Shown: in pieces, positions 1 to 57,967 of the stretch
How the letters are laid out: the number at the start of each line of letters is the position of its first letter
Numbering within the stretch: position 1 is the first letter of the stretch
DNA from: a virus
Lineage: Duplodnaviria > Caudoviricetes
DNA length: 57,967 nt
Virus record (IMG/VR): IMGVR_UViG_3300030101_003566
Location: 1-57,967 of that record
Direction: 5' to 3' (one strand)
Translations under genes and position numbers: made by a program
Notes under the pieces: generated by a model
The model's input: only the letters and a program-made list of their open reading frames with translations
Told to the model about the DNA's origin: nothing
Databases searched by the model: none

Positions 1-1
1 T

Positions 2-679
2 TGGTTCGTTGGAGAAAACGTTAGTGGACACATTAAACTCGGTCTCGACACCGTACTCCAGGACTTGGCGAGTGAAGGTTACGACACAAGGACATTTATT
101 ATTCCAGCTTCATCCGTTGGTGCATGGCACAAAAGGGAAAGACTCTGGATTATTGGACATAAGGCAGTATCCGACACCGAGAGCCTGCGACTTAGAGGGA
201 GGAGTGGTCAAGAATGTAGATCTCCACAATGGCAGTTTCTCCAGGAAGAACAAGAAGGGCGTGAGGTATGGCGTGAAGCTGAAGGATGCAGTACATCATA
301 TGGAGAAGCTGTACCCAACACCGATGGCGAGGGATTACAAAGACACAATGAACTCAAAACCAAACAAACAAGAACACCTTCTAGACAGACTAAGAACATA
401 TCCGACACCAGCAGCGAGGGATTACAAGGACTCAACGCTAAGTCCAGCGTCGATGAGTCGCAACTCGGACAGTCTACCAACCATGATGATGCGAGAAGAC
501 AAGAAAACTGGTGGCAAACTCAATCCGAACTTTGTGGAGTTCCTGATGGGATTTCCTATGAACTGGACAAAGGTCGAGTCGGAAGAATTAAAGGACTAGG
601 TAATGCCATTGTGCCACAAATAGCCTGGTTTATCGGAAACGCCATTGTATCAGCTCAGAACGCTCAAGAAGATAGTTGA
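2..679 (+). CDS. DNA (cytosine-5) methyltransferase, C-terminal part (5'-truncated; continues the gene starting at 57761)
   Basis: Frame open from nt 2: WFVGENVSG (motif VI ENV), HKRERLWIIG (motif VIII), RIKGLGNAIVPQIA (motif X). Confidence 0.9.
   Translation, partial: WFVGENVSGHIKLGLDTVLQDLASEGYDTRTFIIPASSVGAWHKRERLWIIGHKAVSDTESLRLRGRSGQECRSPQWQFLQEEQEGREVWREAEGCSTSYGEAVPNTDGEGLQRHNELKTKQTRTPSRQTKNISDTSSEGLQGLNAKSSVDESQLGQSTNHDDARRQENWWQTQSELCGVPDGISYELDKGRVGRIKGLGNAIVPQIAWFIGNAIVSAQNAQEDS
9..599 (+). CDS. Overlapping-frame C5-MTase beta-like polypeptide (TRD repeats plus motif IX); start uncertain
   Basis: Three YPTPxAxD repeats and KLNPNFVEFLMGFPMNWT (motif IX-like), in a different frame from motifs VI/VIII/X. 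Confidence 0.75.
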   Translation: MEKTLVDTLNSVSTPYSRTWRVKVTTQGHLLFQLHPLVHGTKGKDSGLLDIRQYPTPRACDLEGGVVKNVDLHNGSFSRKNKKGVRYGVKLKDAVHHMEKLYPTPMARDYKDTMNSKPNKQEHLLDRLRTYPTPAARDYKDSTLSPASMSRNSDSLPTMMMREDKKTGGKLNPNFVEFLMGFPMNWTKVESEELKD

Positions 680-1111
680 TAACATCTGACTAGGTTTAGC
701 ATAGATAACCTCTCGCATGTCCCTAATTTTACGTCTGAGAGCCTTTTTTTCGCACTCATCGACCACGTTTTGCAAGGTTTTGCTAAAAAGGTCATATTGA
801 TACCACATTATCTGTTTATCTTGAAAACGTACAACGCCAGTTTTTAATAAGGTGCGATAGTGATAATTAATGGCATCAGCTTGTAATTCTGCCCAAGTGC
901 AAATGTTTTGAAAGTCCTCGCCGTTGCCAATAATCCAATTGTGAGCTTTAAGTTTTGCGATGGAATTTTTGCGATCGCTGTGAATTATTTGTGTATCTTC
1001 TATAGCATTGATAATAACTGATCGCCACAACCTCTCTTCAGGTAATGACGGTTTATGAAATAAAGCATCTGCGGCTATTTCATATGTATTTGTCTCTACA
1101 AATTCTGCCAT
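650..1111 (-). CDS. Conserved phage hypothetical protein
   Basis: 153-aa ORF with PEERLWRSVIINAIED and DFQNIC motifs; coupled to the upstream ORF. Confidence 0.75.
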   Translation of the reverse strand: MAEFVETNTYEIAADALFHKPSLPEERLWRSVIINAIEDTQIIHSDRKNSIAKLKAHNWIIGNGEDFQNICTWAELQADAINYHYRTLLKTGVVRFQDKQIMWYQYDLFSKTLQNVVDECEKKALRRKIRDMREVIYAKPSQMLSTIFLSVLS

Positions 1112-1335
1112 TAGTGTCCATATATCTTTATTAAGTGTAATAAAGTGTCTTCGTACACTTGTATAATATATGAGTCAGCTTTCTGGTCAAGGTAAAAGCT
1201 ATAGTCTTTAAATATGCTTTCAAGCATATGCATTCTTGCAACGCCATCTAATGTTTCAGGATCAACCAGTTCAGTAACAAAGACGCTGGACTCTTTGCCA
1301 AATATATCTTCCCAAACTGATTTTTTATTAGCCAT
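1111..1335 (-). CDS. Hypothetical protein
   Basis: 74-aa ORF with TAATG stop/start overlap. Confidence 0.7.
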   Translation of the reverse strand: MANKKSVWEDIFGKESSVFVTELVDPETLDGVARMHMLESIFKDYSFYLDQKADSYIIQVYEDTLLHLIKIYGH

Positions 1336-1384
1336 ACACTATTGTAGGCATTAATCAGTCTAAAGAACAAGACTTGACATGAAG

Positions 1385-1528
1385 TTATTTTTTATAAAGT
1401 TCTTTTTCCAACTCGGCTAAAGGGTGCAACTCCTCTTTTAGCTGTTGCAGTAACTCTTCGTTGAAGATCTCTTGATCGTCCTCTTCAACGTGCGTCTGTT
1501 CTATCTTCTCTTCTTCATAATCTCTCAT
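1385..1528 (-). CDS. Small acidic hypothetical protein (47 aa, not in ORF track)
   Basis: Manual translation MRDYEEEKIEQTHVEEDDQEIF...; ATGA overlap with the upstream ORF. Confidence 0.55.
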   Translation of the reverse strand: MRDYEEEKIEQTHVEEDDQEIFNEELLQQLKEELHPLAELEKELYKK

Positions 1529-1743
1529 AGCATATCCTCAAAGTAAGTTATTTTTATTCTAAGTTTATCTAGTTCCTGGCGTGAGGATTCTTGTAAATGA
1601 TCGTCCTCTTTATGCGATGCTAAAGTATTAACCAACAAACGTAACGCCGTTTGCGTTTCATGCGACAGTTCATTGTAGCGACTAAGCTCGTGCCAGTTTA
1701 ATAAATCAGTTGAGTTTTTTTTCATTATCACCTCCGTCTTCAT
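1525..1743 (-). CDS. Hypothetical protein (start probably the internal Met near 1725)
   Basis: ORF in a leftward operon; GGAGGTG SD before the internal ATG. Confidence 0.6.
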   Translation of the reverse strand: MKTEVIMKKNSTDLLNWHELSRYNELSHETQTALRLLVNTLASHKEDDHLQESSRQELDKLRIKITYFEDML

Positions 1744-1978
1744 ATTTATTTTTAAATTTCTGCGAAACTATGTTGTGTTTTTTAGTTAGTTCTTGAATGT
1801 CAACACCTATGTCTTTGCCTGTTTCCAGTCTGACATAGTCATGTTGATGGTCGTTTAACAGTTGATGTTTTTTAAAATAAACTTGATACCATGCCATAAT
1901 TTCTTGACAAACCATGGCATACTCACCAATGTCTATTATTTTTTGCCTGATGTCTTCTAAATCGTGATCGTCAATCAT
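1706..1978 (-). CDS. Hypothetical protein
   Basis: 90-aa ORF in a leftward operon. Confidence 0.65.
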   Translation of the reverse strand: MIDDHDLEDIRQKIIDIGEYAMVCQEIMAWYQVYFKKHQLLNDHQHDYVRLETGKDIGVDIQELTKKHNIVSQKFKNKYEDGGDNEKKLN

Positions 1979-1982
1979 AATG

Positions 1983-2228
1983 TTAGTCCCTCTTATAAGC
2001 GGTTAAAAATTTACTAAGTTCTTTTTCATTCATTTTCAGTTCTTTGCCTATTTTACTGTAGTAATCCCTCATCATGACAGCTACCATTTCTCCAGCTGTG
2101 CGATGTTCATAATGTGCCAACAGATCTAACTTATCTCTGGTAGCATTACGAATGGCCATCGTAGTCCACTTGGTTTTATCTTTTTCTATTTTACTTCTTT
2201 TTATTTCCGTCTTACCTTGTATTTTCAT
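1983..2228 (-). CDS. Putative ribbon-helix-helix DNA-binding regulator
   Basis: KWTTMAIRNATRDKLDLLAHYEHRTAGEMVAVMM fits a strand-helix-helix pattern; AGGAG SD. Confidence 0.55.
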   Translation of the reverse strand: MKIQGKTEIKRSKIEKDKTKWTTMAIRNATRDKLDLLAHYEHRTAGEMVAVMMRDYYSKIGKELKMNEKELSKFLTAYKRD

Positions 2229-2237
2229 AACTGCTCC

Positions 2238-2387
2238 TTATAAATCTGCTTGATCATCGTAATGCGGTCCAGAGTCTTGCTCTAAGCACTCTCGTGCATA
2301 CTTAGCCGCTTCTTCTTCAGACATACCCATGTCTAAACCTTCTTCATACTTATACTCTAAATATTCATCGTTTATTTCACAACTCAT
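2238..2387 (-). CDS. Small acidic hypothetical protein (49 aa, not in ORF track)
   Basis: MSCEINDEYLEYKYEEGLDMGMSEEEA...; GGAGG SD and ATGA overlap. Confidence 0.6.
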   Translation of the reverse strand: MSCEINDEYLEYKYEEGLDMGMSEEEAAKYARECLEQDSGPHYDDQADL

Positions 2388-2773
2388 GCTTTATCCTCCT
2401 TTTTTTTATCTAATACATTTAAAATATCAAGAGGCATACCGTCTGGAAACCTACGCCAGTTCTTCTTACCTTGCTCTACCCTATCTTGATAATTTTCACG
2501 ACTTTTATTTTTGATGTAGTTTTCATATTCACTTTGCTCTCTTTTTATCTCATCTTTATAATACTGCACTCTGACTTTACAAAGATCTATGGTTCCTTGT
2601 TGAATTGCGATCATTTTTTCTAAACTCTGTTCCATTTCAAGTAAATATTGTTCGTGCATTGTTAGCGTTTCCTGCATTTCGCTCAAAAATGAATTATGAA
2701 AGTTATTTTCATTTGGAGTAAAGCCGTCGTCCAATAGTTTTTGCACATAACTTTTTGTTTCTATATCTGTCAT
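2384..2773 (-). CDS. Hypothetical coiled-coil protein
   Basis: 129-aa ORF with AGGAG SD. Confidence 0.7.
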   Translation of the reverse strand: MTDIETKSYVQKLLDDGFTPNENNFHNSFLSEMQETLTMHEQYLLEMEQSLEKMIAIQQGTIDLCKVRVQYYKDEIKREQSEYENYIKNKSRENYQDRVEQGKKNWRRFPDGMPLDILNVLDKKKEDKA

Positions 2774-2790
2774 TATAATCTCCTGTCTGG

Positions 2791-3597
2791 TTAAAATTTA
2801 TTTTTAAGGTCTTCTGCTACTTCATCAACTATCGTGTTGTTAAAGGTCGTTTTGTTAAACTGCTTACTAGCATTTAACCCTTTGTTATACACTCTGAGCA
2901 AGTTGGCAATGTAGCCATTTCTATTAGACTGTCCGTGCATATCTGCACTATTTTTTGAAATAGCTTTATACATACGGTCTAAATCGAAATCTCGGTGCCT
3001 CATTAAGTACAACAGACCCATTAAAAATCCACTTTTTTTGTACTCTCTGAAATATGGCTCTAAAGAGAGGATAAACTCAGCTCTCATTTTAGCTAATTCT
3101 AGGTTTTGAATCTTCATCGTGCCTTCAGTAAAACCTGATGATCTTATGTTCGCAACTGTTGTCAACAGTAACACGCTGAAATGCACTCCCAGTTTATACT
3201 TATCAATAAACCATTCGGCAGTTCGATAATTACTGTGATTGGTTTTACCATTACTATTTGTTTCTTCATCAATTTCTTTACCAACCCAATAGTGTAAGTA
3301 ATCCTTTTCTGACCATCTACTGGTGGTGCTGTTTAGACAAGCGATGTCGCTTTCAGTAAGCACTTTGGTTATAAAATATGGGACAGGTAAATTTAATTTT
3401 TGGTAAGCGAAGAAACGATGTTGTCCATCTAAGATCTGAAACTCATCATTTACCTGGATCGGTTGGTGTAAGTCTTTTATTTTAATACTATCAACTAATT
3501 TATTTACCCATGTTTGTTTGATCGGTCGATTGTTTGGATATAAAGTAAACAACTCATAATCTTGACTGTATTCTATTTCCATTTTTTCTTTTTTCAT
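2791..3597 (-). CDS. ParB/Srx N-terminal domain protein
   Basis: NNRPIKQTWVNKLVDSI...QPIQVN...ILDGQHRFFA; start moved to ATG 3597, which has a GGAG SD. Confidence 0.8.
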   Translation of the reverse strand: MKKEKMEIEYSQDYELFTLYPNNRPIKQTWVNKLVDSIKIKDLHQPIQVNDEFQILDGQHRFFAYQKLNLPVPYFITKVLTESDIACLNSTTSRWSEKDYLHYWVGKEIDEETNSNGKTNHSNYRTAEWFIDKYKLGVHFSVLLLTTVANIRSSGFTEGTMKIQNLELAKMRAEFILSLEPYFREYKKSGFLMGLLYLMRHRDFDLDRMYKAISKNSADMHGQSNRNGYIANLLRVYNKGLNASKQFNKTTFNNTIVDEVAEDLKNKF

Positions 3598-3949
3598 AAT
3601 GAATTCTCCATCGCTAATTAATCTTTTCCCTCCTTCCTTGTTTATTAGACCTTCGTCTAATTGATTTAACTTAGTAACTTTAGAATACTTTAAATTTTTT
3701 ATATTGCAAGACCTTTTCAACACTTTTTTTATATTATTTTAAATATAGTATGTGTTAAATAATATGGATAATACTGATATGGATATGATGATAAGTTCAG
3801 GGGCAACGATACAACATGCCCCAAATGCCCCCTCACTCATCTATAGGATTTACAATGATTAATTATAAAACAGGTCAAATTTACCATAGTGGGGTAGCAA
3901 AGTCCAACTATTTACTGTAATATATCCATAGAAATAAACGAGTAAGTAG

Positions 3950-4615
3950 TTGATTATGGACGATAATTTACCAAGAAAGGTGAGCCGTACCCCCTCAGCC
4001 CAAAAAACCATTGATCTTAACGATGAATTTATCGTAAATTGGCGTGTAAACATGGCCGGTAAGCGTAGTTTTTACTTACGAGATAGTCAGGTAAACTGTT
4101 TATTGATTAATTATTCGAAGAAAGGTAGTCATTCCTTCGCTTATGATTATCGACACGGCAAAACCCATAAATCTAAGGTTTTTGGGTATTTTCCAGCGAT
4201 GACGACCGAAGATGCTCGGCTCAGGGCACTAGAGATTGATAATGATTGCATCAAAAACAACAAAAGTTATGATGATTTGTTTGAGATACACCGGTTGCCA
4301 AAGACATTGTACTTTTTAATGACACCTGGTGGTCAGATAAAAATTGGTCAGTCTACTGACCTATTCAATCGGATTCAAACATCAGGAGAATTAAGTGAAG
4401 GATCTGTAATTTTGGGTTTCCGAGAGGAGAGTAAATTTGTTAATGAGAGTAAATTAAAGTATTTGTATCGCACTTTTCAAGAAAAAGGTAGCGAATATTT
4501 TAAAAAAAACGACTTTTTGTTAGATCTTATTGCTCGTTTTTGCGTTTTTCGGGATTCTGATGTGCAAATTGCACGGCTCATGGGGCAACAAGACATAGAA
4601 ATTAGCCAAAAATAG
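3950..4615 (+). CDS. Integrase-type Arm DNA-binding domain fused to a GIY-YIG/T5orf172-like domain
   Basis: LRDSQVNCLLINYSKKGSHSFAYDYR...FGYFPAMTTEDAR (Arm-binding pattern), then LYFLMTPGGQIKIGQSTDLFNRI. Confidence 0.65.
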   Translation: MIMDDNLPRKVSRTPSAQKTIDLNDEFIVNWRVNMAGKRSFYLRDSQVNCLLINYSKKGSHSFAYDYRHGKTHKSKVFGYFPAMTTEDARLRALEIDNDCIKNNKSYDDLFEIHRLPKTLYFLMTPGGQIKIGQSTDLFNRIQTSGELSEGSVILGFREESKFVNESKLKYLYRTFQEKGSEYFKKNDFLLDLIARFCVFRDSDVQIARLMGQQDIEISQK

Positions 4616-4629
4616 GATTTTTTTCCCAT

Positions 4630-4867
4630 TTTCTACTATGCAACTGCTTACAAAAACTTTTTTTAAAAACATTTTGCAGAATACACAAATATTTTAGGAA
4701 ACTAGGAAAAATAAGATAAGAATAGGGTTTTAAGGATTTATAACTAGGAAAATTTTAGGAATTATTCCTAGTTTTTAGGAAAAATAGCATAAATAATCAA
4801 AAAACCGACTAAAAAAATAGAATTTTTTTTATTTTTTTTTAATTTCTAAGGGTGTGCATAGTAGAAA
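4630..4867. repeat. 13-bp inverted repeat enclosing TAGGAA iterons (origin- or pac-like)
   Basis: TTTCTACTATGCA 4630-4642 and TGCATAGTAGAAA 4855-4867; TAGGAA at 4695, 4703, 4745, 4756 and 4776, inverted at 4765. Confidence 0.75.
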
Positions 4868-4879
4868 TTAGGACAAAAG

Positions 4880-4908
4880 TTGCTATTTTAAGTTAATTTT
4901 ATGATAAT
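4880..4908 (+). promoter_or_regulatory. Sigma70-like promoter of terS (possibly leaderless mRNA)
   Basis: TTGCTA-17-GATAAT; ATG 4915 lies 7 nt downstream with no SD. Confidence 0.45.
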
Positions 4909-4914
4909 TATTCA

Positions 4915-5412
4915 ATGGGATCACATAAATCAGTAGCATTACGTACAGAAAAAGACTTAACTTTAAAACAAAAGAAGTTTTTAAAGATATTAGTTAAAAA
5001 TTGGGGAATGATTTCGCAAACAGAGGCGGCATTACAAGCCGGATATGGCAAAAATGAAAATTCAGCGAGAGTTATGGCTAGTAAAATGCTGGATTCAAAG
5101 AAAAACCCACATATTTCAAGAGTTTTAGAAAACATGTTAGCCAAAGAAGCTGAGAAATATGAAAAAGATAAATTAAGACGTTACAAAACATTTGAAAGAT
5201 TACGAGATGGGGCAGAAAATAAAGGGCAGTTTACAGCATCAATCAATGCCGAATATCGATCAGGTCAATTAGCTGGATTGTTTGTAGATAAAAAAGAGAT
5301 ACAACATTCAACACTTGAAGGTATGTCTAGAGAGCAGTTAGAAACCAGATTGCAAGAGCTTGAGGATAAGATAGGTGCAAATACAATCATAATACAAGAA
5401 AGTCAAGAATGA
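4915..5412 (+). CDS. terS: Terminase small subunit
   Basis: LTLKQKKF...SQTEAALQAGY...ARVMASKML HTH typical of TerS; C-terminal GQLAGLFVDKKEI. Confidence 0.8.
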   Translation: MGSHKSVALRTEKDLTLKQKKFLKILVKNWGMISQTEAALQAGYGKNENSARVMASKMLDSKKNPHISRVLENMLAKEAEKYEKDKLRRYKTFERLRDGAENKGQFTASINAEYRSGQLAGLFVDKKEIQHSTLEGMSREQLETRLQELEDKIGANTIIIQESQE

Positions 5413-5522
5413 GTTAAATCATATCTACTTATAGTTATTGAGCACAACTAAAATTGTTAATATCCAAATAGCTAATGGAATAGATAAAATTATCGTAATT
5501 TTTACAAATAAAATTAGTCTAT

Positions 5523-5807
5523 TCATTCTTCATTATATTGCCCACATTCACATGGAACTCTTGAATGTATATCATCGTAAGATGATGATAAATTATAGTA
5601 CCCTTTACCAGCACACATTTTACATTCTGTGAACGCCCCCTCTCTATAACAATTTAGTTCTAATTTTAAGCTTTTCTCGTCAAGATCTTTATATTCTGCA
5701 TACATAGTTTCCTCTATCCACTTTAACAACTCTGCTCGGCTGTCATCTTCCATAGCATAAAGTCTAATTCGCACTAAATCATCTATCATTTCTTCTCTAG
5801 TCATCAT
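5523..5807 (-). CDS. Hypothetical protein with CxxC...CxC Zn-finger-like tail
   Basis: ECKMCAGKG...PCECG; GAGGTGAATGATG start. Confidence 0.7.
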   Translation of the reverse strand: MMTREEMIDDLVRIRLYAMEDDSRAELLKWIEETMYAEYKDLDEKSLKLELNCYREGAFTECKMCAGKGYYNLSSSYDDIHSRVPCECGQYNEE

Positions 5808-6011
5808 TCACCTCTCTTTAATAAAAAATCTATCCATAATAATTTCTACATCACCAACAATATCGCAAAATTTATCTTCTGCTTCTGGAGTTCTCTCACC
5901 ATCTTCATCACAGACTGAGTCAATAGCCGAAAACTCCAAAATATGCTCTGACAATTCTGAATATAGCTCAACCCATATTTCTGTTGGTATTTTTATTTTA
6001 TCTCTCATCAT
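5808..6011 (-). CDS. Small acidic hypothetical protein
   Basis: 67 aa; junction-repeat RBS and start. Confidence 0.75.
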   Translation of the reverse strand: MMRDKIKIPTEIWVELYSELSEHILEFSAIDSVCDEDGERTPEAEDKFCDIVGDVEIIMDRFFIKER

Positions 6012-6207
6012 TCACCTCCTCTCTATTTCTAATAAAATTAATAAGTTTTTCCCAGTCGCCTTTATATGCTTTACCAGTGAACAAAACTTGATTGTTCTCA
6101 CCATGTCGCATTGTTATCCTAGAGTTTTCTAAACTTAGAATAATTTCTGCACTTCCTTCAGCTGGTTCTTTAAAATCCCTTTTTCCTAGTTCATTTCTAG
6201 TCATCAT
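5998..6207 (-). CDS. Hypothetical protein
   Basis: 69 aa; junction-repeat RBS and start. Confidence 0.75.
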   Translation of the reverse strand: MMTRNELGKRDFKEPAEGSAEIILSLENSRITMRHGENNQVLFTGKAYKGDWEKLINFIRNREEVNDER

Positions 6208-6349
6208 TCACCTCCCACCCTAATAATTTGCAAATCTTGTCATAAGTTTCTTGTCCAGAACTAGAAAATCTATCATAATCCCAACCCATTAAATCTACTA
6301 GTTCAAGCAACTGTTCAAATTGCTTTTGTGTAATTTTTTTATTCATCAT
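6197..6349 (-). CDS. Small hypothetical protein (50 aa, not in ORF track)
   Basis: MMNKKITQKQFEQLLELVDLMGWDYDRFSSSGQETYDKICKLLGWEVNDD; junction-repeat start. Confidence 0.7.
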   Translation of the reverse strand: MMNKKITQKQFEQLLELVDLMGWDYDRFSSSGQETYDKICKLLGWEVNDD

Positions 6350-6362
6350 TCACCTCTCTTAT

Positions 6363-6575
6363 TTATGTCCCCCTATTGGTTACTGTAAAATATTCTGCCA
6401 TTCCATAAATCCTTATTGACTCATCTTCTTTTAAATTGGCAATCTTGCGTAAGTCCTCAATATCCAAATTAAACTCTTCGTCAATAAAATCTATAAAGTA
6501 ATGCGTTCTAGTTTCGTTATCGTACCCACCTTCCTCTGTCCATTGACAGAGGTATTCATTTTCGCAGATAGTCAT
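6363..6575 (-). CDS. Hypothetical protein
   Basis: 70 aa; AGGGGGCAAAATG start. Confidence 0.7.
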   Translation of the reverse strand: MTICENEYLCQWTEEGGYDNETRTHYFIDFIDEEFNLDIEDLRKIANLKEDESIRIYGMAEYFTVTNRGT

Positions 6576-6583
6576 TTTGCCCC

Positions 6584-6772
6584 CTAATCTTCGTCAATAA
6601 TACAGTTACCCAGTTTATTGTAAGCACTGACAATATCTGGATCAGTATCATCTGTGCCACCATTTGCTTTTATTTCTTCCTTTAACAATCCAACTATTTC
6701 AAATATTTCAGCAATATTTAACTTGACTGAATGTTCTTGCGATTGCAATTTGTTTTCTTGGTCTCTTTCCAT
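6584..6772 (-). CDS. Hypothetical protein
   Basis: 62 aa; AGGGGGCAAAATAATG start. Confidence 0.65.
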   Translation of the reverse strand: MERDQENKLQSQEHSVKLNIAEIFEIVGLLKEEIKANGGTDDTDPDIVSAYNKLGNCIIDED

Positions 6773-7053
6773 TATTTTGCCCCCTCTATTTTTTCAAACT
6801 CCTTTTCCCAACCTACTCTTAAAACTGGGCAATCTTTGTCGTCATTACTTGCGAACAATGCCCCACCATCATTTCCTTCGTCATCTCTTGATGGATATAT
6901 CCATGTGCCATCATCAAGTAATAAACAAATAGGGGCAGATTCCCACCCCATTTTTTTACAATCGTAACTTGACATATATTGCACTTCTACAATCTTCTTA
7001 CCGACAAAATCTTTCTCGGCTTTTTCACACCAATGTGCATATCTATTTTTCAT
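6772..7053 (-). CDS. Conserved phage hypothetical protein
   Basis: VGKKIVEVQYM...LDDGTWIYPSRDDEGNDGGALF; GGAGGTAG SD. Confidence 0.8.
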   Translation of the reverse strand: MKNRYAHWCEKAEKDFVGKKIVEVQYMSSYDCKKMGWESAPICLLLDDGTWIYPSRDDEGNDGGALFASNDDKDCPVLRVGWEKEFEKIEGAK

Positions 7054-7298
7054 TGTGCTACCTCCTCATCTTCTGTTAAAATCGTACCATTGGATAATTC
7101 AAGATCATAAAACTCACTAGCATTCCACGACCACCAATTTTCTATCATCTTTTCATTCATTATTGTCCAATCGCAAGACAATCCAATATCTAGATCGCCA
7201 GATGTTGCGTCTTCAAAATGTTTAACTAATTGTTTTCCAAATTCAATTTCACAATCACTTAAAACATCATTTATTTTAATTACTGGTTTTTTCATCAT
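7050..7298 (-). CDS. Hypothetical protein
   Basis: 82 aa; ATGA coupling. Confidence 0.7.
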   Translation of the reverse strand: MMKKPVIKINDVLSDCEIEFGKQLVKHFEDATSGDLDIGLSCDWTIMNEKMIENWWSWNASEFYDLELSNGTILTEDEEVAQ

Positions 7299-7306
7299 TT
7301 ATTTCC

Positions 7307-7624
7307 TCAACTATTTTTGTGTATCCATGATCCATAATTATGATTTACATAATCAATGACATCATGAAAATTGTTAAAATCACGATAAACATATCCTTCG
7401 CCATAATAAATAGCGTGAATGATATAAAATCTAGGAAAATCTTTTAAATCACCTCTCATATCATTGTCTTTTTCAGCTATAAATATTTGAAATCCATTAA
7501 ATTGAAAAGATGGGCATTCATCATTCGGATATGAAACATTTTTCCATTGTTTTGGTATGTTTAAATCTTTCAAACACTCAACTTCCCACCCTTGATGTTC
7601 TCTTACTAATTTAGTCATAATCAA
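7307..7624 (-). CDS. Hypothetical protein, first gene of the leftward early operon
   Basis: WKNVSYPNDECPSF motif; AGGAG SD; upstream TTGACA promoter. Confidence 0.75.
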   Translation of the reverse strand: MIMTKLVREHQGWEVECLKDLNIPKQWKNVSYPNDECPSFQFNGFQIFIAEKDNDMRGDLKDFPRFYIIHAIYYGEGYVYRDFNNFHDVIDYVNHNYGSWIHKNS

Positions 7625-7648
7625 ACTCCTATAATTTAATGTACCTAA

Positions 7649-7676
7649 ATCTTAACATATAAAGGATATATGTCAA
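7649..7676 (-). promoter_or_regulatory. Sigma70-like leftward promoter containing a shared operator-like spacer
   Basis: TTGACA-16-TAAGAT on the - strand; spacer nearly identical to 9071-9090. Confidence 0.65.
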
Positions 7677-7698
7677 ATATCTTTATATTATAAAACCC

Positions 7699-7727
7699 TT
7701 GCAAATATCCTGATTTTTCAACATACT
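7699..7727 (+). promoter_or_regulatory. Sigma70-like promoter of a candidate sRNA
   Basis: TTGCAA-17-CATACT. Confidence 0.55.
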
Positions 7728-7733
7728 AAAAAT

Positions 7734-7817
7734 ATGTTTTTTCATTGGGACTTATCGTCCTACCTCGAAAAGGGCGAAATGCCCATCTTTTTAGCCCCAT
7801 TTATGGGGCTTTTTTTT
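7734..7817 (+). ncRNA. Candidate trans-acting antisense small RNA (or attenuator leader)
   Basis: Promoter, three hairpins (GGAC/GTCC, GGGC/GCCC, AGCCCCAT/ATGGGGCT plus U-tract); single-stranded arms complementary to CGAGGTA and CAATGAAAA. Confidence 0.55.
7793..7817 (+). terminator. Rho-independent terminator
   Basis: AGCCCCA-TTTA-TGGGGCT followed by T7. Confidence 0.8.
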
Positions 7818-7824
7818 GAAATAA

Positions 7825-8241
7825 TTGAATAAAATGTTAATAAATGAGAAAAAATTGTGGTTAATCATCAACCAGATACAAAAAATACATAAAAATTGGC
7901 TAGTTTTTAGGTTAGAAAGTCGCACTATCAATGGCATTCCGGACGTTTTTTGTTGTTGTAATGGCGTTGTTTTTTGGCTCGAATTGAAATCGTCAAACGC
8001 TAATAAAAAAGGCATTTCTAAATTTCAGTATAATTGGCATTATGATTATTTTGTTAGTGGTGGCATTTCATTTATTCTTAATTACCATGACACGCAGTCC
8101 ACGCTCGAACTTCTAGCGATTCATGAGCCACGCACCATGCATCAGGTTTTGTCAATCACCATGAGCCGTGATCCGAGCAAGAAAGATCTTGAAAAAAGCA
8201 TCAATCATATCATTAACCATATTATCAAATTATATTCTTGA
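7825..8241 (+). CDS. VRR-NUC-like PD-(D/E)XK nuclease / resolvase
   Basis: NEKKLW...RLESRTINGIPDV...FWLELK...QYNWH...GGISFIL. Confidence 0.75.
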   Translation: MNKMLINEKKLWLIINQIQKIHKNWLVFRLESRTINGIPDVFCCCNGVVFWLELKSSNANKKGISKFQYNWHYDYFVSGGISFILNYHDTQSTLELLAIHEPRTMHQVLSITMSRDPSKKDLEKSINHIINHIIKLYS

Positions 8242-8267
8242 CCATAATCATATAACCATAATCATAT
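8241..8267. repeat. Tandem ACCATAATCATAT(A) x2, related to the array at 10187-10270
   Basis: Direct reading. Confidence 0.7.
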
Positions 8268-8357
8268 TATCGATCAAAATACCTGATACCAGACTATTAA
8301 AAAATATTTTTAAGTGCCTTAAATTGCAAATAAGGAAGTCTTTTTTTGGCAAAATGT

Positions 8358-8391
8358 AAAAAAAACGCCGATTAATTAAAATCGGCGTTTT
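8358..8391 (-). terminator. Rho-independent terminator (possibly bidirectional)
   Basis: AAAACGCCGATT-AATTAA-AATCGGCGTTTT with an A8 run on the left, between convergent genes. Confidence 0.75.
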
Positions 8392-8418
8392 CGAGGTAAC
8401 CTGAGAGATCTTATTTAA

Positions 8419-8544
8419 TTAATCAGAATATCTACCGGTACGATTTTCAAGATCCTTCATATCCTGGTGATGTAATATTATGATTAGGCCGATACCGGCA
8501 AACATCAATCCCAGGCAAAACCCTATTATAAATGTCATCATCAT
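8419..8544 (-). CDS. Small single-TM membrane protein (41 aa, not in ORF track)
   Basis: MMMTFIIGFCLGLMFAGIGLIIILHHQDMKDLENRTGRYSD; GGAGGTA SD. Confidence 0.65.
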   Translation of the reverse strand: MMMTFIIGFCLGLMFAGIGLIIILHHQDMKDLENRTGRYSD

Positions 8545-8548
8545 TGTT

Positions 8549-8761
8549 TTACCTCCCTAAAATATAACGATCAGTTTGTTTTTGTAATGCTTTTTTAAAT
8601 AACGGCAGTGCTTCCTCATATGTATAATCAAAATACCTTTGATGAAATAAAACATTGTCTTGAATCGTGGCATATATGGTAAATGAGCCGTCAGGGTGTT
8701 TTTCAACACCCCCATGTATATCGGCATAACTTCCATTGATTCCTATAATATCGTTTTTCAT
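8549..8761 (-). CDS. Hypothetical protein
   Basis: 70 aa; GAGGTG SD. Confidence 0.7.
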   Translation of the reverse strand: MKNDIIGINGSYADIHGGVEKHPDGSFTIYATIQDNVLFHQRYFDYTYEEALPLFKKALQKQTDRYILGR

Positions 8762-8988
8762 TATAATTCACCTCTCTTAAATTTTGCATAATCGCTGTTT
8801 TCTCGCTCGTTTATTTTTGCTTGTATTTTCAAATCATTAAAGTAATTTTGAATATCAATATAAGCAGTCTCATACCAGTTAACCTTCTCAATCATTTCAA
8901 ATAACTGCGCCGGAATACCATATTCTTGGGGGCGGTCTTTAAAAAAATTGTGTATCATTGCTTTTTGTTTTTTGTTTAGTTTTCTCAT
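8761..8988 (-). CDS. Hypothetical protein
   Basis: 75 aa; GAGGTG SD; MRKLNKKQK start. Confidence 0.7.
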   Translation of the reverse strand: MRKLNKKQKAMIHNFFKDRPQEYGIPAQLFEMIEKVNWYETAYIDIQNYFNDLKIQAKINERENSDYAKFKRGEL

Positions 8989-9019
8989 TGTTACACCTCA
9001 TTATTAATTAAAATCTATA

Positions 9020-9093
9020 TAAATATATCATTTATATACAATAAGTCAAGATAAATTATTTAGCTTGTAAATATATCATTTATATGTTAACTT
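9020..9093. promoter_or_regulatory. Divergent promoters with an 18-bp direct repeat (operator-like)
   Basis: TAAATATATCATTTATAT at 9020 and 9068; TTGACT (-) at 9049 and TTGTAA-17-TAACTT (+) from 9065. Confidence 0.6.
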
Positions 9094-9127
9094 TATATGG
9101 ATTTCAACATAAAACGAGGTAAACACA

Positions 9128-9283
9128 ATGAAAACATTTAAATATAGAGTTACTTGGATATCATGTTTTAAATATCCTGATATATTTCTTGTCAACACAT
9201 TAGAAGAAGTGAATCATTTAAAATATCATGGTAGAGAACAACAATATTTAGTAGAAGTAGAAGAAGGGAGCTTTACATTATGA
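9128..9283 (+). CDS. Small hypothetical protein (51 aa, not in ORF track)
   Basis: CGAGGT SD; MKTFKYRVTWISCFKYPDIF... Confidence 0.65.
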   Translation: MKTFKYRVTWISCFKYPDIFLVNTLEEVNHLKYHGREQQYLVEVEEGSFTL

Positions 9284-9447
9284 GTAAAATTACATTAGAA
9301 CAAGTTATAAAAGCCCATAGAGTATTGGGAGATTTTTTACATCAAGAACAATCTAATTATCATGAGAAAGTTAAAGAAATATTATGGGAATATATTTCTA
9401 AAAATGATGAAGAAGAAATATTTAAACGTATAGCGGAGATAAAGTAA
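9280..9447 (+). CDS. Small hypothetical protein (55 aa, not in ORF track)
   Basis: ATGA coupling and GGGAG SD; MSKITLEQVIKAHRVLGDF... Confidence 0.6.
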   Translation: MSKITLEQVIKAHRVLGDFLHQEQSNYHEKVKEILWEYISKNDEEEIFKRIAEIK

Positions 9448-9487
9448 TGAATAAAATTATAAATACGATAATGCAATTAAAAAATAA

Positions 9488-9543
9488 CCAGGAGTTTTTC
9501 CAGGCTCTTCCAGGCTCTTCCAGGCTCTTCCTGGCTTTACCGG
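9488..9543. repeat. 10-bp tandem repeat CCAGGCTCTT giving phased CCWGG sites
   Basis: CCWGG at 9488, 9500, 9510, 9520 and 9530. Confidence 0.9.
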
Positions 9544-9574
9544 AATTTATATATAAAATAATATAAAGTATTTC

Positions 9575-9602
9575 TTGTATATATAAAGGAAAGTACTATA
9601 AT
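9575..9602 (+). promoter_or_regulatory. Sigma70-like early promoter
   Basis: TTGTAT-16-TATAAT, AT-rich upstream, CGAGGTG SD downstream. Confidence 0.65.
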
Positions 9603-9630
9603 AGAGGTGTAAGTTAAATTAATAAACGAG

Positions 9631-10149
9631 GTGAAAACAATGAAATATAATTATAAGGCAGTAGATTTTGATTCAGGCGTACAAGTAGATAATTATCCAT
9701 GGGGCTTTAAATTAAGAACTAGTGTTCGCTATTGGATTGAGACTAATAAAAAAGGTAATAGATTCATTAAGCAAACTTTAAACCCAAAAACAGATAAATG
9801 GTGCAAGCCTAAAATGTCCACTTATTCAAATGTTATGGTCATGACAATAGAAGAAAAAGACAATAAAACTTTTGTATCTTATGAGGGTATTAGTAATTAT
9901 TCATCTATTGAAGAAGTTTGTCTATTTGAAAATACACATAAAGATAATCTTAATAATTTACAACTTAAGCAAATATGTAAATTGAAAGCTTATCATGCTG
10001 TGATGGAAAATGTAGAGGTTAGCGTTAAAGCTGTTACTACTGAAAAAGAAATAAAAGAATCAAATAAAAAACGAGATGAAGCACTAAATACAATAACCAA
10101 TACAGCCAATAAACTTTATAATCAATGTTTGATTAAAAACAATTTATAA
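9631..10149 (+). CDS. Conserved phage early hypothetical protein (start likely ATG 9640)
   Basis: VDNYPWGFKLRTSVRYWIE...QTLNPKTDKWCKPKMSTY; own promoter and terminator. Confidence 0.8.
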   Translation: MKTMKYNYKAVDFDSGVQVDNYPWGFKLRTSVRYWIETNKKGNRFIKQTLNPKTDKWCKPKMSTYSNVMVMTIEEKDNKTFVSYEGISNYSSIEEVCLFENTHKDNLNNLQLKQICKLKAYHAVMENVEVSVKAVTTEKEIKESNKKRDEALNTITNTANKLYNQCLIKNNL

Positions 10150-10157
10150 TTTTAATC

Positions 10158-10183
10158 AGGGGCTAGAAATAGCCCCTTTTTTT
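10158..10183 (+). terminator. Rho-independent terminator
   Basis: AGGGGCTA-GAAA-TAGCCCCT followed by a T-run. Confidence 0.9.
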
Positions 10184-10186
10184 AAT

Positions 10187-10270
10187 CATAACCATAACCA
10201 TAACCATAACCATAACCATAACCACATACACATAATCATATACACATAATCATATACACATAATCATATA
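10187..10270. repeat. Tandem arrays (CATAAC)x6 and (CACATAATCATATA)x3
   Basis: 10187-10222 and 10229-10270. Confidence 0.9.
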
Positions 10271-10297
10271 ATCATTAATATTGATGGATCAGATCTT

Positions 10298-10370
10298 GAA
10301 AAACGGATCCGTTTTTCCTGGTTTTCCTGGCTCTAGTTACCACCAGGAGCCACCAGGAGCCACCAGGAGA
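10298..10370. repeat. 20-bp perfect palindrome followed by a second CCWGG array
   Basis: GAAAAACGGATCCGTTTTTC 10298-10317; CCTGG at 10317 and 10326; (CACCAGGAGC) about x3 with CCAGG at 10343, 10353 and 10363. Confidence 0.9.
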
Positions 10371-10400
10371 AATTATATAAAAAATGATATAAATTATTTC

Positions 10401-10428
10401 TTGCATATATAAATGATTCTAGTATACT
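10401..10428 (+). promoter_or_regulatory. Sigma70-like early promoter, paralogous to the one at 9575
   Basis: TTGCAT-16-TATACT; shared GTAAGTTAAAT-AATAAACGAGGT leader. Confidence 0.7.
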
Positions 10429-10463
10429 TAAAGAGTAAGTTAAATAAATAAACGAGGTAAACA

Positions 10464-10790
10464 ATGACAGACAAAAAAATTACAAACGAGGATATAGCAA
10501 AAAAAGCGTTTAACATAAACAAGCAAATAAAAAAGCTAAAAGAAAATAGTCAGGATATAAAAAAACTATTCAAGCTACAAGAAAAATTAAGTGCTGTAGG
10601 TGAAGACTTAAAAAGTAGAGCAAGGGAAGAAGATACAAAGCTAAACTTTCCTAACCTTGACATTCAAATTTCAAGGTCTAAAGATGACCTAGTAAAATTT
10701 GATGTTAATTCTTTTAAGTCCAAGCATCAAAAACTATATAATAAATTTCTAGTACCTAAACCAACTGTGTATAGTTTTTTAATTAAATAG
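10464..10790 (+). CDS. Coiled-coil early protein with a YqaJ-C-terminus-like motif
   Basis: KFDVNSFKSKHQKLYNKFL; monocistronic unit. Confidence 0.7.
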   Translation: MTDKKITNEDIAKKAFNINKQIKKLKENSQDIKKLFKLQEKLSAVGEDLKSRAREEDTKLNFPNLDIQISRSKDDLVKFDVNSFKSKHQKLYNKFLVPKPTVYSFLIK

Positions 10791-10808
10791 CTAACAACGC
10801 TAAAACTT

Positions 10809-10834
10809 AACGCCCAGCAATGGGCGTTTTTTTT
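10809..10834 (+). terminator. Rho-independent terminator
   Basis: AACGCCCA-GCAA-TGGGCGTT followed by a T-run. Confidence 0.9.
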
Positions 10835-10997
10835 GTGTGCAATTTAGAAGGCTCAATAATCAATCCTAAATACTTTTAAAATATAAAATAAAAAATCAGA
10901 TGCGAAAAACCCAAAACATTTATATACACACATAAAACCCAGTTGCTCACACGTAGTATGGTGGAAAAAATTCTAGTAATCACTATAATGGAGGCTC

Positions 10998-12473
10998 ATG
11001 AAGACAGAACTGATGACCACAGAACAAATGAGGCTCGAAGTCGAAAGACTTTGGATCAAGCACATTAAACTTTGTCAAGACGATTTTTTATATTTTGTGC
11101 AAGAAGTCTGGCCCGATTTTGTTTGTAGAAAAGCCAAAAATCCAGAAGATTGGGGACATCATCAGATTATTGCCAAAGAATTTACCGATATAGCTGACCA
11201 AAGAAAAGGGAGGCTCATTATCAATATGCCCCCTAGACATACCAAATCAGAGTTTGCTTCTGTTTACTACCCCGCATGGATTATTGGTAAGTATCCAAAA
11301 TTAAAAATTATGCAGGTGTCGCACAACACCGAACTGGCAGCAAGGTTCGGAGCTAAGGTTCGTAACATTATTGATTCAGCAGAGTACAAACAAATCTTTG
11401 GTGACGTAAAACTGCGTGAGGACTCCAAAGCTAAAGGTAGGTGGGAAACCAATCAAGGTGGTGAATATTATGCGGCGGGTGTTGGAGCATCGATCACTGG
11501 TCGTGGTGCGGATTTACTGATTATTGACGACCCACACACGGAACAAGATTCTATGTCCGACAGTGCCATGGAACGTGCTTATGATTGGTATACTTCTGGA
11601 CCCAGACAGCGTTTACAACCTGGAGGCTCGATTCTAGTAGTTATGACCCGTTGGGCCGAGGACGATTTAACAGGCAGACTTTTGAAGGCTCAAACGGAAC
11701 CCAAAGCAGATACATGGAAACAAGTATCTTTTCCAGCGATTCTCGACTCAGGGAACCCAGTGTGGCCAGAGTATTGGGAACTAGATGAATTAGAAAAAAT
11801 CAAAGCATCGATACCGATTCGTAACTGGTCAGCACAATACATGCAAAACCCTACTTCAGAAGAAGGTGCGATTCTTAAACGAGAATGGTGGCAACCTTGG
11901 GAGGGCGGTGGTATTCCAAACTTGATGCACGTCATTCAAAGCTATGATACAGCGTTTTCTAAAAAAGAAACGGCAGACTATTCTGCGATCACCACTTGGG
12001 GTGTATTTTTCCCAGAAGAGGGTGGGGCACCGAATATTATGTTACTCGATGCAATTAAAGGTAAGTTTGATTTTCCAGAACTAAAAGCCGTGGCCTTGGA
12101 GGCTAATAAATATTGGGAACCCGAAACGATTATTATCGAACAAAAAGCCAGTGGTGAACCACTCACTCAAGAATTTAGACGTATGGGTATACCAGTGGTG
12201 CCGTTTACGCCAACCAGGGGAAATGACAAACATACCAGAGTAAACAGTTGTGCACCTGTTTTTGAAAGTGGTGCGGTGTGGTATCCAGCTGGAGAGAAGT
12301 TTGCCGAGGATGTGATTGATGAATGTGCCGCTTTCCCAAACGGAGCGTATGACGATTATGTCGATTCTACCACTCAAGCAATACTACGATACAGACAAGG
12401 CAACTTTGTTGAGTTATACTCAGACTATGTGGATGACGAAGAACCAGTCTTTAAAGAATATAATTACTACTAG
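10998..12473 (+). CDS. terL: Terminase large subunit
   Basis: LIINMPPRHTKS Walker A, LLIIDDPH Walker B, MTRW motif, nuclease QSYDTA and YDDYVDSTTQA. Confidence 0.97.
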   Translation: MKTELMTTEQMRLEVERLWIKHIKLCQDDFLYFVQEVWPDFVCRKAKNPEDWGHHQIIAKEFTDIADQRKGRLIINMPPRHTKSEFASVYYPAWIIGKYPKLKIMQVSHNTELAARFGAKVRNIIDSAEYKQIFGDVKLREDSKAKGRWETNQGGEYYAAGVGASITGRGADLLIIDDPHTEQDSMSDSAMERAYDWYTSGPRQRLQPGGSILVVMTRWAEDDLTGRLLKAQTEPKADTWKQVSFPAILDSGNPVWPEYWELDELEKIKASIPIRNWSAQYMQNPTSEEGAILKREWWQPWEGGGIPNLMHVIQSYDTAFSKKETADYSAITTWGVFFPEEGGAPNIMLLDAIKGKFDFPELKAVALEANKYWEPETIIIEQKASGEPLTQEFRRMGIPVVPFTPTRGNDKHTRVNSCAPVFESGAVWYPAGEKFAEDVIDECAAFPNGAYDDYVDSTTQAILRYRQGNFVELYSDYVDDEEPVFKEYNYY

Positions 12474-12485
12474 GGTATGTAAATT

Positions 12486-14879
12486 ATGGCAGAAAAATTA
12501 TTAAGTCCTGAAGAACAGGACGCTATCACTAAAAACGTTGGCGAAGTTACAGCTGATAATATGCAAGAAGTAGAGGCTCCAGAGGTTGAGATAGAAGCAG
12601 ACCCTGATGCCATGCCCATGGATCAAGGACCAGAGATGACCGAAGAACAAAGTGCGGCCATCGACTTTTATCAAAATTTAGCAGAAACCATGGATGAGCG
12701 AGTCTTACAAAGATTAGCCATGGAACTGATAGCCGATTACAAAAAAGACAAAGAAAGCCGTTCAGACTGGGAGAAGTCATATACTTCAGGTTTAGATCTG
12801 CTCGGTTTTAAATACGACAGCGAGTCTCGACCCTTTGAAGGAGCTAGTAGTGTCACGCACCCATTGTTAGCCGAAGCGGTCACTCAGTTTCAAAGTCAAG
12901 CCTACAAAGAATTGCTACCTAGCGATGGACCAGTGCGAACTCAGGTGGTGGGTGAAATAAACGAAGCTAAGGAGAAACAAGCGGAACGAGTCAAAGAATT
13001 CATGAACTACATGATTATGGACAAAATGGAGGAGTATACGCCAGAGTTTGACCAATTATTATTTTATTTACCACTTGCTGGTAGTGCTTTTAAGAAAGTT
13101 TACTACGATGAAATGGTAGAACGAGCAGTCAGTAAGTTTGTACCTGCCGAAGATTTGGTGGTGCCGTACTATGCTACTGATTTAACCGACTGTGAACGTA
13201 TTACGCATGTGTTAAAAATGTCAGAAAACGATATTTTGAAAAAACAAAGAGCTGGTTTTTACCGTGATATAGATATTTTGCCGTCTAGACAAGACAACAG
13301 CGACGTGCAAGACAAGTACGACGAATTACAAGGCATGAGTCGTAGCGATCAAGCCGATTATCAGTTCAACATTTTAGAAATGCACGTTGATTTAGACCTC
13401 GATGAGTACGAAATGGACAATGAGGAAAAAAATATCAAGGTGCCGTTTGTCGTAACTATCGATGAAGGGTCCATGGAAGTGTTATCCATCTACAGAAACT
13501 TTGATATGAAGGATGAAAAACAGCGAAAAAGGCAATATTTTGTGCATTATAAGTTTTTACCTGGACTTGGTTTCTATGGTTTTGGCTTAATTCACATGAT
13601 TGGTGGCTTAGGCAAGACAGCGACCGCTGCTTTACGTCAATTACTAGACGCAGGTACGCTTTCCAACCTACCAGCTGGATTTAAAAGTCGTGGTTTGCGT
13701 ATTCGTGACGATGATCAGCCATTTCAACCTGGTGAATTCAGAGATGTGGATGCTCCTGGGGGAAATATTAAAGATCAATTTCAAATTTTACCGTTCAAAG
13801 AGCCATCTGGCACATTATTTCAGCTTTTAGGCTTCGTGGTCCAAGCTGGACAGAGATTTGCAGCAATAGCCGACATGCAAGTAGGCAATGACACGCAAAA
13901 TCGTAACGTGGGCACCACAGTTGCTCTCATGGAACGTGGCTCACGGGTCATGAGTGCGATACACAAGCGTTGTTACTATGCGATGCGACAAGAATTTAGG
14001 TTATTGGCCAATGTTTTTGCAACTTATTTACCACCGATGTATCCGTACGCAGTATATGGCGGTAATCGTCTTATAAAAGTGATGGACTTTTCACCAGAGG
14101 TAGACGTAATTCCAGTTGCTGACCCAAATATATTTTCAATGGCACAAAGAGTGACTTTAGCACAGACACAATTGCAAATTGCACAGTCAAATCCGCAAAT
14201 GCACAATATTCACGAGGCGTATCGTCGTGTTTATGAGGCTTTGGGCACTAAAAATATTGATGCTATATTAAAACCAAAGCCACAGAAAACACCGAAAGAC
14301 CCAGCTATTGAAAATATGGAAGCGTTACAAGGTAAAATGCCAACTGCTTTTGCCACTCAAAACCATGATGCTCACATTCTATCGCATACGGCATTTATGC
14401 GTACTCGTATGGTACAGATTAATCCACCGGTGTACGCTATGTTACAGGCTCATGTCAGTGAACATATAAGTTTAAAAGCAAGGGCTCAAGTATTAGAAAT
14501 GGTCAACTCAAAGAACCCAGACAATGTTTTGGCTCTACAACAAGAGCGACCAGAGCAGTTTATGATAATTTTAGAATCTATGGTAGCTGATCGTATCCAA
14601 GAGTTGACCGAAGAGCTGGTTACAGCTGAGTCGGGCTTGGTGCCAAAAGACCCATTGGTGGCACTAAAACAACAAGAACTTGATTTACGAGCCATGGATA
14701 TGCAACGTCGTAGCGAAGAGTTTAATCAAGAGGAACAACGTAAAACCGCTGAGTTTTACGAGCGTATGAATTTAGAGCAAATGGAGCGTGATGACTCAAA
14801 TGCTCAAGCTAAAGAGCGTATTCGAGTAGCCGATGCCAAATTAGACATCGCTTCTAAAAAAGTTACAGGAGGTAAGTGA
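12486..14879 (+). CDS. Portal protein
   Basis: 797 aa directly after terL; HPLLAEAVTQFQ, YLPLAGSAFKKVY, LRQLLDAGTLSNLPAGFK. Confidence 0.9.
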   Translation: MAEKLLSPEEQDAITKNVGEVTADNMQEVEAPEVEIEADPDAMPMDQGPEMTEEQSAAIDFYQNLAETMDERVLQRLAMELIADYKKDKESRSDWEKSYTSGLDLLGFKYDSESRPFEGASSVTHPLLAEAVTQFQSQAYKELLPSDGPVRTQVVGEINEAKEKQAERVKEFMNYMIMDKMEEYTPEFDQLLFYLPLAGSAFKKVYYDEMVERAVSKFVPAEDLVVPYYATDLTDCERITHVLKMSENDILKKQRAGFYRDIDILPSRQDNSDVQDKYDELQGMSRSDQADYQFNILEMHVDLDLDEYEMDNEEKNIKVPFVVTIDEGSMEVLSIYRNFDMKDEKQRKRQYFVHYKFLPGLGFYGFGLIHMIGGLGKTATAALRQLLDAGTLSNLPAGFKSRGLRIRDDDQPFQPGEFRDVDAPGGNIKDQFQILPFKEPSGTLFQLLGFVVQAGQRFAAIADMQVGNDTQNRNVGTTVALMERGSRVMSAIHKRCYYAMRQEFRLLANVFATYLPPMYPYAVYGGNRLIKVMDFSPEVDVIPVADPNIFSMAQRVTLAQTQLQIAQSNPQMHNIHEAYRRVYEALGTKNIDAILKPKPQKTPKDPAIENMEALQGKMPTAFATQNHDAHILSHTAFMRTRMVQINPPVYAMLQAHVSEHISLKARAQVLEMVNSKNPDNVLALQQERPEQFMIILESMVADRIQELTEELVTAESGLVPKDPLVALKQQELDLRAMDMQRRSEEFNQEEQRKTAEFYERMNLEQMERDDSNAQAKERIRVADAKLDIASKKVTGGK

Positions 14880-15037
14880 TGAAAAAGTTAACGAAAACAG
14901 TGCCACCTAAACGAGGCCCTAACCCACAAGGTTTAAAAAATGGTGGTTGCCCTCATCGTGAAAACGGTGCAAAATCTGACATTCAAGGTATCAAAGATAT
15001 TCAAGTAAAAGGTAAAAAATTTATAGGAGTAAAGTAA
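14879..15037 (+). CDS. Small basic protein (52 aa, not in ORF track)
   Basis: MKKLTKTVPPKRGPNPQGLKNGGCPHR...VKGKKFIGVK; GGAGG SD. Confidence 0.7.
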   Translation: MKKLTKTVPPKRGPNPQGLKNGGCPHRENGAKSDIQGIKDIQVKGKKFIGVK

Positions 15038-15177
15038 TGCGATATTTATTGTTATTTATATGTTTTTGTTTTCCAACCCTTGCGTTAGCACATCATGAAC
15101 TTGTCAGTAATAATTTAAATTTATTAGTTTTAACAATATTTTTATTATATTTAAGTTTTAAATTAGGTCTAAAATAA
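15037..15177 (+). CDS. Small hydrophobic protein (46 aa, not in ORF track)
   Basis: TAATG coupling on both sides; two hydrophobic segments. Confidence 0.55.
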   Translation: MRYLLLFICFCFPTLALAHHELVSNNLNLLVLTIFLLYLSFKLGLK

Positions 15178-15368
15178 TGTATGACATTGATACTATTTTA
15201 GCCATGCAACAACTTGTAAAAAAAGAAATTGACAATACCAAGGAACATATAGTATATAACGTTAAAGATTTAGAAAATTTAGCTTTTGCTAAAGGTAAAC
15301 TCAACGGCTTAGAGCTGTTGCTTCAGGATTTAAAAGACCTGCAAAAAGGAGATAGTGAAATTGAGTGA
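15177..15368 (+). CDS. Hypothetical protein
   Basis: 63 aa, between portal and groES. Confidence 0.75.
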   Translation: MYDIDTILAMQQLVKKEIDNTKEHIVYNVKDLENLAFAKGKLNGLELLLQDLKDLQKGDSEIE

Positions 15369-15798
15369 GTTAATAAAACCAGATTATCTGGAAAACGAAA
15401 CCACATCAGACGAAGAAAACGAAGTTCTTGTACCTAAAGGACCAGAGCAGACCGCAGAATACTTATCTATGATACCAGACCCAGTTGGCTACCGTATGCT
15501 GATAAGACCTTATTCTGGTCCTAAAAAAACCAAAGGCGGTATTGCCTTAGCCGATAAAACTTTAGAAACCATTGAGATGACTACAGTTGTAGGTTTAGTA
15601 GTTAAAATGGGTGATCTTTGTTACAAAGACCATGTAAAATTTCCAACAGGACCTTGGTGTCGATTAGGCCAGTTTATTATTTATGGCAGATATTCTGGGG
15701 CAAGATTTAAAACTAAGTTTGGTGAGCATCGTATAATTAATGACGATGAAATCATTGGCACGATTGAAAAACCCGAGGATGTCCTCGCACTATTTTAG
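15355..15798 (+). CDS. groES: Co-chaperonin GroES (Cpn10) family protein
   Basis: PVGYRMLIRP...KTKGGIAL...GLVVKMG...YGRYSG...IINDDEIIG. Confidence 0.9.
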   Translation: MKLSELIKPDYLENETTSDEENEVLVPKGPEQTAEYLSMIPDPVGYRMLIRPYSGPKKTKGGIALADKTLETIEMTTVVGLVVKMGDLCYKDHVKFPTGPWCRLGQFIIYGRYSGARFKTKFGEHRIINDDEIIGTIEKPEDVLALF

Positions 15799-15808
15799 GA
15801 GATAAAAT

Positions 15809-16765
15809 ATGTCAGATGCACAACAAGAAGTAGAATTAGACTTGGATGGTGTTCAAGAAGAAAGTATTGAAGTAAATACCAGCCAAGAACCAGTAGAGGA
15901 ATCTGTTGAAGAAGCCGTTGGTGAGGTTGATCTTGGTTATAAAGATCCCATGGAAAAACAAGAAGAACCAACCGAAGACGCTCAGAATAAAGGTTCTGAT
16001 GACAAAAGTAAGGATAATCTTCAAGACGTTTCTGAAAAAACACAAAAGCGTATTGATAAGCTCACTCGTAAAATGCGAGAGGCAGAGCGTCGTGAAAAAG
16101 CTGCACTTGACTATGCTAAAGGTTTGCAAGAGAAGTACGACAACCAAAAAACAATTTCATTATCCTCAGATGAGAATTACTTAAAAGAATTTGATGCACG
16201 AGTCGATGCACAAAGGGAACAAGTAAAGATTAAATTACAAGATGCGATTGAAGAAAATGACTCTGCGAAAATTGTAGAGGCCAATGATGAACTTACTAGA
16301 CTTGCAGTTGAAAAAGAAAAAGCAAGAATGAGATTAAGTGAGTACGAAACAGATAAAAAAACAGAGCAATCACAAGAAAACACTAGCCAGACACCACCAG
16401 CTGAAAAAACTCAAGAACCAAGTGCAAAAGCCATCGAGTGGGCTAATAAAAATACTTGGTTTGGTAATGATGAAGTTATGACAAACGCAGCTTTTAGTAT
16501 TCATGGCGAATTAGTAAAGGAGGGGTTTGACGCAGAGTCAGATGACTATTACAATGAAGTAGATAACAGACTTAAGGAATATTTTCCACATAAGTTTGCA
16601 AATGCTCAACCAGAGGTTGAGGAAAAGAAACCCGTTCAAACTGTTGCCTCAGCGGGGCGTAAACAGCAAGGACGCACAACCGTGAAACTCACCCGTTCAC
16701 AAGTAGCAATAGCTAAAAAATTAGGGGTGCCACTAGAAGAATACGCTAAATTCGTGAAGGAGTAA
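15809..16765 (+). CDS. Capsid scaffolding protein
   Basis: Acidic N-terminus, coiled coil, WANKNTWFG, C-terminal IAKKLGVPLEEYAK; upstream of the capsid gene. Confidence 0.75.
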   Translation: MSDAQQEVELDLDGVQEESIEVNTSQEPVEESVEEAVGEVDLGYKDPMEKQEEPTEDAQNKGSDDKSKDNLQDVSEKTQKRIDKLTRKMREAERREKAALDYAKGLQEKYDNQKTISLSSDENYLKEFDARVDAQREQVKIKLQDAIEENDSAKIVEANDELTRLAVEKEKARMRLSEYETDKKTEQSQENTSQTPPAEKTQEPSAKAIEWANKNTWFGNDEVMTNAAFSIHGELVKEGFDAESDDYYNEVDNRLKEYFPHKFANAQPEVEEKKPVQTVASAGRKQQGRTTVKLTRSQVAIAKKLGVPLEEYAKFVKE

Positions 16766-16769
16766 CGAT

Positions 16770-17243
16770 ATGACTGATGACAGTAAAAAAAGAACCTCAC
16801 GCAGCTCAAAGAAGAGTGTAGAAACTCGTAATAAACCTTGGGCTCCACCATCAAGTTTAGATGCACCCAAAGCACCGAAAGGGTTTTGCCATCGTTGGAT
16901 TAGGGTTGAAAGCGTTGGTTTTATGGATACAGGTAATGTATCTAAAAAACTACGAGAAGGTTGGGAATTTGTTCGTGCTGAAGAAATTACGAATGAAATT
17001 GGCAATCATGAATATCCTACTATCCATGAAGGCAAGTATGAGGGGTTAATCGGAGTTGGTGGCCTTGTGTTGGCAAGGATACCTGAAGAGATAGTTGAAC
17101 AACGCAAGAAGTATTTTCAAGATATTACTTCTGATCAAGTTAAAGCCGTTGATAATGACATTTTAAGGGAACAACGACCAGAGATGCCTGTAAATATCGA
17201 CAGACAATCTCGTGTAACTTTTGGTGGTAACAGAAAGTCTTAA
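16770..17243 (+). CDS. Conserved head-module protein
   Basis: WAPPSSLDAP...HRWIR...KLREGWEFV. Confidence 0.75.
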   Translation: MTDDSKKRTSRSSKKSVETRNKPWAPPSSLDAPKAPKGFCHRWIRVESVGFMDTGNVSKKLREGWEFVRAEEITNEIGNHEYPTIHEGKYEGLIGVGGLVLARIPEEIVEQRKKYFQDITSDQVKAVDNDILREQRPEMPVNIDRQSRVTFGGNRKS

Positions 17244-17295
17244 TTTTTTAGCTTATGTGACCACATTTGTTTAATTTGATTATGGAGTTATTATT

Positions 17296-17877
17296 ATGGC
17301 AAACAGAGATGCTGCATTTGGTATGCGTCTGTATGGTAATCTTAGTGGTCCTGCCACTAACTTACAAAACCGTTATAGAATAGCTGCTAACTACGGAACT
17401 GCAATCTTCAAAGGTGACATGGTAGCTCAAGTCACAGGTGGAGGTGTAGAAGTACATGCCGATGGCGGTACGGTTCCAATCGTTGGTGTATTCAACGGTT
17501 GTCGTTTTACAGACCCAACCACTGGAAAAGAAACCTTTTCCAATTTTTATCCAGCGAGTACAAACGCTTCAGATATTGAAGCTTTCGTAATTGATAATCC
17601 TATGGCTACATTTGAAATTCAAGCAGACGCTGCTTTCCCAGTTGCTGATTTATTCGGTAACTTTGATATTGTGTATACTTCTTCTGGAAGTACCACAACA
17701 GGCTTGTCTGGTGCAGAATTAGATGTAACCACTGGTGCAACAACGGCAGGTTTGCCGTTGAAAGCGATTGATATATCAAGAGACCCAAACAACTCAGATG
17801 TATCAACCGAACATACGAATGTAATCGTTACAATTCAAAACCACATATTCGGCCAGAAAGGTGCGGGTTTAGCTTAA
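17296..17877 (+). CDS. Putative capsid decoration / minor head protein
   Basis: MANRDAAFG start; Gly/Thr-rich beta protein directly before the major capsid gene. Confidence 0.65.
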   Translation: MANRDAAFGMRLYGNLSGPATNLQNRYRIAANYGTAIFKGDMVAQVTGGGVEVHADGGTVPIVGVFNGCRFTDPTTGKETFSNFYPASTNASDIEAFVIDNPMATFEIQADAAFPVADLFGNFDIVYTSSGSTTTGLSGAELDVTTGATTAGLPLKAIDISRDPNNSDVSTEHTNVIVTIQNHIFGQKGAGLA

Positions 17878-17895
17878 TCATAGGAGGATAATTTT

Positions 17896-18807
17896 ATGGC
17901 TATTTCAAGAGCACAATTAGTCAAAGAGTTAGAGCCTGGATTAAACGCTCTCTTTGGACTAGAGTATAACCGTTATGAAAACGAACACGCAGAAATTTTT
18001 GATTCAGAAACCTCAGATAGAGCTTTTGAAGAAGAAGTAATGCTTACCGGTTTCAAAGCGGCTCCTGTAAAAAGTGAAGGTGCAGGCGTAGCATTTGACG
18101 ATGCACAAGAATCTTACACAGCGAGATATACACACGAAACTATCGCAATGGCTTTTGCAATCACAGAGGAAGCTATTGAAGATAATTTATACGACAGACT
18201 AGCAGGTCGTTACACAAGAGCATTAGCAAGAAGTATGGCTAACACCAAGCAAGTAAAAGGTGCAAACGTACTTAACAATGCTTTTGATAGTAGCTTCACT
18301 GGCGGTGATGGGAAAGAGCTTTGTGCTACAGACCATCCACTAACCAGCGGTGGTACTTTCCGTAACGAGCTTTCTACAGCTGCCGACCTATCAGAAACAT
18401 CCTTAGAACAATCATTGATTGATATTTCTGCGTTTGTTGACGAAAGGGGATTAAAAATTGCTTTACAAGGGGTGAAAATGATTATTCCTAAAGAACTTCA
18501 GTTCACAGCGGAAAGAATCCTAAGATCTCCACAGCGTACAGGTACAGCAGATAATGATATTAATGCTTTAAATAACATGGGCATGGTGCCACAAGGTTAT
18601 AGAATTAATCATTATCTAACAGATACTGACGCTTTCTTCATTATGACTGATGCTCCAAACGGACTTAAACAGTTTGTTAGAGCACCAATTAAAACTGCTA
18701 TTGAAGGTGACTTTGATACAGGTAATGTTAGATTTAAAGCGAGAGAAAGATATTCATTTGGGTTCTCGGATCCAAGAGGAGTATTTGGCTCACCAGGTGC
18801 TGCGTAA
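17896..18807 (+). CDS. Major capsid protein
   Basis: MAISRAQLVKELEPGLNALFG...RERYSFGFSDPRG; strong SD and downstream terminator. Confidence 0.92.
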   Translation: MAISRAQLVKELEPGLNALFGLEYNRYENEHAEIFDSETSDRAFEEEVMLTGFKAAPVKSEGAGVAFDDAQESYTARYTHETIAMAFAITEEAIEDNLYDRLAGRYTRALARSMANTKQVKGANVLNNAFDSSFTGGDGKELCATDHPLTSGGTFRNELSTAADLSETSLEQSLIDISAFVDERGLKIALQGVKMIIPKELQFTAERILRSPQRTGTADNDINALNNMGMVPQGYRINHYLTDTDAFFIMTDAPNGLKQFVRAPIKTAIEGDFDTGNVRFKARERYSFGFSDPRGVFGSPGAA

Positions 18808-18829
18808 GCAGTAATTTGGAGGAAGGATT

Positions 18830-18857
18830 AAGGGGACTTTCGAGTCCCCTTTTTTTT
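18830..18857 (+). terminator. Rho-independent terminator after the capsid gene
   Basis: AAGGGGACT-TTCG-AGTCCCCTT followed by a T-run. Confidence 0.92.
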
Positions 18858-18860
18858 GGG

Positions 18861-18947
18861 TATAATAAACTGACTATACGAAAACTTGAATACAGACGTG
18901 TATAGACGACGACCTAAAGACTGTATTCTTATACTTAGGAGATAATT
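18861..18947 (+). promoter_or_regulatory. -10 box and structured (pseudoknot-like) 5' leader
   Basis: TATAAT at 18861; crossing helices 18874-80/18899-905 and 18888-95/18921-28. Confidence 0.4.
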
Positions 18948-19457
18948 ATGTCAAATTCAACATTTTCAGGACCACTAAGGTCGGAAAGCACAATTAAAAC
19001 TATCAGTAAAAACGCAACAACTGGAACTATAACAGAGGTAACAACTCTTGGTGGTGCACCAGTTAGTTTATCTGATGGAAATGTAACTTTAACAAATGCA
19101 ACTCACAGTGGTAGAGTATTACTTGTACCTGATGGAGGACAAGATAATACATATACACTACCTGCACCAATAGCAGGATCTATGTTCAGATTTGTTTACG
19201 CTGGTGGAGCCGCTGATGCAACAGATGCTTTAATTGTTACACCAGGTAATACAAACTTTTACATTGGTGGAGTAACATTTTTAGACACTGATGGAAATGA
19301 AGTAAGTTCAGTATTTTCAGACGGCAACTCAAATAGCAGTATTCAACTAAATGTTCCTGCTGGTTTTGACGTTACCGTAATGGGTATAGATACAACTAAT
19401 TACCAAATTTTTGGAAATGTTACATCAACAACTGCACCAGCATTTGCTGATCAGTAA
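18948..19457 (+). CDS. Virion structural protein (putative head fibre/decoration)
   Basis: MSNSTFSGPLRS start; YTLPAP beta-rich. Confidence 0.7.
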   Translation: MSNSTFSGPLRSESTIKTISKNATTGTITEVTTLGGAPVSLSDGNVTLTNATHSGRVLLVPDGGQDNTYTLPAPIAGSMFRFVYAGGAADATDALIVTPGNTNFYIGGVTFLDTDGNEVSSVFSDGNSNSSIQLNVPAGFDVTVMGIDTTNYQIFGNVTSTTAPAFADQ

Positions 19458-19468
19458 GAGTAATTACT

Positions 19469-19493
19469 AAAGTGTCTCTTCGGAGGCACTTTT
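19469..19493 (+). terminator. Rho-independent terminator
   Basis: AAAGTGTCTC-TTCG-GAGGCACTTT(T). Confidence 0.7.
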
Positions 19494-19495
19494 AA

Positions 19496-19511
19496 TGTTC
19501 CACGTGGAACA
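19496..19511. promoter_or_regulatory. parS-like centromere site
   Basis: Intergenic TGTTCCACGTGGAACA within a 20-bp perfect palindrome (19494-19513). Confidence 0.75.
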
Positions 19512-19537
19512 TTGTTTCTTAATTAAGGAGGGAAACT

Positions 19538-19960
19538 ATGGCAGATACAGTAACAGGACCTACAATCCTACAAGAAAATGACAAAAGAGTTACCATTAAA
19601 ATCGTCAATCAATCAGATGGCTCAGGCGGAACTACAGTATTTGCTGATGTTTCTGCCTTGGCAGACAATTCAAATGGGCAATCTGTAAGTACAGTTAGTC
19701 CGCAAAGAATATGGTGGTCATGTGCTAATGGTGATGGTGGCGATTCTTTTGCTAGATTAGATTTTGAAGACTCAGATGGCGATATACCGATTGTAACACT
19801 GGTAGATTCAGGTTATTGGGATTTTAGAGAATTTGGCGGAATACCAGCCAATACTTCATCTAACTCAAACCAAAACGACGTAAATTTTGTCGTACCAAGC
19901 ACAGCTGACAGTGGTAATACTTACACTGTGGTTGTAGAGTTTATTAAAAACTACGATTAA
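19538..19960 (+). CDS. Conserved virion-associated hypothetical protein
   Basis: MADTVTGPTI...YWDFREFGGI. Confidence 0.75.
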   Translation: MADTVTGPTILQENDKRVTIKIVNQSDGSGGTTVFADVSALADNSNGQSVSTVSPQRIWWSCANGDGGDSFARLDFEDSDGDIPIVTLVDSGYWDFREFGGIPANTSSNSNQNDVNFVVPSTADSGNTYTVVVEFIKNYD

Positions 19961-19962
19961 TT

Positions 19963-20286
19963 ATGGATATTACGGTAGAACAATATACAAATGATTTAAT
20001 AGGTTTGAAAAACGGGGGTATGCCTACTCGTAATAAAAAGAATTTTCGACCTACAAAATCAGGTGCTGGTATGACGAAAGCTGGTGTTAAAGCCTATCGT
20101 CGTATGAATCCAGGCAGTAAATTGAAAACTGCTGTCACTGGTAAAGTAAAAGCTGGTAGTAAAGATGCAAAACGTAGAAAGTCTTTTTGTGCAAGATCAG
20201 CTGGACAAGCTAAAATGCATAATATCAACTGCCGTAAAACTCCAAACAAACGCTTATGTCAAGCGAGGAAGAGATGGAAATGTTAA
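19963..20286 (+). CDS. Small basic protein (RRKSFCAR family)
   Basis: GMTKAGVKAYRRMNPGSKLK...RRKSFCARS...RKRWKC. Confidence 0.75.
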   Translation: MDITVEQYTNDLIGLKNGGMPTRNKKNFRPTKSGAGMTKAGVKAYRRMNPGSKLKTAVTGKVKAGSKDAKRRKSFCARSAGQAKMHNINCRKTPNKRLCQARKRWKC

Positions 20287-20408
20287 CAAACCTTTATAAA
20301 AATGTAGATAAGCTGTGGACTAAATATAAGAAGAGCTGGACTGCTCAAAGTTGTTTGATTAGGGACGGCATAATATTAATTTTGATTCTTTTAATTATAT
20401 TTGTATGA
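20274..20408 (+). CDS. Small C-terminal TM protein, possible holin/antiholin (44 aa, not in ORF track)
   Basis: MEMLTNLY...GIILILILLIIFV; ATGA overlap with the endolysin. Confidence 0.5.
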   Translation: MEMLTNLYKNVDKLWTKYKKSWTAQSCLIRDGIILILILLIIFV

Positions 20409-20872
20409 AACTAACTGACAATTTTTCTCTTTGTGAATTAACAAAATCTCAGACAGCAGAAAGACTTGGCATAGACAATTATCCAGATCAAGAGCAAATT
20501 GAAAACCTTAAAAATCTTTGTGAAAATATTTTACAACCAATAAGAAATTACTTTAAACAGCCTGTTATTATAACATCAGGTTATAGATCTCCAGAGCTAA
20601 GTAATAAAATTGGTTCATCGTCAAGGTCGCAACATTGTAAAGGCCAAGCGGCTGATTTAGAAATTGCAGGTATCTCAAACAAAGACTTAGCTGATTGGAT
20701 TAGCAAAAATGTTAATTATGACCAAGTTATTCTTGAGTTTCACGATCCATTGGAACCGCAGTCAGGGTGGGTGCACGTATCATTTGTAAACGAATATTCT
20801 AATAGGGAAAAATACTTAGTAGCTGAAAAAGATGAAAATGGCAAAGTGAGGTATTACAATGCCGATAGGTAG
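20405..20872 (+). CDS. Peptidase M15A-family endolysin
   Basis: ITSGYRSPELS...SQHCKGQAAD...GWVHVS Zn ligands. Confidence 0.9.
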   Translation: MKLTDNFSLCELTKSQTAERLGIDNYPDQEQIENLKNLCENILQPIRNYFKQPVIITSGYRSPELSNKIGSSSRSQHCKGQAADLEIAGISNKDLADWISKNVNYDQVILEFHDPLEPQSGWVHVSFVNEYSNREKYLVAEKDENGKVRYYNADR

Positions 20873-21020
20873 AGCTCAAATATCCAAACAAATATCAAAA
20901 GCACCACAAAAGAAAAAGTGGTCTAAAAAAAGAAAAGCTAAAATTAATTGTAAAAAACCAAAAGGATTTAGTGAGAAAGCTCACTGTGCAGCTCGTAAAA
21001 AAAGAGCTAGGTCTAGATAG
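20859..21020 (+). CDS. Small basic protein with a capsid-like N-terminus (53 aa, not in ORF track)
   Basis: MPIGRAQISKQISK...KINCKKPKGFSEKAHCAARKKR; GAGG SD. Confidence 0.7.
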   Translation: MPIGRAQISKQISKAPQKKKWSKKRKAKINCKKPKGFSEKAHCAARKKRARSR

Positions 21021-21064
21021 TGGTGCCTAAAACTGCTAATATTTTAAAATGACAGGAGGTTATT

Positions 21065-21358
21065 ATGGCTCAAAAAAAGAAAGGTCAAAAGCTATGCCCA
21101 AGGGGTAAAGCCGCTGCAAAACGTAAATTTGATGTTTACCCAAGTGCTTACGCTAACGCTTATGCTAGTAAAGTATGTGCTGGAAAGGTTAAAGACCCAA
21201 GCGGTGTAAAAAGAAAAGATTTTAAAGGTCCAAAACCAGTAAAGGATGGCGGTTTTATGGAAGTTGGAGATACACTAGGATCTCCTATCGACATGGATAT
21301 TGATGGCATGACTATGAGCAATCCATCTGCAAAAGCTTACTATAAAGATTTAATGTAA
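21065..21358 (+). CDS. Small basic protein
   Basis: KLCPRGKAAAKRKFDVYPSAYANAYASKVC. Confidence 0.8.
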   Translation: MAQKKKGQKLCPRGKAAAKRKFDVYPSAYANAYASKVCAGKVKDPSGVKRKDFKGPKPVKDGGFMEVGDTLGSPIDMDIDGMTMSNPSAKAYYKDLM

Positions 21359-21630
21359 TGAGTTTAAAAAAATGGTTTCAAGAGGATTGGGTAGATATAG
21401 GTTCTCCTAAAAAAGGGGGCGGATATAAGAAGTGTGGGCGTAAAAGTGCAAAAGGCTCAAAACGTAAATACCCCAAGTGTGTTCCAGCTGCCAAAGCAGC
21501 ACGTATGAGCAAAAGTCAGAAGGCTAGTGCTGTTCGTAGAAAGAGAGCGAAAGCTCAAGGGGTTGGCGGAAAACCAACGAATGTAAGAACCATAGATAAA
21601 AAATATTATGGTGGTTTAATACAAATTTAG
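21358..21630 (+). CDS. Small basic protein
   Basis: LKKWFQEDWVDI...CGR...YPKCVP. Confidence 0.8.
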   Translation: MSLKKWFQEDWVDIGSPKKGGGYKKCGRKSAKGSKRKYPKCVPAAKAARMSKSQKASAVRRKRAKAQGVGGKPTNVRTIDKKYYGGLIQI

Positions 21631-21639
21631 GAGATTATT

Positions 21640-22410
21640 ATGGCACGAAATATTAAAAAAACATACAAGAGTGATGCTGGGTTTAATTTTGATACCTTTC
21701 AATCTAAAGGTGGCAATATTGGCAACATAGATATGTCAGATTTTAGAAGTAAAAGCAATATTATAGGTAAAACTAATATTGGTAAAAAAATGTCACCTTC
21801 TTCTTCACGTTTTAAATCAAAAATAAAAAATCAAAAAGAAGATGGTTTGTTATCTAAATTATACAAAGCTTTATCTACCAAAAGCACATCTTATGACCCA
21901 ACTAAGGCTGGTCTGGGTGGTGCAAAATTTGCTCAAAGAAATGAAGGTGGTGTTGTAGATAAATTTACAGAAACTGATTTGAAAGAAGCGATGAAAAATT
22001 TCGATGCACAAATGAAAGCAGAAATAAAAGGTGTGGGTTCAAAAAAAGTTATTGATAAAGCTTATTCCCTTGCAAAACAACGAGAAGAAGGTGGTAGATT
22101 TTCTGTAAGTGATATTGAAGCTGCAATGCGATCATTGAGCAAAAAGAAAAAACCAGATTTTACACAAAAAAATAAAGGTGGCCTTCAAGAAGATTTGAAA
22201 AAATTAAAAGCAAGAGGTTTGAAAGACGGGTCTAAAAATGTTGTAAAAAATAAAAAGAAAAAGAAAAAGTTCCCTGATCTAAACAAAGACGGCAAAGTAA
22301 CTTTCAAAGACATCTTAATTGGTCGTGGTGTGGTGAAAGCTAATAAAGGCACCATGGTACAAGCAAAAGGTTGTGGTATGGCTAGGAAGAAAAAAACTAA
22401 AATGTTTTAG
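21640..22410 (+). CDS. Lys-rich mosaic protein with an EF-hand-like loop and an ejection-protein-like motif
   Basis: REEGGRFSVSDIE; DLNKDGKVTFKD; several xxGG motifs. Confidence 0.75.
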   Translation: MARNIKKTYKSDAGFNFDTFQSKGGNIGNIDMSDFRSKSNIIGKTNIGKKMSPSSSRFKSKIKNQKEDGLLSKLYKALSTKSTSYDPTKAGLGGAKFAQRNEGGVVDKFTETDLKEAMKNFDAQMKAEIKGVGSKKVIDKAYSLAKQREEGGRFSVSDIEAAMRSLSKKKKPDFTQKNKGGLQEDLKKLKARGLKDGSKNVVKNKKKKKKFPDLNKDGKVTFKDILIGRGVVKANKGTMVQAKGCGMARKKKTKMF

Positions 22411-22419
22411 GAGATTTTT

Positions 22420-22596
22420 ATGAAAAAAGGTGACAAAAAGAAAGTAAAAAAAGTTATTAAAGGTTTAAATAAAGCTGTAGGCTTACATGCAAAACAAGCT
22501 AAAACACTTAAAAAAGTTATTGGTGCAAACAAAGGGGTTCTAGTTAGAGGTACAGGTGCACAAGTTAAAAAAACTACGTTTAAAGGTGTATTTTAG
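22420..22596 (+). CDS. Small basic protein (58 aa, not in ORF track)
   Basis: MKKGDKKKVKKVIKGLNKAVGLHAKQA...RGTGAQVKKTTFKGVF; AGGAG SD. Confidence 0.75.
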   Translation: MKKGDKKKVKKVIKGLNKAVGLHAKQAKTLKKVIGANKGVLVRGTGAQVKKTTFKGVF

Positions 22597-22604
22597 GAGA
22601 CTTA

Positions 22605-23294
22605 ATGGCGACTTCAGGTACAACAGCATTTGATTTAGATATTGACGACATCATTCAAGAAGCGTATGAGCGTTGTGCTATTAGAACAAATAGCGGTAAT
22701 GATCTAAGGTCAGCTCGTAGAAGTCTTAATATTTTGTTTTCTGAGTGGTCAAACCGTGGCATACATTTATGGAAAGTTGCATTAAATACTCAAGCACTGA
22801 CATCAGGCACAGCTACATATGACGCTCCATCATCAACTAGCGACGTGTTAGAGGCATATATAAGCACTTCAAGTGGCACAACTGCATCAACTAATGATGT
22901 ATCACTTACAAAAATATCTAGAAGTGACTACGCCAGTAAACCAAATAAAGGTGCAACAGGTCAGCCATCAGAGTATTATGTGGATCGCCAAACTACACCG
23001 ACAATAACTTTATATCAAACACCTGATGCAAGTACCTTTACACATTTAAAATTTTATTGTGTTAAAAGAATTGAAGACGCAGGGGCTTACACAAATCAAG
23101 CTGACGTTGCGTTTCGGTTTATCCCTTGCATGGTAGCAGGACTATCCTATTACCTTGCGATGAAGATAAACCCTCAGTTAGTTCAACAAAATAAAATGAT
23201 TTACGAGGATGAGTTACAAAGAGCACTAACTGAGGATGGACAAAGAACTTCGGTGTATATAACACCGCAAAGTTATTATCCATCAGGGAGTTAA
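22605..23294 (+). CDS. Putative head-tail adaptor protein
   Basis: MATSGTTAFDLDIDDIIQEAYERC...ARRSLNILFSEWSNRG...AGLSYYLAMK. Confidence 0.7.
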   Translation: MATSGTTAFDLDIDDIIQEAYERCAIRTNSGNDLRSARRSLNILFSEWSNRGIHLWKVALNTQALTSGTATYDAPSSTSDVLEAYISTSSGTTASTNDVSLTKISRSDYASKPNKGATGQPSEYYVDRQTTPTITLYQTPDASTFTHLKFYCVKRIEDAGAYTNQADVAFRFIPCMVAGLSYYLAMKINPQLVQQNKMIYEDELQRALTEDGQRTSVYITPQSYYPSGS

Positions 23295-23296
23295 AT

Positions 23297-23671
23297 ATGA
23301 GTGTATTTAATTTAGCTTCATTTGGGGTGCGTTTTGGAAAACGTGGTATTAAAAAAATACTTGAGATACATAAAAAAAGTCAACAAAACAGATATATTAA
23401 AAAAAATTTTGATAAAGGTTCTGAAACAGAAAAAGCAAGTATGACTAATAAGTTTCTCAAAAATGAAACAGATTTAAAAAAATTAACTAAAGATAAAGAA
23501 GTTAAAAAAACTATAAACGCATTAGACAAAAGAAATAAACGTGGTAAAAAAGAACCTGGGAGTTACATACAAAAAAAATTAAAAGCGGAAGAAACATCAA
23601 AGTTTAAAAAAGGTAAGTTTGTTCAAGTTAAAACTAAATTAGGTCGTAATAGACCAACTAAATTGTATTAG
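23297..23671 (+). CDS. Lys-rich hypothetical protein
   Basis: 124 aa; ends GRNRPTKLY. Confidence 0.7.
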   Translation: MSVFNLASFGVRFGKRGIKKILEIHKKSQQNRYIKKNFDKGSETEKASMTNKFLKNETDLKKLTKDKEVKKTINALDKRNKRGKKEPGSYIQKKLKAEETSKFKKGKFVQVKTKLGRNRPTKLY

Positions 23672-23679
23672 AGGAAAAC

Positions 23680-24027
23680 ATGGCAAAGGCAAGAGGAAAA
23701 TACGCAAAAGCAATATCTGACAGATCAGGTCTAGAATTTCCTTATCTTGAAATGGTTAAAGAATGGAATGGCTCTTTAGTTCATAAAAGTGAGTATGATC
23801 CAAAACATCCTCAAATTCGTAGAAGAAGTCATAAATCTGATGCAATAGCGTTACAAAACCCAAGAGTGCAAGAAAAAGAAGATGTAGATAAATTTATTAT
23901 TTACGTCAACAATGGGTTTAATAACAATAGCATGTTGCCTTCGGCTAGTGATAATATAATTGGAACACAATTAGAGTCTTTTGAAATGACATCAAGTATA
24001 GGAGAAGTAACAATTAGTATATCATGA
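23680..24027 (+). CDS. Conserved virion-module protein
   Basis: GKYAKAISDRSG...EWNG...EYDPKHPQ. Confidence 0.75.
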   Translation: MAKARGKYAKAISDRSGLEFPYLEMVKEWNGSLVHKSEYDPKHPQIRRRSHKSDAIALQNPRVQEKEDVDKFIIYVNNGFNNNSMLPSASDNIIGTQLESFEMTSSIGEVTISIS

Positions 24028-24692
24028 GTATTACACACGCTAATTTTTTGACGCAAGTTAGAAACTACACTGAGGTAGATTCTAATGTTTTATCAGATAC
24101 TTTAATAGATCAATTTATTCGTAACATTGAATTAGATATTGCTGGTAAAGTTGATTACGATGATTTACGGGCTTATAAAACATCTACGACTGTTGCCTCT
24201 CAACGATTCGTAAGTATGCCAGATGACTTAATTTATTTAAGGTCTGTGCAAATAACTAGTAGTAGTACAAGGATTTTTTTAGAGAAAAGAGATACCAGTT
24301 TTATTGCTGAATTTAATCCTGGGGATGCTACGGGCACACCTAAATACTATGCTAATTGGGATGACGCAACCATAGTTATAGCACCTGTTCCATCGACCAC
24401 CTTTACAATACAGCTTAATTATATTATTGACCCTCCCCACTTTAATAGTTCAACGACTACATTCTTATCAACCAATCAAGAATCCCTATTATTGCACGGT
24501 GTTCTTACTGAGTGTTTTTCGTATCTAAAGGGGCCAACCGATATGTACACATTATACAAACAGAAGTATAATGAAGAAATACAACAGTTTGCGACACAGC
24601 AAATGGGAAGTAGAAAACGTGGACAATATGAAGATGGAGTGCCTAGAATACCTGTTCCATCAGTTTCACCAAATGTAAAAGGAGTAGGATAA
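24024..24692 (+). CDS. Putative adaptor / tail tubular protein A-like
   Basis: GTPKYYANWD...APVP...LLLHGVLTE; position in the tail module. Confidence 0.65.
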   Translation: MSITHANFLTQVRNYTEVDSNVLSDTLIDQFIRNIELDIAGKVDYDDLRAYKTSTTVASQRFVSMPDDLIYLRSVQITSSSTRIFLEKRDTSFIAEFNPGDATGTPKYYANWDDATIVIAPVPSTTFTIQLNYIIDPPHFNSSTTTFLSTNQESLLLHGVLTECFSYLKGPTDMYTLYKQKYNEEIQQFATQQMGSRKRGQYEDGVPRIPVPSVSPNVKGVG

Positions 24693-25129
24693 TGGCGATA
24701 ACAACTAATGCAATATGTAATTCATTTAAAAAAGAGTTGCTTGAAGGCACACACAATTTCAAATCAAGTGGCGGTAATTCATTTAAATTAGCACTGTATA
24801 CTAGCAGTGCTACTTTAGGTAAATCAACCACATCATTTACAACAGATAATCAAGTATCGGCCACAGGTCAATACGCCTCTGGAGGAAGTGCTTTAACAAA
24901 TGCAGGTACATCATTATCATCTGACACAGCATTGGTTGATTTTGCAGATCTTTCATTTACCGGTGTGACATTAACAGCAAGGGGTGCTTTAATATATAAT
25001 GACACCGCTTCTGGAGATCCAGCAGTGTGTGTTTTAAATTTTGGAGCTGATAAAACAGCTACATCTGGAACTTTTACGATACAGTTTCCTGCCTTTACTT
25101 CTTCAGCAGCTGTCATACGAATAGCATAG
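24692..25129 (+). CDS. Conserved tail structural protein
   Basis: CNSFKKELLEG...FKLALY...ARGALIYN...GTFTIQFP. Confidence 0.75.
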   Translation: MAITTNAICNSFKKELLEGTHNFKSSGGNSFKLALYTSSATLGKSTTSFTTDNQVSATGQYASGGSALTNAGTSLSSDTALVDFADLSFTGVTLTARGALIYNDTASGDPAVCVLNFGADKTATSGTFTIQFPAFTSSAAVIRIA

Positions 25130-25138
25130 AGGTGACAC

Positions 25139-26989
25139 ATGGCGTTAGTTCTCAATGACCGTGTAAAAGAAACTACCACGACCACTGGCACAGGCACAGT
25201 TACATTAGCTGGTGCAGTTCAAGGTTTTGAAACATTTGCAGCAGGTATAGGTAATAACAATACCACTTACTATTGTATTCAGCTTAATACTGAATTTGAA
25301 GTGGGATTGGGGACATTATCAGCAGATAGCTCAACTTTAGCTCGTACCACAATTATATCAAGTTCTAACAGTGATAATGCAGTCAATTTTTCTGCTGGAG
25401 CTAAGTTTGTTTTTTGTACCATGCCTGCTAGTAAAGCCATGGTTTTAGATGCAAGTAATAATTTAACTTTACCAGCAAAACTCATTATGCCAGATGTAAC
25501 ATCAGGTAAAATATTGGTAGGTGATGGTACAAGTTACGAAGAGGTAGCAGTAAGCGGAGATATTGGTTTAGCTTCTAGCGGAGCGATGACCATACAAAGT
25601 GATGCAGTAGAACAGTCTATGATAGCCGATGATGCTGTGGGGGCTGATCAATTAGCTGCCAATGCTGTGGTAACAGCCTCAATTGTTGATGACAATGTAA
25701 CTCAAGCGAAAATCGCAGATGACGCTGTTGGTGCTGATCAATTAGCAGCAAATGCTGTTGTTAATGCAAGTGTAGCTTCAGATGCTGCAATCGCAGATAC
25801 TAAATTAGCCACTATCTCAACAGCCAATAAAGTAGACATAGGAGCATTAGATATAGATGGTGCATCAGATATTGGTGCTGCGTTAGCAGATGCTGATTTA
25901 ATTATTGTAGACGATGGTGCTGGTGGCACAGAGAAAAAATGCGAAGTGTCTAGAATTAAAACTTACATTGCAGATGTGACTTTAACGACAGCGGCACAAA
26001 CTAACATAACATCACTTGGCACATTAACGACTTTAACTGTGGATAACATAATCATTAATGGCACAAATATAGGCCACACCAGTGACACAGACTCAATAGC
26101 AATAGCTTCAGACGGAGTAGTGACTTTTAGTCAAAGAGACGTGCATTCAGGTGGTATTACTATAGCAGATGGCGGACAAATAGGTTCTGCCTCAGATACA
26201 GATGCTATAGCAATAGGATCGGATGGTGATGTGACCTTAACTCAAGATCTAGAATTACAACACGATGGTGCGATCATATCTTTTGGTGCAAATGATGAAA
26301 TTAGCTTAACTCATGTGCACGACACTGGTCTTTTGTTGGAAGATAGTGGTGGCACACCTACTTTACAATTACATGATGCCAATGAAAGCATAGCGTCAGA
26401 TGGCAGTAAAATAATTATGACCTCTGGTGGTACTGCTTTTAATATGCCAACAGCAGATGGTTCAGCTAATCATGTTTTAAAAACCGATGGTAGCGGTACA
26501 TTGTCCTTTGCAGCGACACCTGCTCCAGCATTAGATGATATTGGCGTTGGTGATGCGGCTTCAACTTTGGCAACATCGGCTGGTAACATTACGATTGACG
26601 CTCAAGGTAATGATACTGATATAATTTTTAAAGGCACCGATGGAAGTTCAGACACCACATTTTTAACCATTGATGGGTCGGATGCGGGTAAGTTATTACC
26701 AAATAATGGTATGGATTTAAACGGTAAAGAGCTTATACTGGATGCTGATGCCGACACTTCAATCACTGCGGATACTGACGATCAAATAGACTTTAGAATC
26801 GGCGGTTCGGATGTGATGGAGATGAATCCAACTGCTTTTAGCGGTGGTGCAATTTATGAAAACGCTGATGATATTGCGGCCAACTATTCAATTACAGCTG
26901 GTAAAAATGCCATGAGCGTAGGACCAATAACCATAGCAAGTGGAGTAACAGTAACCGTCCCTAGTGGACAAAGATGGGTGATATTATGA
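25139..26989 (+). CDS. Tail fibre protein
   Basis: DRVKETTTTTGTG N-terminus; internal repeats IADDAVGADQLAANAVV x2 and IGxxSDTDxIAI x2; C-terminal GPITIASGVTVTVPSG. Confidence 0.8.
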   Translation: MALVLNDRVKETTTTTGTGTVTLAGAVQGFETFAAGIGNNNTTYYCIQLNTEFEVGLGTLSADSSTLARTTIISSSNSDNAVNFSAGAKFVFCTMPASKAMVLDASNNLTLPAKLIMPDVTSGKILVGDGTSYEEVAVSGDIGLASSGAMTIQSDAVEQSMIADDAVGADQLAANAVVTASIVDDNVTQAKIADDAVGADQLAANAVVNASVASDAAIADTKLATISTANKVDIGALDIDGASDIGAALADADLIIVDDGAGGTEKKCEVSRIKTYIADVTLTTAAQTNITSLGTLTTLTVDNIIINGTNIGHTSDTDSIAIASDGVVTFSQRDVHSGGITIADGGQIGSASDTDAIAIGSDGDVTLTQDLELQHDGAIISFGANDEISLTHVHDTGLLLEDSGGTPTLQLHDANESIASDGSKIIMTSGGTAFNMPTADGSANHVLKTDGSGTLSFAATPAPALDDIGVGDAASTLATSAGNITIDAQGNDTDIIFKGTDGSSDTTFLTIDGSDAGKLLPNNGMDLNGKELILDADADTSITADTDDQIDFRIGGSDVMEMNPTAFSGGAIYENADDIAANYSITAGKNAMSVGPITIASGVTVTVPSGQRWVIL

Positions 26990-27681
26990 CATGTAAAATT
27001 AATGCAGATACAAGTAGTGGACTGCAATTAGAATCAGATACAAGTGGGTCTATAGATATACAATCAGGGGGTAATACTGATATATCTTTTTCTGCAAACG
27101 CTTTAAATATTAAATCTGGCACCACTTTAACTATTGATTCAGGTGCAACGATTACTAATAGTGGTACAGCAAATGGATTTTTAGGTAAAGTAAAACAAAT
27201 AGTAAATGCTTCAGACAATACTTTATATTCTATTAGTATAACTAATTCAACATCAGACCATGCTGGAAGTATTGCTTATAGTATTACTCCGTCATCTACT
27301 GACCATAAAATAAAAATAGATTTTTTCATACCTCAAATAAGACATGCAAATGGTACTGCTGGATTACGAATGAGATTATATAGACAAATAAACGGTGGTG
27401 GATATTCTCATGTAACAGGTTTATCTGGTGTAGCTTCAAGTAATCGTCTTGCATCTCTGGCAGGTAATTATGATAGGAATGGTGATGGAAATAGGTCAAC
27501 AGTGGCTTTAGGTGGAACAGTAGTAGATAGTCCTAGCACAACTTCACAAGTAGATTATAAATTTTATTTTGGTTCTGGTGATGGTGCTACAACTATATTT
27601 GTTAATAGAACTGAAAATGATGCTGATTTTAATTATACCTCAAGAACACGAACACATGTTTGTTTAACGGAGATAGAATAA
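26986..27681 (+). CDS. Tail fibre / receptor-binding subunit
   Basis: ATGA-coupled start; GKVKQIV...ITPSSTDHKI...DSPSTTSQVDYK. Confidence 0.7.
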   Translation: MTCKINADTSSGLQLESDTSGSIDIQSGGNTDISFSANALNIKSGTTLTIDSGATITNSGTANGFLGKVKQIVNASDNTLYSISITNSTSDHAGSIAYSITPSSTDHKIKIDFFIPQIRHANGTAGLRMRLYRQINGGGYSHVTGLSGVASSNRLASLAGNYDRNGDGNRSTVALGGTVVDSPSTTSQVDYKFYFGSGDGATTIFVNRTENDADFNYTSRTRTHVCLTEIE

Positions 27682-27989
27682 TGACAGTTAACGTAGAACC
27701 AGGAAAGTGTATATTGTCAGCCATACTAGCCATAGATGCTAATGCAGTATGCACTGTAAAAAACGAAGATATTGATGACATTGAGTGGACAACTACTCCC
27801 ATAGCTAAAGATGATATTTTAGCAAAAGTAACAGAATTAGAGACTGCTTATAATAATCTTGAGTACGCAAGGAAACGTAAAGCTGAATATCCAGCTATGG
27901 AAGAACAGCTAGATAAAATTTATAATGATGGTATTGATGCTTGGAAAGCAGATATCAAAGCAATCAAAGACAAATATCCAAAAGGGTAG
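27681..27989 (+). CDS. Putative tail fibre assembly chaperone
   Basis: YARKRKAEYPAMEEQLD...IKAIKDKYPK. Confidence 0.7.
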   Translation: MTVNVEPGKCILSAILAIDANAVCTVKNEDIDDIEWTTTPIAKDDILAKVTELETAYNNLEYARKRKAEYPAMEEQLDKIYNDGIDAWKADIKAIKDKYPKG

Positions 27990-27992
27990 ATT

Positions 27993-29081
27993 ATGGCACT
28001 AACATTACATGGCACAGTATCGGATAACACAGTAGTCTTAGATAGAAGAACTGCTAAACCGTTAATAATTAATGGTGATATGGCAGTAGCTCAAAGAGGA
28101 ACATCAGTTACAGGAATTACAGGTAATAGTTATAATGCTATTGATAGAATGAAAACTTTGCTGGGTGATAATGGTACTTGGACACATACACAAGATACAG
28201 ATGTTCCAACAGGACAAGGCTTTGCTAATTCTTGGGAATTAGATTGCACTACAGCAGATACTTCTGTTGCATCTGGTGCTTTTCATACAGCATCTTATTT
28301 TTTTGAAGGACAAGACTTACAGTTACTTAAAAAAGGAACATCAAGTGCTGAAAAAGTAACTATATCTTTTTGGATTAAAACAACAGTAACAGGAACATAT
28401 ATTGCTGAATTATTTGATGTTGATAACTCAAGACAAATATCTCAAGCCTACACAGTAACTGATTCTAATACTTGGGAAAAGAAAGTATTAAGTTTTGCTG
28501 GAGATACCACAGGAGCATTAGATGATGATAATGCTAACAGTTTTATTTTAAATTTATGGCTTGGTGCTGGTAGTGATTTTTCAGGTGGTACATTAAGCAC
28601 AACATGGACAAGTTCAACCAATGCAAACAGAGCAGTAGGTCAAGTCAATGGTGCAAGTAGCACAAGCAATAATATTTATATTACAGGATTACAAATGGAA
28701 GTAGGCGACTTTGATGCAAACAGCATAGCTCCCTTTCAACATGAATCGTATGGTGATAACTTAGCAAGTTGTGAAAGGTATTTTCAAAAATCTTATCCGC
28801 AAGGTACTCCAGTAGGTAATGCGGCAAATACAGGTAGATACTATTTTGTTTTAGGTGCTGATTCAGGTACAAGAAACAAAGGTAAAGCTGTTGCTTTAAG
28901 TCCTTCTATGAGAGCAGCACCGACTGTTACATTTTATAATGATTCAGGCACATCAGGAACTTTACAATCACCTGCAGCAAATGGCATAACTTTATTAAAC
29001 TCAACTTGCCATTTTAATATGTATGTAAACACAGGCGACCCTGAAGTATATGGGCATTGGACAGCAGAAGCGGAGTTATAA
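27993..29081 (+). CDS. Tail fibre with carbohydrate-binding-like domain
   Basis: LIINGDMAVAQRGTS...ITGLQMEVG...CERYFQ. Confidence 0.75.
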   Translation: MALTLHGTVSDNTVVLDRRTAKPLIINGDMAVAQRGTSVTGITGNSYNAIDRMKTLLGDNGTWTHTQDTDVPTGQGFANSWELDCTTADTSVASGAFHTASYFFEGQDLQLLKKGTSSAEKVTISFWIKTTVTGTYIAELFDVDNSRQISQAYTVTDSNTWEKKVLSFAGDTTGALDDDNANSFILNLWLGAGSDFSGGTLSTTWTSSTNANRAVGQVNGASSTSNNIYITGLQMEVGDFDANSIAPFQHESYGDNLASCERYFQKSYPQGTPVGNAANTGRYYFVLGADSGTRNKGKAVALSPSMRAAPTVTFYNDSGTSGTLQSPAANGITLLNSTCHFNMYVNTGDPEVYGHWTAEAEL

Positions 29082-29258
29082 ATGGATAAAGATAATATTG
29101 TTTCAGTAAAAAAAATGGAATATAAGGAAGAAGTTGTTGGTTATGTTATGGTTAAAAATGGTATTACTTCCAATGTTCCAATAGCTACAGATAATACAGA
29201 CTACCAAGCAATTCAATCATGGGTAGCAGACGGCAACACCATAGCGGAGGCAGACTAA
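29082..29258 (+). CDS. Small putative fibre chaperone (58 aa, not in ORF track)
   Basis: VPIATDNTDYQAIQSWVADGNTIAEAD; GGAG SD. Confidence 0.75.
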   Translation: MDKDNIVSVKKMEYKEEVVGYVMVKNGITSNVPIATDNTDYQAIQSWVADGNTIAEAD

Positions 29259-29821
29259 TGCCATTAGTAATCAAAGGAAGTAGTTCAGGACAAGTAACCG
29301 TTGATGTACCAGCAGCTGCAGGTACTAATACTTTAACTGTTCCAGCAGAAACAGGAACGGTGGTTACAAAAGATTCAAACGGCATTATGGTGAATGCAAC
29401 ACAACCAGCATTTAGTGTTTTGCCTTCATCTGCTCAAGACAACTGTACAGGTAATGGCACAGAGGTAACAGTTGCATTTGGTACAGAAATTTTTGATAAA
29501 AATGCAGACTTTGCTTCTAACACATTTACAGCACCTGTAACTGGCTCATATTTTTTAACTGCTTCTGTTTCAATACATGACCATACAACAAGCAATACGA
29601 CAGGGCGTATGCACATTGCAACCAGTAATAGAGGTTATATGTATGAGTTTGACCCAGCAGAAAATATATCAGGGGCAGGTGTGGGTTCATTTTCTATAAC
29701 AGTTCTTGCAGATATGGATGCAGGTGATACTGCAACTGTTCTTTTAAATATTTTTGACAGTTCTTTAACTGTAGATATACAAGCAAGTGGTACATTTTTT
29801 CAAGGACATTTAGTAGGATAA
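29258..29821 (+). CDS. C1q-like domain fibre protein
   Basis: TAATG-coupled start; QPAFSV...FGTEIFD...FTAPVTGSYFL...FFQGHLVG. Confidence 0.75.
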   Translation: MPLVIKGSSSGQVTVDVPAAAGTNTLTVPAETGTVVTKDSNGIMVNATQPAFSVLPSSAQDNCTGNGTEVTVAFGTEIFDKNADFASNTFTAPVTGSYFLTASVSIHDHTTSNTTGRMHIATSNRGYMYEFDPAENISGAGVGSFSITVLADMDAGDTATVLLNIFDSSLTVDIQASGTFFQGHLVG

Positions 29822-29825
29822 TATT

Positions 29826-30089
29826 ATGGCAATATCATTATCAAGTAGACAACAATTAGTATTAAGACACATAGTTATAGATGCAGAGGGCTGGGTGCAA
29901 CATGTTGAAACTAAGTTTGGAACAGAGATTGCAACCACCATGTTACAGCAAAAAGTAGCAAGACATGAAGCTGACTATGATGCTAAAGTTGCAGCAGGTA
30001 GTTACAAAGATAGATTAGATAGAGAGATAGACGCAGAAAATATCAGTAGCGAGAAAACTAAACTACAAGCAATAAAAGATGCGAGGTAA
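29826..30089 (+). CDS. Small helical protein, possible fibre chaperone
   Basis: 87 aa following the C1q protein. Confidence 0.6.
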   Translation: MAISLSSRQQLVLRHIVIDAEGWVQHVETKFGTEIATTMLQQKVARHEADYDAKVAAGSYKDRLDREIDAENISSEKTKLQAIKDAR

Positions 30090-30092
30090 TTA

Positions 30093-30485
30093 ATGTATTT
30101 TGGTGCAACCACATTTGCTGAAGATTGTTTTGGAGCACAAGGTGTACCTAATACCATAGTAGAAGTTTCAGGTATTGCTCTAGCGATGAACGCTGGAAGC
30201 TCTTCACAAGCTGGAGATGCTAATGTAAGCGTAACTGGCAGTGCACTTACATCAGCAGTATCTAGTTTTACTGTCATTAAAGCTGATGCTAATGTAAGCG
30301 TAACTGGATCAACTGTAACAATATCTGTCGGTATCGCAAACGGTATCGCTTGGGGAACTGTTGATACAGGCACGGCACAGACATATTCAGCCGTAAGCAC
30401 GGGAACTTCGCAAACATGGACTGATGTCAGCACTGGCACCAGTCAGACATGGGAAAAAGTTGATGAGGTTGAAAAGGTAGCGTAA
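30093..30485 (+). CDS. Repetitive tail protein
   Basis: DANVSVTGS x2; TGTxQTW/Y x3. Confidence 0.7.
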   Translation: MYFGATTFAEDCFGAQGVPNTIVEVSGIALAMNAGSSSQAGDANVSVTGSALTSAVSSFTVIKADANVSVTGSTVTISVGIANGIAWGTVDTGTAQTYSAVSTGTSQTWTDVSTGTSQTWEKVDEVEKVA

Positions 30486-30518
30486 CTGCTTATATAATTA
30501 AACAAACAGGACAAAATT

Positions 30519-31220
30519 ATGGCTTCAACATTTTCAGACGATATAAAACTAGAAAAAATGGCAACGGGAGAAAACTCTGGAACGTGGGGTGATAAAACCA
30601 ATGCGAATTTAGAATTAGTTGAACAGGCCATTGCTGGTTATCAAGAAATAGATGTTGCATCTTCAGATGTAACTTTAGTCATGTCAAATGCGGCAATATC
30701 AAATGCAAGAAACATGTCTTTAAAATTCACTGGCACTTTAGCGGCAAATAGAACTGTAAACATGCCTGCTAGTATAGAAAAACTTTTTAACGTAATAGAT
30801 GGCACAGATCACGCTGGATTTACTTTAACTTTTAAAGTAACCAGTCAAACTGGATTTTTATTATGTGAGGGCAATCATTACATCTGTCATTCTAATGGCA
30901 CGGATCTTGTAAAAGACCAAGAGACTAAATTTTGGAGAACAGTGTCCGCAGCAGAAACAGTTCAACCTGGTGCACAGCTTTTAGTAAATACATCGTCTAG
31001 TGCGGTAACAATCACATTGCCAGCTTCACCGGCAGCTGGTGATGAAGTAACTTTTCTAGATGCACGATATACATTTGATACCAATAATTTAACGGTGGGG
31101 CGTAACAGCTCTAATATTGTAAACGCAGCTGCAGATCTTACAGTGGCAACTGAGGGTGCTGGTTTTACCTTAGTTTTTTCTGGGGATGCAACAGTTGGAT
31201 GGACATTTAAGGATAAATAA
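30519..31220 (+). CDS. Tail protein
   Basis: ATGENSGTWGDKTNANL; VTITLPASPAAGDEV. Confidence 0.75.
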   Translation: MASTFSDDIKLEKMATGENSGTWGDKTNANLELVEQAIAGYQEIDVASSDVTLVMSNAAISNARNMSLKFTGTLAANRTVNMPASIEKLFNVIDGTDHAGFTLTFKVTSQTGFLLCEGNHYICHSNGTDLVKDQETKFWRTVSAAETVQPGAQLLVNTSSSAVTITLPASPAAGDEVTFLDARYTFDTNNLTVGRNSSNIVNAAADLTVATEGAGFTLVFSGDATVGWTFKDK

Positions 31221-31837
31221 TGGCAACTTACGAAGCAACAAAATATAATTTTACTAGTAATAATTTAGCTGGTTCGCTCGGTAATCAAACAGTGGCAACT
31301 GGCACTATTGTACCTTGGACTATATCCTCCGCACCAACAGGATATTTAGAATGTGATGGTAGTGCAGTATCTAGGTCTACTTACTCAGCTTTGTTTGCAC
31401 TTATTGGAACGACATATGGGGCTGGAGATGGTTCTAGCACATTTACATTACCAGATTTAAAAGACCGAGTTCTTTATGGTAAATCATCATCGGTTTCGTT
31501 AGCTGCTACAGGTGGTTCAGCTACGGTCAGTCCAGAGGGTACAAATGCGGGAACAACTCTTACAGCAGCACAAATGCCTAAACATTTTCATTTAATGCTT
31601 GGACCAAACAGCGTTACATCTCCTCAAGGTAGTGGTAATTCTGTAGGAATATATGGAGGCGGTACTCCAGATGATAGTACTCAAGCTTATGGTACTTTTT
31701 CTACAGGTGGAACTGCAGCTTCTGGTGCACAAGCTACTGGAACTTCGGATGGACAAACACATACGCACACTTTTAGCGGTAGTTCTCAGTCTACGTTACA
31801 GCCTTTTTTATGTTTAAAATTTATGATTAAAACATAG
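31220..31837 (+). CDS. Tail collar domain protein
   Basis: GTIVPW...PTGYLECDGSAVSRSTYSALFALIGTTYGAGDGSSTFTLPDL. Confidence 0.9.
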   Translation: MATYEATKYNFTSNNLAGSLGNQTVATGTIVPWTISSAPTGYLECDGSAVSRSTYSALFALIGTTYGAGDGSSTFTLPDLKDRVLYGKSSSVSLAATGGSATVSPEGTNAGTTLTAAQMPKHFHLMLGPNSVTSPQGSGNSVGIYGGGTPDDSTQAYGTFSTGGTAASGAQATGTSDGQTHTHTFSGSSQSTLQPFLCLKFMIKT

Positions 31838-31845
31838 GAGACTTT

Positions 31846-34011
31846 ATGCCACTTATTAAAGTTCCTTTTCAGCCAGGTTTCAATAAACAAATCTCAGAGT
31901 CTATTGCGGAAAGCACTTGGGTTGATGGTGACTTTGTAAGATTTCGTTATGGCGAACCAGAAAAAATTGGTGGATGGAAAAAAACTTCTGGTGATACCAT
32001 CGTTGGTGTGACTCGTGACATACACAATTGGTCAGATTTAGATGGCAACCGTTATCTTGCTGTTGCTTCCCATAGATTGTTAGCAATATATTATGGAGGT
32101 GTCTTTCATGATATCACACCATTAGACACAGCTTTAACATCATGCACTTTAACCACGACCAATAACTCAGCCACGTTGACTGTAAATAAAGTTGCTCATC
32201 AATTATTGGCTGGTGACTTGTTTACTTTTAGTGGCATGACTATTCCAGGCAGTGGCACTGGTTTTGTGGCAGCTGATTTTACCACGAACACGTTTGAAGT
32301 TGCGACAAGCACACAAGATACTTTCACAGTGACTATGGGTAAGGTTGAATCAGGTTCTGGATTGACCGCTGGTGGAGCAGCAACAGTAAATCCCTACGTA
32401 AAAGTTGGTCCAGTAGTTGCCACACCTGCTTTTGGTTGGGGTGTAGCTCAATGGGGTGGGGAAACACAATCTGTTGTGACAAACGATTTAGATGGTGCAT
32501 TAGGTGATAATACGGCAGGTACGGGCGGTTCTGGCACAAGTGTGACACTAACATCTACTTCTGGTTTTAGTTCGTCTGGACACATTTTAGTCGGCTCAGA
32601 ACTAATTACTTACACAGGTATTTCTAGTAATGATTTAACAGGTATTACTAGAGGTGCTTTAGGTTCAACTCGTGCAGCACATAGCGATGCTGCTGTAGTT
32701 ACCGATGCTACAAACTTTGTTGCATGGAATGAGAGAGCCTCTGCAACCGATGTTACATTAGAACCTGCCAATTGGGCTTTAGATAATTTTGGAACAATAT
32801 TAATTGCAACCATAAAAAATGGTAAATCTTTTGAGTGGAGTCCAAGTAGTGGTCTGACCACAAGAGCGACAGCCATAAGCAACAACCCAACCGCTAGTGT
32901 AATGACATTAGTTTCTGGTCGTGATCGACACTTAATACATTTTGGCACAGAAACAACCATTGGCACAAAATCCACACAAGATCGAATGTTTATACGATTT
33001 AGTGATCAAGAAGATAGAACTGATTATACCCCAGTATCTACTAACACAGCTGGTACTTTTCGTCTTGACTCTGGCACAAAAATAGAAGGGGCAGTGCGAG
33101 GTAAAGATTATATTTTAATTTTAACCGATGTATCTGCTTACATCATGCAGTTTGTGGGGCCACCTTTTACATTTAGTATTCAACAAGTGGGATCAAACTG
33201 TGGTCTTATAGGTCAACACGCCATAGTGCATGTTGATGGTATTGTGTATTGGATGGGACAAGGTGGAGGTTTTTATGCCTATGATGGTACTGTTAAACGC
33301 ATACCATGCAGTGTAGAGGACTTTGTATTTTCAAATGTAAACCCTGATGATTTAGGATTAAACTTTGATGCTGGTGAAATAATATATTGTAATTACAATT
33401 CATTGTTCACTGAAATAAATTGGTTTTATGCAAAAGCGGAATCAACGCAAATAGATCGCTGTGTTACATACAATTATAGAGAAAATGTTTGGACTACCAG
33501 TAGTTTGGCAAGGTCAGCTTATCTTGATAAAACCCTTTTTGAAAAACCATTAGCATCTGAATTTACTGCTACTGGCACACCAACTTTTCCAACCATACAA
33601 GGTGTAAGTAACACCAACGGTGCATCTCAAGTTTATGAGCATGAAGTAGGAGTAAACCAAGCAGATGAAAACGGTAACGCTTTTGCCAGTATAGATGCAT
33701 TTATTGAGTCTGGCGATTTTGCTTTTGTCGATGGTGGACAAGGTGAGTTTCTTATGAAGATTAAAAGATTCATACCAGATTTTAAAGTTATCAGTGGTAA
33801 TGCAACAGTCACCTTAAAAATTAAAAGTTTTCCTAGTGAAACTAAAGCCAGTTCATTACTTGGCCCGTTTACGGTTACATCAGCAACTACTAAGATTGAT
33901 ACTCGTACACGAGGTCGATTAGTGGCACTGAGAATAGAAAACACCACAACCGATGAGAATTGGAGATTTGGTTCTTTTAGAGCAGACGTACAACCAGACG
34001 GAAGAAGATAA
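31846..34011 (+). CDS. Tail hub/nozzle protein (P22 gp10 / tubular B-like)
   Basis: 721 aa beta-rich; VRFRYGEPEKIGGW, IRFSDQED, C-terminal QPDGRR. Confidence 0.7.
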   Translation: MPLIKVPFQPGFNKQISESIAESTWVDGDFVRFRYGEPEKIGGWKKTSGDTIVGVTRDIHNWSDLDGNRYLAVASHRLLAIYYGGVFHDITPLDTALTSCTLTTTNNSATLTVNKVAHQLLAGDLFTFSGMTIPGSGTGFVAADFTTNTFEVATSTQDTFTVTMGKVESGSGLTAGGAATVNPYVKVGPVVATPAFGWGVAQWGGETQSVVTNDLDGALGDNTAGTGGSGTSVTLTSTSGFSSSGHILVGSELITYTGISSNDLTGITRGALGSTRAAHSDAAVVTDATNFVAWNERASATDVTLEPANWALDNFGTILIATIKNGKSFEWSPSSGLTTRATAISNNPTASVMTLVSGRDRHLIHFGTETTIGTKSTQDRMFIRFSDQEDRTDYTPVSTNTAGTFRLDSGTKIEGAVRGKDYILILTDVSAYIMQFVGPPFTFSIQQVGSNCGLIGQHAIVHVDGIVYWMGQGGGFYAYDGTVKRIPCSVEDFVFSNVNPDDLGLNFDAGEIIYCNYNSLFTEINWFYAKAESTQIDRCVTYNYRENVWTTSSLARSAYLDKTLFEKPLASEFTATGTPTFPTIQGVSNTNGASQVYEHEVGVNQADENGNAFASIDAFIESGDFAFVDGGQGEFLMKIKRFIPDFKVISGNATVTLKIKSFPSETKASSLLGPFTVTSATTKIDTRTRGRLVALRIENTTTDENWRFGSFRADVQPDGRR

Positions 34012-34298
34012 TGGCAGATCCAAAAAAAGGCACAGGTAAAAAACCGAAAGATAGTGATCGTAGACTATACACAGACGAGAACCCAAAGGATACTGTTAAG
34101 ATAAAGTTTGCAACACCTGCTGATGCACGAGCTACTGTTGCTAAAGTAAAAAAAATTAAAAAGCCTTATGCTCGTAAGATACAAATTTTGACAGTCATGG
34201 AGCAACGAGCTAAAGTTATGGGTAAAACGCAAGTAGTGGCTATTGCCAAAAAAGGTAAAGAGGCTATTCGTAAACAAAAGGGTACAAAACGTGGCTAG
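34011..34298 (+). CDS. Small basic protein
   Basis: DPKKGTGKKPK...RRLYTDENPKDTV. Confidence 0.75.
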   Translation: MADPKKGTGKKPKDSDRRLYTDENPKDTVKIKFATPADARATVAKVKKIKKPYARKIQILTVMEQRAKVMGKTQVVAIAKKGKEAIRKQKGTKRG

Positions 34299-34455
34299 AG
34301 TTATTGTTACAATTCCAGAACCAAAACAAGAATACGATGTTAGTAATCAAAGACAAATACTTGAAGCATTAGATACCTTAAAAAATCAACTTAATTTTTC
34401 TTTTCAAACTGATCTAAAAAATGAACAAGACGCTTTTAACTGGTTTATATCATGA
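34291..34455 (+). CDS. Small virion protein (GTG start inferred)
   Basis: MARVIVTIPEPKQEYDVSNQRQI. Confidence 0.6.
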   Translation: MARVIVTIPEPKQEYDVSNQRQILEALDTLKNQLNFSFQTDLKNEQDAFNWFIS

Positions 34456-34793
34456 CCATACAATACAAAAATCAAGGTTTTACTTTAGCCAACACTGATG
34501 AAACATCTGTTTTAACTGCACCAACAGACGCACGTTTACTTATAAAACAAATACAAGCAGTCAACATACACAGCAGTGCAGTCACTTTGACCACTAAATT
34601 AACAGATACTTCTGCATCAGCTACACACGTCATTGGTAATCAAGACATTGCCGCAACCAGCACCACGGACATAATCACCAACACACTGGTCTTAGAAGAA
34701 GGTGATATACTTAAAATGACCGCAGAAACAGCCGCTAAACTATCAGGTGTTATTTCATATGCTCAATTAGACAGATCGCAAGAAAATGGTTAA
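34452..34793 (+). CDS. Virion structural protein
   Basis: YKNQGF...LVLEEGDILK. Confidence 0.7.
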   Translation: MTIQYKNQGFTLANTDETSVLTAPTDARLLIKQIQAVNIHSSAVTLTTKLTDTSASATHVIGNQDIAATSTTDIITNTLVLEEGDILKMTAETAAKLSGVISYAQLDRSQENG

Positions 34794-34802
34794 AATGTCG
34801 CC

Positions 34803-34994
34803 ATGACTATTACAATAGACTGCGAATCTACAGTAAAGATTACAAATAAAAAGTCTGGTCTTGAGTACGAATCTGAGGAACAAGCTCAAGAGGATATTAA
34901 CGATCCAAGCACTTCTACCAAAGAAGATGACATACAGCGGGATGTCACTATCATAGTTCCTAAGCTTGACTTATTTGGGGAGACGAATGAGTGA
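34803..34994 (+). CDS. Hypothetical protein
   Basis: 63 aa; NKKSGLEYESEEQA. Confidence 0.7.
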   Translation: MTITIDCESTVKITNKKSGLEYESEEQAQEDINDPSTSTKEDDIQRDVTIIVPKLDLFGETNE

Positions 34995-35922
34995 GCCACT
35001 AGGCGGAACAGAATTACAATTAGCATTTTTAAAACAACGAGTTGACGCAAACTTGTTAGAACACTTTCAAATATGCACGTCAGTGCCTGGTAAAATTCCC
35101 TTAGATAACAATAAAATTAATATCTTATGGCAGAAAAACAGTTACGACCAACCAAATATCCGACCTTTTTTTGAAAATAAAGAAAACCATACTCTTTACG
35201 ATTGGTATGTTTTTAACTCGCATTGGAATTTTGAAAAATATAGAATGATGTATGACCTACCTACAGAGCGTTGTCATGTAATAAAAAACGGGATCACTCA
35301 TGTTCCAAAAATAAAACAATACAAACAAGGCGAAACCTTACGTTTAATATTTCAACCTACACCTTGGCGTGGCTTAAATGTTTTATTACTTGCCATGCAG
35401 TATCTAAATGATGAAAATATTGAGCTAGACGTTTACAGTAGTTGCGAAATTTATGGAAAAGAGTTTTTTAAAAATAATAATGAAGACTGGGTTGCGTTGT
35501 TTGAACAGGCAAAAAAACTACCTAATGTTAATTATATTGGGTATCAGCCTCATTCTGTTATTTTAGATAAAATGCCGGACTACCACATGTTTGCTTATCC
35601 TAGTATATGGGAAGAAACCTCTTGTATATCAGCTCTTGAAGCAATGGCCTCAGGGTTATACTGCGTGGTAACTAACTATGGTGCATTGTATGAAACATGT
35701 GCTGAGTTTCCGATATATATTAATTACACAAAAGATTACACAAAACTGGCAAAGAATTTTGCATTTGCTATTAAGACAGGTATGCAACATTTACATGAAG
35801 ATTACATACACGAACATTTACTTTTACAGCAAGATTATATTAATCGATTTTATCATTGGGACAAAAAAGCAATGCAATGGCAAACTTTTCTGCAAGGAGT
35901 TTTAGATGACAGACGCAAGTAA
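34987..35922 (+). CDS. Glycosyltransferase (GT-B / GT4-like)
   Basis: PLGGTELQ...YPSIWEETSCISALEAMASG (EX7E motif). Confidence 0.88.
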   Translation: MSEPLGGTELQLAFLKQRVDANLLEHFQICTSVPGKIPLDNNKINILWQKNSYDQPNIRPFFENKENHTLYDWYVFNSHWNFEKYRMMYDLPTERCHVIKNGITHVPKIKQYKQGETLRLIFQPTPWRGLNVLLLAMQYLNDENIELDVYSSCEIYGKEFFKNNNEDWVALFEQAKKLPNVNYIGYQPHSVILDKMPDYHMFAYPSIWEETSCISALEAMASGLYCVVTNYGALYETCAEFPIYINYTKDYTKLAKNFAFAIKTGMQHLHEDYIHEHLLLQQDYINRFYHWDKKAMQWQTFLQGVLDDRRK

Positions 35923-36712
35923 ACCTTTGTGGGCTGAGGAAGAGATTAGTATTTATGTAGCAACACCAGTACATTCTGAAGTATCCATACACTACGCACA
36001 AAGTATGCTTGAATTTCAAAAGGCTTGTTTAGATAAAAAAATAAATGTAACTATTGATATGATGAAATCTTCATTAGTCACACAAGGTAGAAACTTATGT
36101 ACTTCAGGTTTTTTACAGAGTAACATGACTCATATGTTGTTTGTTGATTCGGACATCGCCTTTTCCTCAGATAGCATATGGAGGATGCTTGAGGCTGACA
36201 AGGATGTCATTTCCGTACCCTACCCATTAAAACACATTAAGTTTGAGAGATTAATAGCCAAAATTTTAGCTGGTGAAGTTACCACACCAAAACAAGCTCA
36301 TGTGCATTGTAATACGTACCCTTTAAGACTTGAGGACAATGAATCTATTGAAGTGCAAGACAACGGCGTGATCGAAGTTACTCATGCCCCAACAGGTTGT
36401 ATGTTAATTAAAAGGCAAGTATTTGAAAAATTAATAGAACACTACCCAGACATGGACATAAATCAAGAGAGCATAATTGACGGCAAACTACAGAAAAAAC
36501 CTTATCTGTATAACTTTTTTGACACTTATTATGACAAAGACAACAAAAGGTTTCTTGGAGAAGATTTTGCTTTTTGCCGATTATGGAGAAAGATAGGAGG
36601 TAAGTGTTATTGTTACATTATGGATTACATTACGCATGTTGGCGAGTTTCAATACACAGGGCGTTTATGGGACGAAATGAAGCCTACGAGTATTGATAGC
36701 ACTGAAGAATAA
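35906..36712 (+). CDS. Glycosyltransferase (GT-A fold)
   Basis: VATP...SLVTQGRN...LFVDSD (DxD)...TGCMLIKR...GEDFAFC. Confidence 0.85.
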   Translation: MTDASKPLWAEEEISIYVATPVHSEVSIHYAQSMLEFQKACLDKKINVTIDMMKSSLVTQGRNLCTSGFLQSNMTHMLFVDSDIAFSSDSIWRMLEADKDVISVPYPLKHIKFERLIAKILAGEVTTPKQAHVHCNTYPLRLEDNESIEVQDNGVIEVTHAPTGCMLIKRQVFEKLIEHYPDMDINQESIIDGKLQKKPYLYNFFDTYYDKDNKRFLGEDFAFCRLWRKIGGKCYCYIMDYITHVGEFQYTGRLWDEMKPTSIDSTEE

Positions 36713-36750
36713 AGGTAAACTTAATGTAATATATATATTAGGAGCAGTGG

Positions 36751-37686
36751 ATGTTACCTCAAATTATAGCTGGACTTGCTAGTTTCGCCTTGGCGAAAGC
36801 CTCCGGTGCCTCAACACGAAATGCTTTGATATCTGGGTTTTTAGGGGGAGCTACTTCATTTGGTATAAAACAATTGACTACAGCAGCTTCGGCAGCTGGT
36901 ACAGCAGCTACACAAGCAGACTTATTGTCTAAACTCGGAACTGCTAGTGAAGTTGCAAATATTGCAGGTGGCCCCGGTGCTGCAGGAGTTTATGGTAGTG
37001 CCGAGGCGTTAAAAACTTTAACAAGCTCTGTTCCTACTGAAGGCATAAGTGGTTTTTTAACAAATCAGTTTATGGAAAACCCAGAACTTGCACAAGACGT
37101 ATTAAAATATGGCTCTGGTTTAAAAGGACAAGTCTTAGCTCCAGGTTTTGTTGGTGGTTTGTATGGTGTGGCTAAAATACCTAAATATAACCCACAGTTT
37201 ACTGGAATATCCGATATGGATAAAGAAAAAAGAGCAGAGGAATACGCTAAGGCATCTCAACAACTTGAGGGTATAACCACACCTAGAGAATACGCTGCTG
37301 CAGAATCTCAGTATAAAGTGCCCTACTCAGAAATTGTCTTTGCTAAAGAGGGTGGCATTATCAATGCTTTGCCAAAATACAATATTGGGGGCGTTTCATA
37401 TTTACCTAGTAAAACGGATCATGATGAAAAAGATATTAACAATTATGTTAGAGCTCAAGGTTATGTAGAAGATGGCTCTGGCAATGGTGATAAAGATGAA
37501 GATACCATGTTAGCACAACTCGCTGATGGTGAGTTTGTGTCTCGTGCAGATGCTGTTCTTGGAGCAGGCATCATGGCAGGTGCAAATCCTGAGGACTTTA
37601 AAGAAATGCGTAGAAAGGGAGCTGCATTTTTCTACAATCAACAAGATCAAATGAAACGAATATATGATCTAGTAAATGCAAACTAA
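36751..37686 (+). CDS. Internal virion / ejection protein
   Basis: Hydrophobic Gly/Ala-rich N-terminus; C-terminal DTMLAQLADGEFVSRADAV domain. Confidence 0.65.
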   Translation: MLPQIIAGLASFALAKASGASTRNALISGFLGGATSFGIKQLTTAASAAGTAATQADLLSKLGTASEVANIAGGPGAAGVYGSAEALKTLTSSVPTEGISGFLTNQFMENPELAQDVLKYGSGLKGQVLAPGFVGGLYGVAKIPKYNPQFTGISDMDKEKRAEEYAKASQQLEGITTPREYAAAESQYKVPYSEIVFAKEGGIINALPKYNIGGVSYLPSKTDHDEKDINNYVRAQGYVEDGSGNGDKDEDTMLAQLADGEFVSRADAVLGAGIMAGANPEDFKEMRRKGAAFFYNQQDQMKRIYDLVNAN

Positions 37687-38089
37687 GTTTATTAAATTTA
37701 ACAAGTTTGAAGTAGAAAATATCTGGCCACTAGCAAAAGATTTAGTCCAACTGGCATGTGATACAAATGGTGCTTTTAATGCTAATGATATTAGAGACCT
37801 TTGTAAACAAGGAGCCATGCAACTCTGGTTAGTTGTTTCAGACTCCGATACGGTACTTGCGACAGTTGTGACTGAAATTAGACGCTACCCAAATTACAAA
37901 GTCTGTGATGCAAGAATCGTTACAGGCAGACAAATGGATTTATGGGTACATCATGTGGATGATTTAGAAGCATGGGCTAGAAAAGAGGGTTGTATAAAAA
38001 TGGAGTTATTTGCAAGACCAGGTTGGGAAAAGGTCATGAAACCAAAAGGGTATGTTAAAACACATGTACAAATAGAGAAAGAGTTATGA
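37676..38089 (+). CDS. Putative GNAT-like protein in the ejection module
   Basis: LEAWARKEGC...ARPGWEKV; position comparable to T7 gp13-like genes. Confidence 0.5.
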   Translation: MQTKFIKFNKFEVENIWPLAKDLVQLACDTNGAFNANDIRDLCKQGAMQLWLVVSDSDTVLATVVTEIRRYPNYKVCDARIVTGRQMDLWVHHVDDLEAWARKEGCIKMELFARPGWEKVMKPKGYVKTHVQIEKEL

Positions 38090-39126
38090 GTATTGATATT
38101 ACAAATTTAAACATGCAAGAAAAGATTAAGTTGTTCGAGCAACTTTATGAAGAAATCACGGCTCACGGAACGAATGGTGACGTGCATTTAGCACATATTA
38201 ACGAGTATGAAAGAAAACTTCTTATCGCACACGGTGGTTGTGGCACAGTCAATGATGAAACTGGGCTAACACAATACTTTGGTGGCGGTGGCGGTGGTAG
38301 TAGTGGACCGGAAAGGCAAACTACAATTACTCGTGAGGCACCAGAGATTGAAGCTCGTAAACTTGCTTTGTTTGATGTTGGTGCTGAACTGGCAAAAACA
38401 CCAGTAAACATACCAGCATTTCAAGTAGCAGGTCCAGCTCCATTAGAAACACAAGCTTTTACTGCTGCAGCACAGCCTGGTGTTGGTCAACCTCTATTAC
38501 AACAAGGTATAACTAGTGCTTTAAATGCACAACAGACCGCCATGCAACCTCCAGACATTAATGCTTTTATGAACCCATACATGGATAATGTTATTGGTGA
38601 AATACAAAGACAAGGTGAGCTACAAAGACAAGGTATTGCGGCCAATGCTATTCAAGCAGGTGCTTTTGGCGGAGGCAGAGAAGGTGTGCAATTAGCAGAA
38701 CAACAAGGTCGTGAACTTGGAACCATTGGTCAAGCTCAAGCCGCTGGATTTGGTACAGCTTTGGGTGCCGCTCAACAACAACAAGCTTTACAATTACAAG
38801 GTCAACAACAAGCCGCTGCTCAATTAGCTGCTGCTGCTGGTCAACAACAACAGATGGCACAAGCAGATATAGCACAAGCTGCTCAACTTGGTCAGGCACA
38901 AAGAGGCATTGGTCAAGCAGAACTGGAAGCACAAAGACAAACAGAACTAGCCAGAGCCTATGAGCCGTTTCAAAGAGTTGAGTTCCAAAAAGGTATCATG
39001 ACAGCGTTGCCGACCGCAGCGAGTCAGATAACACAAGCCGCTTCACCAAGGGCAAACCCACTTGCACAAACAGTTGGGACAGGTCTTGGTGCGTATGCAG
39101 CATTTAAAGGATTACCAGCATCGTAG
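38086..39126 (+). CDS. DNA ejection (pilot) protein
   Basis: Gln/Ala-rich; FMNPY and AGAFGGGR motifs; N-terminal GDVHLAHI...ETGLTQY domain. Confidence 0.7.
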   Translation: MSIDITNLNMQEKIKLFEQLYEEITAHGTNGDVHLAHINEYERKLLIAHGGCGTVNDETGLTQYFGGGGGGSSGPERQTTITREAPEIEARKLALFDVGAELAKTPVNIPAFQVAGPAPLETQAFTAAAQPGVGQPLLQQGITSALNAQQTAMQPPDINAFMNPYMDNVIGEIQRQGELQRQGIAANAIQAGAFGGGREGVQLAEQQGRELGTIGQAQAAGFGTALGAAQQQQALQLQGQQQAAAQLAAAAGQQQQMAQADIAQAAQLGQAQRGIGQAELEAQRQTELARAYEPFQRVEFQKGIMTALPTAASQITQAASPRANPLAQTVGTGLGAYAAFKGLPAS

Positions 39127-39133
39127 GTGACTT

Positions 39134-40645
39134 ATGGTAGATAAAGTACTACAACGTAAAATGTTTAGAAAGAAAGCACTTGAGAAATATGGTGGTGATA
39201 TGTTGCCTAAGTTTAATGAAAGTGGTTTGATGGAAGGTGAAAAAAACACACAAAATAACATGCAAAATTTTGACCTCATTAATGTTTTAAAAGATTTTGG
39301 TGTTGGTTCACTTGATACAGATGCTTCTGCAAATATTCAATATAATGATACCAGAAAACGGGACATGTTATTAGCTGTTGCTGGACGTTTATTACAAGCA
39401 GAGCAAAGACCTGGAGAGGGCATGTTTGCAGGTGTAGGTCGTGGTGTGGGCAAAGCCATCACTGAAGACTTTCCAATCATTAAAAAATTAGATTTAGAAA
39501 GTCGTGCTGCAAGAACAAAAACTGGTACAGTTAATAAAACTAAAGTATTTGATACTATTGATAGAGAACAAAAACAGATATCCTTTGCAGAGTACGATGC
39601 TGATCGCAAGTCAGCAAACCCTCGTTATATCATAGGGGAGGAACAAACTTATACTATTGGTATTGATGGCACTGCTTTTGGTGATAAAGGCAGATTAATT
39701 ACGCTTGATCCCCTTCAAATAAATCAATTAAAAGATAGATTGGGAGATAGTTTTTCACTTATTTTTAGACCAAAAGGTGAAAGAGACAGAGAAGCGGAGA
39801 TTGAACAATTTTATCAACAAAAAAAGATTGAAAAAGATATTGAGAGAATTGATAAAGCTGAGACAAAATTGGGTGAACTTGTAAATAAAAATACACAAGT
39901 ATTGGATATATCTGACAAAATTATACAAAACCTTGAGGGTCAAGGAGATGTTGCATTGGAAGGTGATAAAGCTATTGCAGGTTTTGTCGGAAATGTTATC
40001 TACGATATTAATAGTTTCATTGGTGGTGCTAAAGCTACCTTTGAAGTATTTGGTGCAAGTCCTACTGAATCAGTTAATGTTGAAAAAGATAAAGCTATTG
40101 AATTTATGAAATCTACAAACCAAGCAGATGATATTCAAGACTATTTAGATAAATTAGCAGAAACTGAAAGCGGTAAACGAAGATTTGGTCAAGATCGAAT
40201 AGATAGAAGTACATTAGAAAGATTTGCTGGATTGTCCGCAGAAAACAAAACCTTAATTATTGAACTTGCTTATGGTATAGCGAAATCAAGAGAGGAAGGC
40301 GGAAGATTTAGTGTTAGTGACATTGAACTTGCCATGGCTAGTATTGGAAACACATCGGATAGAAAGATGGCAAAAATTCAATTAAAAGCGATACAATATA
40401 CAAGATCCTCTGCAATCACTTCACAAATAAAAACTGACCCAAGATTTAAAAAGTTTTTTGTGGGCACTAGAGGAAATGCTAAGAAAGAAAAAGCAGCGTT
40501 TGACAAAGTATTGGATGTAGTTCCTGAAGTTTCTCCTTTTGTTAATATTTATTTAATGAATAGATACCCTAAAGTTTATGGACCAGATGCAGAGCCAATT
40601 AAGAAAGAGGGCAGAACTATTAAAAAAAAGGAGGAGGGTAAATAA
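39134..40645 (+). CDS. Internal virion / ejection protein
   Basis: 503 aa helical; VLQRKMF start and GRFSVSD motif. Confidence 0.65.
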   Translation: MVDKVLQRKMFRKKALEKYGGDMLPKFNESGLMEGEKNTQNNMQNFDLINVLKDFGVGSLDTDASANIQYNDTRKRDMLLAVAGRLLQAEQRPGEGMFAGVGRGVGKAITEDFPIIKKLDLESRAARTKTGTVNKTKVFDTIDREQKQISFAEYDADRKSANPRYIIGEEQTYTIGIDGTAFGDKGRLITLDPLQINQLKDRLGDSFSLIFRPKGERDREAEIEQFYQQKKIEKDIERIDKAETKLGELVNKNTQVLDISDKIIQNLEGQGDVALEGDKAIAGFVGNVIYDINSFIGGAKATFEVFGASPTESVNVEKDKAIEFMKSTNQADDIQDYLDKLAETESGKRRFGQDRIDRSTLERFAGLSAENKTLIIELAYGIAKSREEGGRFSVSDIELAMASIGNTSDRKMAKIQLKAIQYTRSSAITSQIKTDPRFKKFFVGTRGNAKKEKAAFDKVLDVVPEVSPFVNIYLMNRYPKVYGPDAEPIKKEGRTIKKKEEGK

Positions 40646-43600
40646 TGGCTGAAGAAGAAATTAAAATTGAAGATATTGAAAGCTATGATCAAATGCTTGA
40701 AGAGTATCCTGATATTGTAAAATCTTATGATTCTCCTGAAGAATTAGCTATGTTAGTTTTTCAAGAAAAACAAATAAATGCTTATGATAATAATGCAGGT
40801 GGCAGATTAAATATTTTTGATTTTTTTGATACTTTTTTACCTATAAATAAATACACAGATTTAAAGAAATACCGTGAGTCGTATACGGGTACAGCTCCAT
40901 TGCCCACAGACAATCTTGAACTTTCTAATATTATGTATCAAGATTTGCGTAAAGAAATAACTAAAGCTAATAATGAATTATATAAATATTCAGGAAGTAC
41001 TTTTAAAGAGGATTTATCAACCTTACCTTTAAATTTATTAGATTACGCTAATGCTGTTCATCCACTTGAAAGAAATGAAACTTTAGTTCGCCGTTCTATG
41101 GGCTTTGATTTAGAAAGGTTTAATAAAAGTTTAAATAGGTATACGGGTGAAAAAAGATACAATTATGATGACATTGCAAAAGTTTTTGGTATTGACTTTG
41201 CAAGAAATGATATCTTAGATGCTGAGATTGAAAAGGCTATAGGGTTTGGTAATACAAAAGAGGATAAAAGAGCAATGAGTCAAAGTGTTTTAATGAAACA
41301 CTATGGTGACATATTAGGCAGAAAAATAACACCAGAAGAATTAGGGTATACTTACGACGATAACTTAAATCTTGATGTTTTCACAGATCCTATAACAAAA
41401 AAGCAAAGATATGTGGATAATCCAAGCAGAGACGGAATATCAAAACTTTATGGACCAAGTATAGCCATGGCTTTTGATTTTATAGGCATGGTAGCTATAG
41501 GCGGACCTACTTCTTCAATTATAAGAAACGTTTTTCAAAAGGCAGTGCAAAAATTAGATAGTTTTTTTGCAAGGACTACTGTTGATGCAGTTTCTGGAGT
41601 AGCAAAAACAGCTGCGTATAGTACTGGATCGGGTGTTGGATACGATTTAGGTATGTTGACTAAAGACGCAATAAGAGAAATGTATTTAAATCCTGATTTA
41701 ACTAGAGAAGAATTTGGCGATATATTTTTTCCCATATTTAATGAAAGAATACTAAAACCTGCAATTGACTCTATTCCATTTGTTGGAGACGGTAGCACAG
41801 AATTTGCCTTTGACCAAGATGCGGCTGAATTTACTGCTATATTTGATGCATTGTTTAGATTAGGTAGAGGGGTTGGTTCTTTATTAAGGGGTAACAAAGT
41901 AGGTAAAGAAGAGTTTAAATACTTAACAAAAAATATTAAAGACTCTGACGAAGTTGCAAAGTATTTAAACAAAATGGTTAAAGAACAAAGAAAAAAATAT
42001 GAAAATTTAGAATTACCTGAAAATCCAGATTTAATATTTACAGTAGCCAATTCAGCAAGAAGATCAGATTTTAAGTGGAGACAAGAACAATTAGCGAACT
42101 CAACTAAATTTGGTGATAAGTTTGAAGACCGACTTTTTCAAAACATGACAGCTTTAAGAGATATGTTCCAATTAGAAATGATGGCAGCGTCTAAAAAAAA
42201 TATTGAAGACGCTCTTAGAGTCATCAAAGAAGGTGGTGATTTTGCTGATACGACAGTCGGTAAAAACATCATAGATATTGTAGAAGCATGGAAAAACCCA
42301 CAAACTCGTAAACAATTGGATAAAGTTTTTAAAAATGCTGAAGAGATGGAACAGATATATGGTAAAGGTCCCTTAAAAGACATTATTGCGGAAACTGAAA
42401 TCAGAGGTCCTTTAGAATTAATATTAGATAGTTTTGATGCAAATGTACGTAGAATGTATCAAAAAATTGACAAAATTTCACAAATTAACAAAGTAGGTAA
42501 AATACCAACAAATAATTATGAAAAAGCAATTAGATCACTTGATAAACGAGACAGAGATAGTCTTATTAAAAATAGTGTTAATGCAGCCTCTTTTGTTAAA
42601 GATATTTTACCTAAAGAAATATCTTTTAAAGTTTTACGCAACACTAGAAGTGATTTATTGCGTATGCAAAGGCAAGGTAAGTTTGATGATTTACCTGAGG
42701 GAGTTGGTGAGAAACTTATAAAAGCTCTAGATGACGACATAGCCGCATGGGGTAAAACAGATAAAGCAAGAGCTTTGGTTGCTGATGAATTTAAAAGAGC
42801 ATCAGATTTTTACCGTGAAGGTAAATCAGAATTTTACAATGTTTTAAAAGAGGTTTTGGAAAAAGATGCAGCAGGTAATTACAAAATAGCTGGTGCAGAA
42901 GTTTTTCCGACAGTGTTTAAACCAAAAGGCACTGCTGGTTATATTAAAAAAGTAAAAGATGTAAAACTTTTATTTAGAAACAGAGATTTTAAAAATGCTT
43001 TTTTAAAAGATTTAAAAGACTTTTATAGAAGAGAAGTTATTGGTGATGTTCAAAAAACTACTAAGACTGGTGTTGTAGATTTTAAAACCATTGATCCAAA
43101 AAAACACACAGCTTTCATGGATAAATACGGAGAACAAATTAAAGTTTTGTTTCCTGAAGAACATGCAAAACTTACAAATGTTAAAAATTCTTTAAAAACT
43201 TTTGATGATTCAATAGCTGACTATAATAAATTTATAGACAAATTAAAACAAAAATCAGGTGGTAGAATTCTTGACTTAAACCCAGAAAATATAGTTGATG
43301 AATTGTTCAATTTTGAAAATAAACAAGTATTATTAGATGTTACTAAAATTGTTCGTGAAGCTGATAAGGAAGCTTTTGGTGATATACAAGCTGCTATATT
43401 AAGAAAAATTTATAGAGAAACCACTCTTAAAAACCCAATTAACGGTGTTGATATATTTAATCCATATAAATTTAATGATTTAATGAGTAACAAAAATTTT
43501 GAAATTTTAAGAACTGTTTTTGATGAAAAACAAATTAAATTTTTAGATAAATTTAATAAGGCTTTAGCTATAGAGTTAGGTCAAGTAGCTTCAAGAGAAC

Positions 43601-44205
43601 AATTAGAAAAAATAGGTCCAGATTTAATTACACAAGGTCTAGTAAGAACTTTTTATGCACGTCCGTTGTCTAGACCAGGTATATTTTTTACAAATTTTTT
43701 AGCACGATTTGACGAGTATCATCAAAAAAGACTTGGAACATTAATGCTTGAACCAAATGCTGATAAAGCGATATCTGAAATTGAAAGATTGTTTAGAACT
43801 GGTAAAACTTTTGAAGCAGAACAACTGATGTTAGATTTTCTTAAACTACCAAGAAACTATTTACTTTTAAAAGAAGGCTCTAAAGCAACAGCAGACGAAT
43901 TTTCTACTGATGAGATTGAAGAAAGGAGATACAATAATAAAGTTAAAAAATTTGAAGATAGTTTATTTAGAGGTAGACGAAAGTTAGAAGATCAAACAAT
44001 ACAACCACAATCAAAACTATCTCAACAACCTATTAATGTGGCACAAATGAATAACATGGCTCCCACGGGCACAAATCAAGCGACAACAAATCAAGCCCCT
44101 ATGGTATCGAACCAAAACCAAGGGATAGCGTCACTCACTGACAGTTCTGTAGAGGGTGCTAATCTTGCCAGAATGAGAGCTTTCTTTCCAACGGGGATAG
44201 TATGA
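40645..44205 (+). CDS. Large internal virion / ejection protein
   Basis: 1186 aa helical; last gene of the ejection block; C-terminal GIASL...FFP. Confidence 0.65.
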   Translation: MAEEEIKIEDIESYDQMLEEYPDIVKSYDSPEELAMLVFQEKQINAYDNNAGGRLNIFDFFDTFLPINKYTDLKKYRESYTGTAPLPTDNLELSNIMYQDLRKEITKANNELYKYSGSTFKEDLSTLPLNLLDYANAVHPLERNETLVRRSMGFDLERFNKSLNRYTGEKRYNYDDIAKVFGIDFARNDILDAEIEKAIGFGNTKEDKRAMSQSVLMKHYGDILGRKITPEELGYTYDDNLNLDVFTDPITKKQRYVDNPSRDGISKLYGPSIAMAFDFIGMVAIGGPTSSIIRNVFQKAVQKLDSFFARTTVDAVSGVAKTAAYSTGSGVGYDLGMLTKDAIREMYLNPDLTREEFGDIFFPIFNERILKPAIDSIPFVGDGSTEFAFDQDAAEFTAIFDALFRLGRGVGSLLRGNKVGKEEFKYLTKNIKDSDEVAKYLNKMVKEQRKKYENLELPENPDLIFTVANSARRSDFKWRQEQLANSTKFGDKFEDRLFQNMTALRDMFQLEMMAASKKNIEDALRVIKEGGDFADTTVGKNIIDIVEAWKNPQTRKQLDKVFKNAEEMEQIYGKGPLKDIIAETEIRGPLELILDSFDANVRRMYQKIDKISQINKVGKIPTNNYEKAIRSLDKRDRDSLIKNSVNAASFVKDILPKEISFKVLRNTRSDLLRMQRQGKFDDLPEGVGEKLIKALDDDIAAWGKTDKARALVADEFKRASDFYREGKSEFYNVLKEVLEKDAAGNYKIAGAEVFPTVFKPKGTAGYIKKVKDVKLLFRNRDFKNAFLKDLKDFYRREVIGDVQKTTKTGVVDFKTIDPKKHTAFMDKYGEQIKVLFPEEHAKLTNVKNSLKTFDDSIADYNKFIDKLKQKSGGRILDLNPENIVDELFNFENKQVLLDVTKIVREADKEAFGDIQAAILRKIYRETTLKNPINGVDIFNPYKFNDLMSNKNFEILRTVFDEKQIKFLDKFNKALAIELGQVASREQLEKIGPDLITQGLVRTFYARPLSRPGIFFTNFLARFDEYHQKRLGTLMLEPNADKAISEIERLFRTGKTFEAEQLMLDFLKLPRNYLLLKEGSKATADEFSTDEIEERRYNNKVKKFEDSLFRGRRKLEDQTIQPQSKLSQQPINVAQMNNMAPTGTNQATTNQAPMVSNQNQGIASLTDSSVEGANLARMRAFFPTGIV

Positions 44206-44714
44206 GATTTACAACAGCAGCTTGGATTTTATTCTTAGCGTGGTTGTTGTTGTATGTTACAAACAGTTTCGCAGCGGATAGTAATATTTATTACAAAGAC
44301 CAGCCTCCAGCGTCTGCTATATCACCATCCGTATCCATCGGTGGCGGTAGCGACGTATGTGTGGTAGTAAGATCAGGTGCATTGGGCACAAGTCTATTCA
44401 ATGCTTCAGCGGGTATACATGTCATTGATAAGACTTGCGAACGCATTAAATTATCACGGGCCATGGCTCAACTAGGCCTCCGTGTTTCTGCCACAGCTAT
44501 TTTATGTCAAGACCCACGGGTCTGGCAGGCTATGTGGGACTCTAACTCTCCATGCCCAATTGATGGTAAAATAGGAGAAGAGGCAAAAAAACTTTACATC
44601 GAAAGAGGGATGGTAAAACTAGATGAACAAGGTAATCTTGTGTCTGCTCCTGGCATTCACATCAACATTAGTAAGCCACGCCGAGTCAACGACTTCGGAC
44701 AACCTACTCAATAA
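44202..44714 (+). CDS. Exported Cys-containing protein
   Basis: Signal peptide ending SFA; CERIKLSR...ILCQDPRV...PCPIDG. Confidence 0.75.
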   Translation: MRFTTAAWILFLAWLLLYVTNSFAADSNIYYKDQPPASAISPSVSIGGGSDVCVVVRSGALGTSLFNASAGIHVIDKTCERIKLSRAMAQLGLRVSATAILCQDPRVWQAMWDSNSPCPIDGKIGEEAKKLYIERGMVKLDEQGNLVSAPGIHINISKPRRVNDFGQPTQ

Positions 44715-46245
44715 TCCAAATTTTACGACTGATACCAGTGGCTGGGAGTTGTCTGATAATAACCAAGATAAGGTCAAAAGAGACCCTGCGACTTATTCTG
44801 GTTCAGCATCTAAAAGTGTAAGATTTAGGTATCAAGGCGGCAACATAAGTCAAGATGTTGATACATCCAGTTTACCGGAAAATCATTTAATTAAAGAAAT
44901 TAATATGAATTTTGATTCCATCGGTTGTGGTAACTCAGGCACTGAATGGTGTAATGCTGGGGCTGATGATACGGTGGTGTCTACCATTACGATTGAAAGT
45001 GCAACTGAAATAGAGGTAATATCTGAATCTGTAGCTGTGCCATATGAAGATGGCTGGGAAAGCTATTCTTTTACTAAAGATGTAACAGGCGATTTCAATA
45101 CAGACGATACCTCACTTAATCTGACAATCACGGGTAATGATACAGGTAACAGCAGTAACTGGTATGGGCCTATCATCGACAATTTGAATTTTAGTGTAAC
45201 CACAGAACAATATGTGGCTCCGATAGTAGAACCTATTGTAATTACACCTGTCATTGTTGAGCCTATAATAGAACAAACTGTCATTGTTGAGCCCATAATA
45301 GAACAAATAGTTGAGCAAGAGATAACCAACTCTATTGTTGGCGGACTTGATTTAGAAATGTCTGTTACTAATGAAATAATATTAGAACAGCCAATTATTG
45401 AAATAACACCTGTAAGTGTAAATATTACACCAGATATTAATTTAGATATGCCCGTAGAAATATCGGTTGAGCCGATTGACATGGACATACCAGAACAAAT
45501 TGATGTTGTCATTGAAATCCCTGTTGCACCTGTAATATCGGTTGACGTGCCAGACGTGGCTAACTTAGCACCCATAGATCAGATCGACGAGATTCAAGAA
45601 ATAGTTGAAATTGAAATTCCTGAAGTCGTTGAGGTCGAAGTTGATGTGGATGTTAGTGTCGATAGCGTGGTTGAGGAACCCGCTGAATTAAATAGCGAAG
45701 ATACACTTGACCAGGATGTAGCCGAAGTCAGTGAAGAAAAATTAGAAAGTAGTGAGGAGGTTCAAAATGAATCAGAAGAGGAAACAACAGAGAATGAAGG
45801 AGAAGCAACTAGCGAGTTATCAAACTCAGACGAAGTTGAAGAGCAAAGTGACGAAAGTAAAACCGTCGCAAAAAATAAACCTAAAGACAGCAAAGTTAAA
45901 AAGAAAAATGAGACTAAAAAGTCCACCACTAAAAATAATCAGCCTAAGCAAAAAGTTAAAAAAGTGGATAATAAAACTGAAAAGAGCAATACGTCAGCAC
46001 CTTTAAGCGTTGAGCGACTGGTGCAGATGACGCTACCAAATGCCTATTTACAAACGCTACAAGATACCCTTAAAATAGTAGAAACCGTGTCAATTACACA
46101 GGATATGATATATGAACAAAACACTTACGATCTCGTCGGGACTTCTTTTGAGTCTAGTTTTGGGGGCGATAGTGCCGATAGGTTCGACAGTCTATTGGGT
46201 CGCCAATTTAGCTACGAGAGTGGAACATACCGAAGAAGCCGTTAA
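44623..46245 (+). CDS. Exported protein: beta-sandwich domain, long acidic/Pro linker, Lys-rich segment
   Basis: Signal peptide; NLLNNPNF...YGPIIDN; 30-bp tandem duplication at 45248-45307. Confidence 0.7.
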   Translation: MNKVILCLLLAFTSTLVSHAESTTSDNLLNNPNFTTDTSGWELSDNNQDKVKRDPATYSGSASKSVRFRYQGGNISQDVDTSSLPENHLIKEINMNFDSIGCGNSGTEWCNAGADDTVVSTITIESATEIEVISESVAVPYEDGWESYSFTKDVTGDFNTDDTSLNLTITGNDTGNSSNWYGPIIDNLNFSVTTEQYVAPIVEPIVITPVIVEPIIEQTVIVEPIIEQIVEQEITNSIVGGLDLEMSVTNEIILEQPIIEITPVSVNITPDINLDMPVEISVEPIDMDIPEQIDVVIEIPVAPVISVDVPDVANLAPIDQIDEIQEIVEIEIPEVVEVEVDVDVSVDSVVEEPAELNSEDTLDQDVAEVSEEKLESSEEVQNESEEETTENEGEATSELSNSDEVEEQSDESKTVAKNKPKDSKVKKKNETKKSTTKNNQPKQKVKKVDNKTEKSNTSAPLSVERLVQMTLPNAYLQTLQDTLKIVETVSITQDMIYEQNTYDLVGTSFESSFGGDSADRFDSLLGRQFSYESGTYRRSR

Positions 46246-46468
46246 TAATTTTCAAGCAACTGATACATCAGTTTTACAGCAAAGAATTACTTCTGTTGAA
46301 GAGCGTGTACAATTTAACAGCGACAATATAGATGACGTTTGGGAAACCACAGAAAAAATTGAATATGAAATAAAAGATGTTGAAAAGTCGTTATCAGATT
46401 GGATGGATGGCGAGATAGCCAAAATTTACAACATCCTAAACGATACTGGTAATCCATTAGGCAAATGA
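46112..46468 (+). CDS. TM plus coiled-coil protein (spanin-like candidate)
   Basis: N-terminal TM, heptad pattern, C-terminal NPLG. Confidence 0.6.
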   Translation: MNKTLTISSGLLLSLVLGAIVPIGSTVYWVANLATRVEHTEEAVNNFQATDTSVLQQRITSVEERVQFNSDNIDDVWETTEKIEYEIKDVEKSLSDWMDGEIAKIYNILNDTGNPLGK

Positions 46469-46692
46469 ACATAGACTTTAAAACAGCTATATATATTATT
46501 ACACCTTTTATTCTAATCGGTGTCGCATGGGGCACATCAACTGCCAAGATCAATGAACTTGCTAAAGAAAATGAACAAATAAAAGCAAAGGTCGAAAAAG
46601 TAAATATTATGGAAGTTGAGATTAGGTATATAAAGGAACAAGTAAACAAAAATTCAACTAAACTAGATAAGATACTGGAGAAGATAGAATGA
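46465..46692 (+). CDS. TM plus coiled-coil protein
   Basis: IYIITPFILIGVAWG followed by heptads. Confidence 0.65.
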   Translation: MNIDFKTAIYIITPFILIGVAWGTSTAKINELAKENEQIKAKVEKVNIMEVEIRYIKEQVNKNSTKLDKILEKIE

Positions 46693-47066
46693 TTGGACTT
46701 ATTGTAAATGGTTTATCAAAAGCTGTAGGTGGTTACTTTGAACACAGTGCAAAAAAAGCAAAGGCTAACTCTGATCTTAAAATAGCAGAGATAGATGCAA
46801 AAACTGCTGTACAGAAAAAGGTGGCGGAAGGTAAGGTTGAATGGGAGACCGCCATGGCAAAGGCTTCTGAGGATTCCTGGAAGGATGAAGCATGGACTGT
46901 ATGCTTTATAGCTATTATAATTTTTTCTTTCATACCTTATTTTCAGCCATTTGTTGCAAGAGGTATTGAGTTTTTATCTACATTTCCAGAATGGTTACAG
47001 TGGTCGATTATGGCTAGTATCGCTGCCAGTTTTGGGTTAAAATCAATCGGTAAATTTACCAAATAG
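46689..47066 (+). CDS. Holin (3TM-type)
   Basis: SWKDEAW...PEWLQW...ASFG. Confidence 0.75.
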   Translation: MIGLIVNGLSKAVGGYFEHSAKKAKANSDLKIAEIDAKTAVQKKVAEGKVEWETAMAKASEDSWKDEAWTVCFIAIIIFSFIPYFQPFVARGIEFLSTFPEWLQWSIMASIAASFGLKSIGKFTK

Positions 47067-47075
47067 GAGGTCTAA

Positions 47076-47264
47076 ATGCCTGGGATGAAAAAAAGTAAAG
47101 GCTACGCAAAAGGCGGAGCTAAAATGATGAGAGCTAAAGGTGGTAAGATGGCCAATAAGATGGCTAAAGGTATGTCCAAAGGTGGAGCTAAAGTGAAACC
47201 AATGACTGTTGCTCAACTAAGAGCTGCTGCTAAGAAAATGGGGATGAAAGTTACTAAGGCATAA
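47076..47264 (+). CDS. Small basic protein with xxKGG repeats
   Basis: YAKGG, RAKGG, MSKGG; GGAGG SD. Confidence 0.75.
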   Translation: MPGMKKSKGYAKGGAKMMRAKGGKMANKMAKGMSKGGAKVKPMTVAQLRAAAKKMGMKVTKA

Positions 47265-47266
47265 AC

Positions 47267-47953
47267 TTGTCACACTTAATATCAAATATACCTTTAGTCT
47301 TAAAGGCTTGGGTAAGAAAAGAATTTACACACAATCATCGTGCTTATCACGGTGAGTTTCTACACTGTTATGTTATCGCAGTTAACACTATTCCAGATCG
47401 TTGTTTAAGTTTTCAAGTTATCTTTACTGGTTGTGAAGACGAAGAGAATCGTTTAGAGAACCCTCATGGTGGTGCTATGTGGGCTCGTATGCCTATTACA
47501 GCATTGGTTGAAGATGAGCCACTTGATGAAATGCCACCACCTATGCCGACCCATATCGCACAACCTTGGGATGTTTCCTCCAGAGATCATTCCATCGTTG
47601 TGTTTGATCGAACTAGCTCCAGCCCTTGGTTGGCTCGTATTGAAGGTGAGTTTTATACGGCAAAGTATTATTTCACCGTAGATTACACTAATAGTGAAAT
47701 AGCCGATGACCCAGCACAACACAAACAATCGCATGTGTTAGCTCTAACTGAGGGACCGTGGAAAGGTTGTTTTGTAGCTTTACCGAACAACAGAGTAAGA
47801 GTCACCTCCCCCGCTATGTGGGTCACGGGCAACGGACCACCAGACTTTGTGCCCTCACAATGGACGCACAAGGCAGAAGCTCATGATAGCTACATGGATT
47901 GGGAATACACTTTCAACAATTTATACGCACCTGACAATAAAAAGAAGAAATGA
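47267..47953 (+). CDS. Conserved phage hypothetical protein
   Basis: HGGAMWARMPITAL...AQPWD...YFTVDY...QHKQSH...ALPNNR. Confidence 0.8.
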   Translation: MSHLISNIPLVLKAWVRKEFTHNHRAYHGEFLHCYVIAVNTIPDRCLSFQVIFTGCEDEENRLENPHGGAMWARMPITALVEDEPLDEMPPPMPTHIAQPWDVSSRDHSIVVFDRTSSSPWLARIEGEFYTAKYYFTVDYTNSEIADDPAQHKQSHVLALTEGPWKGCFVALPNNRVRVTSPAMWVTGNGPPDFVPSQWTHKAEAHDSYMDWEYTFNNLYAPDNKKKK

Positions 47954-48705
47954 AAATAACGATAGTTGGTTATGGTTTTGTTGGCCGAGCTTTTCAATCA
48001 ATCTTACAACCGCATTACGATGTTAAAATCGTAGATCCTAAGTACAATAAAAATAAAATAAAGGATAATACAGATGCTGTAGTTGTTTGCGTTAGCACTC
48101 CAGAGGGCTTAGGTGGCATTTGTAACATGCATAATGTTCATGAGGCTGTTAGGCAAAGTCCAGATGTTCCGATTTTAATAAAAAGCACAATATCTTTAGA
48201 GGGATGGAACCACTGTAAAAAAACATACGGTAAAAGCATGTCTTTTTCGCCTGAGTTTATGCGAGAAGCATCTGCCATGAAAGATGTTAAAGAATGTGAA
48301 TATGTACTTCTTGGTGGAGACGATGTTGACTTTTGGACTGAAATTTTTAAAAAAATATACAACGCTCCATACATCCATATTGCAAAGCCACAAGAATTAA
48401 TACTGGCTAAATATTTTAGAAATGCCTTTTTGGCAACCAAAGTTTCTTTTTTTAATCAACTTTATGATCTTTGCAAAGCATCAGGTATTGACTTTAAAGA
48501 AGTGTCTGCGGCTGTAGTGTGCGATCCTAGAATAAACAGTTCACACGCCGAAGTGACAAAGCAAAGAGGTTACGCTGGAAGTTGTCTACCCAAGGACGTT
48601 AAAGCAATAGTAGCATCGGCTTTGTATTACGGTATAAATTTGAGTATATTACAAGACGTAATTAAATATAACCAACAAATAAGAGATGAAGCTGATAAGA
48701 AATGA
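47950..48705 (+). CDS. ugd: UDP-glucose/GDP-mannose dehydrogenase family protein (short form)
   Basis: IVGYGFVG Rossmann motif; IKST, SPEF, KYFRNAFLATKVSF, GYAGSCLPKD catalytic Cys. Confidence 0.85.
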   Translation: MKITIVGYGFVGRAFQSILQPHYDVKIVDPKYNKNKIKDNTDAVVVCVSTPEGLGGICNMHNVHEAVRQSPDVPILIKSTISLEGWNHCKKTYGKSMSFSPEFMREASAMKDVKECEYVLLGGDDVDFWTEIFKKIYNAPYIHIAKPQELILAKYFRNAFLATKVSFFNQLYDLCKASGIDFKEVSAAVVCDPRINSSHAEVTKQRGYAGSCLPKDVKAIVASALYYGINLSILQDVIKYNQQIRDEADKK

Positions 48706-49390
48706 TACCTCTTTTACAGTGACTGATTTTAAAATAGTTAATAAATATCAATACGGTCAGTATACCCGTAACGATGATAACGGATCACGAACTTACAATG
48801 TAAAAGATAAAAAGATACCTAGCGTTACCACTATTTTGTCTGGCACACAATCTAAACAGAAAGCAGAGGCTTTAGACAAGTGGCGTGAGAGAGTGGGCTA
48901 TGAAGAAGCTGCACGGATCACGAACCAAGCAGCCTTACGAGGCACTGAAATGCATTACGTTTTAGAACAATACTTGAATGGTCAAGGTTATTTAAACTTA
49001 ACCGAACAAGGTTCTCAACCAAGAATGATGGCACACACAATTATCGAAAATTTAAGCGATCTAAGTGAAGTATATGGAACAGAAATTAATCTTGCGTACG
49101 ACGATCAATGGGCGGGTTCTACTGATTTGGTTTGTGTTTACCAGGATAAACCAACCATAGCTGACTTTAAGCAATCCAATAAGCCAAAACGTGAAGAGTG
49201 GATTGAAGATTACTTTTACCAAATAGCTGCGTATTCTTTGGCTCACAAAAAACAATATGGTGAAATAAAACAAGGCTTAATTTTAATATGTACCAAAGAC
49301 TTAGTTTTTCAAAAGTTTGTTATGAATGAAAGTATGTTGAGTGAATATGAGAACAAGTGGTTTGAGAGAGTGCAACAATACTACAAATAA
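48686..49390 (+). CDS. PD-(D/E)XK exonuclease
   Basis: PSVTTIL...RGTEMH...AGSTDL...ADFKQS...QIAAY. Confidence 0.88.
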   Translation: MKLIRNDTSFTVTDFKIVNKYQYGQYTRNDDNGSRTYNVKDKKIPSVTTILSGTQSKQKAEALDKWRERVGYEEAARITNQAALRGTEMHYVLEQYLNGQGYLNLTEQGSQPRMMAHTIIENLSDLSEVYGTEINLAYDDQWAGSTDLVCVYQDKPTIADFKQSNKPKREEWIEDYFYQIAAYSLAHKKQYGEIKQGLILICTKDLVFQKFVMNESMLSEYENKWFERVQQYYK

Positions 49391-50784
49391 TCAAATATTT
49401 CTTCACCTAAAGTTTTAGCACTAATTTTAATTTTTTCTCGTAAAGATTTTAAAATGTATTCATCTACTGTATTTCTTGCAACTATATCAATATACAAAAC
49501 ACTTGCCTTTTGACCTGCACGATGAGCACGATCTTCAGATTGCTGACGCTCCTCTAAGTTAAAAGAGTTATTAAAATAAATGACTGTTGTTGCCTTTGTC
49601 AAATTTAAACCGTACCCGGCTGTTTGTGGATTACCAACAAAAAAACGAACCTCGTCATCTTTTTGAAAACTTTCAATAATTTTTGGTCTTTCCTTAGTTG
49701 GTGTTTTTCCGTAAATAGCAACTGTGCTATTAGTGCCATAATTTTTTTTCAACAAACTAATTATGTTTTCTAATGAGTTCACATACCTTGACCATATAAT
49801 TACTTTGCCATCCAACTCATTTAATATGTTTGGTAGTTCGTCTAATTTTGCTGAGGCCATGTTTTTAGTTTCACCTGTGTCAGTGGTGTAAAAGCCATCT
49901 GTCAGCTGTGTAAGCTTTATTATCTCAGTTAATTTATTGTTGAATGATATCTGATCATCTTCAATTATGGCTCTTGCGTGTTTTTTAAAGTCATTGTAGG
50001 CTTCAGCTTGTTCTGGTTTTAAGTCAACATATCTTTTGACATGTACCTTTGGTTTTAAGTCTAAACAATCCTTTTTTAGAACTCTATAAGAGTTCTTCTT
50101 AATTTGCTTTTCAAGATCTTCTAAATTTATGTAATAATTAGGGATTGATATTCTTTTACCAGATTCATGCACTATGTCATTCATCACACAATACCTTGCT
50201 CTAAAAACATAAAAATTATCGGTGCCAAGTAAACCTGGATTTAAAAACTCAAATTGCGAGAACAAATCTAATGGCGATTTAGTTATCGGTGAACCTGTCA
50301 ATATTCTACGATAGGTAGCTAATTGCCCTAATCGTATTAGTGATTTAGTTCTTTTGGCCGTGCGGTTTTTTATAGTCGTCGACTCATCAACCACCATCAT
50401 GGTTTTTTTACCAAAAAACTTTAAAATACTCTCTAAAAATGTCACACCAGATTTGTGGCTAAACGCCTCTACATTCATTAACAATATATTCATCTTGTTA
50501 TCCACAGGTTTAAAGTTTTTGTCTATTTTGTGCATAAAAATATTTGTTTCGCATGGACAATGTACACGAAGCTCCTCTTTCCAGTTCTGATATACAGAAT
50601 TTGGTGCTATGACAATCATTAATGTTATTTTATCTTGTTGATATAAACATGATGCATCGTCAATAGTGACTTTAGTTTTACCTGTTCCCATCTCCATTAG
50701 GTAAGCAAAAACTTTTTTGAGCCCCCCAGTTTGTAAGGCTTTCCTTTGATGTTCGAATGGTTTTGTTTTATATTCGTATGACAT
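49381..50784 (-). CDS. SNF2-family (SF2) helicase
   Basis: MEMGTGKT, VDES, LTGSP, GYGLNL, QSEDRAHRAGQ. Confidence 0.92.
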   Translation of the reverse strand: MSYEYKTKPFEHQRKALQTGGLKKVFAYLMEMGTGKTKVTIDDASCLYQQDKITLMIVIAPNSVYQNWKEELRVHCPCETNIFMHKIDKNFKPVDNKMNILLMNVEAFSHKSGVTFLESILKFFGKKTMMVVDESTTIKNRTAKRTKSLIRLGQLATYRRILTGSPITKSPLDLFSQFEFLNPGLLGTDNFYVFRARYCVMNDIVHESGKRISIPNYYINLEDLEKQIKKNSYRVLKKDCLDLKPKVHVKRYVDLKPEQAEAYNDFKKHARAIIEDDQISFNNKLTEIIKLTQLTDGFYTTDTGETKNMASAKLDELPNILNELDGKVIIWSRYVNSLENIISLLKKNYGTNSTVAIYGKTPTKERPKIIESFQKDDEVRFFVGNPQTAGYGLNLTKATTVIYFNNSFNLEERQQSEDRAHRAGQKASVLYIDIVARNTVDEYILKSLREKIKISAKTLGEEIFDYL

Positions 50785-50807
50785 AGCAGTATTTTATAAT
50801 CCGACTA

Positions 50808-50836
50808 TTGACAATGCAATAAGAAAATAATAAGGT
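50808..50836 (+). promoter_or_regulatory. Sigma70-like promoter of the replication operon
   Basis: TTGACA-17-TAAGGT in the divergent intergenic region. Confidence 0.5.
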
Positions 50837-50868
50837 TGAGTTTCTATAATTTTATATAGGAGGGTCCT

Positions 50869-51408
50869 ATGGATCTTGAAGCACTGTCTACAGTAACAGT
50901 AGATACAGAAGCGGCAAAAGGTATAGCCCAAGAGTGCAACAAGTTGATAGAGACTCAGAAAGAAGTAGCGAACATGGAAGAGCAAATAAAAAAGCTTAAA
51001 GAAACTGAGCGTAATCTTTCTGAACAATCTATCCCAAACTTAATGCAACAGGCTGGTATTAGTGAGATTAAATTAGATGATGGCACTGCCATTTCAATAA
51101 AAACTTACTATGCTGCAAGTATCTCTAAAGCTAATGAAGACGAAGCTTTTAATTGGCTTCGTGATAATGGTTTTGGAGATTTAATTAAAAACAACGTGAT
51201 CTTACAATTTGGTAAAGCACAAGATGAGGATGCAAATAGTCTTGTTAGTGACCTTAAAAGTAAAGGTCATAGTGTCTCGCAAAAAATGAAAGTAGAACCG
51301 CAAACACTTAAAAAATTTCTAAGAGAAGAAATTGAAGCAGGTAAAAATGTTCCAGCGGATTTATTTGGCGTTTTTGTAGGCAACCGAACCACGATTAAAC
51401 GAAAATAG
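50869..51408 (+). CDS. Conserved replication-module coiled-coil protein
   Basis: EAFNWLRDNGFGDLIK...VEPQTLK...LFGVF. Confidence 0.8.
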   Translation: MDLEALSTVTVDTEAAKGIAQECNKLIETQKEVANMEEQIKKLKETERNLSEQSIPNLMQQAGISEIKLDDGTAISIKTYYAASISKANEDEAFNWLRDNGFGDLIKNNVILQFGKAQDEDANSLVSDLKSKGHSVSQKMKVEPQTLKKFLREEIEAGKNVPADLFGVFVGNRTTIKRK

Positions 51409-51418
51409 GAGATAGAAA

Positions 51419-52282
51419 ATGGCGACAAAGAAAGAAGTAACAAAGAAACAAACAACAGAGATAATGGTAGGTGATCTAGGAAGTCTTGAAGACTTTGCTG
51501 GTCAAGGAATGGAAAACGTAGGTATTGAAGATATAAAAATACCTGAAATAAAATGTGCATCTGGCGGCACACCTGAGGTCAATGAAGATGATTCTAAATA
51601 CATAGAAGGGTGTAAGGTTGGTGATATTTTTAATAATGCTACCAAATCAGTCTATGGGGGTTATAAAAGAGATAATGGAAAAGGTGTCCTTGCTGTACCA
51701 TGCCACTATTATTTGAATTGGGTTGAATGGTCAACTATGGGGACAGGCTCAAGTGCCCCAGAGAATGTGTACAATGACAATAGTATTATGGCACAAACAT
51801 CAAGAAAACCAGCATCTGAGAATGACTACAAGGATTATTTACCAAATGGTCATTATGTTGCAGAAACAGCTAATCATTTTGTTTTACTTTTAGATGAAGA
51901 TTATCAGCCCTTGGAACAAGGATTGATTCGTATGGCTGCCACACAAAGAAAAAAGTCCAAACTTTGGAATACTATGATAACTCAAAAAAAAATGAAAAGT
52001 AAAAATGGTGGCTTTTTTACACCAGCTTCATGGTGCGGAGTGTATCGCTTAACCACTTGTCAAGAACAAAAAGGCACAGTAAGTTGGACTGGTTGGGTCA
52101 TAAACTTTGACCGTATGTTAGATAAACCTGAGGATGAAAATACATTAAAGGCCGCTCATAAGTTTTGCCAAGATGCGAAAAATTTTGACATGTCATCAAA
52201 TGCAACTGCGACAGAGACCATCGCCGTAAATGATGAAAAAGCAGAGTCTAATGCAAGAAAAGAAGAAGACGTTCCTTTTTAA
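51419..52282 (+). CDS. Putative single-stranded DNA-binding protein
   Basis: Acidic tail ending EEDVPF; located before the primase. Confidence 0.6.
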   Translation: MATKKEVTKKQTTEIMVGDLGSLEDFAGQGMENVGIEDIKIPEIKCASGGTPEVNEDDSKYIEGCKVGDIFNNATKSVYGGYKRDNGKGVLAVPCHYYLNWVEWSTMGTGSSAPENVYNDNSIMAQTSRKPASENDYKDYLPNGHYVAETANHFVLLLDEDYQPLEQGLIRMAATQRKKSKLWNTMITQKKMKSKNGGFFTPASWCGVYRLTTCQEQKGTVSWTGWVINFDRMLDKPEDENTLKAAHKFCQDAKNFDMSSNATATETIAVNDEKAESNARKEEDVPF

Positions 52283-52285
52283 AAA

Positions 52286-53869
52286 ATGCACAAAGAACTG
52301 TTTAAGCTTTTTCAAGGTGATAACACTTGTTACCTCAAATCTTTGCTCACCGGCACAGATGATGAGCGAGGTAAGAAAGAAGCTCAATATCAAACAGTTC
52401 ATGAACAACTTACCCCTCTGCATTGGAAACATCACTTAGCAGGTAAGACACGCATAGGCATTCGTCCAGAGATTGGGGACGAGTGCTTATGGGGTTGCAT
52501 AGATGTAGATCCTAATAATTACAAAGACTATTCTGAAAAGAAATATGTCGATATTATAACTAAGTATCGTTTACCTTTAGTGCCAGTCATGTCAAAGTCT
52601 GGCGGACTACACATATTTGTTTTTTTTAAAGAACTTGCTGAGACCAGCAAAGTTAAACAAAAATTAAATGAAATTAACGAGCAGTATTTTTTATCTAATG
52701 AAGTATTCCCAATGAACAAGGCTGTTAATATGCCTTACTTTAATTCAGACAGAACTATGGAATATGCCTTTGATGAAAACAATACACCTTTAATGGTGGG
52801 TGGTTTTCTAGATGCGGCTAAAAAAAGAATGATCAGCCCAAGTGATTTTTTCAAATTAAAAGTACAAGACTATGAGGCTGAATCAGAGTGGAGTCATTAT
52901 GCTCCTTGTGTGCAAAAATTAATTCAAGAAGGTTGGTCTGGTAACAATCGTAATAATTATTTGTTTAATGTTTTAGTGTTGGAGATGAAGAAGAACTCTA
53001 CCTTAGCTGTCAAAAATTTAGAAGAGATTGGTTTTGCTCGTAACTCTGAAATATTTTCCACTCCCTTACCTAGAAATGAAGTGAGTTCATTATGTAAGTC
53101 AGTGCATAAACAAGGTTATGAATTTCAATGTCCACCTAAACACGCAGAGTTTGGACCAATATGTAATAAAGAACTTTGTAAAACAAGACGTTTAGGCATA
53201 GGTGAAGCAGTACCAGAAATAATTGATGCTTTTGAAAATATAACTTACATACAAGACACTAAAAATGTGTGGTATGAATTTGATTTTAAAGGACAACATG
53301 TTATGGTAACACCTGAAGATATGAAAGATGAAAAGTCTTTTAGAGTGAAACTTTTAAGGCACCGACTCTACTGGATGACTTTACCCAAACCTCCAAAAGG
53401 TCCGTCACCTTTCGAGCTATTAATGAAAGGTATCGTTGAGAAAGCAGTTGAAAATAAAGAGCACACTTATGAAGACACCCTTGAAGAGGAAAGATACAAA
53501 GTGCTGAAAGATTTTTTTGAATCGCATGTTGAACAAGACAAGTTCACTAAATTAAAAGACGGTTATGTGGTTTTAGATTCAAAGACAAACATATGTTACT
53601 TCAAAAAAATAACCCTTGATCAGTTTCTAAAAAAGAAAGCAGCTAAAGTTTTTAACACCACAGCCGATGCGATAAGACTCTTAGGCTGTAAAAGAAAAGA
53701 TTATCACGAAGGTGAAAAAAATGTCTGGCATGTAGAGATGCCAGATTTTGTAAATCATCAAGCTATAAAATTCAAAACTAACAACACAGATTTAACAGAG
53801 ATGGATGATAAATACCATGATAAGTTCAGGCATTCAGAAACAAAAAGCGATTTACCACAAGACACTTAA
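52286..53869 (+). CDS. AEP-type primase (PrimPol-like)
   Basis: WGCIDVD, SKSGGLHIF, NMPY; PriCT-like PCV...RNNYLFN. Confidence 0.82.
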   Translation: MHKELFKLFQGDNTCYLKSLLTGTDDERGKKEAQYQTVHEQLTPLHWKHHLAGKTRIGIRPEIGDECLWGCIDVDPNNYKDYSEKKYVDIITKYRLPLVPVMSKSGGLHIFVFFKELAETSKVKQKLNEINEQYFLSNEVFPMNKAVNMPYFNSDRTMEYAFDENNTPLMVGGFLDAAKKRMISPSDFFKLKVQDYEAESEWSHYAPCVQKLIQEGWSGNNRNNYLFNVLVLEMKKNSTLAVKNLEEIGFARNSEIFSTPLPRNEVSSLCKSVHKQGYEFQCPPKHAEFGPICNKELCKTRRLGIGEAVPEIIDAFENITYIQDTKNVWYEFDFKGQHVMVTPEDMKDEKSFRVKLLRHRLYWMTLPKPPKGPSPFELLMKGIVEKAVENKEHTYEDTLEEERYKVLKDFFESHVEQDKFTKLKDGYVVLDSKTNICYFKKITLDQFLKKKAAKVFNTTADAIRLLGCKRKDYHEGEKNVWHVEMPDFVNHQAIKFKTNNTDLTEMDDKYHDKFRHSETKSDLPQDT

Positions 53870-55433
53870 AATATTTGGGCCACCAGGCACAGGTAAAACG
53901 CACACTTTAATTGAGAGAGTTTTAAAAGGACATCTCAAACGTGGTGTACATCCCAATGACATAGCTTTCATATCTTTTACCAACAAAGCAGTGAACACGG
54001 CACGAGATAGAGCATTAGCTGCTTTTCCACAATTCACTACAGACGACTTTATGCGTTTTAAAACCTTACATAAATATTGTCGTAGGTATTTTCAAGAGGA
54101 AGTGTTTGATCCTAAAAATTGTATGTTGGATTATGCCATGGAGGCTAAGATCATTAAGACCTCTGACAATCGTTTGGCCGATGACAACTTCACTTATAAA
54201 GATTGGTCATTGGGTGTCTATGACAAAGCCAGAAACATGTTAGAAGATCCACGGCTCGTGTATAAAAAAGAATCTTATAAAAAAGATAACATGGACGTTT
54301 ATCTTAGAAAGATTGCAACTTATGAACATTATAAAAAAGATTCATTTATAGACTTCACCGACATGATACAACGTGCTATAGATGAGGTAGAGTTTCCGCC
54401 CCTCAAAGTGTTAATACTTGATGAGGCACAAGACTTCACACCATTGCAGTGGTCAGTCATATATAAAATATCCGAGAATGTTAAACGTATTTACTTAGCA
54501 GGGGATGATGACCAAGGTATTTATAAATGGAACGGAGCAGATCCTAAATACTTCACCACATACTTTCCTGGTAGGCATATTGTATTGAGAAAAACCAGAC
54601 GATTTGGTGAGGCCATACATCACTTTTCACAAATAATACGAAGAGGTATTTATGATACTGTACCTAAAGATTATGATTATCAAGACAAAGACGGTTTTGT
54701 TAAAAGATATTTGAGTTTTAGTGAAATACCGGTAGGTGAAACACCTGGCACATGGTACATATTAGGTCGAGTAAACTCTACAGTAAATGAATTACGCATG
54801 TGTGCTAAAGAAGCGGGTTTGTATTTTTCAAACAATAAAGGTAATAAGTCTTTTGATGATAAACAATGGAATGCAATCAAGGCTTGGACTGCGATAAGTA
54901 ATAGCAAATCAATTACCAGAGATCACGCAGAAAATATGTATCGCTATATTCGTGACCTTAAAGAAATAGCTTTTCGACAACCTAAATTTTGGATGAGAGA
55001 ACCAAACACACAAACTTATACTTTTGAGCATTTGCAAGAATGGTGTGGTTTAGATTTACCTGATGAAGCCAAAGCATTGTCTTGGTGGCAAATATTGCAA
55101 AGAAATTTCAAACCAGAGCAAGTTAATTACTTTGTGCGTTTACTAAAAAGGTACGGTCAAAAAACATTAGACGACTCTCCTAAAATTATTATTGATACCA
55201 TACACTCTGTTAAAGGTGGTGAAGCTGATAATGTTTTATTGTATTCAAAAACTAACTGGCCTTCTGCTTTTAGTAATAAAAATTTAGAAGAACAAGCAGA
55301 TGAGAAAAGAGTTTATTACACAGGGGCTACTCGTGCTCGTGACACTTTGCATTTACTTTCAACTGATCATCGTTACAACTACCCCATGGGGCAAGATTAT
55401 TTAATTTACTTACAGGAGAAACAGAATGGCTAA
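53805..55433 (+). CDS. UvrD/Rep-like SF1 helicase
   Basis: GPPGTGKT, SFT, DEAQD, GDDDQ, TIHSVKGGE, YTGATRAR. Confidence 0.92.
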   Translation: MINTMISSGIQKQKAIYHKTLKIFGPPGTGKTHTLIERVLKGHLKRGVHPNDIAFISFTNKAVNTARDRALAAFPQFTTDDFMRFKTLHKYCRRYFQEEVFDPKNCMLDYAMEAKIIKTSDNRLADDNFTYKDWSLGVYDKARNMLEDPRLVYKKESYKKDNMDVYLRKIATYEHYKKDSFIDFTDMIQRAIDEVEFPPLKVLILDEAQDFTPLQWSVIYKISENVKRIYLAGDDDQGIYKWNGADPKYFTTYFPGRHIVLRKTRRFGEAIHHFSQIIRRGIYDTVPKDYDYQDKDGFVKRYLSFSEIPVGETPGTWYILGRVNSTVNELRMCAKEAGLYFSNNKGNKSFDDKQWNAIKAWTAISNSKSITRDHAENMYRYIRDLKEIAFRQPKFWMREPNTQTYTFEHLQEWCGLDLPDEAKALSWWQILQRNFKPEQVNYFVRLLKRYGQKTLDDSPKIIIDTIHSVKGGEADNVLLYSKTNWPSAFSNKNLEEQADEKRVYYTGATRARDTLHLLSTDHRYNYPMGQDYLIYLQEKQNG

Positions 55434-57300
55434 AGGACTACAGCTAAATTTTAATTTTAAAAAAAGTATTTGGTCGGCACCAAGTGAGTATAAAGATTTA
55501 AGTGGTTATGATGAAATCGCCATTGACTTAGAAACTCGTGATGATGGTATTAACACTGGTATGGGTGCAGGTTGGGCTACTAAGTCTGGAGAGATTGTTG
55601 GCTTTGCTGTTGCTGTCTCTGGTTGGCAAGGTTATTTTCCGTTTGGTCATTTGGGTGGCGGTAACTTAATTAAAGAACAAGTATTAAGTTACATGAAAGA
55701 AGTTTGTTCGTTACCAGGAATTAAGATATTTCACAATGCTCAGTATGATGTGGGTTGGTTACTGGCATCAGGCATCAAGGTGCACGGCACAATTGTAGAC
55801 ACCATGGTAGCAGGGGCACTAATTGATGAGAACAGATACAGCTATGCCCTCAACAGTTTATCTAAAGATTATTTAGGTGAACTCAAAGCTGAAACAGAGT
55901 TGGTGGAAGCTGCCCAACAGCATGGGGTAGACCCCAAAGGTGAGATGTGGAAGTTACCAGCAGAGCATGTTGGTTTCTACGCAGAGCAAGACGCACGGCT
56001 CACGCTTATGTTGTGGCAAAGATTTAAGGTAGAAATACATAGTCAAAACTTAGATACGATTTGGCAGTTAGAACAAAAACTTTTACCTTCATTAATTGAA
56101 ATGCGTATGCGTGGCATTAGAGTTGATGTTGATAAAGCGGTGCAACTTGAAAAAGAATTTGCTCACCGTGAAAAAGATTTACTTAAAAAGATTAAAAAAT
56201 TATCAGGTATTGAAGTTGACATTTGGGCAGCCAGACAAATAGGTCATGCTTTTGATAAGCTAGGCATTGATTATCCAAAAACACCTAAGTCTGGAGAACC
56301 CAGTTTCACGCAAGGTTGGTTAACAAACTCACCTCATGATATCAGTAAATTAATTGTTCAGGCTAGAGAGATTAACAAATTTCAAGGCACGTTTATAAAT
56401 TCAATATTAAAATATGAGCATAAAGGGCGTATTCATGGCGAGATAAAACAACTTAAAAGTGAACAAGGTGGCACAGTCAGTGGTCGCTTGGCCATGTCTA
56501 ATCCTAATTTACAACAATTACCTGCCAGATCAAAAGAGTTTGGACCTGTCATTAGAAGTCTATTTTTACCTGAGCAAGATTGTCAGTGGGGTAGTTTTGA
56601 TTATTCGCAACAAGAACCAAGGATTGTGGTGCACTATGCGTCATCGGTGGGTGATGGCTTAGGCGGTTCACGAGAACTTACAGAAGCGTACAAAAAAGAT
56701 GATGCAGACTTTCATCAAACAGTTGCGGATTTAGTTGGTATTGATCGTAAATCTGCCAAGACCATTGGTTTAGGGTTGATGTATGGTATGGGCAAAAACA
56801 AACTAAGTGTCATGTTAGGTGTAAGTAATGAAAAAGCACATGAGCTTATCGATATGTATAATAAAAAAGTGCCATTTGTAAAAGAGCTATCTGATATGTG
56901 TATGCACAAAGCTAATAATGAAGGAGTCATTCGCACAAAATTAGGACGTAAGTGTCGATTTGACATGTGGGAAACAAAAGACTTTGGGATACATACTCCG
57001 GAAAAGTTTGAGAATGCCTCAGCTAAATACGGACAAGCTAATATCAAACGAGCTTTTACCTACAAAGCATTGAATCGTTTAATCCAGGGCAGTGCAGCGG
57101 ATCAAACTAAACAAGCTGTGGTGGATTGTGTAAATGAAGGTTTTGTGCCTTTATTACAAATACATGATGAGTTGTGTTTCAACATTGAGAGCCAAGAACA
57201 AGTTGATAAAATAAAAAATATTATGGAGACTTGTGTTGAATTAAAAGTGCCGAGTAAAGTTGATGTGGCGTTAGGTGAGAACTTTGGTGACGCTTCATGA
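55426..57300 (+). CDS. polA: DNA polymerase family A with 3'-5' exonuclease
   Basis: DLET and HNAQYD exo motifs; SGRLAMSNPNLQQ; DYSQQEPR; RKSAKTIGLGLMYG; QIHDEL. Confidence 0.96.
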   Translation: MAKGLQLNFNFKKSIWSAPSEYKDLSGYDEIAIDLETRDDGINTGMGAGWATKSGEIVGFAVAVSGWQGYFPFGHLGGGNLIKEQVLSYMKEVCSLPGIKIFHNAQYDVGWLLASGIKVHGTIVDTMVAGALIDENRYSYALNSLSKDYLGELKAETELVEAAQQHGVDPKGEMWKLPAEHVGFYAEQDARLTLMLWQRFKVEIHSQNLDTIWQLEQKLLPSLIEMRMRGIRVDVDKAVQLEKEFAHREKDLLKKIKKLSGIEVDIWAARQIGHAFDKLGIDYPKTPKSGEPSFTQGWLTNSPHDISKLIVQAREINKFQGTFINSILKYEHKGRIHGEIKQLKSEQGGTVSGRLAMSNPNLQQLPARSKEFGPVIRSLFLPEQDCQWGSFDYSQQEPRIVVHYASSVGDGLGGSRELTEAYKKDDADFHQTVADLVGIDRKSAKTIGLGLMYGMGKNKLSVMLGVSNEKAHELIDMYNKKVPFVKELSDMCMHKANNEGVIRTKLGRKCRFDMWETKDFGIHTPEKFENASAKYGQANIKRAFTYKALNRLIQGSAADQTKQAVVDCVNEGFVPLLQIHDELCFNIESQEQVDKIKNIMETCVELKVPSKVDVALGENFGDAS

Positions 57301-57764
57301 AAATAGAAAGAAAATGGGCTATGCCTTCACACAAAACATTTACCATTAAACCGATTAGTCAATTAATACAAGAGGAAATAGGAAAAGATTACTTAGATCC
57401 TTTTCCTTACCCCTTTGAACAAGATGCAATAGAGTATTTACAAAGCGTATCTGATCTGTCAGAAGATTACTGTGTATTTGATCCACCTTATTCCCAATAT
57501 CAATTGAAACTAATGTATAAAGATTTAGGTATTTACTTTCATAATTCAAATGATCAAGACCAAGGAAGAAGAATAACAAAATACTGGTCAAACTGTAAAA
57601 AAGAAATTGTAAGAATTTTAAGACCTGGTGGCAAAGTCATTTCTTTTGGTTGGAATAGTAACGGTATTGGTAAAAAATATGGATTTAAAATTACTCGTAT
57701 TCTTGTGGTCGCTCATGGTGGTCGACACAATGATACAATCTGTACAGTAGAGGTGAAACAATGA
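57297..57764 (+). CDS. Small adenine-specific (amino) DNA methyltransferase-like protein
   Basis: WAMPSHKTFTIKPI...FDPPYS...RILRPGGKVISFGWNS...HGGRHNDTI. Confidence 0.75.
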   Translation: MKIERKWAMPSHKTFTIKPISQLIQEEIGKDYLDPFPYPFEQDAIEYLQSVSDLSEDYCVFDPPYSQYQLKLMYKDLGIYFHNSNDQDQGRRITKYWSNCKKEIVRILRPGGKVISFGWNSNGIGKKYGFKITRILVVAHGGRHNDTICTVEVKQ

Positions 57765-57967
57765 ACCACCTTGATATGTGCTCAGGTATTGGTGGTTGGG
57801 CGATAGCCTTTCGTGAACTAGGCATTAACACTATAGCTTTTTGTGAGATAGAAAAATACCCAAGACAAGTATTGCAAAAAAACTTTCCTGGTGTTCCAAT
57901 ATTTAATGACTTGAAGGAGTTGACTTATGAAGATATCAAAGAAAGAACAGGAGTTGATGGCATTGAC
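57761..57967 (+). CDS. DNA (cytosine-5) methyltransferase, N-terminal part (runs off the window)
   Basis: MNHLDMCSGIGG (motif I), AFCEIEKYPRQVLQKNFP (motif II), FNDL (motif III). Confidence 0.9.
   Translation, partial: MNHLDMCSGIGGWAIAFRELGINTIAFCEIEKYPRQVLQKNFPGVPIFNDLKELTYEDIKERTGVDGID

Follow-up and report, generated by a model that had tools for sequence, protein, structure and literature searches.

A probable small RNA gene of a marine phage with exposed segments that mirror ribosome-binding sites and start codons and may switch off early-gene translation

A 58-kb phage that resembles Pelagibacter phage HTVC023P (TerL is 75% identical) very probably carries, on the + strand, a real small RNA gene that belongs to a new, previously undescribed family. 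At positions 7699-7817 of the window, by which we mean the whole stretch of 57,967 nucleotides that was analyzed, a promoter-like TTGCAA-17-CATACT is followed by approximately 84 nt that fold into three hairpins, the last of which is an intrinsic terminator. As the exposed segments of this RNA mirror a ribosome-binding site plus a start codon, it may switch off the translation of early genes. The phage is marine and related to the most abundant SAR11 viruses of the ocean.

A first-pass annotation, made from the letters of the DNA, had proposed this promoter, an RNA of approximately 84 nt and a strong terminator. Reading of the sequence, folding and a conserved family confirm all three, and the evidence for a small RNA gene is now stronger because the RNA belongs to a conserved, covarying family. 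Our analysis establishes the anatomy of the gene, its family, structure and strand and its complementarity to start regions, whereas expression, action in trans, the identity of targets and the timing of any effect are what we infer from these.

Anatomy of the locus and its relation to the nuclease gene

The elements of the locus are given below with their coordinates in the window.

7699..7727, + strand: sigma-70-like promoter (TTGCAA at 7699-7704, a 17-nt spacer, CATACT at 7722-7727)
7734..7817, + strand: predicted small RNA of ~84 nt (fold; match to family model R1 at 7733-7817, 108.6 bits)
7734..7747, + strand: 5' single-stranded arm AUGUUUUUUCAUUG, read as ATGTTTTTTCATTG in the DNA
7740-7747, + strand: family-conserved core of the 5' arm, UUUCAUUG, which contains the anti-start CAU
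7746..7762, + strand: hairpin 1, core stem GGAC/GUCC lengthened by G.U and U-A pairs, loop UUAUC (fold)
7761..7771, + strand: 3' single-stranded arm UACCUCGAAAA (DNA TACCTCG at 7761-7767)
7762-7766, + strand: conserved core of the 3' arm, ACCUC (RYCUC in the family), an anti-Shine-Dalgarno (anti-SD) sequence
7772..7784, + strand: hairpin 2, GGGC-GAAAU-GCCC (fold and terminator scan)
7785..7792, + strand: U-rich linker AUCUUUUU before the terminator (a CUUUU-like linker is present in nearly all family members)
7793..7817, + strand: intrinsic terminator, stem-loop 7793-7810 and eight U (8 T at 7810-7817; terminator scan)
7817..7825, + strand: TGAAATAAT, an extended -10-like site that belongs to the nuclease gene downstream and marks the small RNA as a separate unit

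The 5' end of the RNA is placed from the -10 hexamer and its 3' end from the U run. The promoter matches 8 of 12 consensus positions, which is below the 9/12 cut-off of the promoter scan; an early promoter of the same phage, upstream of gene 10464, reads TTGCAT...TATACT. The RNA (88 nt as folded) has a folding energy of -27.7 kcal/mol (z = -4.1), equaled by none of 200 shuffles, and the core of hairpin 1 is encoded as GGAC-TTATC-GTCC at 7748-7760. The hairpins at 7772-7784 and 7793-7810 both scored as terminator-like, and we take the U-rich linker between them to resemble the U-rich module that precedes the terminator in Hfq-binding small RNAs. No tRNA or tmRNA was found anywhere in the window. 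A leader peptide encoded on the + strand (a 32-aa ORF from 7734) was considered and rejected because its ATG is missing from a close relative.

The RNA lies immediately before a nuclease gene (7834-8241) on the same strand, with only 16 nt to the ATG of this gene, and a weak family match in locus L024 is likewise located directly upstream of a nuclease gene. This arrangement could point to a cis-acting 5' leader or attenuator, with transcription of the nuclease gene from the promoter at 7699 and regulated termination at 7793-7817, a reading that we consider very unlikely. The nuclease gene of the window keeps its own extended -10-like site, as do the nuclease relatives examined that have no upstream RNA, which show TGnTAxxxT 6-11 nt before the ATG and no SD sequence, and the small RNA is regarded as separate from the nuclease gene for this reason. 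Most family members do not adjoin a nuclease gene; in four loci (L011, L027, L033 and L039) the RNA is found ~1.3 kb downstream of the nuclease start, and in L011 the terminator faces convergent genes, so that the RNA has no downstream gene to control. An alternative, anti-terminator pairing was also not seen in the fold. Judged from sequence, the small RNA forms a transcription unit of its own on the + strand, with a promoter-like site and a terminator.

A conserved and covarying RNA family

Searches with covariance models placed 20 distinct homologues on contigs of related uncultured phages. The first model, R1, rests on the window plus one close relative and turned up diverged copies. Model R2 (under which the window scores 80.1 bits) found 21 loci among 82 sources and, of 37 IMG/VR pattern matches, confirmed 8 as full-length copies; the R1, R2 and IMG/VR members collapse to 20 distinct sequences. 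Every family member has, on the + strand, a terminator with a U run and, directly upstream of the RNA and in the same position, a promoter-like site (e.g., TTGACA-17-CATACT, TTGAAA-17-CATACT, TTGACA-17-CATAAT, TTGCAT-17-TACTAT, or TTGAGA-16-TAGGAC). The motif UUUCAUUR, which complements YAAUGAAA, is kept in 18 of the 20 distinct members, and RYCUC, which complements GAGGU, in 19, with a Y before CUC in all 20; both the ACCUC and the GUCUC variant are able to pair with GAGGU (through A-U or G.U and C-G or U.G). The window carries all family elements, i.e., promoter, UUUCAUUR, hairpin 1, RYCUC, hairpin 2, U-rich linker, and terminator, while hairpin 1 is absent from L015 and L017, in which both arms are kept side by side.

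Across the family, 98.5% of 271 stem cells are paired, and two-sided changes occur in 13 of 17 stem pairs (60 cells), including four of six pairs in hairpin 1 (99% of cells paired), all four in hairpin 2, and all three modelled pairs of the terminator, which also retains its U run. The covariation score is 0.642 as compared to at most 0.133 for slid controls, and none of 500 shuffles reached it; these values were counted on a model-fitted alignment, which favors the model's own structure and strand. G.U cells outnumber A.C cells by 39 to 3 (10 to 1 in the inner stems), an excess that fits the + strand as the RNA strand. The close relative, with a nuclease 89% identical in protein, has no changes in the -35 hexamer (0/6), one in the -10 hexamer (1/6) and three in the spacer (3/17); its hairpin 1 shows one compensatory A-U to G-C change and a loop altered at all five positions, while the arm cores are unchanged (0/16 overall and 0/10 for the 5'-arm core alone).

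These data bear on two further readings of the locus. Split ribosome-binding sites are known from T4 gene 38, and the minus strand of the locus, which reads CGAGGTA-hairpin-CAATGAAAAAA like neighboring starts, could be the functional one, with a split site (GAGGUA, hairpin, AUG) that drives a 20-codon ORF, MKKHIFSMLKNQDICKGFII. In the close relative, too, this ORF stays open for 20 codons, and it has a pN/pS of 0.48, a value that comes from only 8 changes (2 synonymous and 6 non-synonymous). However, the ORF spans 4, 5, 10, or 20 codons depending on the member and is not conserved; GUCUC read on the opposite strand is a poor SD sequence, and approximately half of the members would have GAGAC in this position; G.U cells prevail over A.C cells; the promoter-like sites and U runs lie on the + strand in every member; and the nearest minus-strand promoter in the scan is at 8066. 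The first-pass annotation had named this ORF as an alternative, and we set it aside because its length varies among members and the structure contains + strand G.U pairs; the minus-strand reading is already largely refuted and highly improbable.

The locus might also represent a non-functional remnant, i.e., an inverted fragment of an early-gene start that is located between two terminators and preceded by a promoter-like site that arose by chance. The small RNA lies at a recombination-prone boundary, where even the two closest lineages have different neighboring genes, and the complement of the arms resembles real starts, e.g., ATGAAAAACGAT of gene 8761. By contrast, decaying DNA would not be expected to give 20 distinct homologues that have covarying stems, keep their arms, promoters, and terminators, and occupy varied positions; the remnant reading is already contradicted by the family data, and we give it next to no credence.

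No Rfam family reached its gathering score anywhere in the window, and the 32 Rfam matches at E up to 10 over positions 7000-8600 did not include C4; those to Hfq-type small RNAs were weak, sub-threshold and terminator-driven (RprA, 24 bits with a threshold of 70; MicA, 19 bits with a threshold of 41). No family member was present in the cultured relatives HTVC023P (positions 1-18,827), HTVC027P (1-22,000), and 023Pt_psg01 (1-20,000), and blastn with positions 6500-9500 of the window found no match in the phage collection. In IMG/VR, pattern scans for near-identical copies detected only the close lineage, on two contigs; another 5 and 7 matches were chance occurrences in coding regions, and a pattern scan of 185,579 prokaryote genomes gave 11 chance matches, none with a following hairpin and terminator.

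Predicted pairing with early-gene starts and its possible meaning

The hairpin flanked by segments complementary to an SD sequence and a start codon, as first described in the first-pass annotation, is confirmed. In predicted duplexes, the 5'-arm core pairs with CAAUGA(A/G)AAAC and the 3'-arm core with GAGGU, and the predicted co-folds keep hairpin 1 while both arms pair with the SD and start region. The pattern GAGGTR-N2-4-CAATGA occurs seven times on both strands of the 57,967-bp genome, in each case at a gene start (7053, 8544, 8988, 9128, 9640, 10464, and 57761); these are the seven starts that had been listed as targets, and all are present as written. A co-fold scan of 11,586 windows, ranked with the RNA's own antisense left out, placed seven early-gene starts (7053, 7298, 8544, 8988, 9128, 9640, and 10464) among the ten best distinct sites, as follows.

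8977..8999, - strand: predicted target, SD and start of gene 8761-8988 (GAGGUGUAACAAUGAGAAAAC), the first gene of a leftward mini-operon, -17.3 kcal/mol
9115..9137, + strand: predicted target, SD and start of gene 9128-9283, -14.8 kcal/mol
10453..10469, + strand: predicted target, SD and start of gene 10464-10790, -14.6 kcal/mol
7283..7308, - strand: predicted target, SD and start of gene 7050-7298, -14.3 kcal/mol
7046..7064, - strand: predicted target, SD and start of gene 6772-7053, -13.8 kcal/mol
9627..9645, + strand: predicted target, SD and start of gene 9640-10149, -13.6 kcal/mol
8539..8555, - strand: predicted weaker target, 41-aa membrane-peptide gene 8419-8544, -13.3 kcal/mol in the sliding scan and -10.0 kcal/mol in a fixed window

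The start of gene 8761-8988 is the best predicted site genome-wide outside the RNA's own antisense, and the conserved membrane-peptide gene is the last in the mini-operon that this gene heads. Of the seven starts listed previously, the methyltransferase start at 57761 pairs poorly (-4.6 kcal/mol once target structure is counted), and the start at 7298, which had not been listed, is added. Fold-back of a 3' UTR anti-SD copy onto the SD of the membrane-peptide gene was predicted in L004 but not in the window, and this candidate was rejected.

The contrast between early and late genes is pronounced, as had been claimed. The late region (10600-57000) contains no GAGGTR-N2-4-CAATGA as compared to 35 GAGG-N3-9-ATG sites; late genes use AGGAG sites and ATGGC starts, which do not match the arms; and predicted pairing averages -8.9 kcal/mol for early starts (n = 25) versus -3.9 kcal/mol for late starts (n = 54; Mann-Whitney p = 1.8e-6). 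Only one of 100 full arm shuffles reached six starts at -13 kcal/mol or better, whereas 18 of 100 controls that kept only CAU and CCUC in place, with the rest shuffled, reached the observed number of start sites. Enrichment of targets is therefore upheld for early over late starts and not relative to generic anti-SD/anti-AUG sequences: the multi-target pattern is what any anti-SD and anti-AUG RNA gives, and the arms are not tuned further.

Comparisons across lineages gave mixed results. The close relative's RNA has as its top-ranked site the start of the first gene of the equivalent operon (-18.7), where its changed distal arm (AUCG versus AUGU) pairs with CGAU; for gene 8761, the orthologue of this target, the RNA of the window reached -10.7 and the relative's RNA -19.5. 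A G to A change in the 3' arm of the same relative is unmatched by its CGAGGUA targets. In lineages with ACCUC (G001, L031, L018, and L019), start-site-like windows were at or near the top rank, whereas seven loci scanned among the GUCUC members (L011, L035, L039, L033, L027, L034, and L041), a variant carried by approximately half of the family, had few start-like sites in their top four, as did the CACCUC loci L036 (top four) and G004 (top ten). GAGGU-type start sites number 30 in 58 kb in the window and 16 in 25 kb in G001, both ACCUC lineages, as compared to 8 in 44 kb in G003 and 6 in 24 kb in G004. The share of GAGGTR-N2-4-CAATGA among GAGG-ATG sites was 6/14 at positions 5000-10600 of the window versus 10/356 in 78 relatives' loci, which were taken as element-free and several of which were later found to hold a family member. 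The extended complement of the GGAUUUCAUU seed had no occurrence in G003 and one candidate start in G004 (MKSSDEITDL..., at 19915). The match between arms and targets may stem from common ancestry, as an inverted copy of a start region, and not from co-evolution.

It is a serious possibility, to which we assign roughly a third of the weight, that the RNA is a real family member with another purpose, its CAU and RYCUC loops binding a protein (as a sponge or RNP), a host RNA, or repeat-containing phage transcripts; the match to early starts would then be a by-product of motifs that mirror any ribosome-binding site. Besides the outcome of the CAU- and CCUC-keeping controls, several observations are in line with this: start sites are not preferred in the GUCUC and CACCUC lineages; G-rich CGGGACGG repeats of the opposite strand contain several of the flagged sites in these lineages and frequently rank as the best predicted partners in GUCUC loci; C-rich CGUCC repeats similar to the CGUCUC segments of the RNA occur on its own strand; no target gene was conserved in the cross-lineage comparison; and a weak UUU/GAA helix, seen in the fold and in the family alignment, might close both motifs into an internal loop. 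On the other hand, the unpaired motifs are ordered and spaced like the complement of SD-spacer-AUG-AAA, the R/Y variation preserves pairing to GAGGU, the arms survive without hairpin 1 in L015 and L017, the early-versus-late contrast in the window is strong, GAGGU-type starts are more common in ACCUC lineages, and no gene is constantly linked to the RNA that would suggest a protein partner.

Since the arms match early starts and late starts are unmatched, the likely role of the RNA would be damping or shut-off of early-gene translation. Under this proposal, a stand-alone small RNA gene (7734-7817, +), with a sigma-70-type promoter and an intrinsic terminator and shared by a family of HTVC023P-related uncultured phages, would encode an RNA that acts in trans through two arm motifs that flank hairpin 1 and appear to copy the anti-SD sequence of 16S rRNA and the initiator anticodon. 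With hairpin 1 extruded, the arms would pair with GAGGU and (C/U)AAUGAAA of an mRNA, and the duplex would cover the ribosome-binding site and start codon and block initiation. The targets would be early genes around the locus, with the 8988 start as the best one, and late genes would escape; as the RNA accumulates, early-gene translation may be damped or shut off. A start-site clamp by this small RNA is plausible but unproven, and we hold it tentatively; our best explanation as a whole, mechanism included, comes close to an even chance without reaching it. It is rather unlikely that an RNA of a lytic SAR11-type phage clamps the whole class of GAGGU ... AAUGAAA starts at once, with ribosome-mimicking arms side by side. 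Superinfection immunity, which had been suggested as well, is unsupported: no integrase catalytic domain and no repressor were present among the phage proteins scanned, and HTVC027P, an HTVC023P-type phage, is described as lytic in a paper (PMC12753301) whose transcriptome tables deal with this phage.

Relation to known regulatory RNAs

Little is known of small RNAs in lytic phages. The band C and D RNAs of T4 are, in the available text of a 2016 paper, the sole lytic-phage small RNAs named before its own two, PAK_P3 sRNA1 and sRNA2; these virulent-phage RNAs are described there as abundant, ~100 nt, intergenic, and suspected of a role in translation (PMC4933390). They have no established function or conserved anti-SD/anti-AUG core, while the RNA of the window, a predicted one, has comparative support. 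The term "early gene" is absent from the available text of a 2025 review (PMC12197685), and a full-text literature search for "pelagiphage" with "small RNA" found only unrelated papers. A conserved, covarying regulatory RNA in relatives of this group provides a handle on the timing of gene expression in such phages, which seem to depend on host-type promoters in this region, and the family model can be used now for annotation of marine viromes and for transcript hunts in metatranscriptomes. If the clamp is real, it would constitute a simple RNA-only means of telling early from late messages.

C4 antisense RNA of phages P1 and P7 is also a phage RNA of similar size in which short exposed segments, displayed by the fold of the RNA, pair with two mRNA segments around a ribosome-binding site and prevent translation. 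C4 and its target come from one operon transcript, out of which C4 is cut, and C4 acts in lysogenic immunity; by contrast, the RNA of the window has its own promoter and terminator, its cultured relatives are reported to be lytic, and many starts are predicted as targets. The two RNAs do not match in sequence or structure and are alike in mechanism only. C4 of P1 and P7 is also described in the available text of the review cited above (PMC12197685). The analogy to P1 C4 and P4 CI drawn in the first-pass annotation is therefore retained as a functional likeness and does not extend to an Rfam C4 match or to processing from the target operon.

Type I antitoxin RNAs (Sok-like) repress a small toxic membrane peptide through a start region in the same locus; in the window, the candidate for such a peptide would be the conserved 41-aa product of gene 8419-8544, in the mini-operon with the top predicted target start. 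Hfq-type trans-acting small RNAs (RybB, MicA, and the prophage RNA DicF) have their own promoter, a 5' seed, a U-rich stretch, and a terminator with a long U tail. The RNA of the window resembles this class in its own promoter, unpaired seed close to the 5' end, intrinsic terminator, long U tail, U-rich stretch, and several predicted ribosome-binding-site targets, and differs in that its seed is split by a hairpin, its origin is a lytic-type marine phage, and its Rfam matches are weak. In C-rich small RNAs of Gram-positive bacteria (RoxS/RsaE type), exposed pyrimidine-rich motifs pair with the SD sequences of many mRNAs; these differ from the RNA of the window in sequence, fold, and host group, and the second motif of the latter also covers the start codon. 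The T4 translational repressor RegA and endoribonuclease RegB shut off many early mRNAs via their initiation regions and spare late genes. This is the same function as that proposed here, by analogy, with the difference that RegA and RegB are proteins, whereas in our proposal an RNA would act by pairing with SD and AUG. If true, a class-wide clamp would be an RNA counterpart of RegA/RegB that turns off the translation of early, and possibly of host, genes and spares late genes, which have AGGAG ... AUGGC starts.

The locus and the predicted small RNA

The phage genome (57,967 bp, G+C 36%) encodes a large terminase with 75% identity to its counterpart in Pelagibacter phage HTVC023P, and the small RNA locus lies inside a 209-bp intergenic gap between a leftward early operon and a gene that we refer to by the working name nuclease. 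All elements reported in the first-pass annotation were recovered when the window was read directly; they and the flanking genes are as follows.

Features of the small RNA locus (elements of the RNA and its promoter read from sequence)
7307-7618, minus strand: first gene of the leftward early operon, one flank of the gap; promoter TTGACA-16-TAAGAT at 7676-7649
7699-7727, plus strand: promoter-like TTGCAA-17-CATACT
Before hairpin 1, plus strand: 5' arm, AUGUUUUUUCAUUG
Between the arms, plus strand: hairpin 1, GGAC-UUAUC-GUCC
After hairpin 1, plus strand: 3' arm, UACCUCG
After the 3' arm, plus strand: hairpin 2, GGGC-GAAAU-GCCC
7793-7810, plus strand: terminator stem, then eight U
7834-8241, plus strand: nuclease gene, other flank of the gap; best PHROG matches DNA helicase and endonuclease

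An 88-nt RNA from this locus is predicted to fold into three hairpins at -27.7 kcal/mol (z = -4.1), a stability reached by none of 200 shuffles. No Rfam family matched at threshold, and sub-threshold matches were driven by the terminator.

Elsewhere in the genome, a cytosine-C5 methyltransferase-like gene (57761-57967 plus 65-679) has an N-terminus (MNHLDMCSGIGGW) that runs off the window end and a C-terminal part at the window start; since the reading frame across the joined ends runs for 76 codons before a stop, either the record's break falls within the gene or the record lacks a few bases. The ORF at 3950-4615 (+) has a weak integrase-arm-type DNA-binding match (22.5 bits vs a cut-off of 27), and no integrase catalytic domain was seen in the window proteins scanned. 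The protein at 2791-3597 (-), which has no Pfam match, carries a DGQHR motif that we take to be of the ParB-type domains, and the protein at 4915-5412 (+) is close in length to the annotated HTVC023P small terminase (165 vs 168 aa; lengths alone compared).

Conservation, covariation and strand of the RNA family

The cassette is kept in a close relative represented by three metagenome loci (L001, L004, and L007). Once a one-base shift in the terminator part of the alignment had been corrected by eye, differences from the window lay in loops and linkers, including 5/5 positions of the hairpin-1 loop, and stems and arm cores were unchanged except for one compensatory A-U to G-C pair. The MAFFT alignment as is gave changes at 6/51 positions of the conserved class vs 14/33 of the variable class (Fisher p = 0.003), three of the six being alignment artefacts, because the terminator stem reads AGCCCC...GGGGCT in window and relative alike.

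A first covariance model, built from the window and close-relative sequences, matched diverged copies at other positions in more distant relatives; a second found a family member in 21 of 82 sources, and scanning IMG/VR with a consensus pattern and then applying the model added 8 full-length copies among 37 pattern loci, for a total of 20 distinct full-length sequences. All members share the order promoter-like site, UUUCAUUR, hairpin 1, RYCUC(G/A)A, hairpin 2, CUUUU-like linker, and terminator with U run. In an alignment of 18 distinct rows, which was itself fitted to the model, 98.5% of 271 cells were paired, both sides had changed in 13 of 17 pairs, no shuffle out of 500 reached any of five measures, and the covariation score was 0.642 vs at most 0.133 for slid partners. 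G.U cells outnumbered A.C cells (39 vs 3 overall, 10 vs 1 in inner stems), and this excess and the direction in which promoter and terminator point both place the functional RNA on the plus strand. Directly upstream of the RNA on that strand, promoters keep their position across lineages and vary in sequence (TTGACA-17-CATACT, TTGAAA-17-CATACT, TTGACA-17-CATAAT, TTGCAT-17-TACTAT, and TTGAGA-16-TAGGAC, read by eye).

An alternative raised at the outset was that the locus is merely the split ribosome-binding site of a 20-codon minus-strand ORF. No stop interrupts this ORF in the close relative, where 2 synonymous and 6 non-synonymous changes put its pN/pS at 0.48, from 8 changes only. Across the family its length is 4, 5, 10, or 20 codons, with one 65-codon read-through, and roughly half of the members would have GAGAC as its "SD"; with neither length nor "SD" kept, we rejected it.

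The plus-strand RNA also appears separable from the nuclease gene, lying upstream of it in the window and about 1.3 kb downstream of its start in four loci (L011, L027, L033, and L039), in the first of which convergent genes follow the RNA. A nuclease protein profile retrieved 80 metagenome loci; among the 35 with inspected upstream sequence, L006 matched the window exactly and L007 at 90% identity, and nearly all others (at most 63% identity) had a divergent gene about 60 nt from a nuclease gene that lacks an SD and carries an extended -10-like TGnTAxxxT 6-11 nt ahead of its ATG. The exceptions were L024, with a weak family match upstream of the nuclease, and loci beginning too near the gene to show the gap. 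As the window retains an extended -10-like TGAAATAAT (within 7817-7836) 8 nt ahead of the nuclease ATG, this gene is probably served by a promoter of its own, with the small RNA probably an independent cassette. The lack of an SD for the 7834-8241 gene in every relative read, with an extended -10-like site near the ATG, points to an mRNA with little or no leader.

No family member was found in the searched parts of HTVC023P (1-18,827), HTVC027P (1-22,000), and 023Pt_psg01 (1-20,000). Divergent genes of HTVC027P enclose a 550-nt G+C-rich stretch (17670-18219) that has no annotated genes and lies near CTTGAAGCTTG-type repeats; it could hold another non-coding RNA. In three family-bearing loci (L015, L017, and L019), TTCGAGGTAG, complementary to the RNA's own CUACCUC arm, stands right after the terminator U run; a similar TTTTCGAGGTAA follows a terminator at window position 8392.

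Predicted pairing with early gene starts

Two unpaired motifs are common to the family: UUUCAUUR is the complement of YAAUGAAA, and RYCUC that of GAGGU when wobble is allowed (ACCUC perfectly, GUCUC via G.U and U.G), with RY being AC in 9, GU in 9, GC in 1, and UC in 1 of the 20 members. Since hairpin 1 is missing from L015 and L017, both of which have kept UUUCAUUAGGCCUC, these motifs appear to be the core of the RNA, with hairpin 1 as a spacer.

Co-folding of the 38-nt core along the whole genome in 40-nt windows (11,586 of them) gave 10 distinct sites at -13 kcal/mol or lower, the RNA's own antisense excluded. Seven were gene starts (8988 at -17.3 kcal/mol, 9128, 10464, 7298, 7053, 9640, and 8544) and three were internal (33731+, 36138-, and 43961+); the predicted duplexes retain hairpin 1 with both arms paired, as the first-pass annotation had drawn them. 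Mean pairing was -8.9 kcal/mol for early starts (n = 25) vs -3.9 for late starts (n = 54; p = 1.8e-6), a gap that arises because the genome has two kinds of start. On both strands of the early region (about 5500-10500), most genes have GAGGTR a short distance ahead of the start, which is often CAATGA or an overlapping TGATG junction; late genes mostly have AGGAG, often with ATGGC as start. Six starts were reached by 1/100 full arm shuffles, but by 18/100 shuffles with only CAU and CCUC fixed. Early starts are thus predicted to pair better than late ones, as proposed; the multi-target pattern is, however, no more than would be expected from the conserved core by itself, and outside that core the arms are not detectably tuned.

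Comparison of arms and targets among relatives gave a mixed picture, the close relative and lineages whose 3' arm carries ACCUC favouring a clamp on start sites. In co-folding, the close relative's top-ranked site was the start of the first gene in the equivalent leftward operon (-18.7), where CGAU is the predicted partner of the relative's altered distal arm, AUCG; at the top target of the window's own RNA, the corresponding AUGU is predicted to pair with AAAC. Among ACCUC lineages, windows resembling starts lay at or near the top of predicted pairing: 5 of the top 10 in contig G001 (3 with AAUGAAA, the top one probably internal), two of the four best in L031, three of the four best in L018, and the first-ranked match in L019. 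GAGGT-type starts were denser in ACCUC genomes than in contigs G003 or G004. The combined motif GAGGTR-N2-4-CAATGA occurred at 6/14 GAGG-ATG sites in window 5000-10600 and at 10/356 in 78 relatives' loci counted before the family was known, a contrast that is only descriptive because several of these loci do carry a family member. By contrast, co-folding gave no start-site preference in GUCUC lineages or in the CACCUC lineage G004, and no orthologous target common to lineages was found. Opposite-strand CGGGACGG repeats were often the best predicted partners in GUCUC loci; intergenic, minus-strand CGGGAC(G) arrays (L027 3900-4049, L035 859-898, L033 3810-3849, and L039 3669-3708) were the best predicted partners of this subfamily's RNAs and read, on the RNA's own strand, CGUCCC, resembling its CGUCUC segments. 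The arm-target match may, judging from sequence, have come from inverted duplication of a start region; window gene 8761 begins with ATGAAAAACGAT, the complement of the relative's arm.

Other features of the early region are recorded here. A second copy of UUACCUCGAAAA (8388-8399, minus strand), with 11 nt identical to the small RNA 3' arm, stands in the membrane-peptide gene 3' UTR, directly upstream of the strong terminator (8361-8392) closing the leftward operon 8988-8419; it is kept in L004 though flanking bases differ, and is predicted to pair with the membrane-peptide gene SD there, but not in the window. The product of this gene (8419-8544, minus strand), 41 aa long and with a single hydrophobic helix (MMMTFIIGFCLGLMFAGIGLIIILHH...), is kept in almost all related loci (>40) and may be a membrane-active early protein. 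Copies of a direct repeat, AAATATATCATTTATAT (9023-9039 and 9070-9086), lie on either side of the divergent promoters that serve genes 8988 and 9128; its motif, ATAAATGATATAT, also neighbours the small RNA promoter of L013 and L019 as well as early promoters of L004, and is a possible operator of a regulator. Intergenic tandem repeats at 9498-9536, 10183-10270, and 10340-10369 (TTCCAGGCTC x3.9, a TAACCA/14-nt array, and CCACCAGGAG x3) could be iterons or regulator sites; two of the three contain CCAGG, in a phage that also has the cytosine-C5 methyltransferase-like gene.

Relation to known systems

The window element is very probably a genuine, conserved, and previously undescribed small RNA gene. 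A full-text literature search for pelagiphage small RNAs found nothing related, and a term search of PMC9599517 yielded nothing on RNA. That the RNA would clamp early genes at their SD and AUG is plausible, a tentative reading that falls somewhat short of even odds. The superinfection immunity function initially proposed found no support, the RNA having no lysogeny context; HTVC027P, an HTVC023P-type phage, is described as lytic in PMC12753301.

An analogy with the C4 antisense RNA of P1/P7 (described in review PMC12197685) stands at the level of mechanism, in that two exposed segments are predicted to cover a ribosome-binding site; however, the small RNA has no C4 model match, its own promoter and terminator, and no lysogeny context, and thus does not belong to the C4 family. 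For virulent phages, PMC4933390 names the band C and D RNAs of T4 and describes sRNA1 and sRNA2 of PAK_P3. In architecture, the small RNA would resemble Hfq-type trans-acting small RNAs. For class-wide shut-off of early start sites, the nearest functional analogy would be RegA/RegB of T4, which are proteins.

Follow-up and report, generated by a model that had tools for sequence, protein, structure and literature searches.

A short module shared by a lysine-rich protein and a presumed ejection protein of an uncultured pelagiphage

Why do two proteins of one phage genome, which otherwise look unrelated, carry an identical run of 13 residues? The DNA in question, referred to here as the window, is a whole IMG/VR virus record of 57,967 bp with a GC content of 36%, estimated to be complete. 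It encodes a terminase, a portal, a major capsid protein, an M15 endolysin, two SU10-type adaptor proteins, tail-fibre proteins and a DNA replication block. In the portal protein, the window shares 64% identity with Pelagibacter phage HTVC023P and 54% with HTVC027P, which makes it an uncultured HTVC023P-type pelagiphage. According to the abstract of PMC9599517, phages of this type are widespread and among the most abundant marine viruses. Their late proteins are nearly all annotated as 'hypothetical'. HTVC023P, the closest cultured relative, is syntenic with the window, and its gp79–gp81 correspond to p311–p346.

The shared peptide and the proteins that carry it

The first of the two proteins, p256 (positions 21640–22410, plus strand), is a mosaic protein of 256 residues; with 64 lysine and arginine against 26 aspartate and glutamate residues and a pI of 10.2, it is indeed the basic protein that an earlier note on this DNA had seen in it. 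The second, p503 (39134–40645, plus strand, 503 residues), is a presumed internal or ejection protein and belongs to a widespread family of 400–700 residues from uncultured marine phages. Positions 22060–22128 translate into AYSLAKQREEGGRFSVSDIEAAM (p256 residues 141–163) and positions 40268–40336 into AYGIAKSREEGGRFSVSDIELAM (p503 residues 379–401). Translation confirmed the observation that started this work: the 13-residue core REEGGRFSVSDIE is identical in both proteins, with six codons the same and seven synonymous, including those for Ser (TCT and AGT) and Arg (CGA and AGA). Over all 23 residues, 19 are identical, 10 of them encoded by the same codon and nine by a synonymous one. The nucleotide identity of the two stretches is 50/69, and with flanks of 30, 60 and 90 nt on each side it is 54%, 49% and 43%, respectively.

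When the whole proteins were compared by BLASTP, a single significant segment was found, between residues 137–166 of p256 and 375–404 of p503 (21 of 30 identical, E 1e-10), and the second-best segment had an E of 0.18. The similarity is confined to 30 residues, and in this sense the two proteins are otherwise unrelated, as had been stated. The copy of this module in p256 (VIDKAYSLAKQREEGGRFSVSDIEAAMRSL, 22048–22137, plus strand) was recognised by both BLASTP and a motif profile; that in p503 (IIELAYGIAKSREEGGRFSVSDIELAMASI, 40256–40345, plus strand) is the most conserved island of its family. Run over the whole 57,967-bp genome, the motif profile found exactly these two sites at E ≤ 10. A degenerate half-copy in p256, consisting only of what would be the loop and the second helix (KFTETDLKEAMKNF, residues 108–121, 21961–22002, plus strand), comes from direct reading of the sequence and alignment and goes unscored by the motif profile. 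The module is net acidic, an odd property for part of a DNA-coating protein.

Among the 145 open reading frames of at least 50 residues in the window, REEGGRFSVSDIE is the longest exact peptide common to any two. In 100 composition-preserving shuffles the longest common peptide had 6 residues in 52 cases, 7 in 45, 8 in two and 9 in one, which rules out chance as the origin of the shared peptide. Recent gene conversion or duplication was also rejected because the codons of the two copies diverge.

The gene of p503 belongs to a conserved gene module, presumed to encode ejection proteins. Upstream of it lie p311, p137 and p346 (36751–39126, plus strand), and p1186, a giant protein that is likewise presumed to be an ejection protein (40645–44205, plus strand), starts at the p503 stop codon. 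By tblastn in 44 related loci, p311 was found in 35, p346 in 36 and p1186 in 33. A large reading frame directly follows the p503 homologue in 42 of the 44 loci, the remaining two ending too early; these frames (435–984 residues, running off the end of the locus) start a few bases from the stop codon of the homologue. It is clear that p503-type genes always have the gene of a giant protein as their next neighbour downstream, where the structural gene block ends.

The proteins p311, p346, p503 and p1186 matched nothing in PHROG, Pfam or NCBIfam, and none of 33 p503 family members matched Inj_translocase (PF16928) at E ≤ 1. The language-model look-alikes in Atlas were clusters with Inj_translocase for p503 (score 0.85, taken as a lead only) and clusters with Phage_P22_gp16 for p1186 (score 0.93, on 63% of members). 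From gene position, size and these Atlas leads it is a reasonable inference that p503 is an ejection protein, the name given to it by the earlier note; no family model matches. In the passages searched, no virion proteomics was found in print for p503, p256 or the other basic proteins. The structural block of P22-like podoviruses (gp7, gp20, gp16) likewise ends in a protein of about 500 residues followed by a very large one. Besides this layout, the likeness to the P22 ejection proteins lies in the Atlas look-alikes, with PF16928, PHROG and NCBIfam unmatched, and we know of no comparable shared peptide in the P22 ejection proteins.

The module in the p503 family and its predicted fold

A word-based homologue search with p503 returned 57 proteins, 56 of which belong to the p503 family, and the motif, written as a regular expression, was matched by 55 of these 56 (the exception is P0054). 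In an alignment of 33 family members, 18–79% identical to p503 of the window, 13 of the 18 invariant columns fall within p503 residues 380–400. Variable positions of the module are 388 (E or P), 394 (V, T or I) and 395 (S, T, P or A). We also ran a 42-column motif profile against 1.84 billion cluster representatives, and 134 proteins matched at E ≤ 0.001. Their lengths were 400–700 residues in 85 cases and shorter in 47, and two were very long repeat proteins; about 29 of the 47 shorter ones lie in the same context as p503 and are apparently fragments. Lysine and arginine abound in 15 of the 134, namely 14 of the shorter ones and the 487-residue P0094. The very long P0144 and P0184 and the repeat protein P0172 were set aside as unrelated repeats because only the second half of the profile matched, many times over. 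Among distant members the consensus relaxes to LAYxLA[KR]A[RN][DE]PGGRLSDxD[VI]xxAxxxLG.

Since searches by word or pattern are biased towards homologues in which the motif is preserved, the counts of motif presence are partly circular, and the 49 viral loci of the motif-based search were found through the motif itself. The diversity of codons at fixed residues is free of this circularity. In 36 distinct nucleotide versions, the fixed Ser is encoded by AGT in 16, TCT in 13, TCA in four and TCC in three, and the fixed Arg by AGA in 23, CGT in 11 and AGG in two. Selection acts on the amino acids of the module and not on the DNA. This agrees with the view of the earlier note that the peptide was selected and not recently duplicated as DNA: 7 of the 13 codons differ between the two copies, and both Ser codon families occur across the relatives.

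Relatives without the motif exist. In cultured HTVC023P, gp82 is an N-terminal homologue of p503; its first 30 or so residues resemble p503 (E 0.001), and the protein, of 286 residues, is entirely without the module. The motif profile had no match at E ≤ 1 over the whole HTVC023P genome. The module matched no family in Pfam, PHROG or NCBIfam, its profile had no match at E ≤ 10 among all PDB sequences, and tblastn of p503, p256 and p1186 against 50,697 phage records gave no match at E ≤ 1e-3. A match of the 42-residue module to Vibrio phage douglas 12A4 (E 5) was taken as chance. The pattern AKxRE[EP]GGRF had one confirmed locus in 185,579 prokaryotic species genomes, which was also judged to be chance because it is a 10-residue match in a frame interrupted by a stop codon. 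The module is the signature of a large family of 400–700-residue proteins from uncultured marine podovirus-like phages, of the HTVC023P type and beyond.

A full-length AlphaFold2 model of p503 had a pLDDT of 61, with a confident C-terminal part. The C-terminal helical domain (residues 355–490, positions 40196–40603, plus strand), modelled separately from an alignment of 90 sequences, reached a pLDDT of 79, and the blocks covering the module 83–94. In the models the module consists of a long helix (369–386), a seven-residue loop (387–393, EEGGRFS) and a short helix (394–404). Judging from the structural and evolutionary evidence jointly, the shared peptide very probably forms the core of a small, self-contained alpha-helical hairpin. 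In its consensus, helix 1 ends in A-Y-x-x-A-K-x-R-E, a tight G-G turn follows, and helix 2 starts with R-F-S-x-x-D-I-x-x-A. We take F-S-x-x-D-I, where helix 2 opens, to be an N-capping box with a hydrophobic staple, and G-G to cap helix 1. So many consecutive residues would be fixed because the peptide encodes a rigid hairpin. Foldseek found nothing at E ≤ 0.001 for the full-length model in PDB and BFVD, where the best viral row was an unnamed protein (E 1.2e-3, TM 0.19), and nothing at E ≤ 0.001 in PDB for the domain model; VIA-align of the full-length model gave generic helical bundles only (Z < 8).

A portable cassette in small basic proteins

Residues 1–117 of p256 are orthologous to a stand-alone protein of 136 residues in the relative G006, and residues 107–256 match stand-alone proteins of 149–151 residues in the relatives G001 and G013. 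Across 36 matches, the p256 family is pieced together from short modules, starting with a basic N-terminal part and continuing with the hairpin, a lysine tract, an EF-hand/dockerin-like loop and a conserved C-terminal tail. The hairpin is the labile piece, present in 0–3 copies per protein. It is intact in the window, in G001 and G013 and in several metagenome proteins, and degenerate in P0002–P0005 (AKKDKISVSDIEAAM). A tandem duplication of the 19-residue hairpin unit was seen in P0023 and P0157, and two or three copies in P0013, P0035, P0093–95 and P0155. The 136-residue orthologue in G006 keeps the N-terminal part and the EF-hand loop and is without the hairpin.

The hairpin also occurs in a different basic protein. 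The basic protein p97 of the window (21065–21358, plus strand) is without the module; its homologue P0208 carries it inside an insertion of about 105 residues, with flanks 82% and 64% identical to p97. Nineteen of the 21 short hairpin carriers have a pI of at least 9.2. In the sub-lineage of the window, the basic carriers are encoded between the endolysin and head-tail adaptor genes. HTVC023P also has small basic proteins (gp50–gp53), of which gp53 has an EF-hand loop and is without the module. The EF-hand/dockerin-like element likewise moves between these basic proteins, as a module of its own; in p256 this loop and helix (FPDLNKDGKVTFKDILIGRGVV, 22270–22335, plus strand) matched Dockerin_1 (E 0.011) and EF-hand_7 (E 0.014), both below the cut-off, and relatives carry precomputed PF00404, PF13202 or PF00036. 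The hairpin is thus a portable cassette that has spread secondarily among lysine-rich small proteins encoded in the same late block and can occupy different host proteins.

Whole-record searches in 16 related viral records showed how differently the two copies are distributed. The p503-type copy is present in all 15 records that hold the gene. The second copy was found only in G001 among the 16, G013 being a fragment with the basic-protein copy only; this makes one of the four records that are at least 85% complete. It was absent from G002 (96% complete), G003 (98%), G004 (85%) and the p256 orthologue of G006, with the proviso that absence cannot be proven from incomplete records. The window and G001 are the only records with both copies, and in an alignment scan of the p256 C-terminus, which returned six loci, only G001 was long enough for both.

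Possible functions and known systems

The reading we favour, with a probability of roughly 0.55, is that the hairpin is a portable module under amino-acid selection which also offers a common interaction or docking surface. The docking function taken by itself is tentative, and we would put it slightly below even odds; among the functions listed by the earlier note, a shared docking signal appears to be the most plausible, and the second copy is more likely a shared docking piece than a mimic. The conserved charged residues round the turn (K384, R386, E387, R391 and D396) would present one common surface, through which hairpin carriers would attach to one and the same partner in the virion or ejectosome, or to one another. 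The basic proteins could in this way be recruited to the place of p503 in the particle or ejection complex, for co-packaging or co-ejection. In each of two runs, a complex prediction of p503 355–490 with p256 107–181 scored 0.00; the fold of the partner was itself uncertain, and we regard this result as neutral. The hairpin is packed inside the helical domain of the p503 model, so its invariance could also reflect folding alone and not an interface. In addition, p256 is without the helices that follow the hairpin in p503, and the two copies may therefore differ in their job.

The 13 residues that are identical in one genome despite synonymous divergence had suggested that the p256 copy mimics the p503 element and co-evolves with it, as a placeholder, competitor or chaperone for an ejectosome interface or as a decoy for a host sensor or protease. 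The core is, however, equally invariant between genomes, so its identity within one genome needs no co-evolution. A mimic would also lead one to expect that copies within a genome resemble each other more than copies in different genomes, and the opposite was seen: between the window and G001 there are 2 differences in 27 positions for the p256 copies and 4 for the p503 copies, whereas the two copies inside either genome differ at 7 of 27. This comparison covers two genomes, since only these hold both copies, and it is thin; what it gives is no sign of concerted evolution, and orthologues that are closer than the copies within a genome suggest selection on the peptide and not a co-evolving mimic. 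Nor is the copy regularly kept in relatives, being absent from G002, G003, G004 and G006, degenerate in P0002–P0005 and duplicated in P0023 and P0013. Losses, duplications and the two-genome comparison together count against the mimic in the earlier note's own terms, and we consider it very unlikely. Module shuffling together with strong constraints of fold and interface accounts better than mimicry for the peptide that the two proteins share here. We rate as equally improbable a processing site, at which these proteins would be recognised and cut, or cut themselves, within the invariant G-G-R-F-S in the course of assembly or ejection. All that speaks for such processing is how strictly this short loop, with its invariant Ser, is kept in several proteins of one late block; none of the scanned proteins was recognisable as a prohead protease, the model makes the loop a tight helical turn, and the tandem copies in tiny proteins (P0157 has 62 residues) make cleavage unlikely.

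Two known helix-loop-helix units also have to be weighed. The hairpin could be the alpha2-L2-alpha3 half of a histone-fold-like unit that pairs in trans, with the loop Arg and Ser touching the DNA backbone, and would then link both the lysine-rich DNA-coating proteins and p503 to the packaged genome. All top VIA-align rows for the domain model cover only residues 1–51, that is, the hairpin, and about 19 of 50, as judged from titles and chain lengths, are nucleosome, TFIID/SAGA TAF, NC2, CENP-T/W/S/X or CHRAC chains (Z 4.2–5.5, rmsd 2.2–3.2 Å, about 50 residues aligned); the top Foldseek rows were H2B, NC2 and MHF at E of about 3. The long helix, the loop of about seven residues, the short helix and the Arg, hydroxyl residue and Asp round the loop are alike, and the hairpin carriers are very basic proteins. 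Histone L2 loops, as described in PMC11390915, have an RxTxxxxD motif, whose R and D give the loop its shape and whose T binds DNA. The module has R-x-S-x-x-D, but R391-F-S393-V-S-D396 is two residues shorter and so does not have this motif. The Z scores lie below the VIA-align trust mark of 8, the alpha1-L1 element is not evident, and the module is net acidic. PF00808 had no match at E ≤ 10 over six frames of the genome (in 14 control genomes it matched in eight, over the cut-off in three), and a Pfam scan of the 141-residue C-terminal part of p503 gave no family at E ≤ 10. A histone-like role is therefore unlikely in our view. Still less probable is a degenerate EF-hand, with or without metal binding, that would pair with a canonical EF-hand, for example the loop DLNKDGKVTFKD in p256. 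In the EF-hand pattern, oxygen ligands stand at positions 1, 3, 5 and 12 of a loop of 12 residues, and position 6 is Gly. As in the EF-hand or the dockerin F-hand, the module is predicted to be helix-loop-helix with a Gly-x-hydrophobic-x-x-x-Asp stretch: the fitting positions are 3 (Glu), 6 (Gly), 8 (hydrophobic) and 12 (Asp). A canonical EF-hand/dockerin-like loop lies 60 residues downstream in p256 and occurs in many relatives, and MAFFT aligns the G006 orthologue with its EF loop under the module. Positions 1 and 5, however, are not oxygen donors, the former varying without ever being acidic (A 25, S 4, Q 4, T 2 and V 1 of 36 versions) and the latter Gly in 36 of 36. The p256 copy matches EF-hand_EFHB_C weakly (E 0.039, 14.2 bits against a cut-off of 27), whereas the p503 copy matches no EF-hand model at E ≤ 10; p503 is without a second EF-hand, and EF-hand proteins appeared in Foldseek only at E 7–8.

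The docking reading has a known counterpart in the internal proteins of phage T4, where, too, a single short peptide sends unrelated proteins to one site in the particle. The T4 capsid-targeting sequence lies at the N-terminus and is cut off by the prohead protease. The module differs from the T4 signal in being internal (residues 137–166 of 256 and 375–404 of 503), helical and repeated, and no protease was recognised. More speculative, and improbable as we see it, is a version in which a trans-pairing helix-strand-helix unit clips lysine-rich DNA-coating proteins onto the ejection protein p503. If this were true, an abundant ocean phage would couple a primitive 'chromatin' to its ejectosome and deliver DNA-bound cargo with its genome, and the copy number of the cassette (0–3) would tune the cargo load.

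The motif strings were not found in the literature searched, and no discussion of these proteins was found in passages of PMC9599517. The module of about 30 residues is undescribed, though short modules exchanged among the virion proteins of phages are a familiar kind. The peptide is small enough to be synthesised and used as a handle or bait for finding binding partners; as the phage group is abundant and the peptide directly usable as bait, modest follow-up is merited. A cultured carrier exists in Rhizobium phage RHph_N3_19, whose EVB99_090 (597 residues, annotated as a hypothetical protein) is a cultured-phage member of the p503 family. By hhalign it aligns with the family on the module (probability 96.8%, E 2.5e-10, 117 columns). 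Its module has diverged (SAYAIAQANASDGKVSKNDLDNAMQIIG), with GG replaced by DG, R by K and F by V. The motif profile matched the RHph_N3_19 genome at this one site (E 9.3e-5), with no second copy, and directly after EVB99_090 a protein of 1,248 residues is encoded.

Small basic proteins and a tail shared by three of them

The region 19963-23671, around the genes for the M15 endolysin and the first adaptor, encodes a cluster of seven small proteins that are all strongly basic (p107, p53, p97, p90, p256, p58 and p124; pI 9.7-11.8). A match to DUF6321 was obtained for p107 (E 1.5e-14), and p90 matched DUF5872 weakly (E 0.004). It is conceivable that the members of this cluster are candidate DNA-coating internal proteins.

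We also noticed that three of them have a second peptide in common, located at their C-termini: p256 ends in ...VQAKGCGMARKKKTKMF (22360-22407), p58 in ...GTGAQVKKTTFKGVF (22540-22593) and p124 in ...VQVKTKLGRNRPTKLY (23610-23668). The same type of tail is present in relatives, namely at the end of gp51 of the cultured Pelagibacter phage HTVC023P (...AAVRGMGFKGVF) and of the protein P0186 (...VKARGCKLGRTRPTKMY). From these sequences, the tail looks like a further portable module. In addition, residues encoded at 22270-22335 of p256 (DLNKDGKVTFKD) look like a canonical EF-hand/dockerin loop. Numerous other basic phage proteins of small size have this loop too, either once or twice (P0026-P0036, HTVC023P gp53).

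Conservation and possible exchange in the presumed ejection module

The final ~55 residues of p311 (...DTMLAQLADGEFVSRADAVLG...RIYDLV, 37450-37683) showed 81-90% identity in distant loci, in which the presumed ejection protein p503 is only ~25% identical, and they are conserved in HTVC023P gp79 too. The p311 C-terminus is another sharply conserved island within the presumed ejection module.

When the viral contigs L039 and L042 were compared with 36751-40645 of the window, p137 and p346 were 97-98% identical, p503 had just 64% identity over its initial 129 residues and was divergent beyond, and the giant protein 3' of the p503 homologue was not recognisable as p1186. The comparison suggests a recombination breakpoint within the p503 gene. 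The p503 of these contigs has the module variant REPGGRFSVTDI.

Other genes and an additional repeat protein

A GroES-like co-chaperonin gene (15355-15798; phrog_3188, E 3.7e-13) lies with the portal on one side and head genes on the other. Two glycosyltransferase-like genes (34966-36712) are located within the structural block, immediately upstream of the presumed ejection module, in the same arrangement as gp77 and gp78 of HTVC023P. Two ORFs at 44202-46245 have signal-peptide-like N-termini, and the second (540 aa) contains long acidic repeats rich in V/I/E/P (EPIVITPVIVEPIIEQ...); no family match was found for either.

The module-profile search also found P0172 (422 aa), with ~8 repeats of DxGGYYTATDVEAALQELG that align with the second half of the profile. 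Possibly this is an unrelated repeat of tail-fibre type that shares the module's turn-plus-helix-start pattern.
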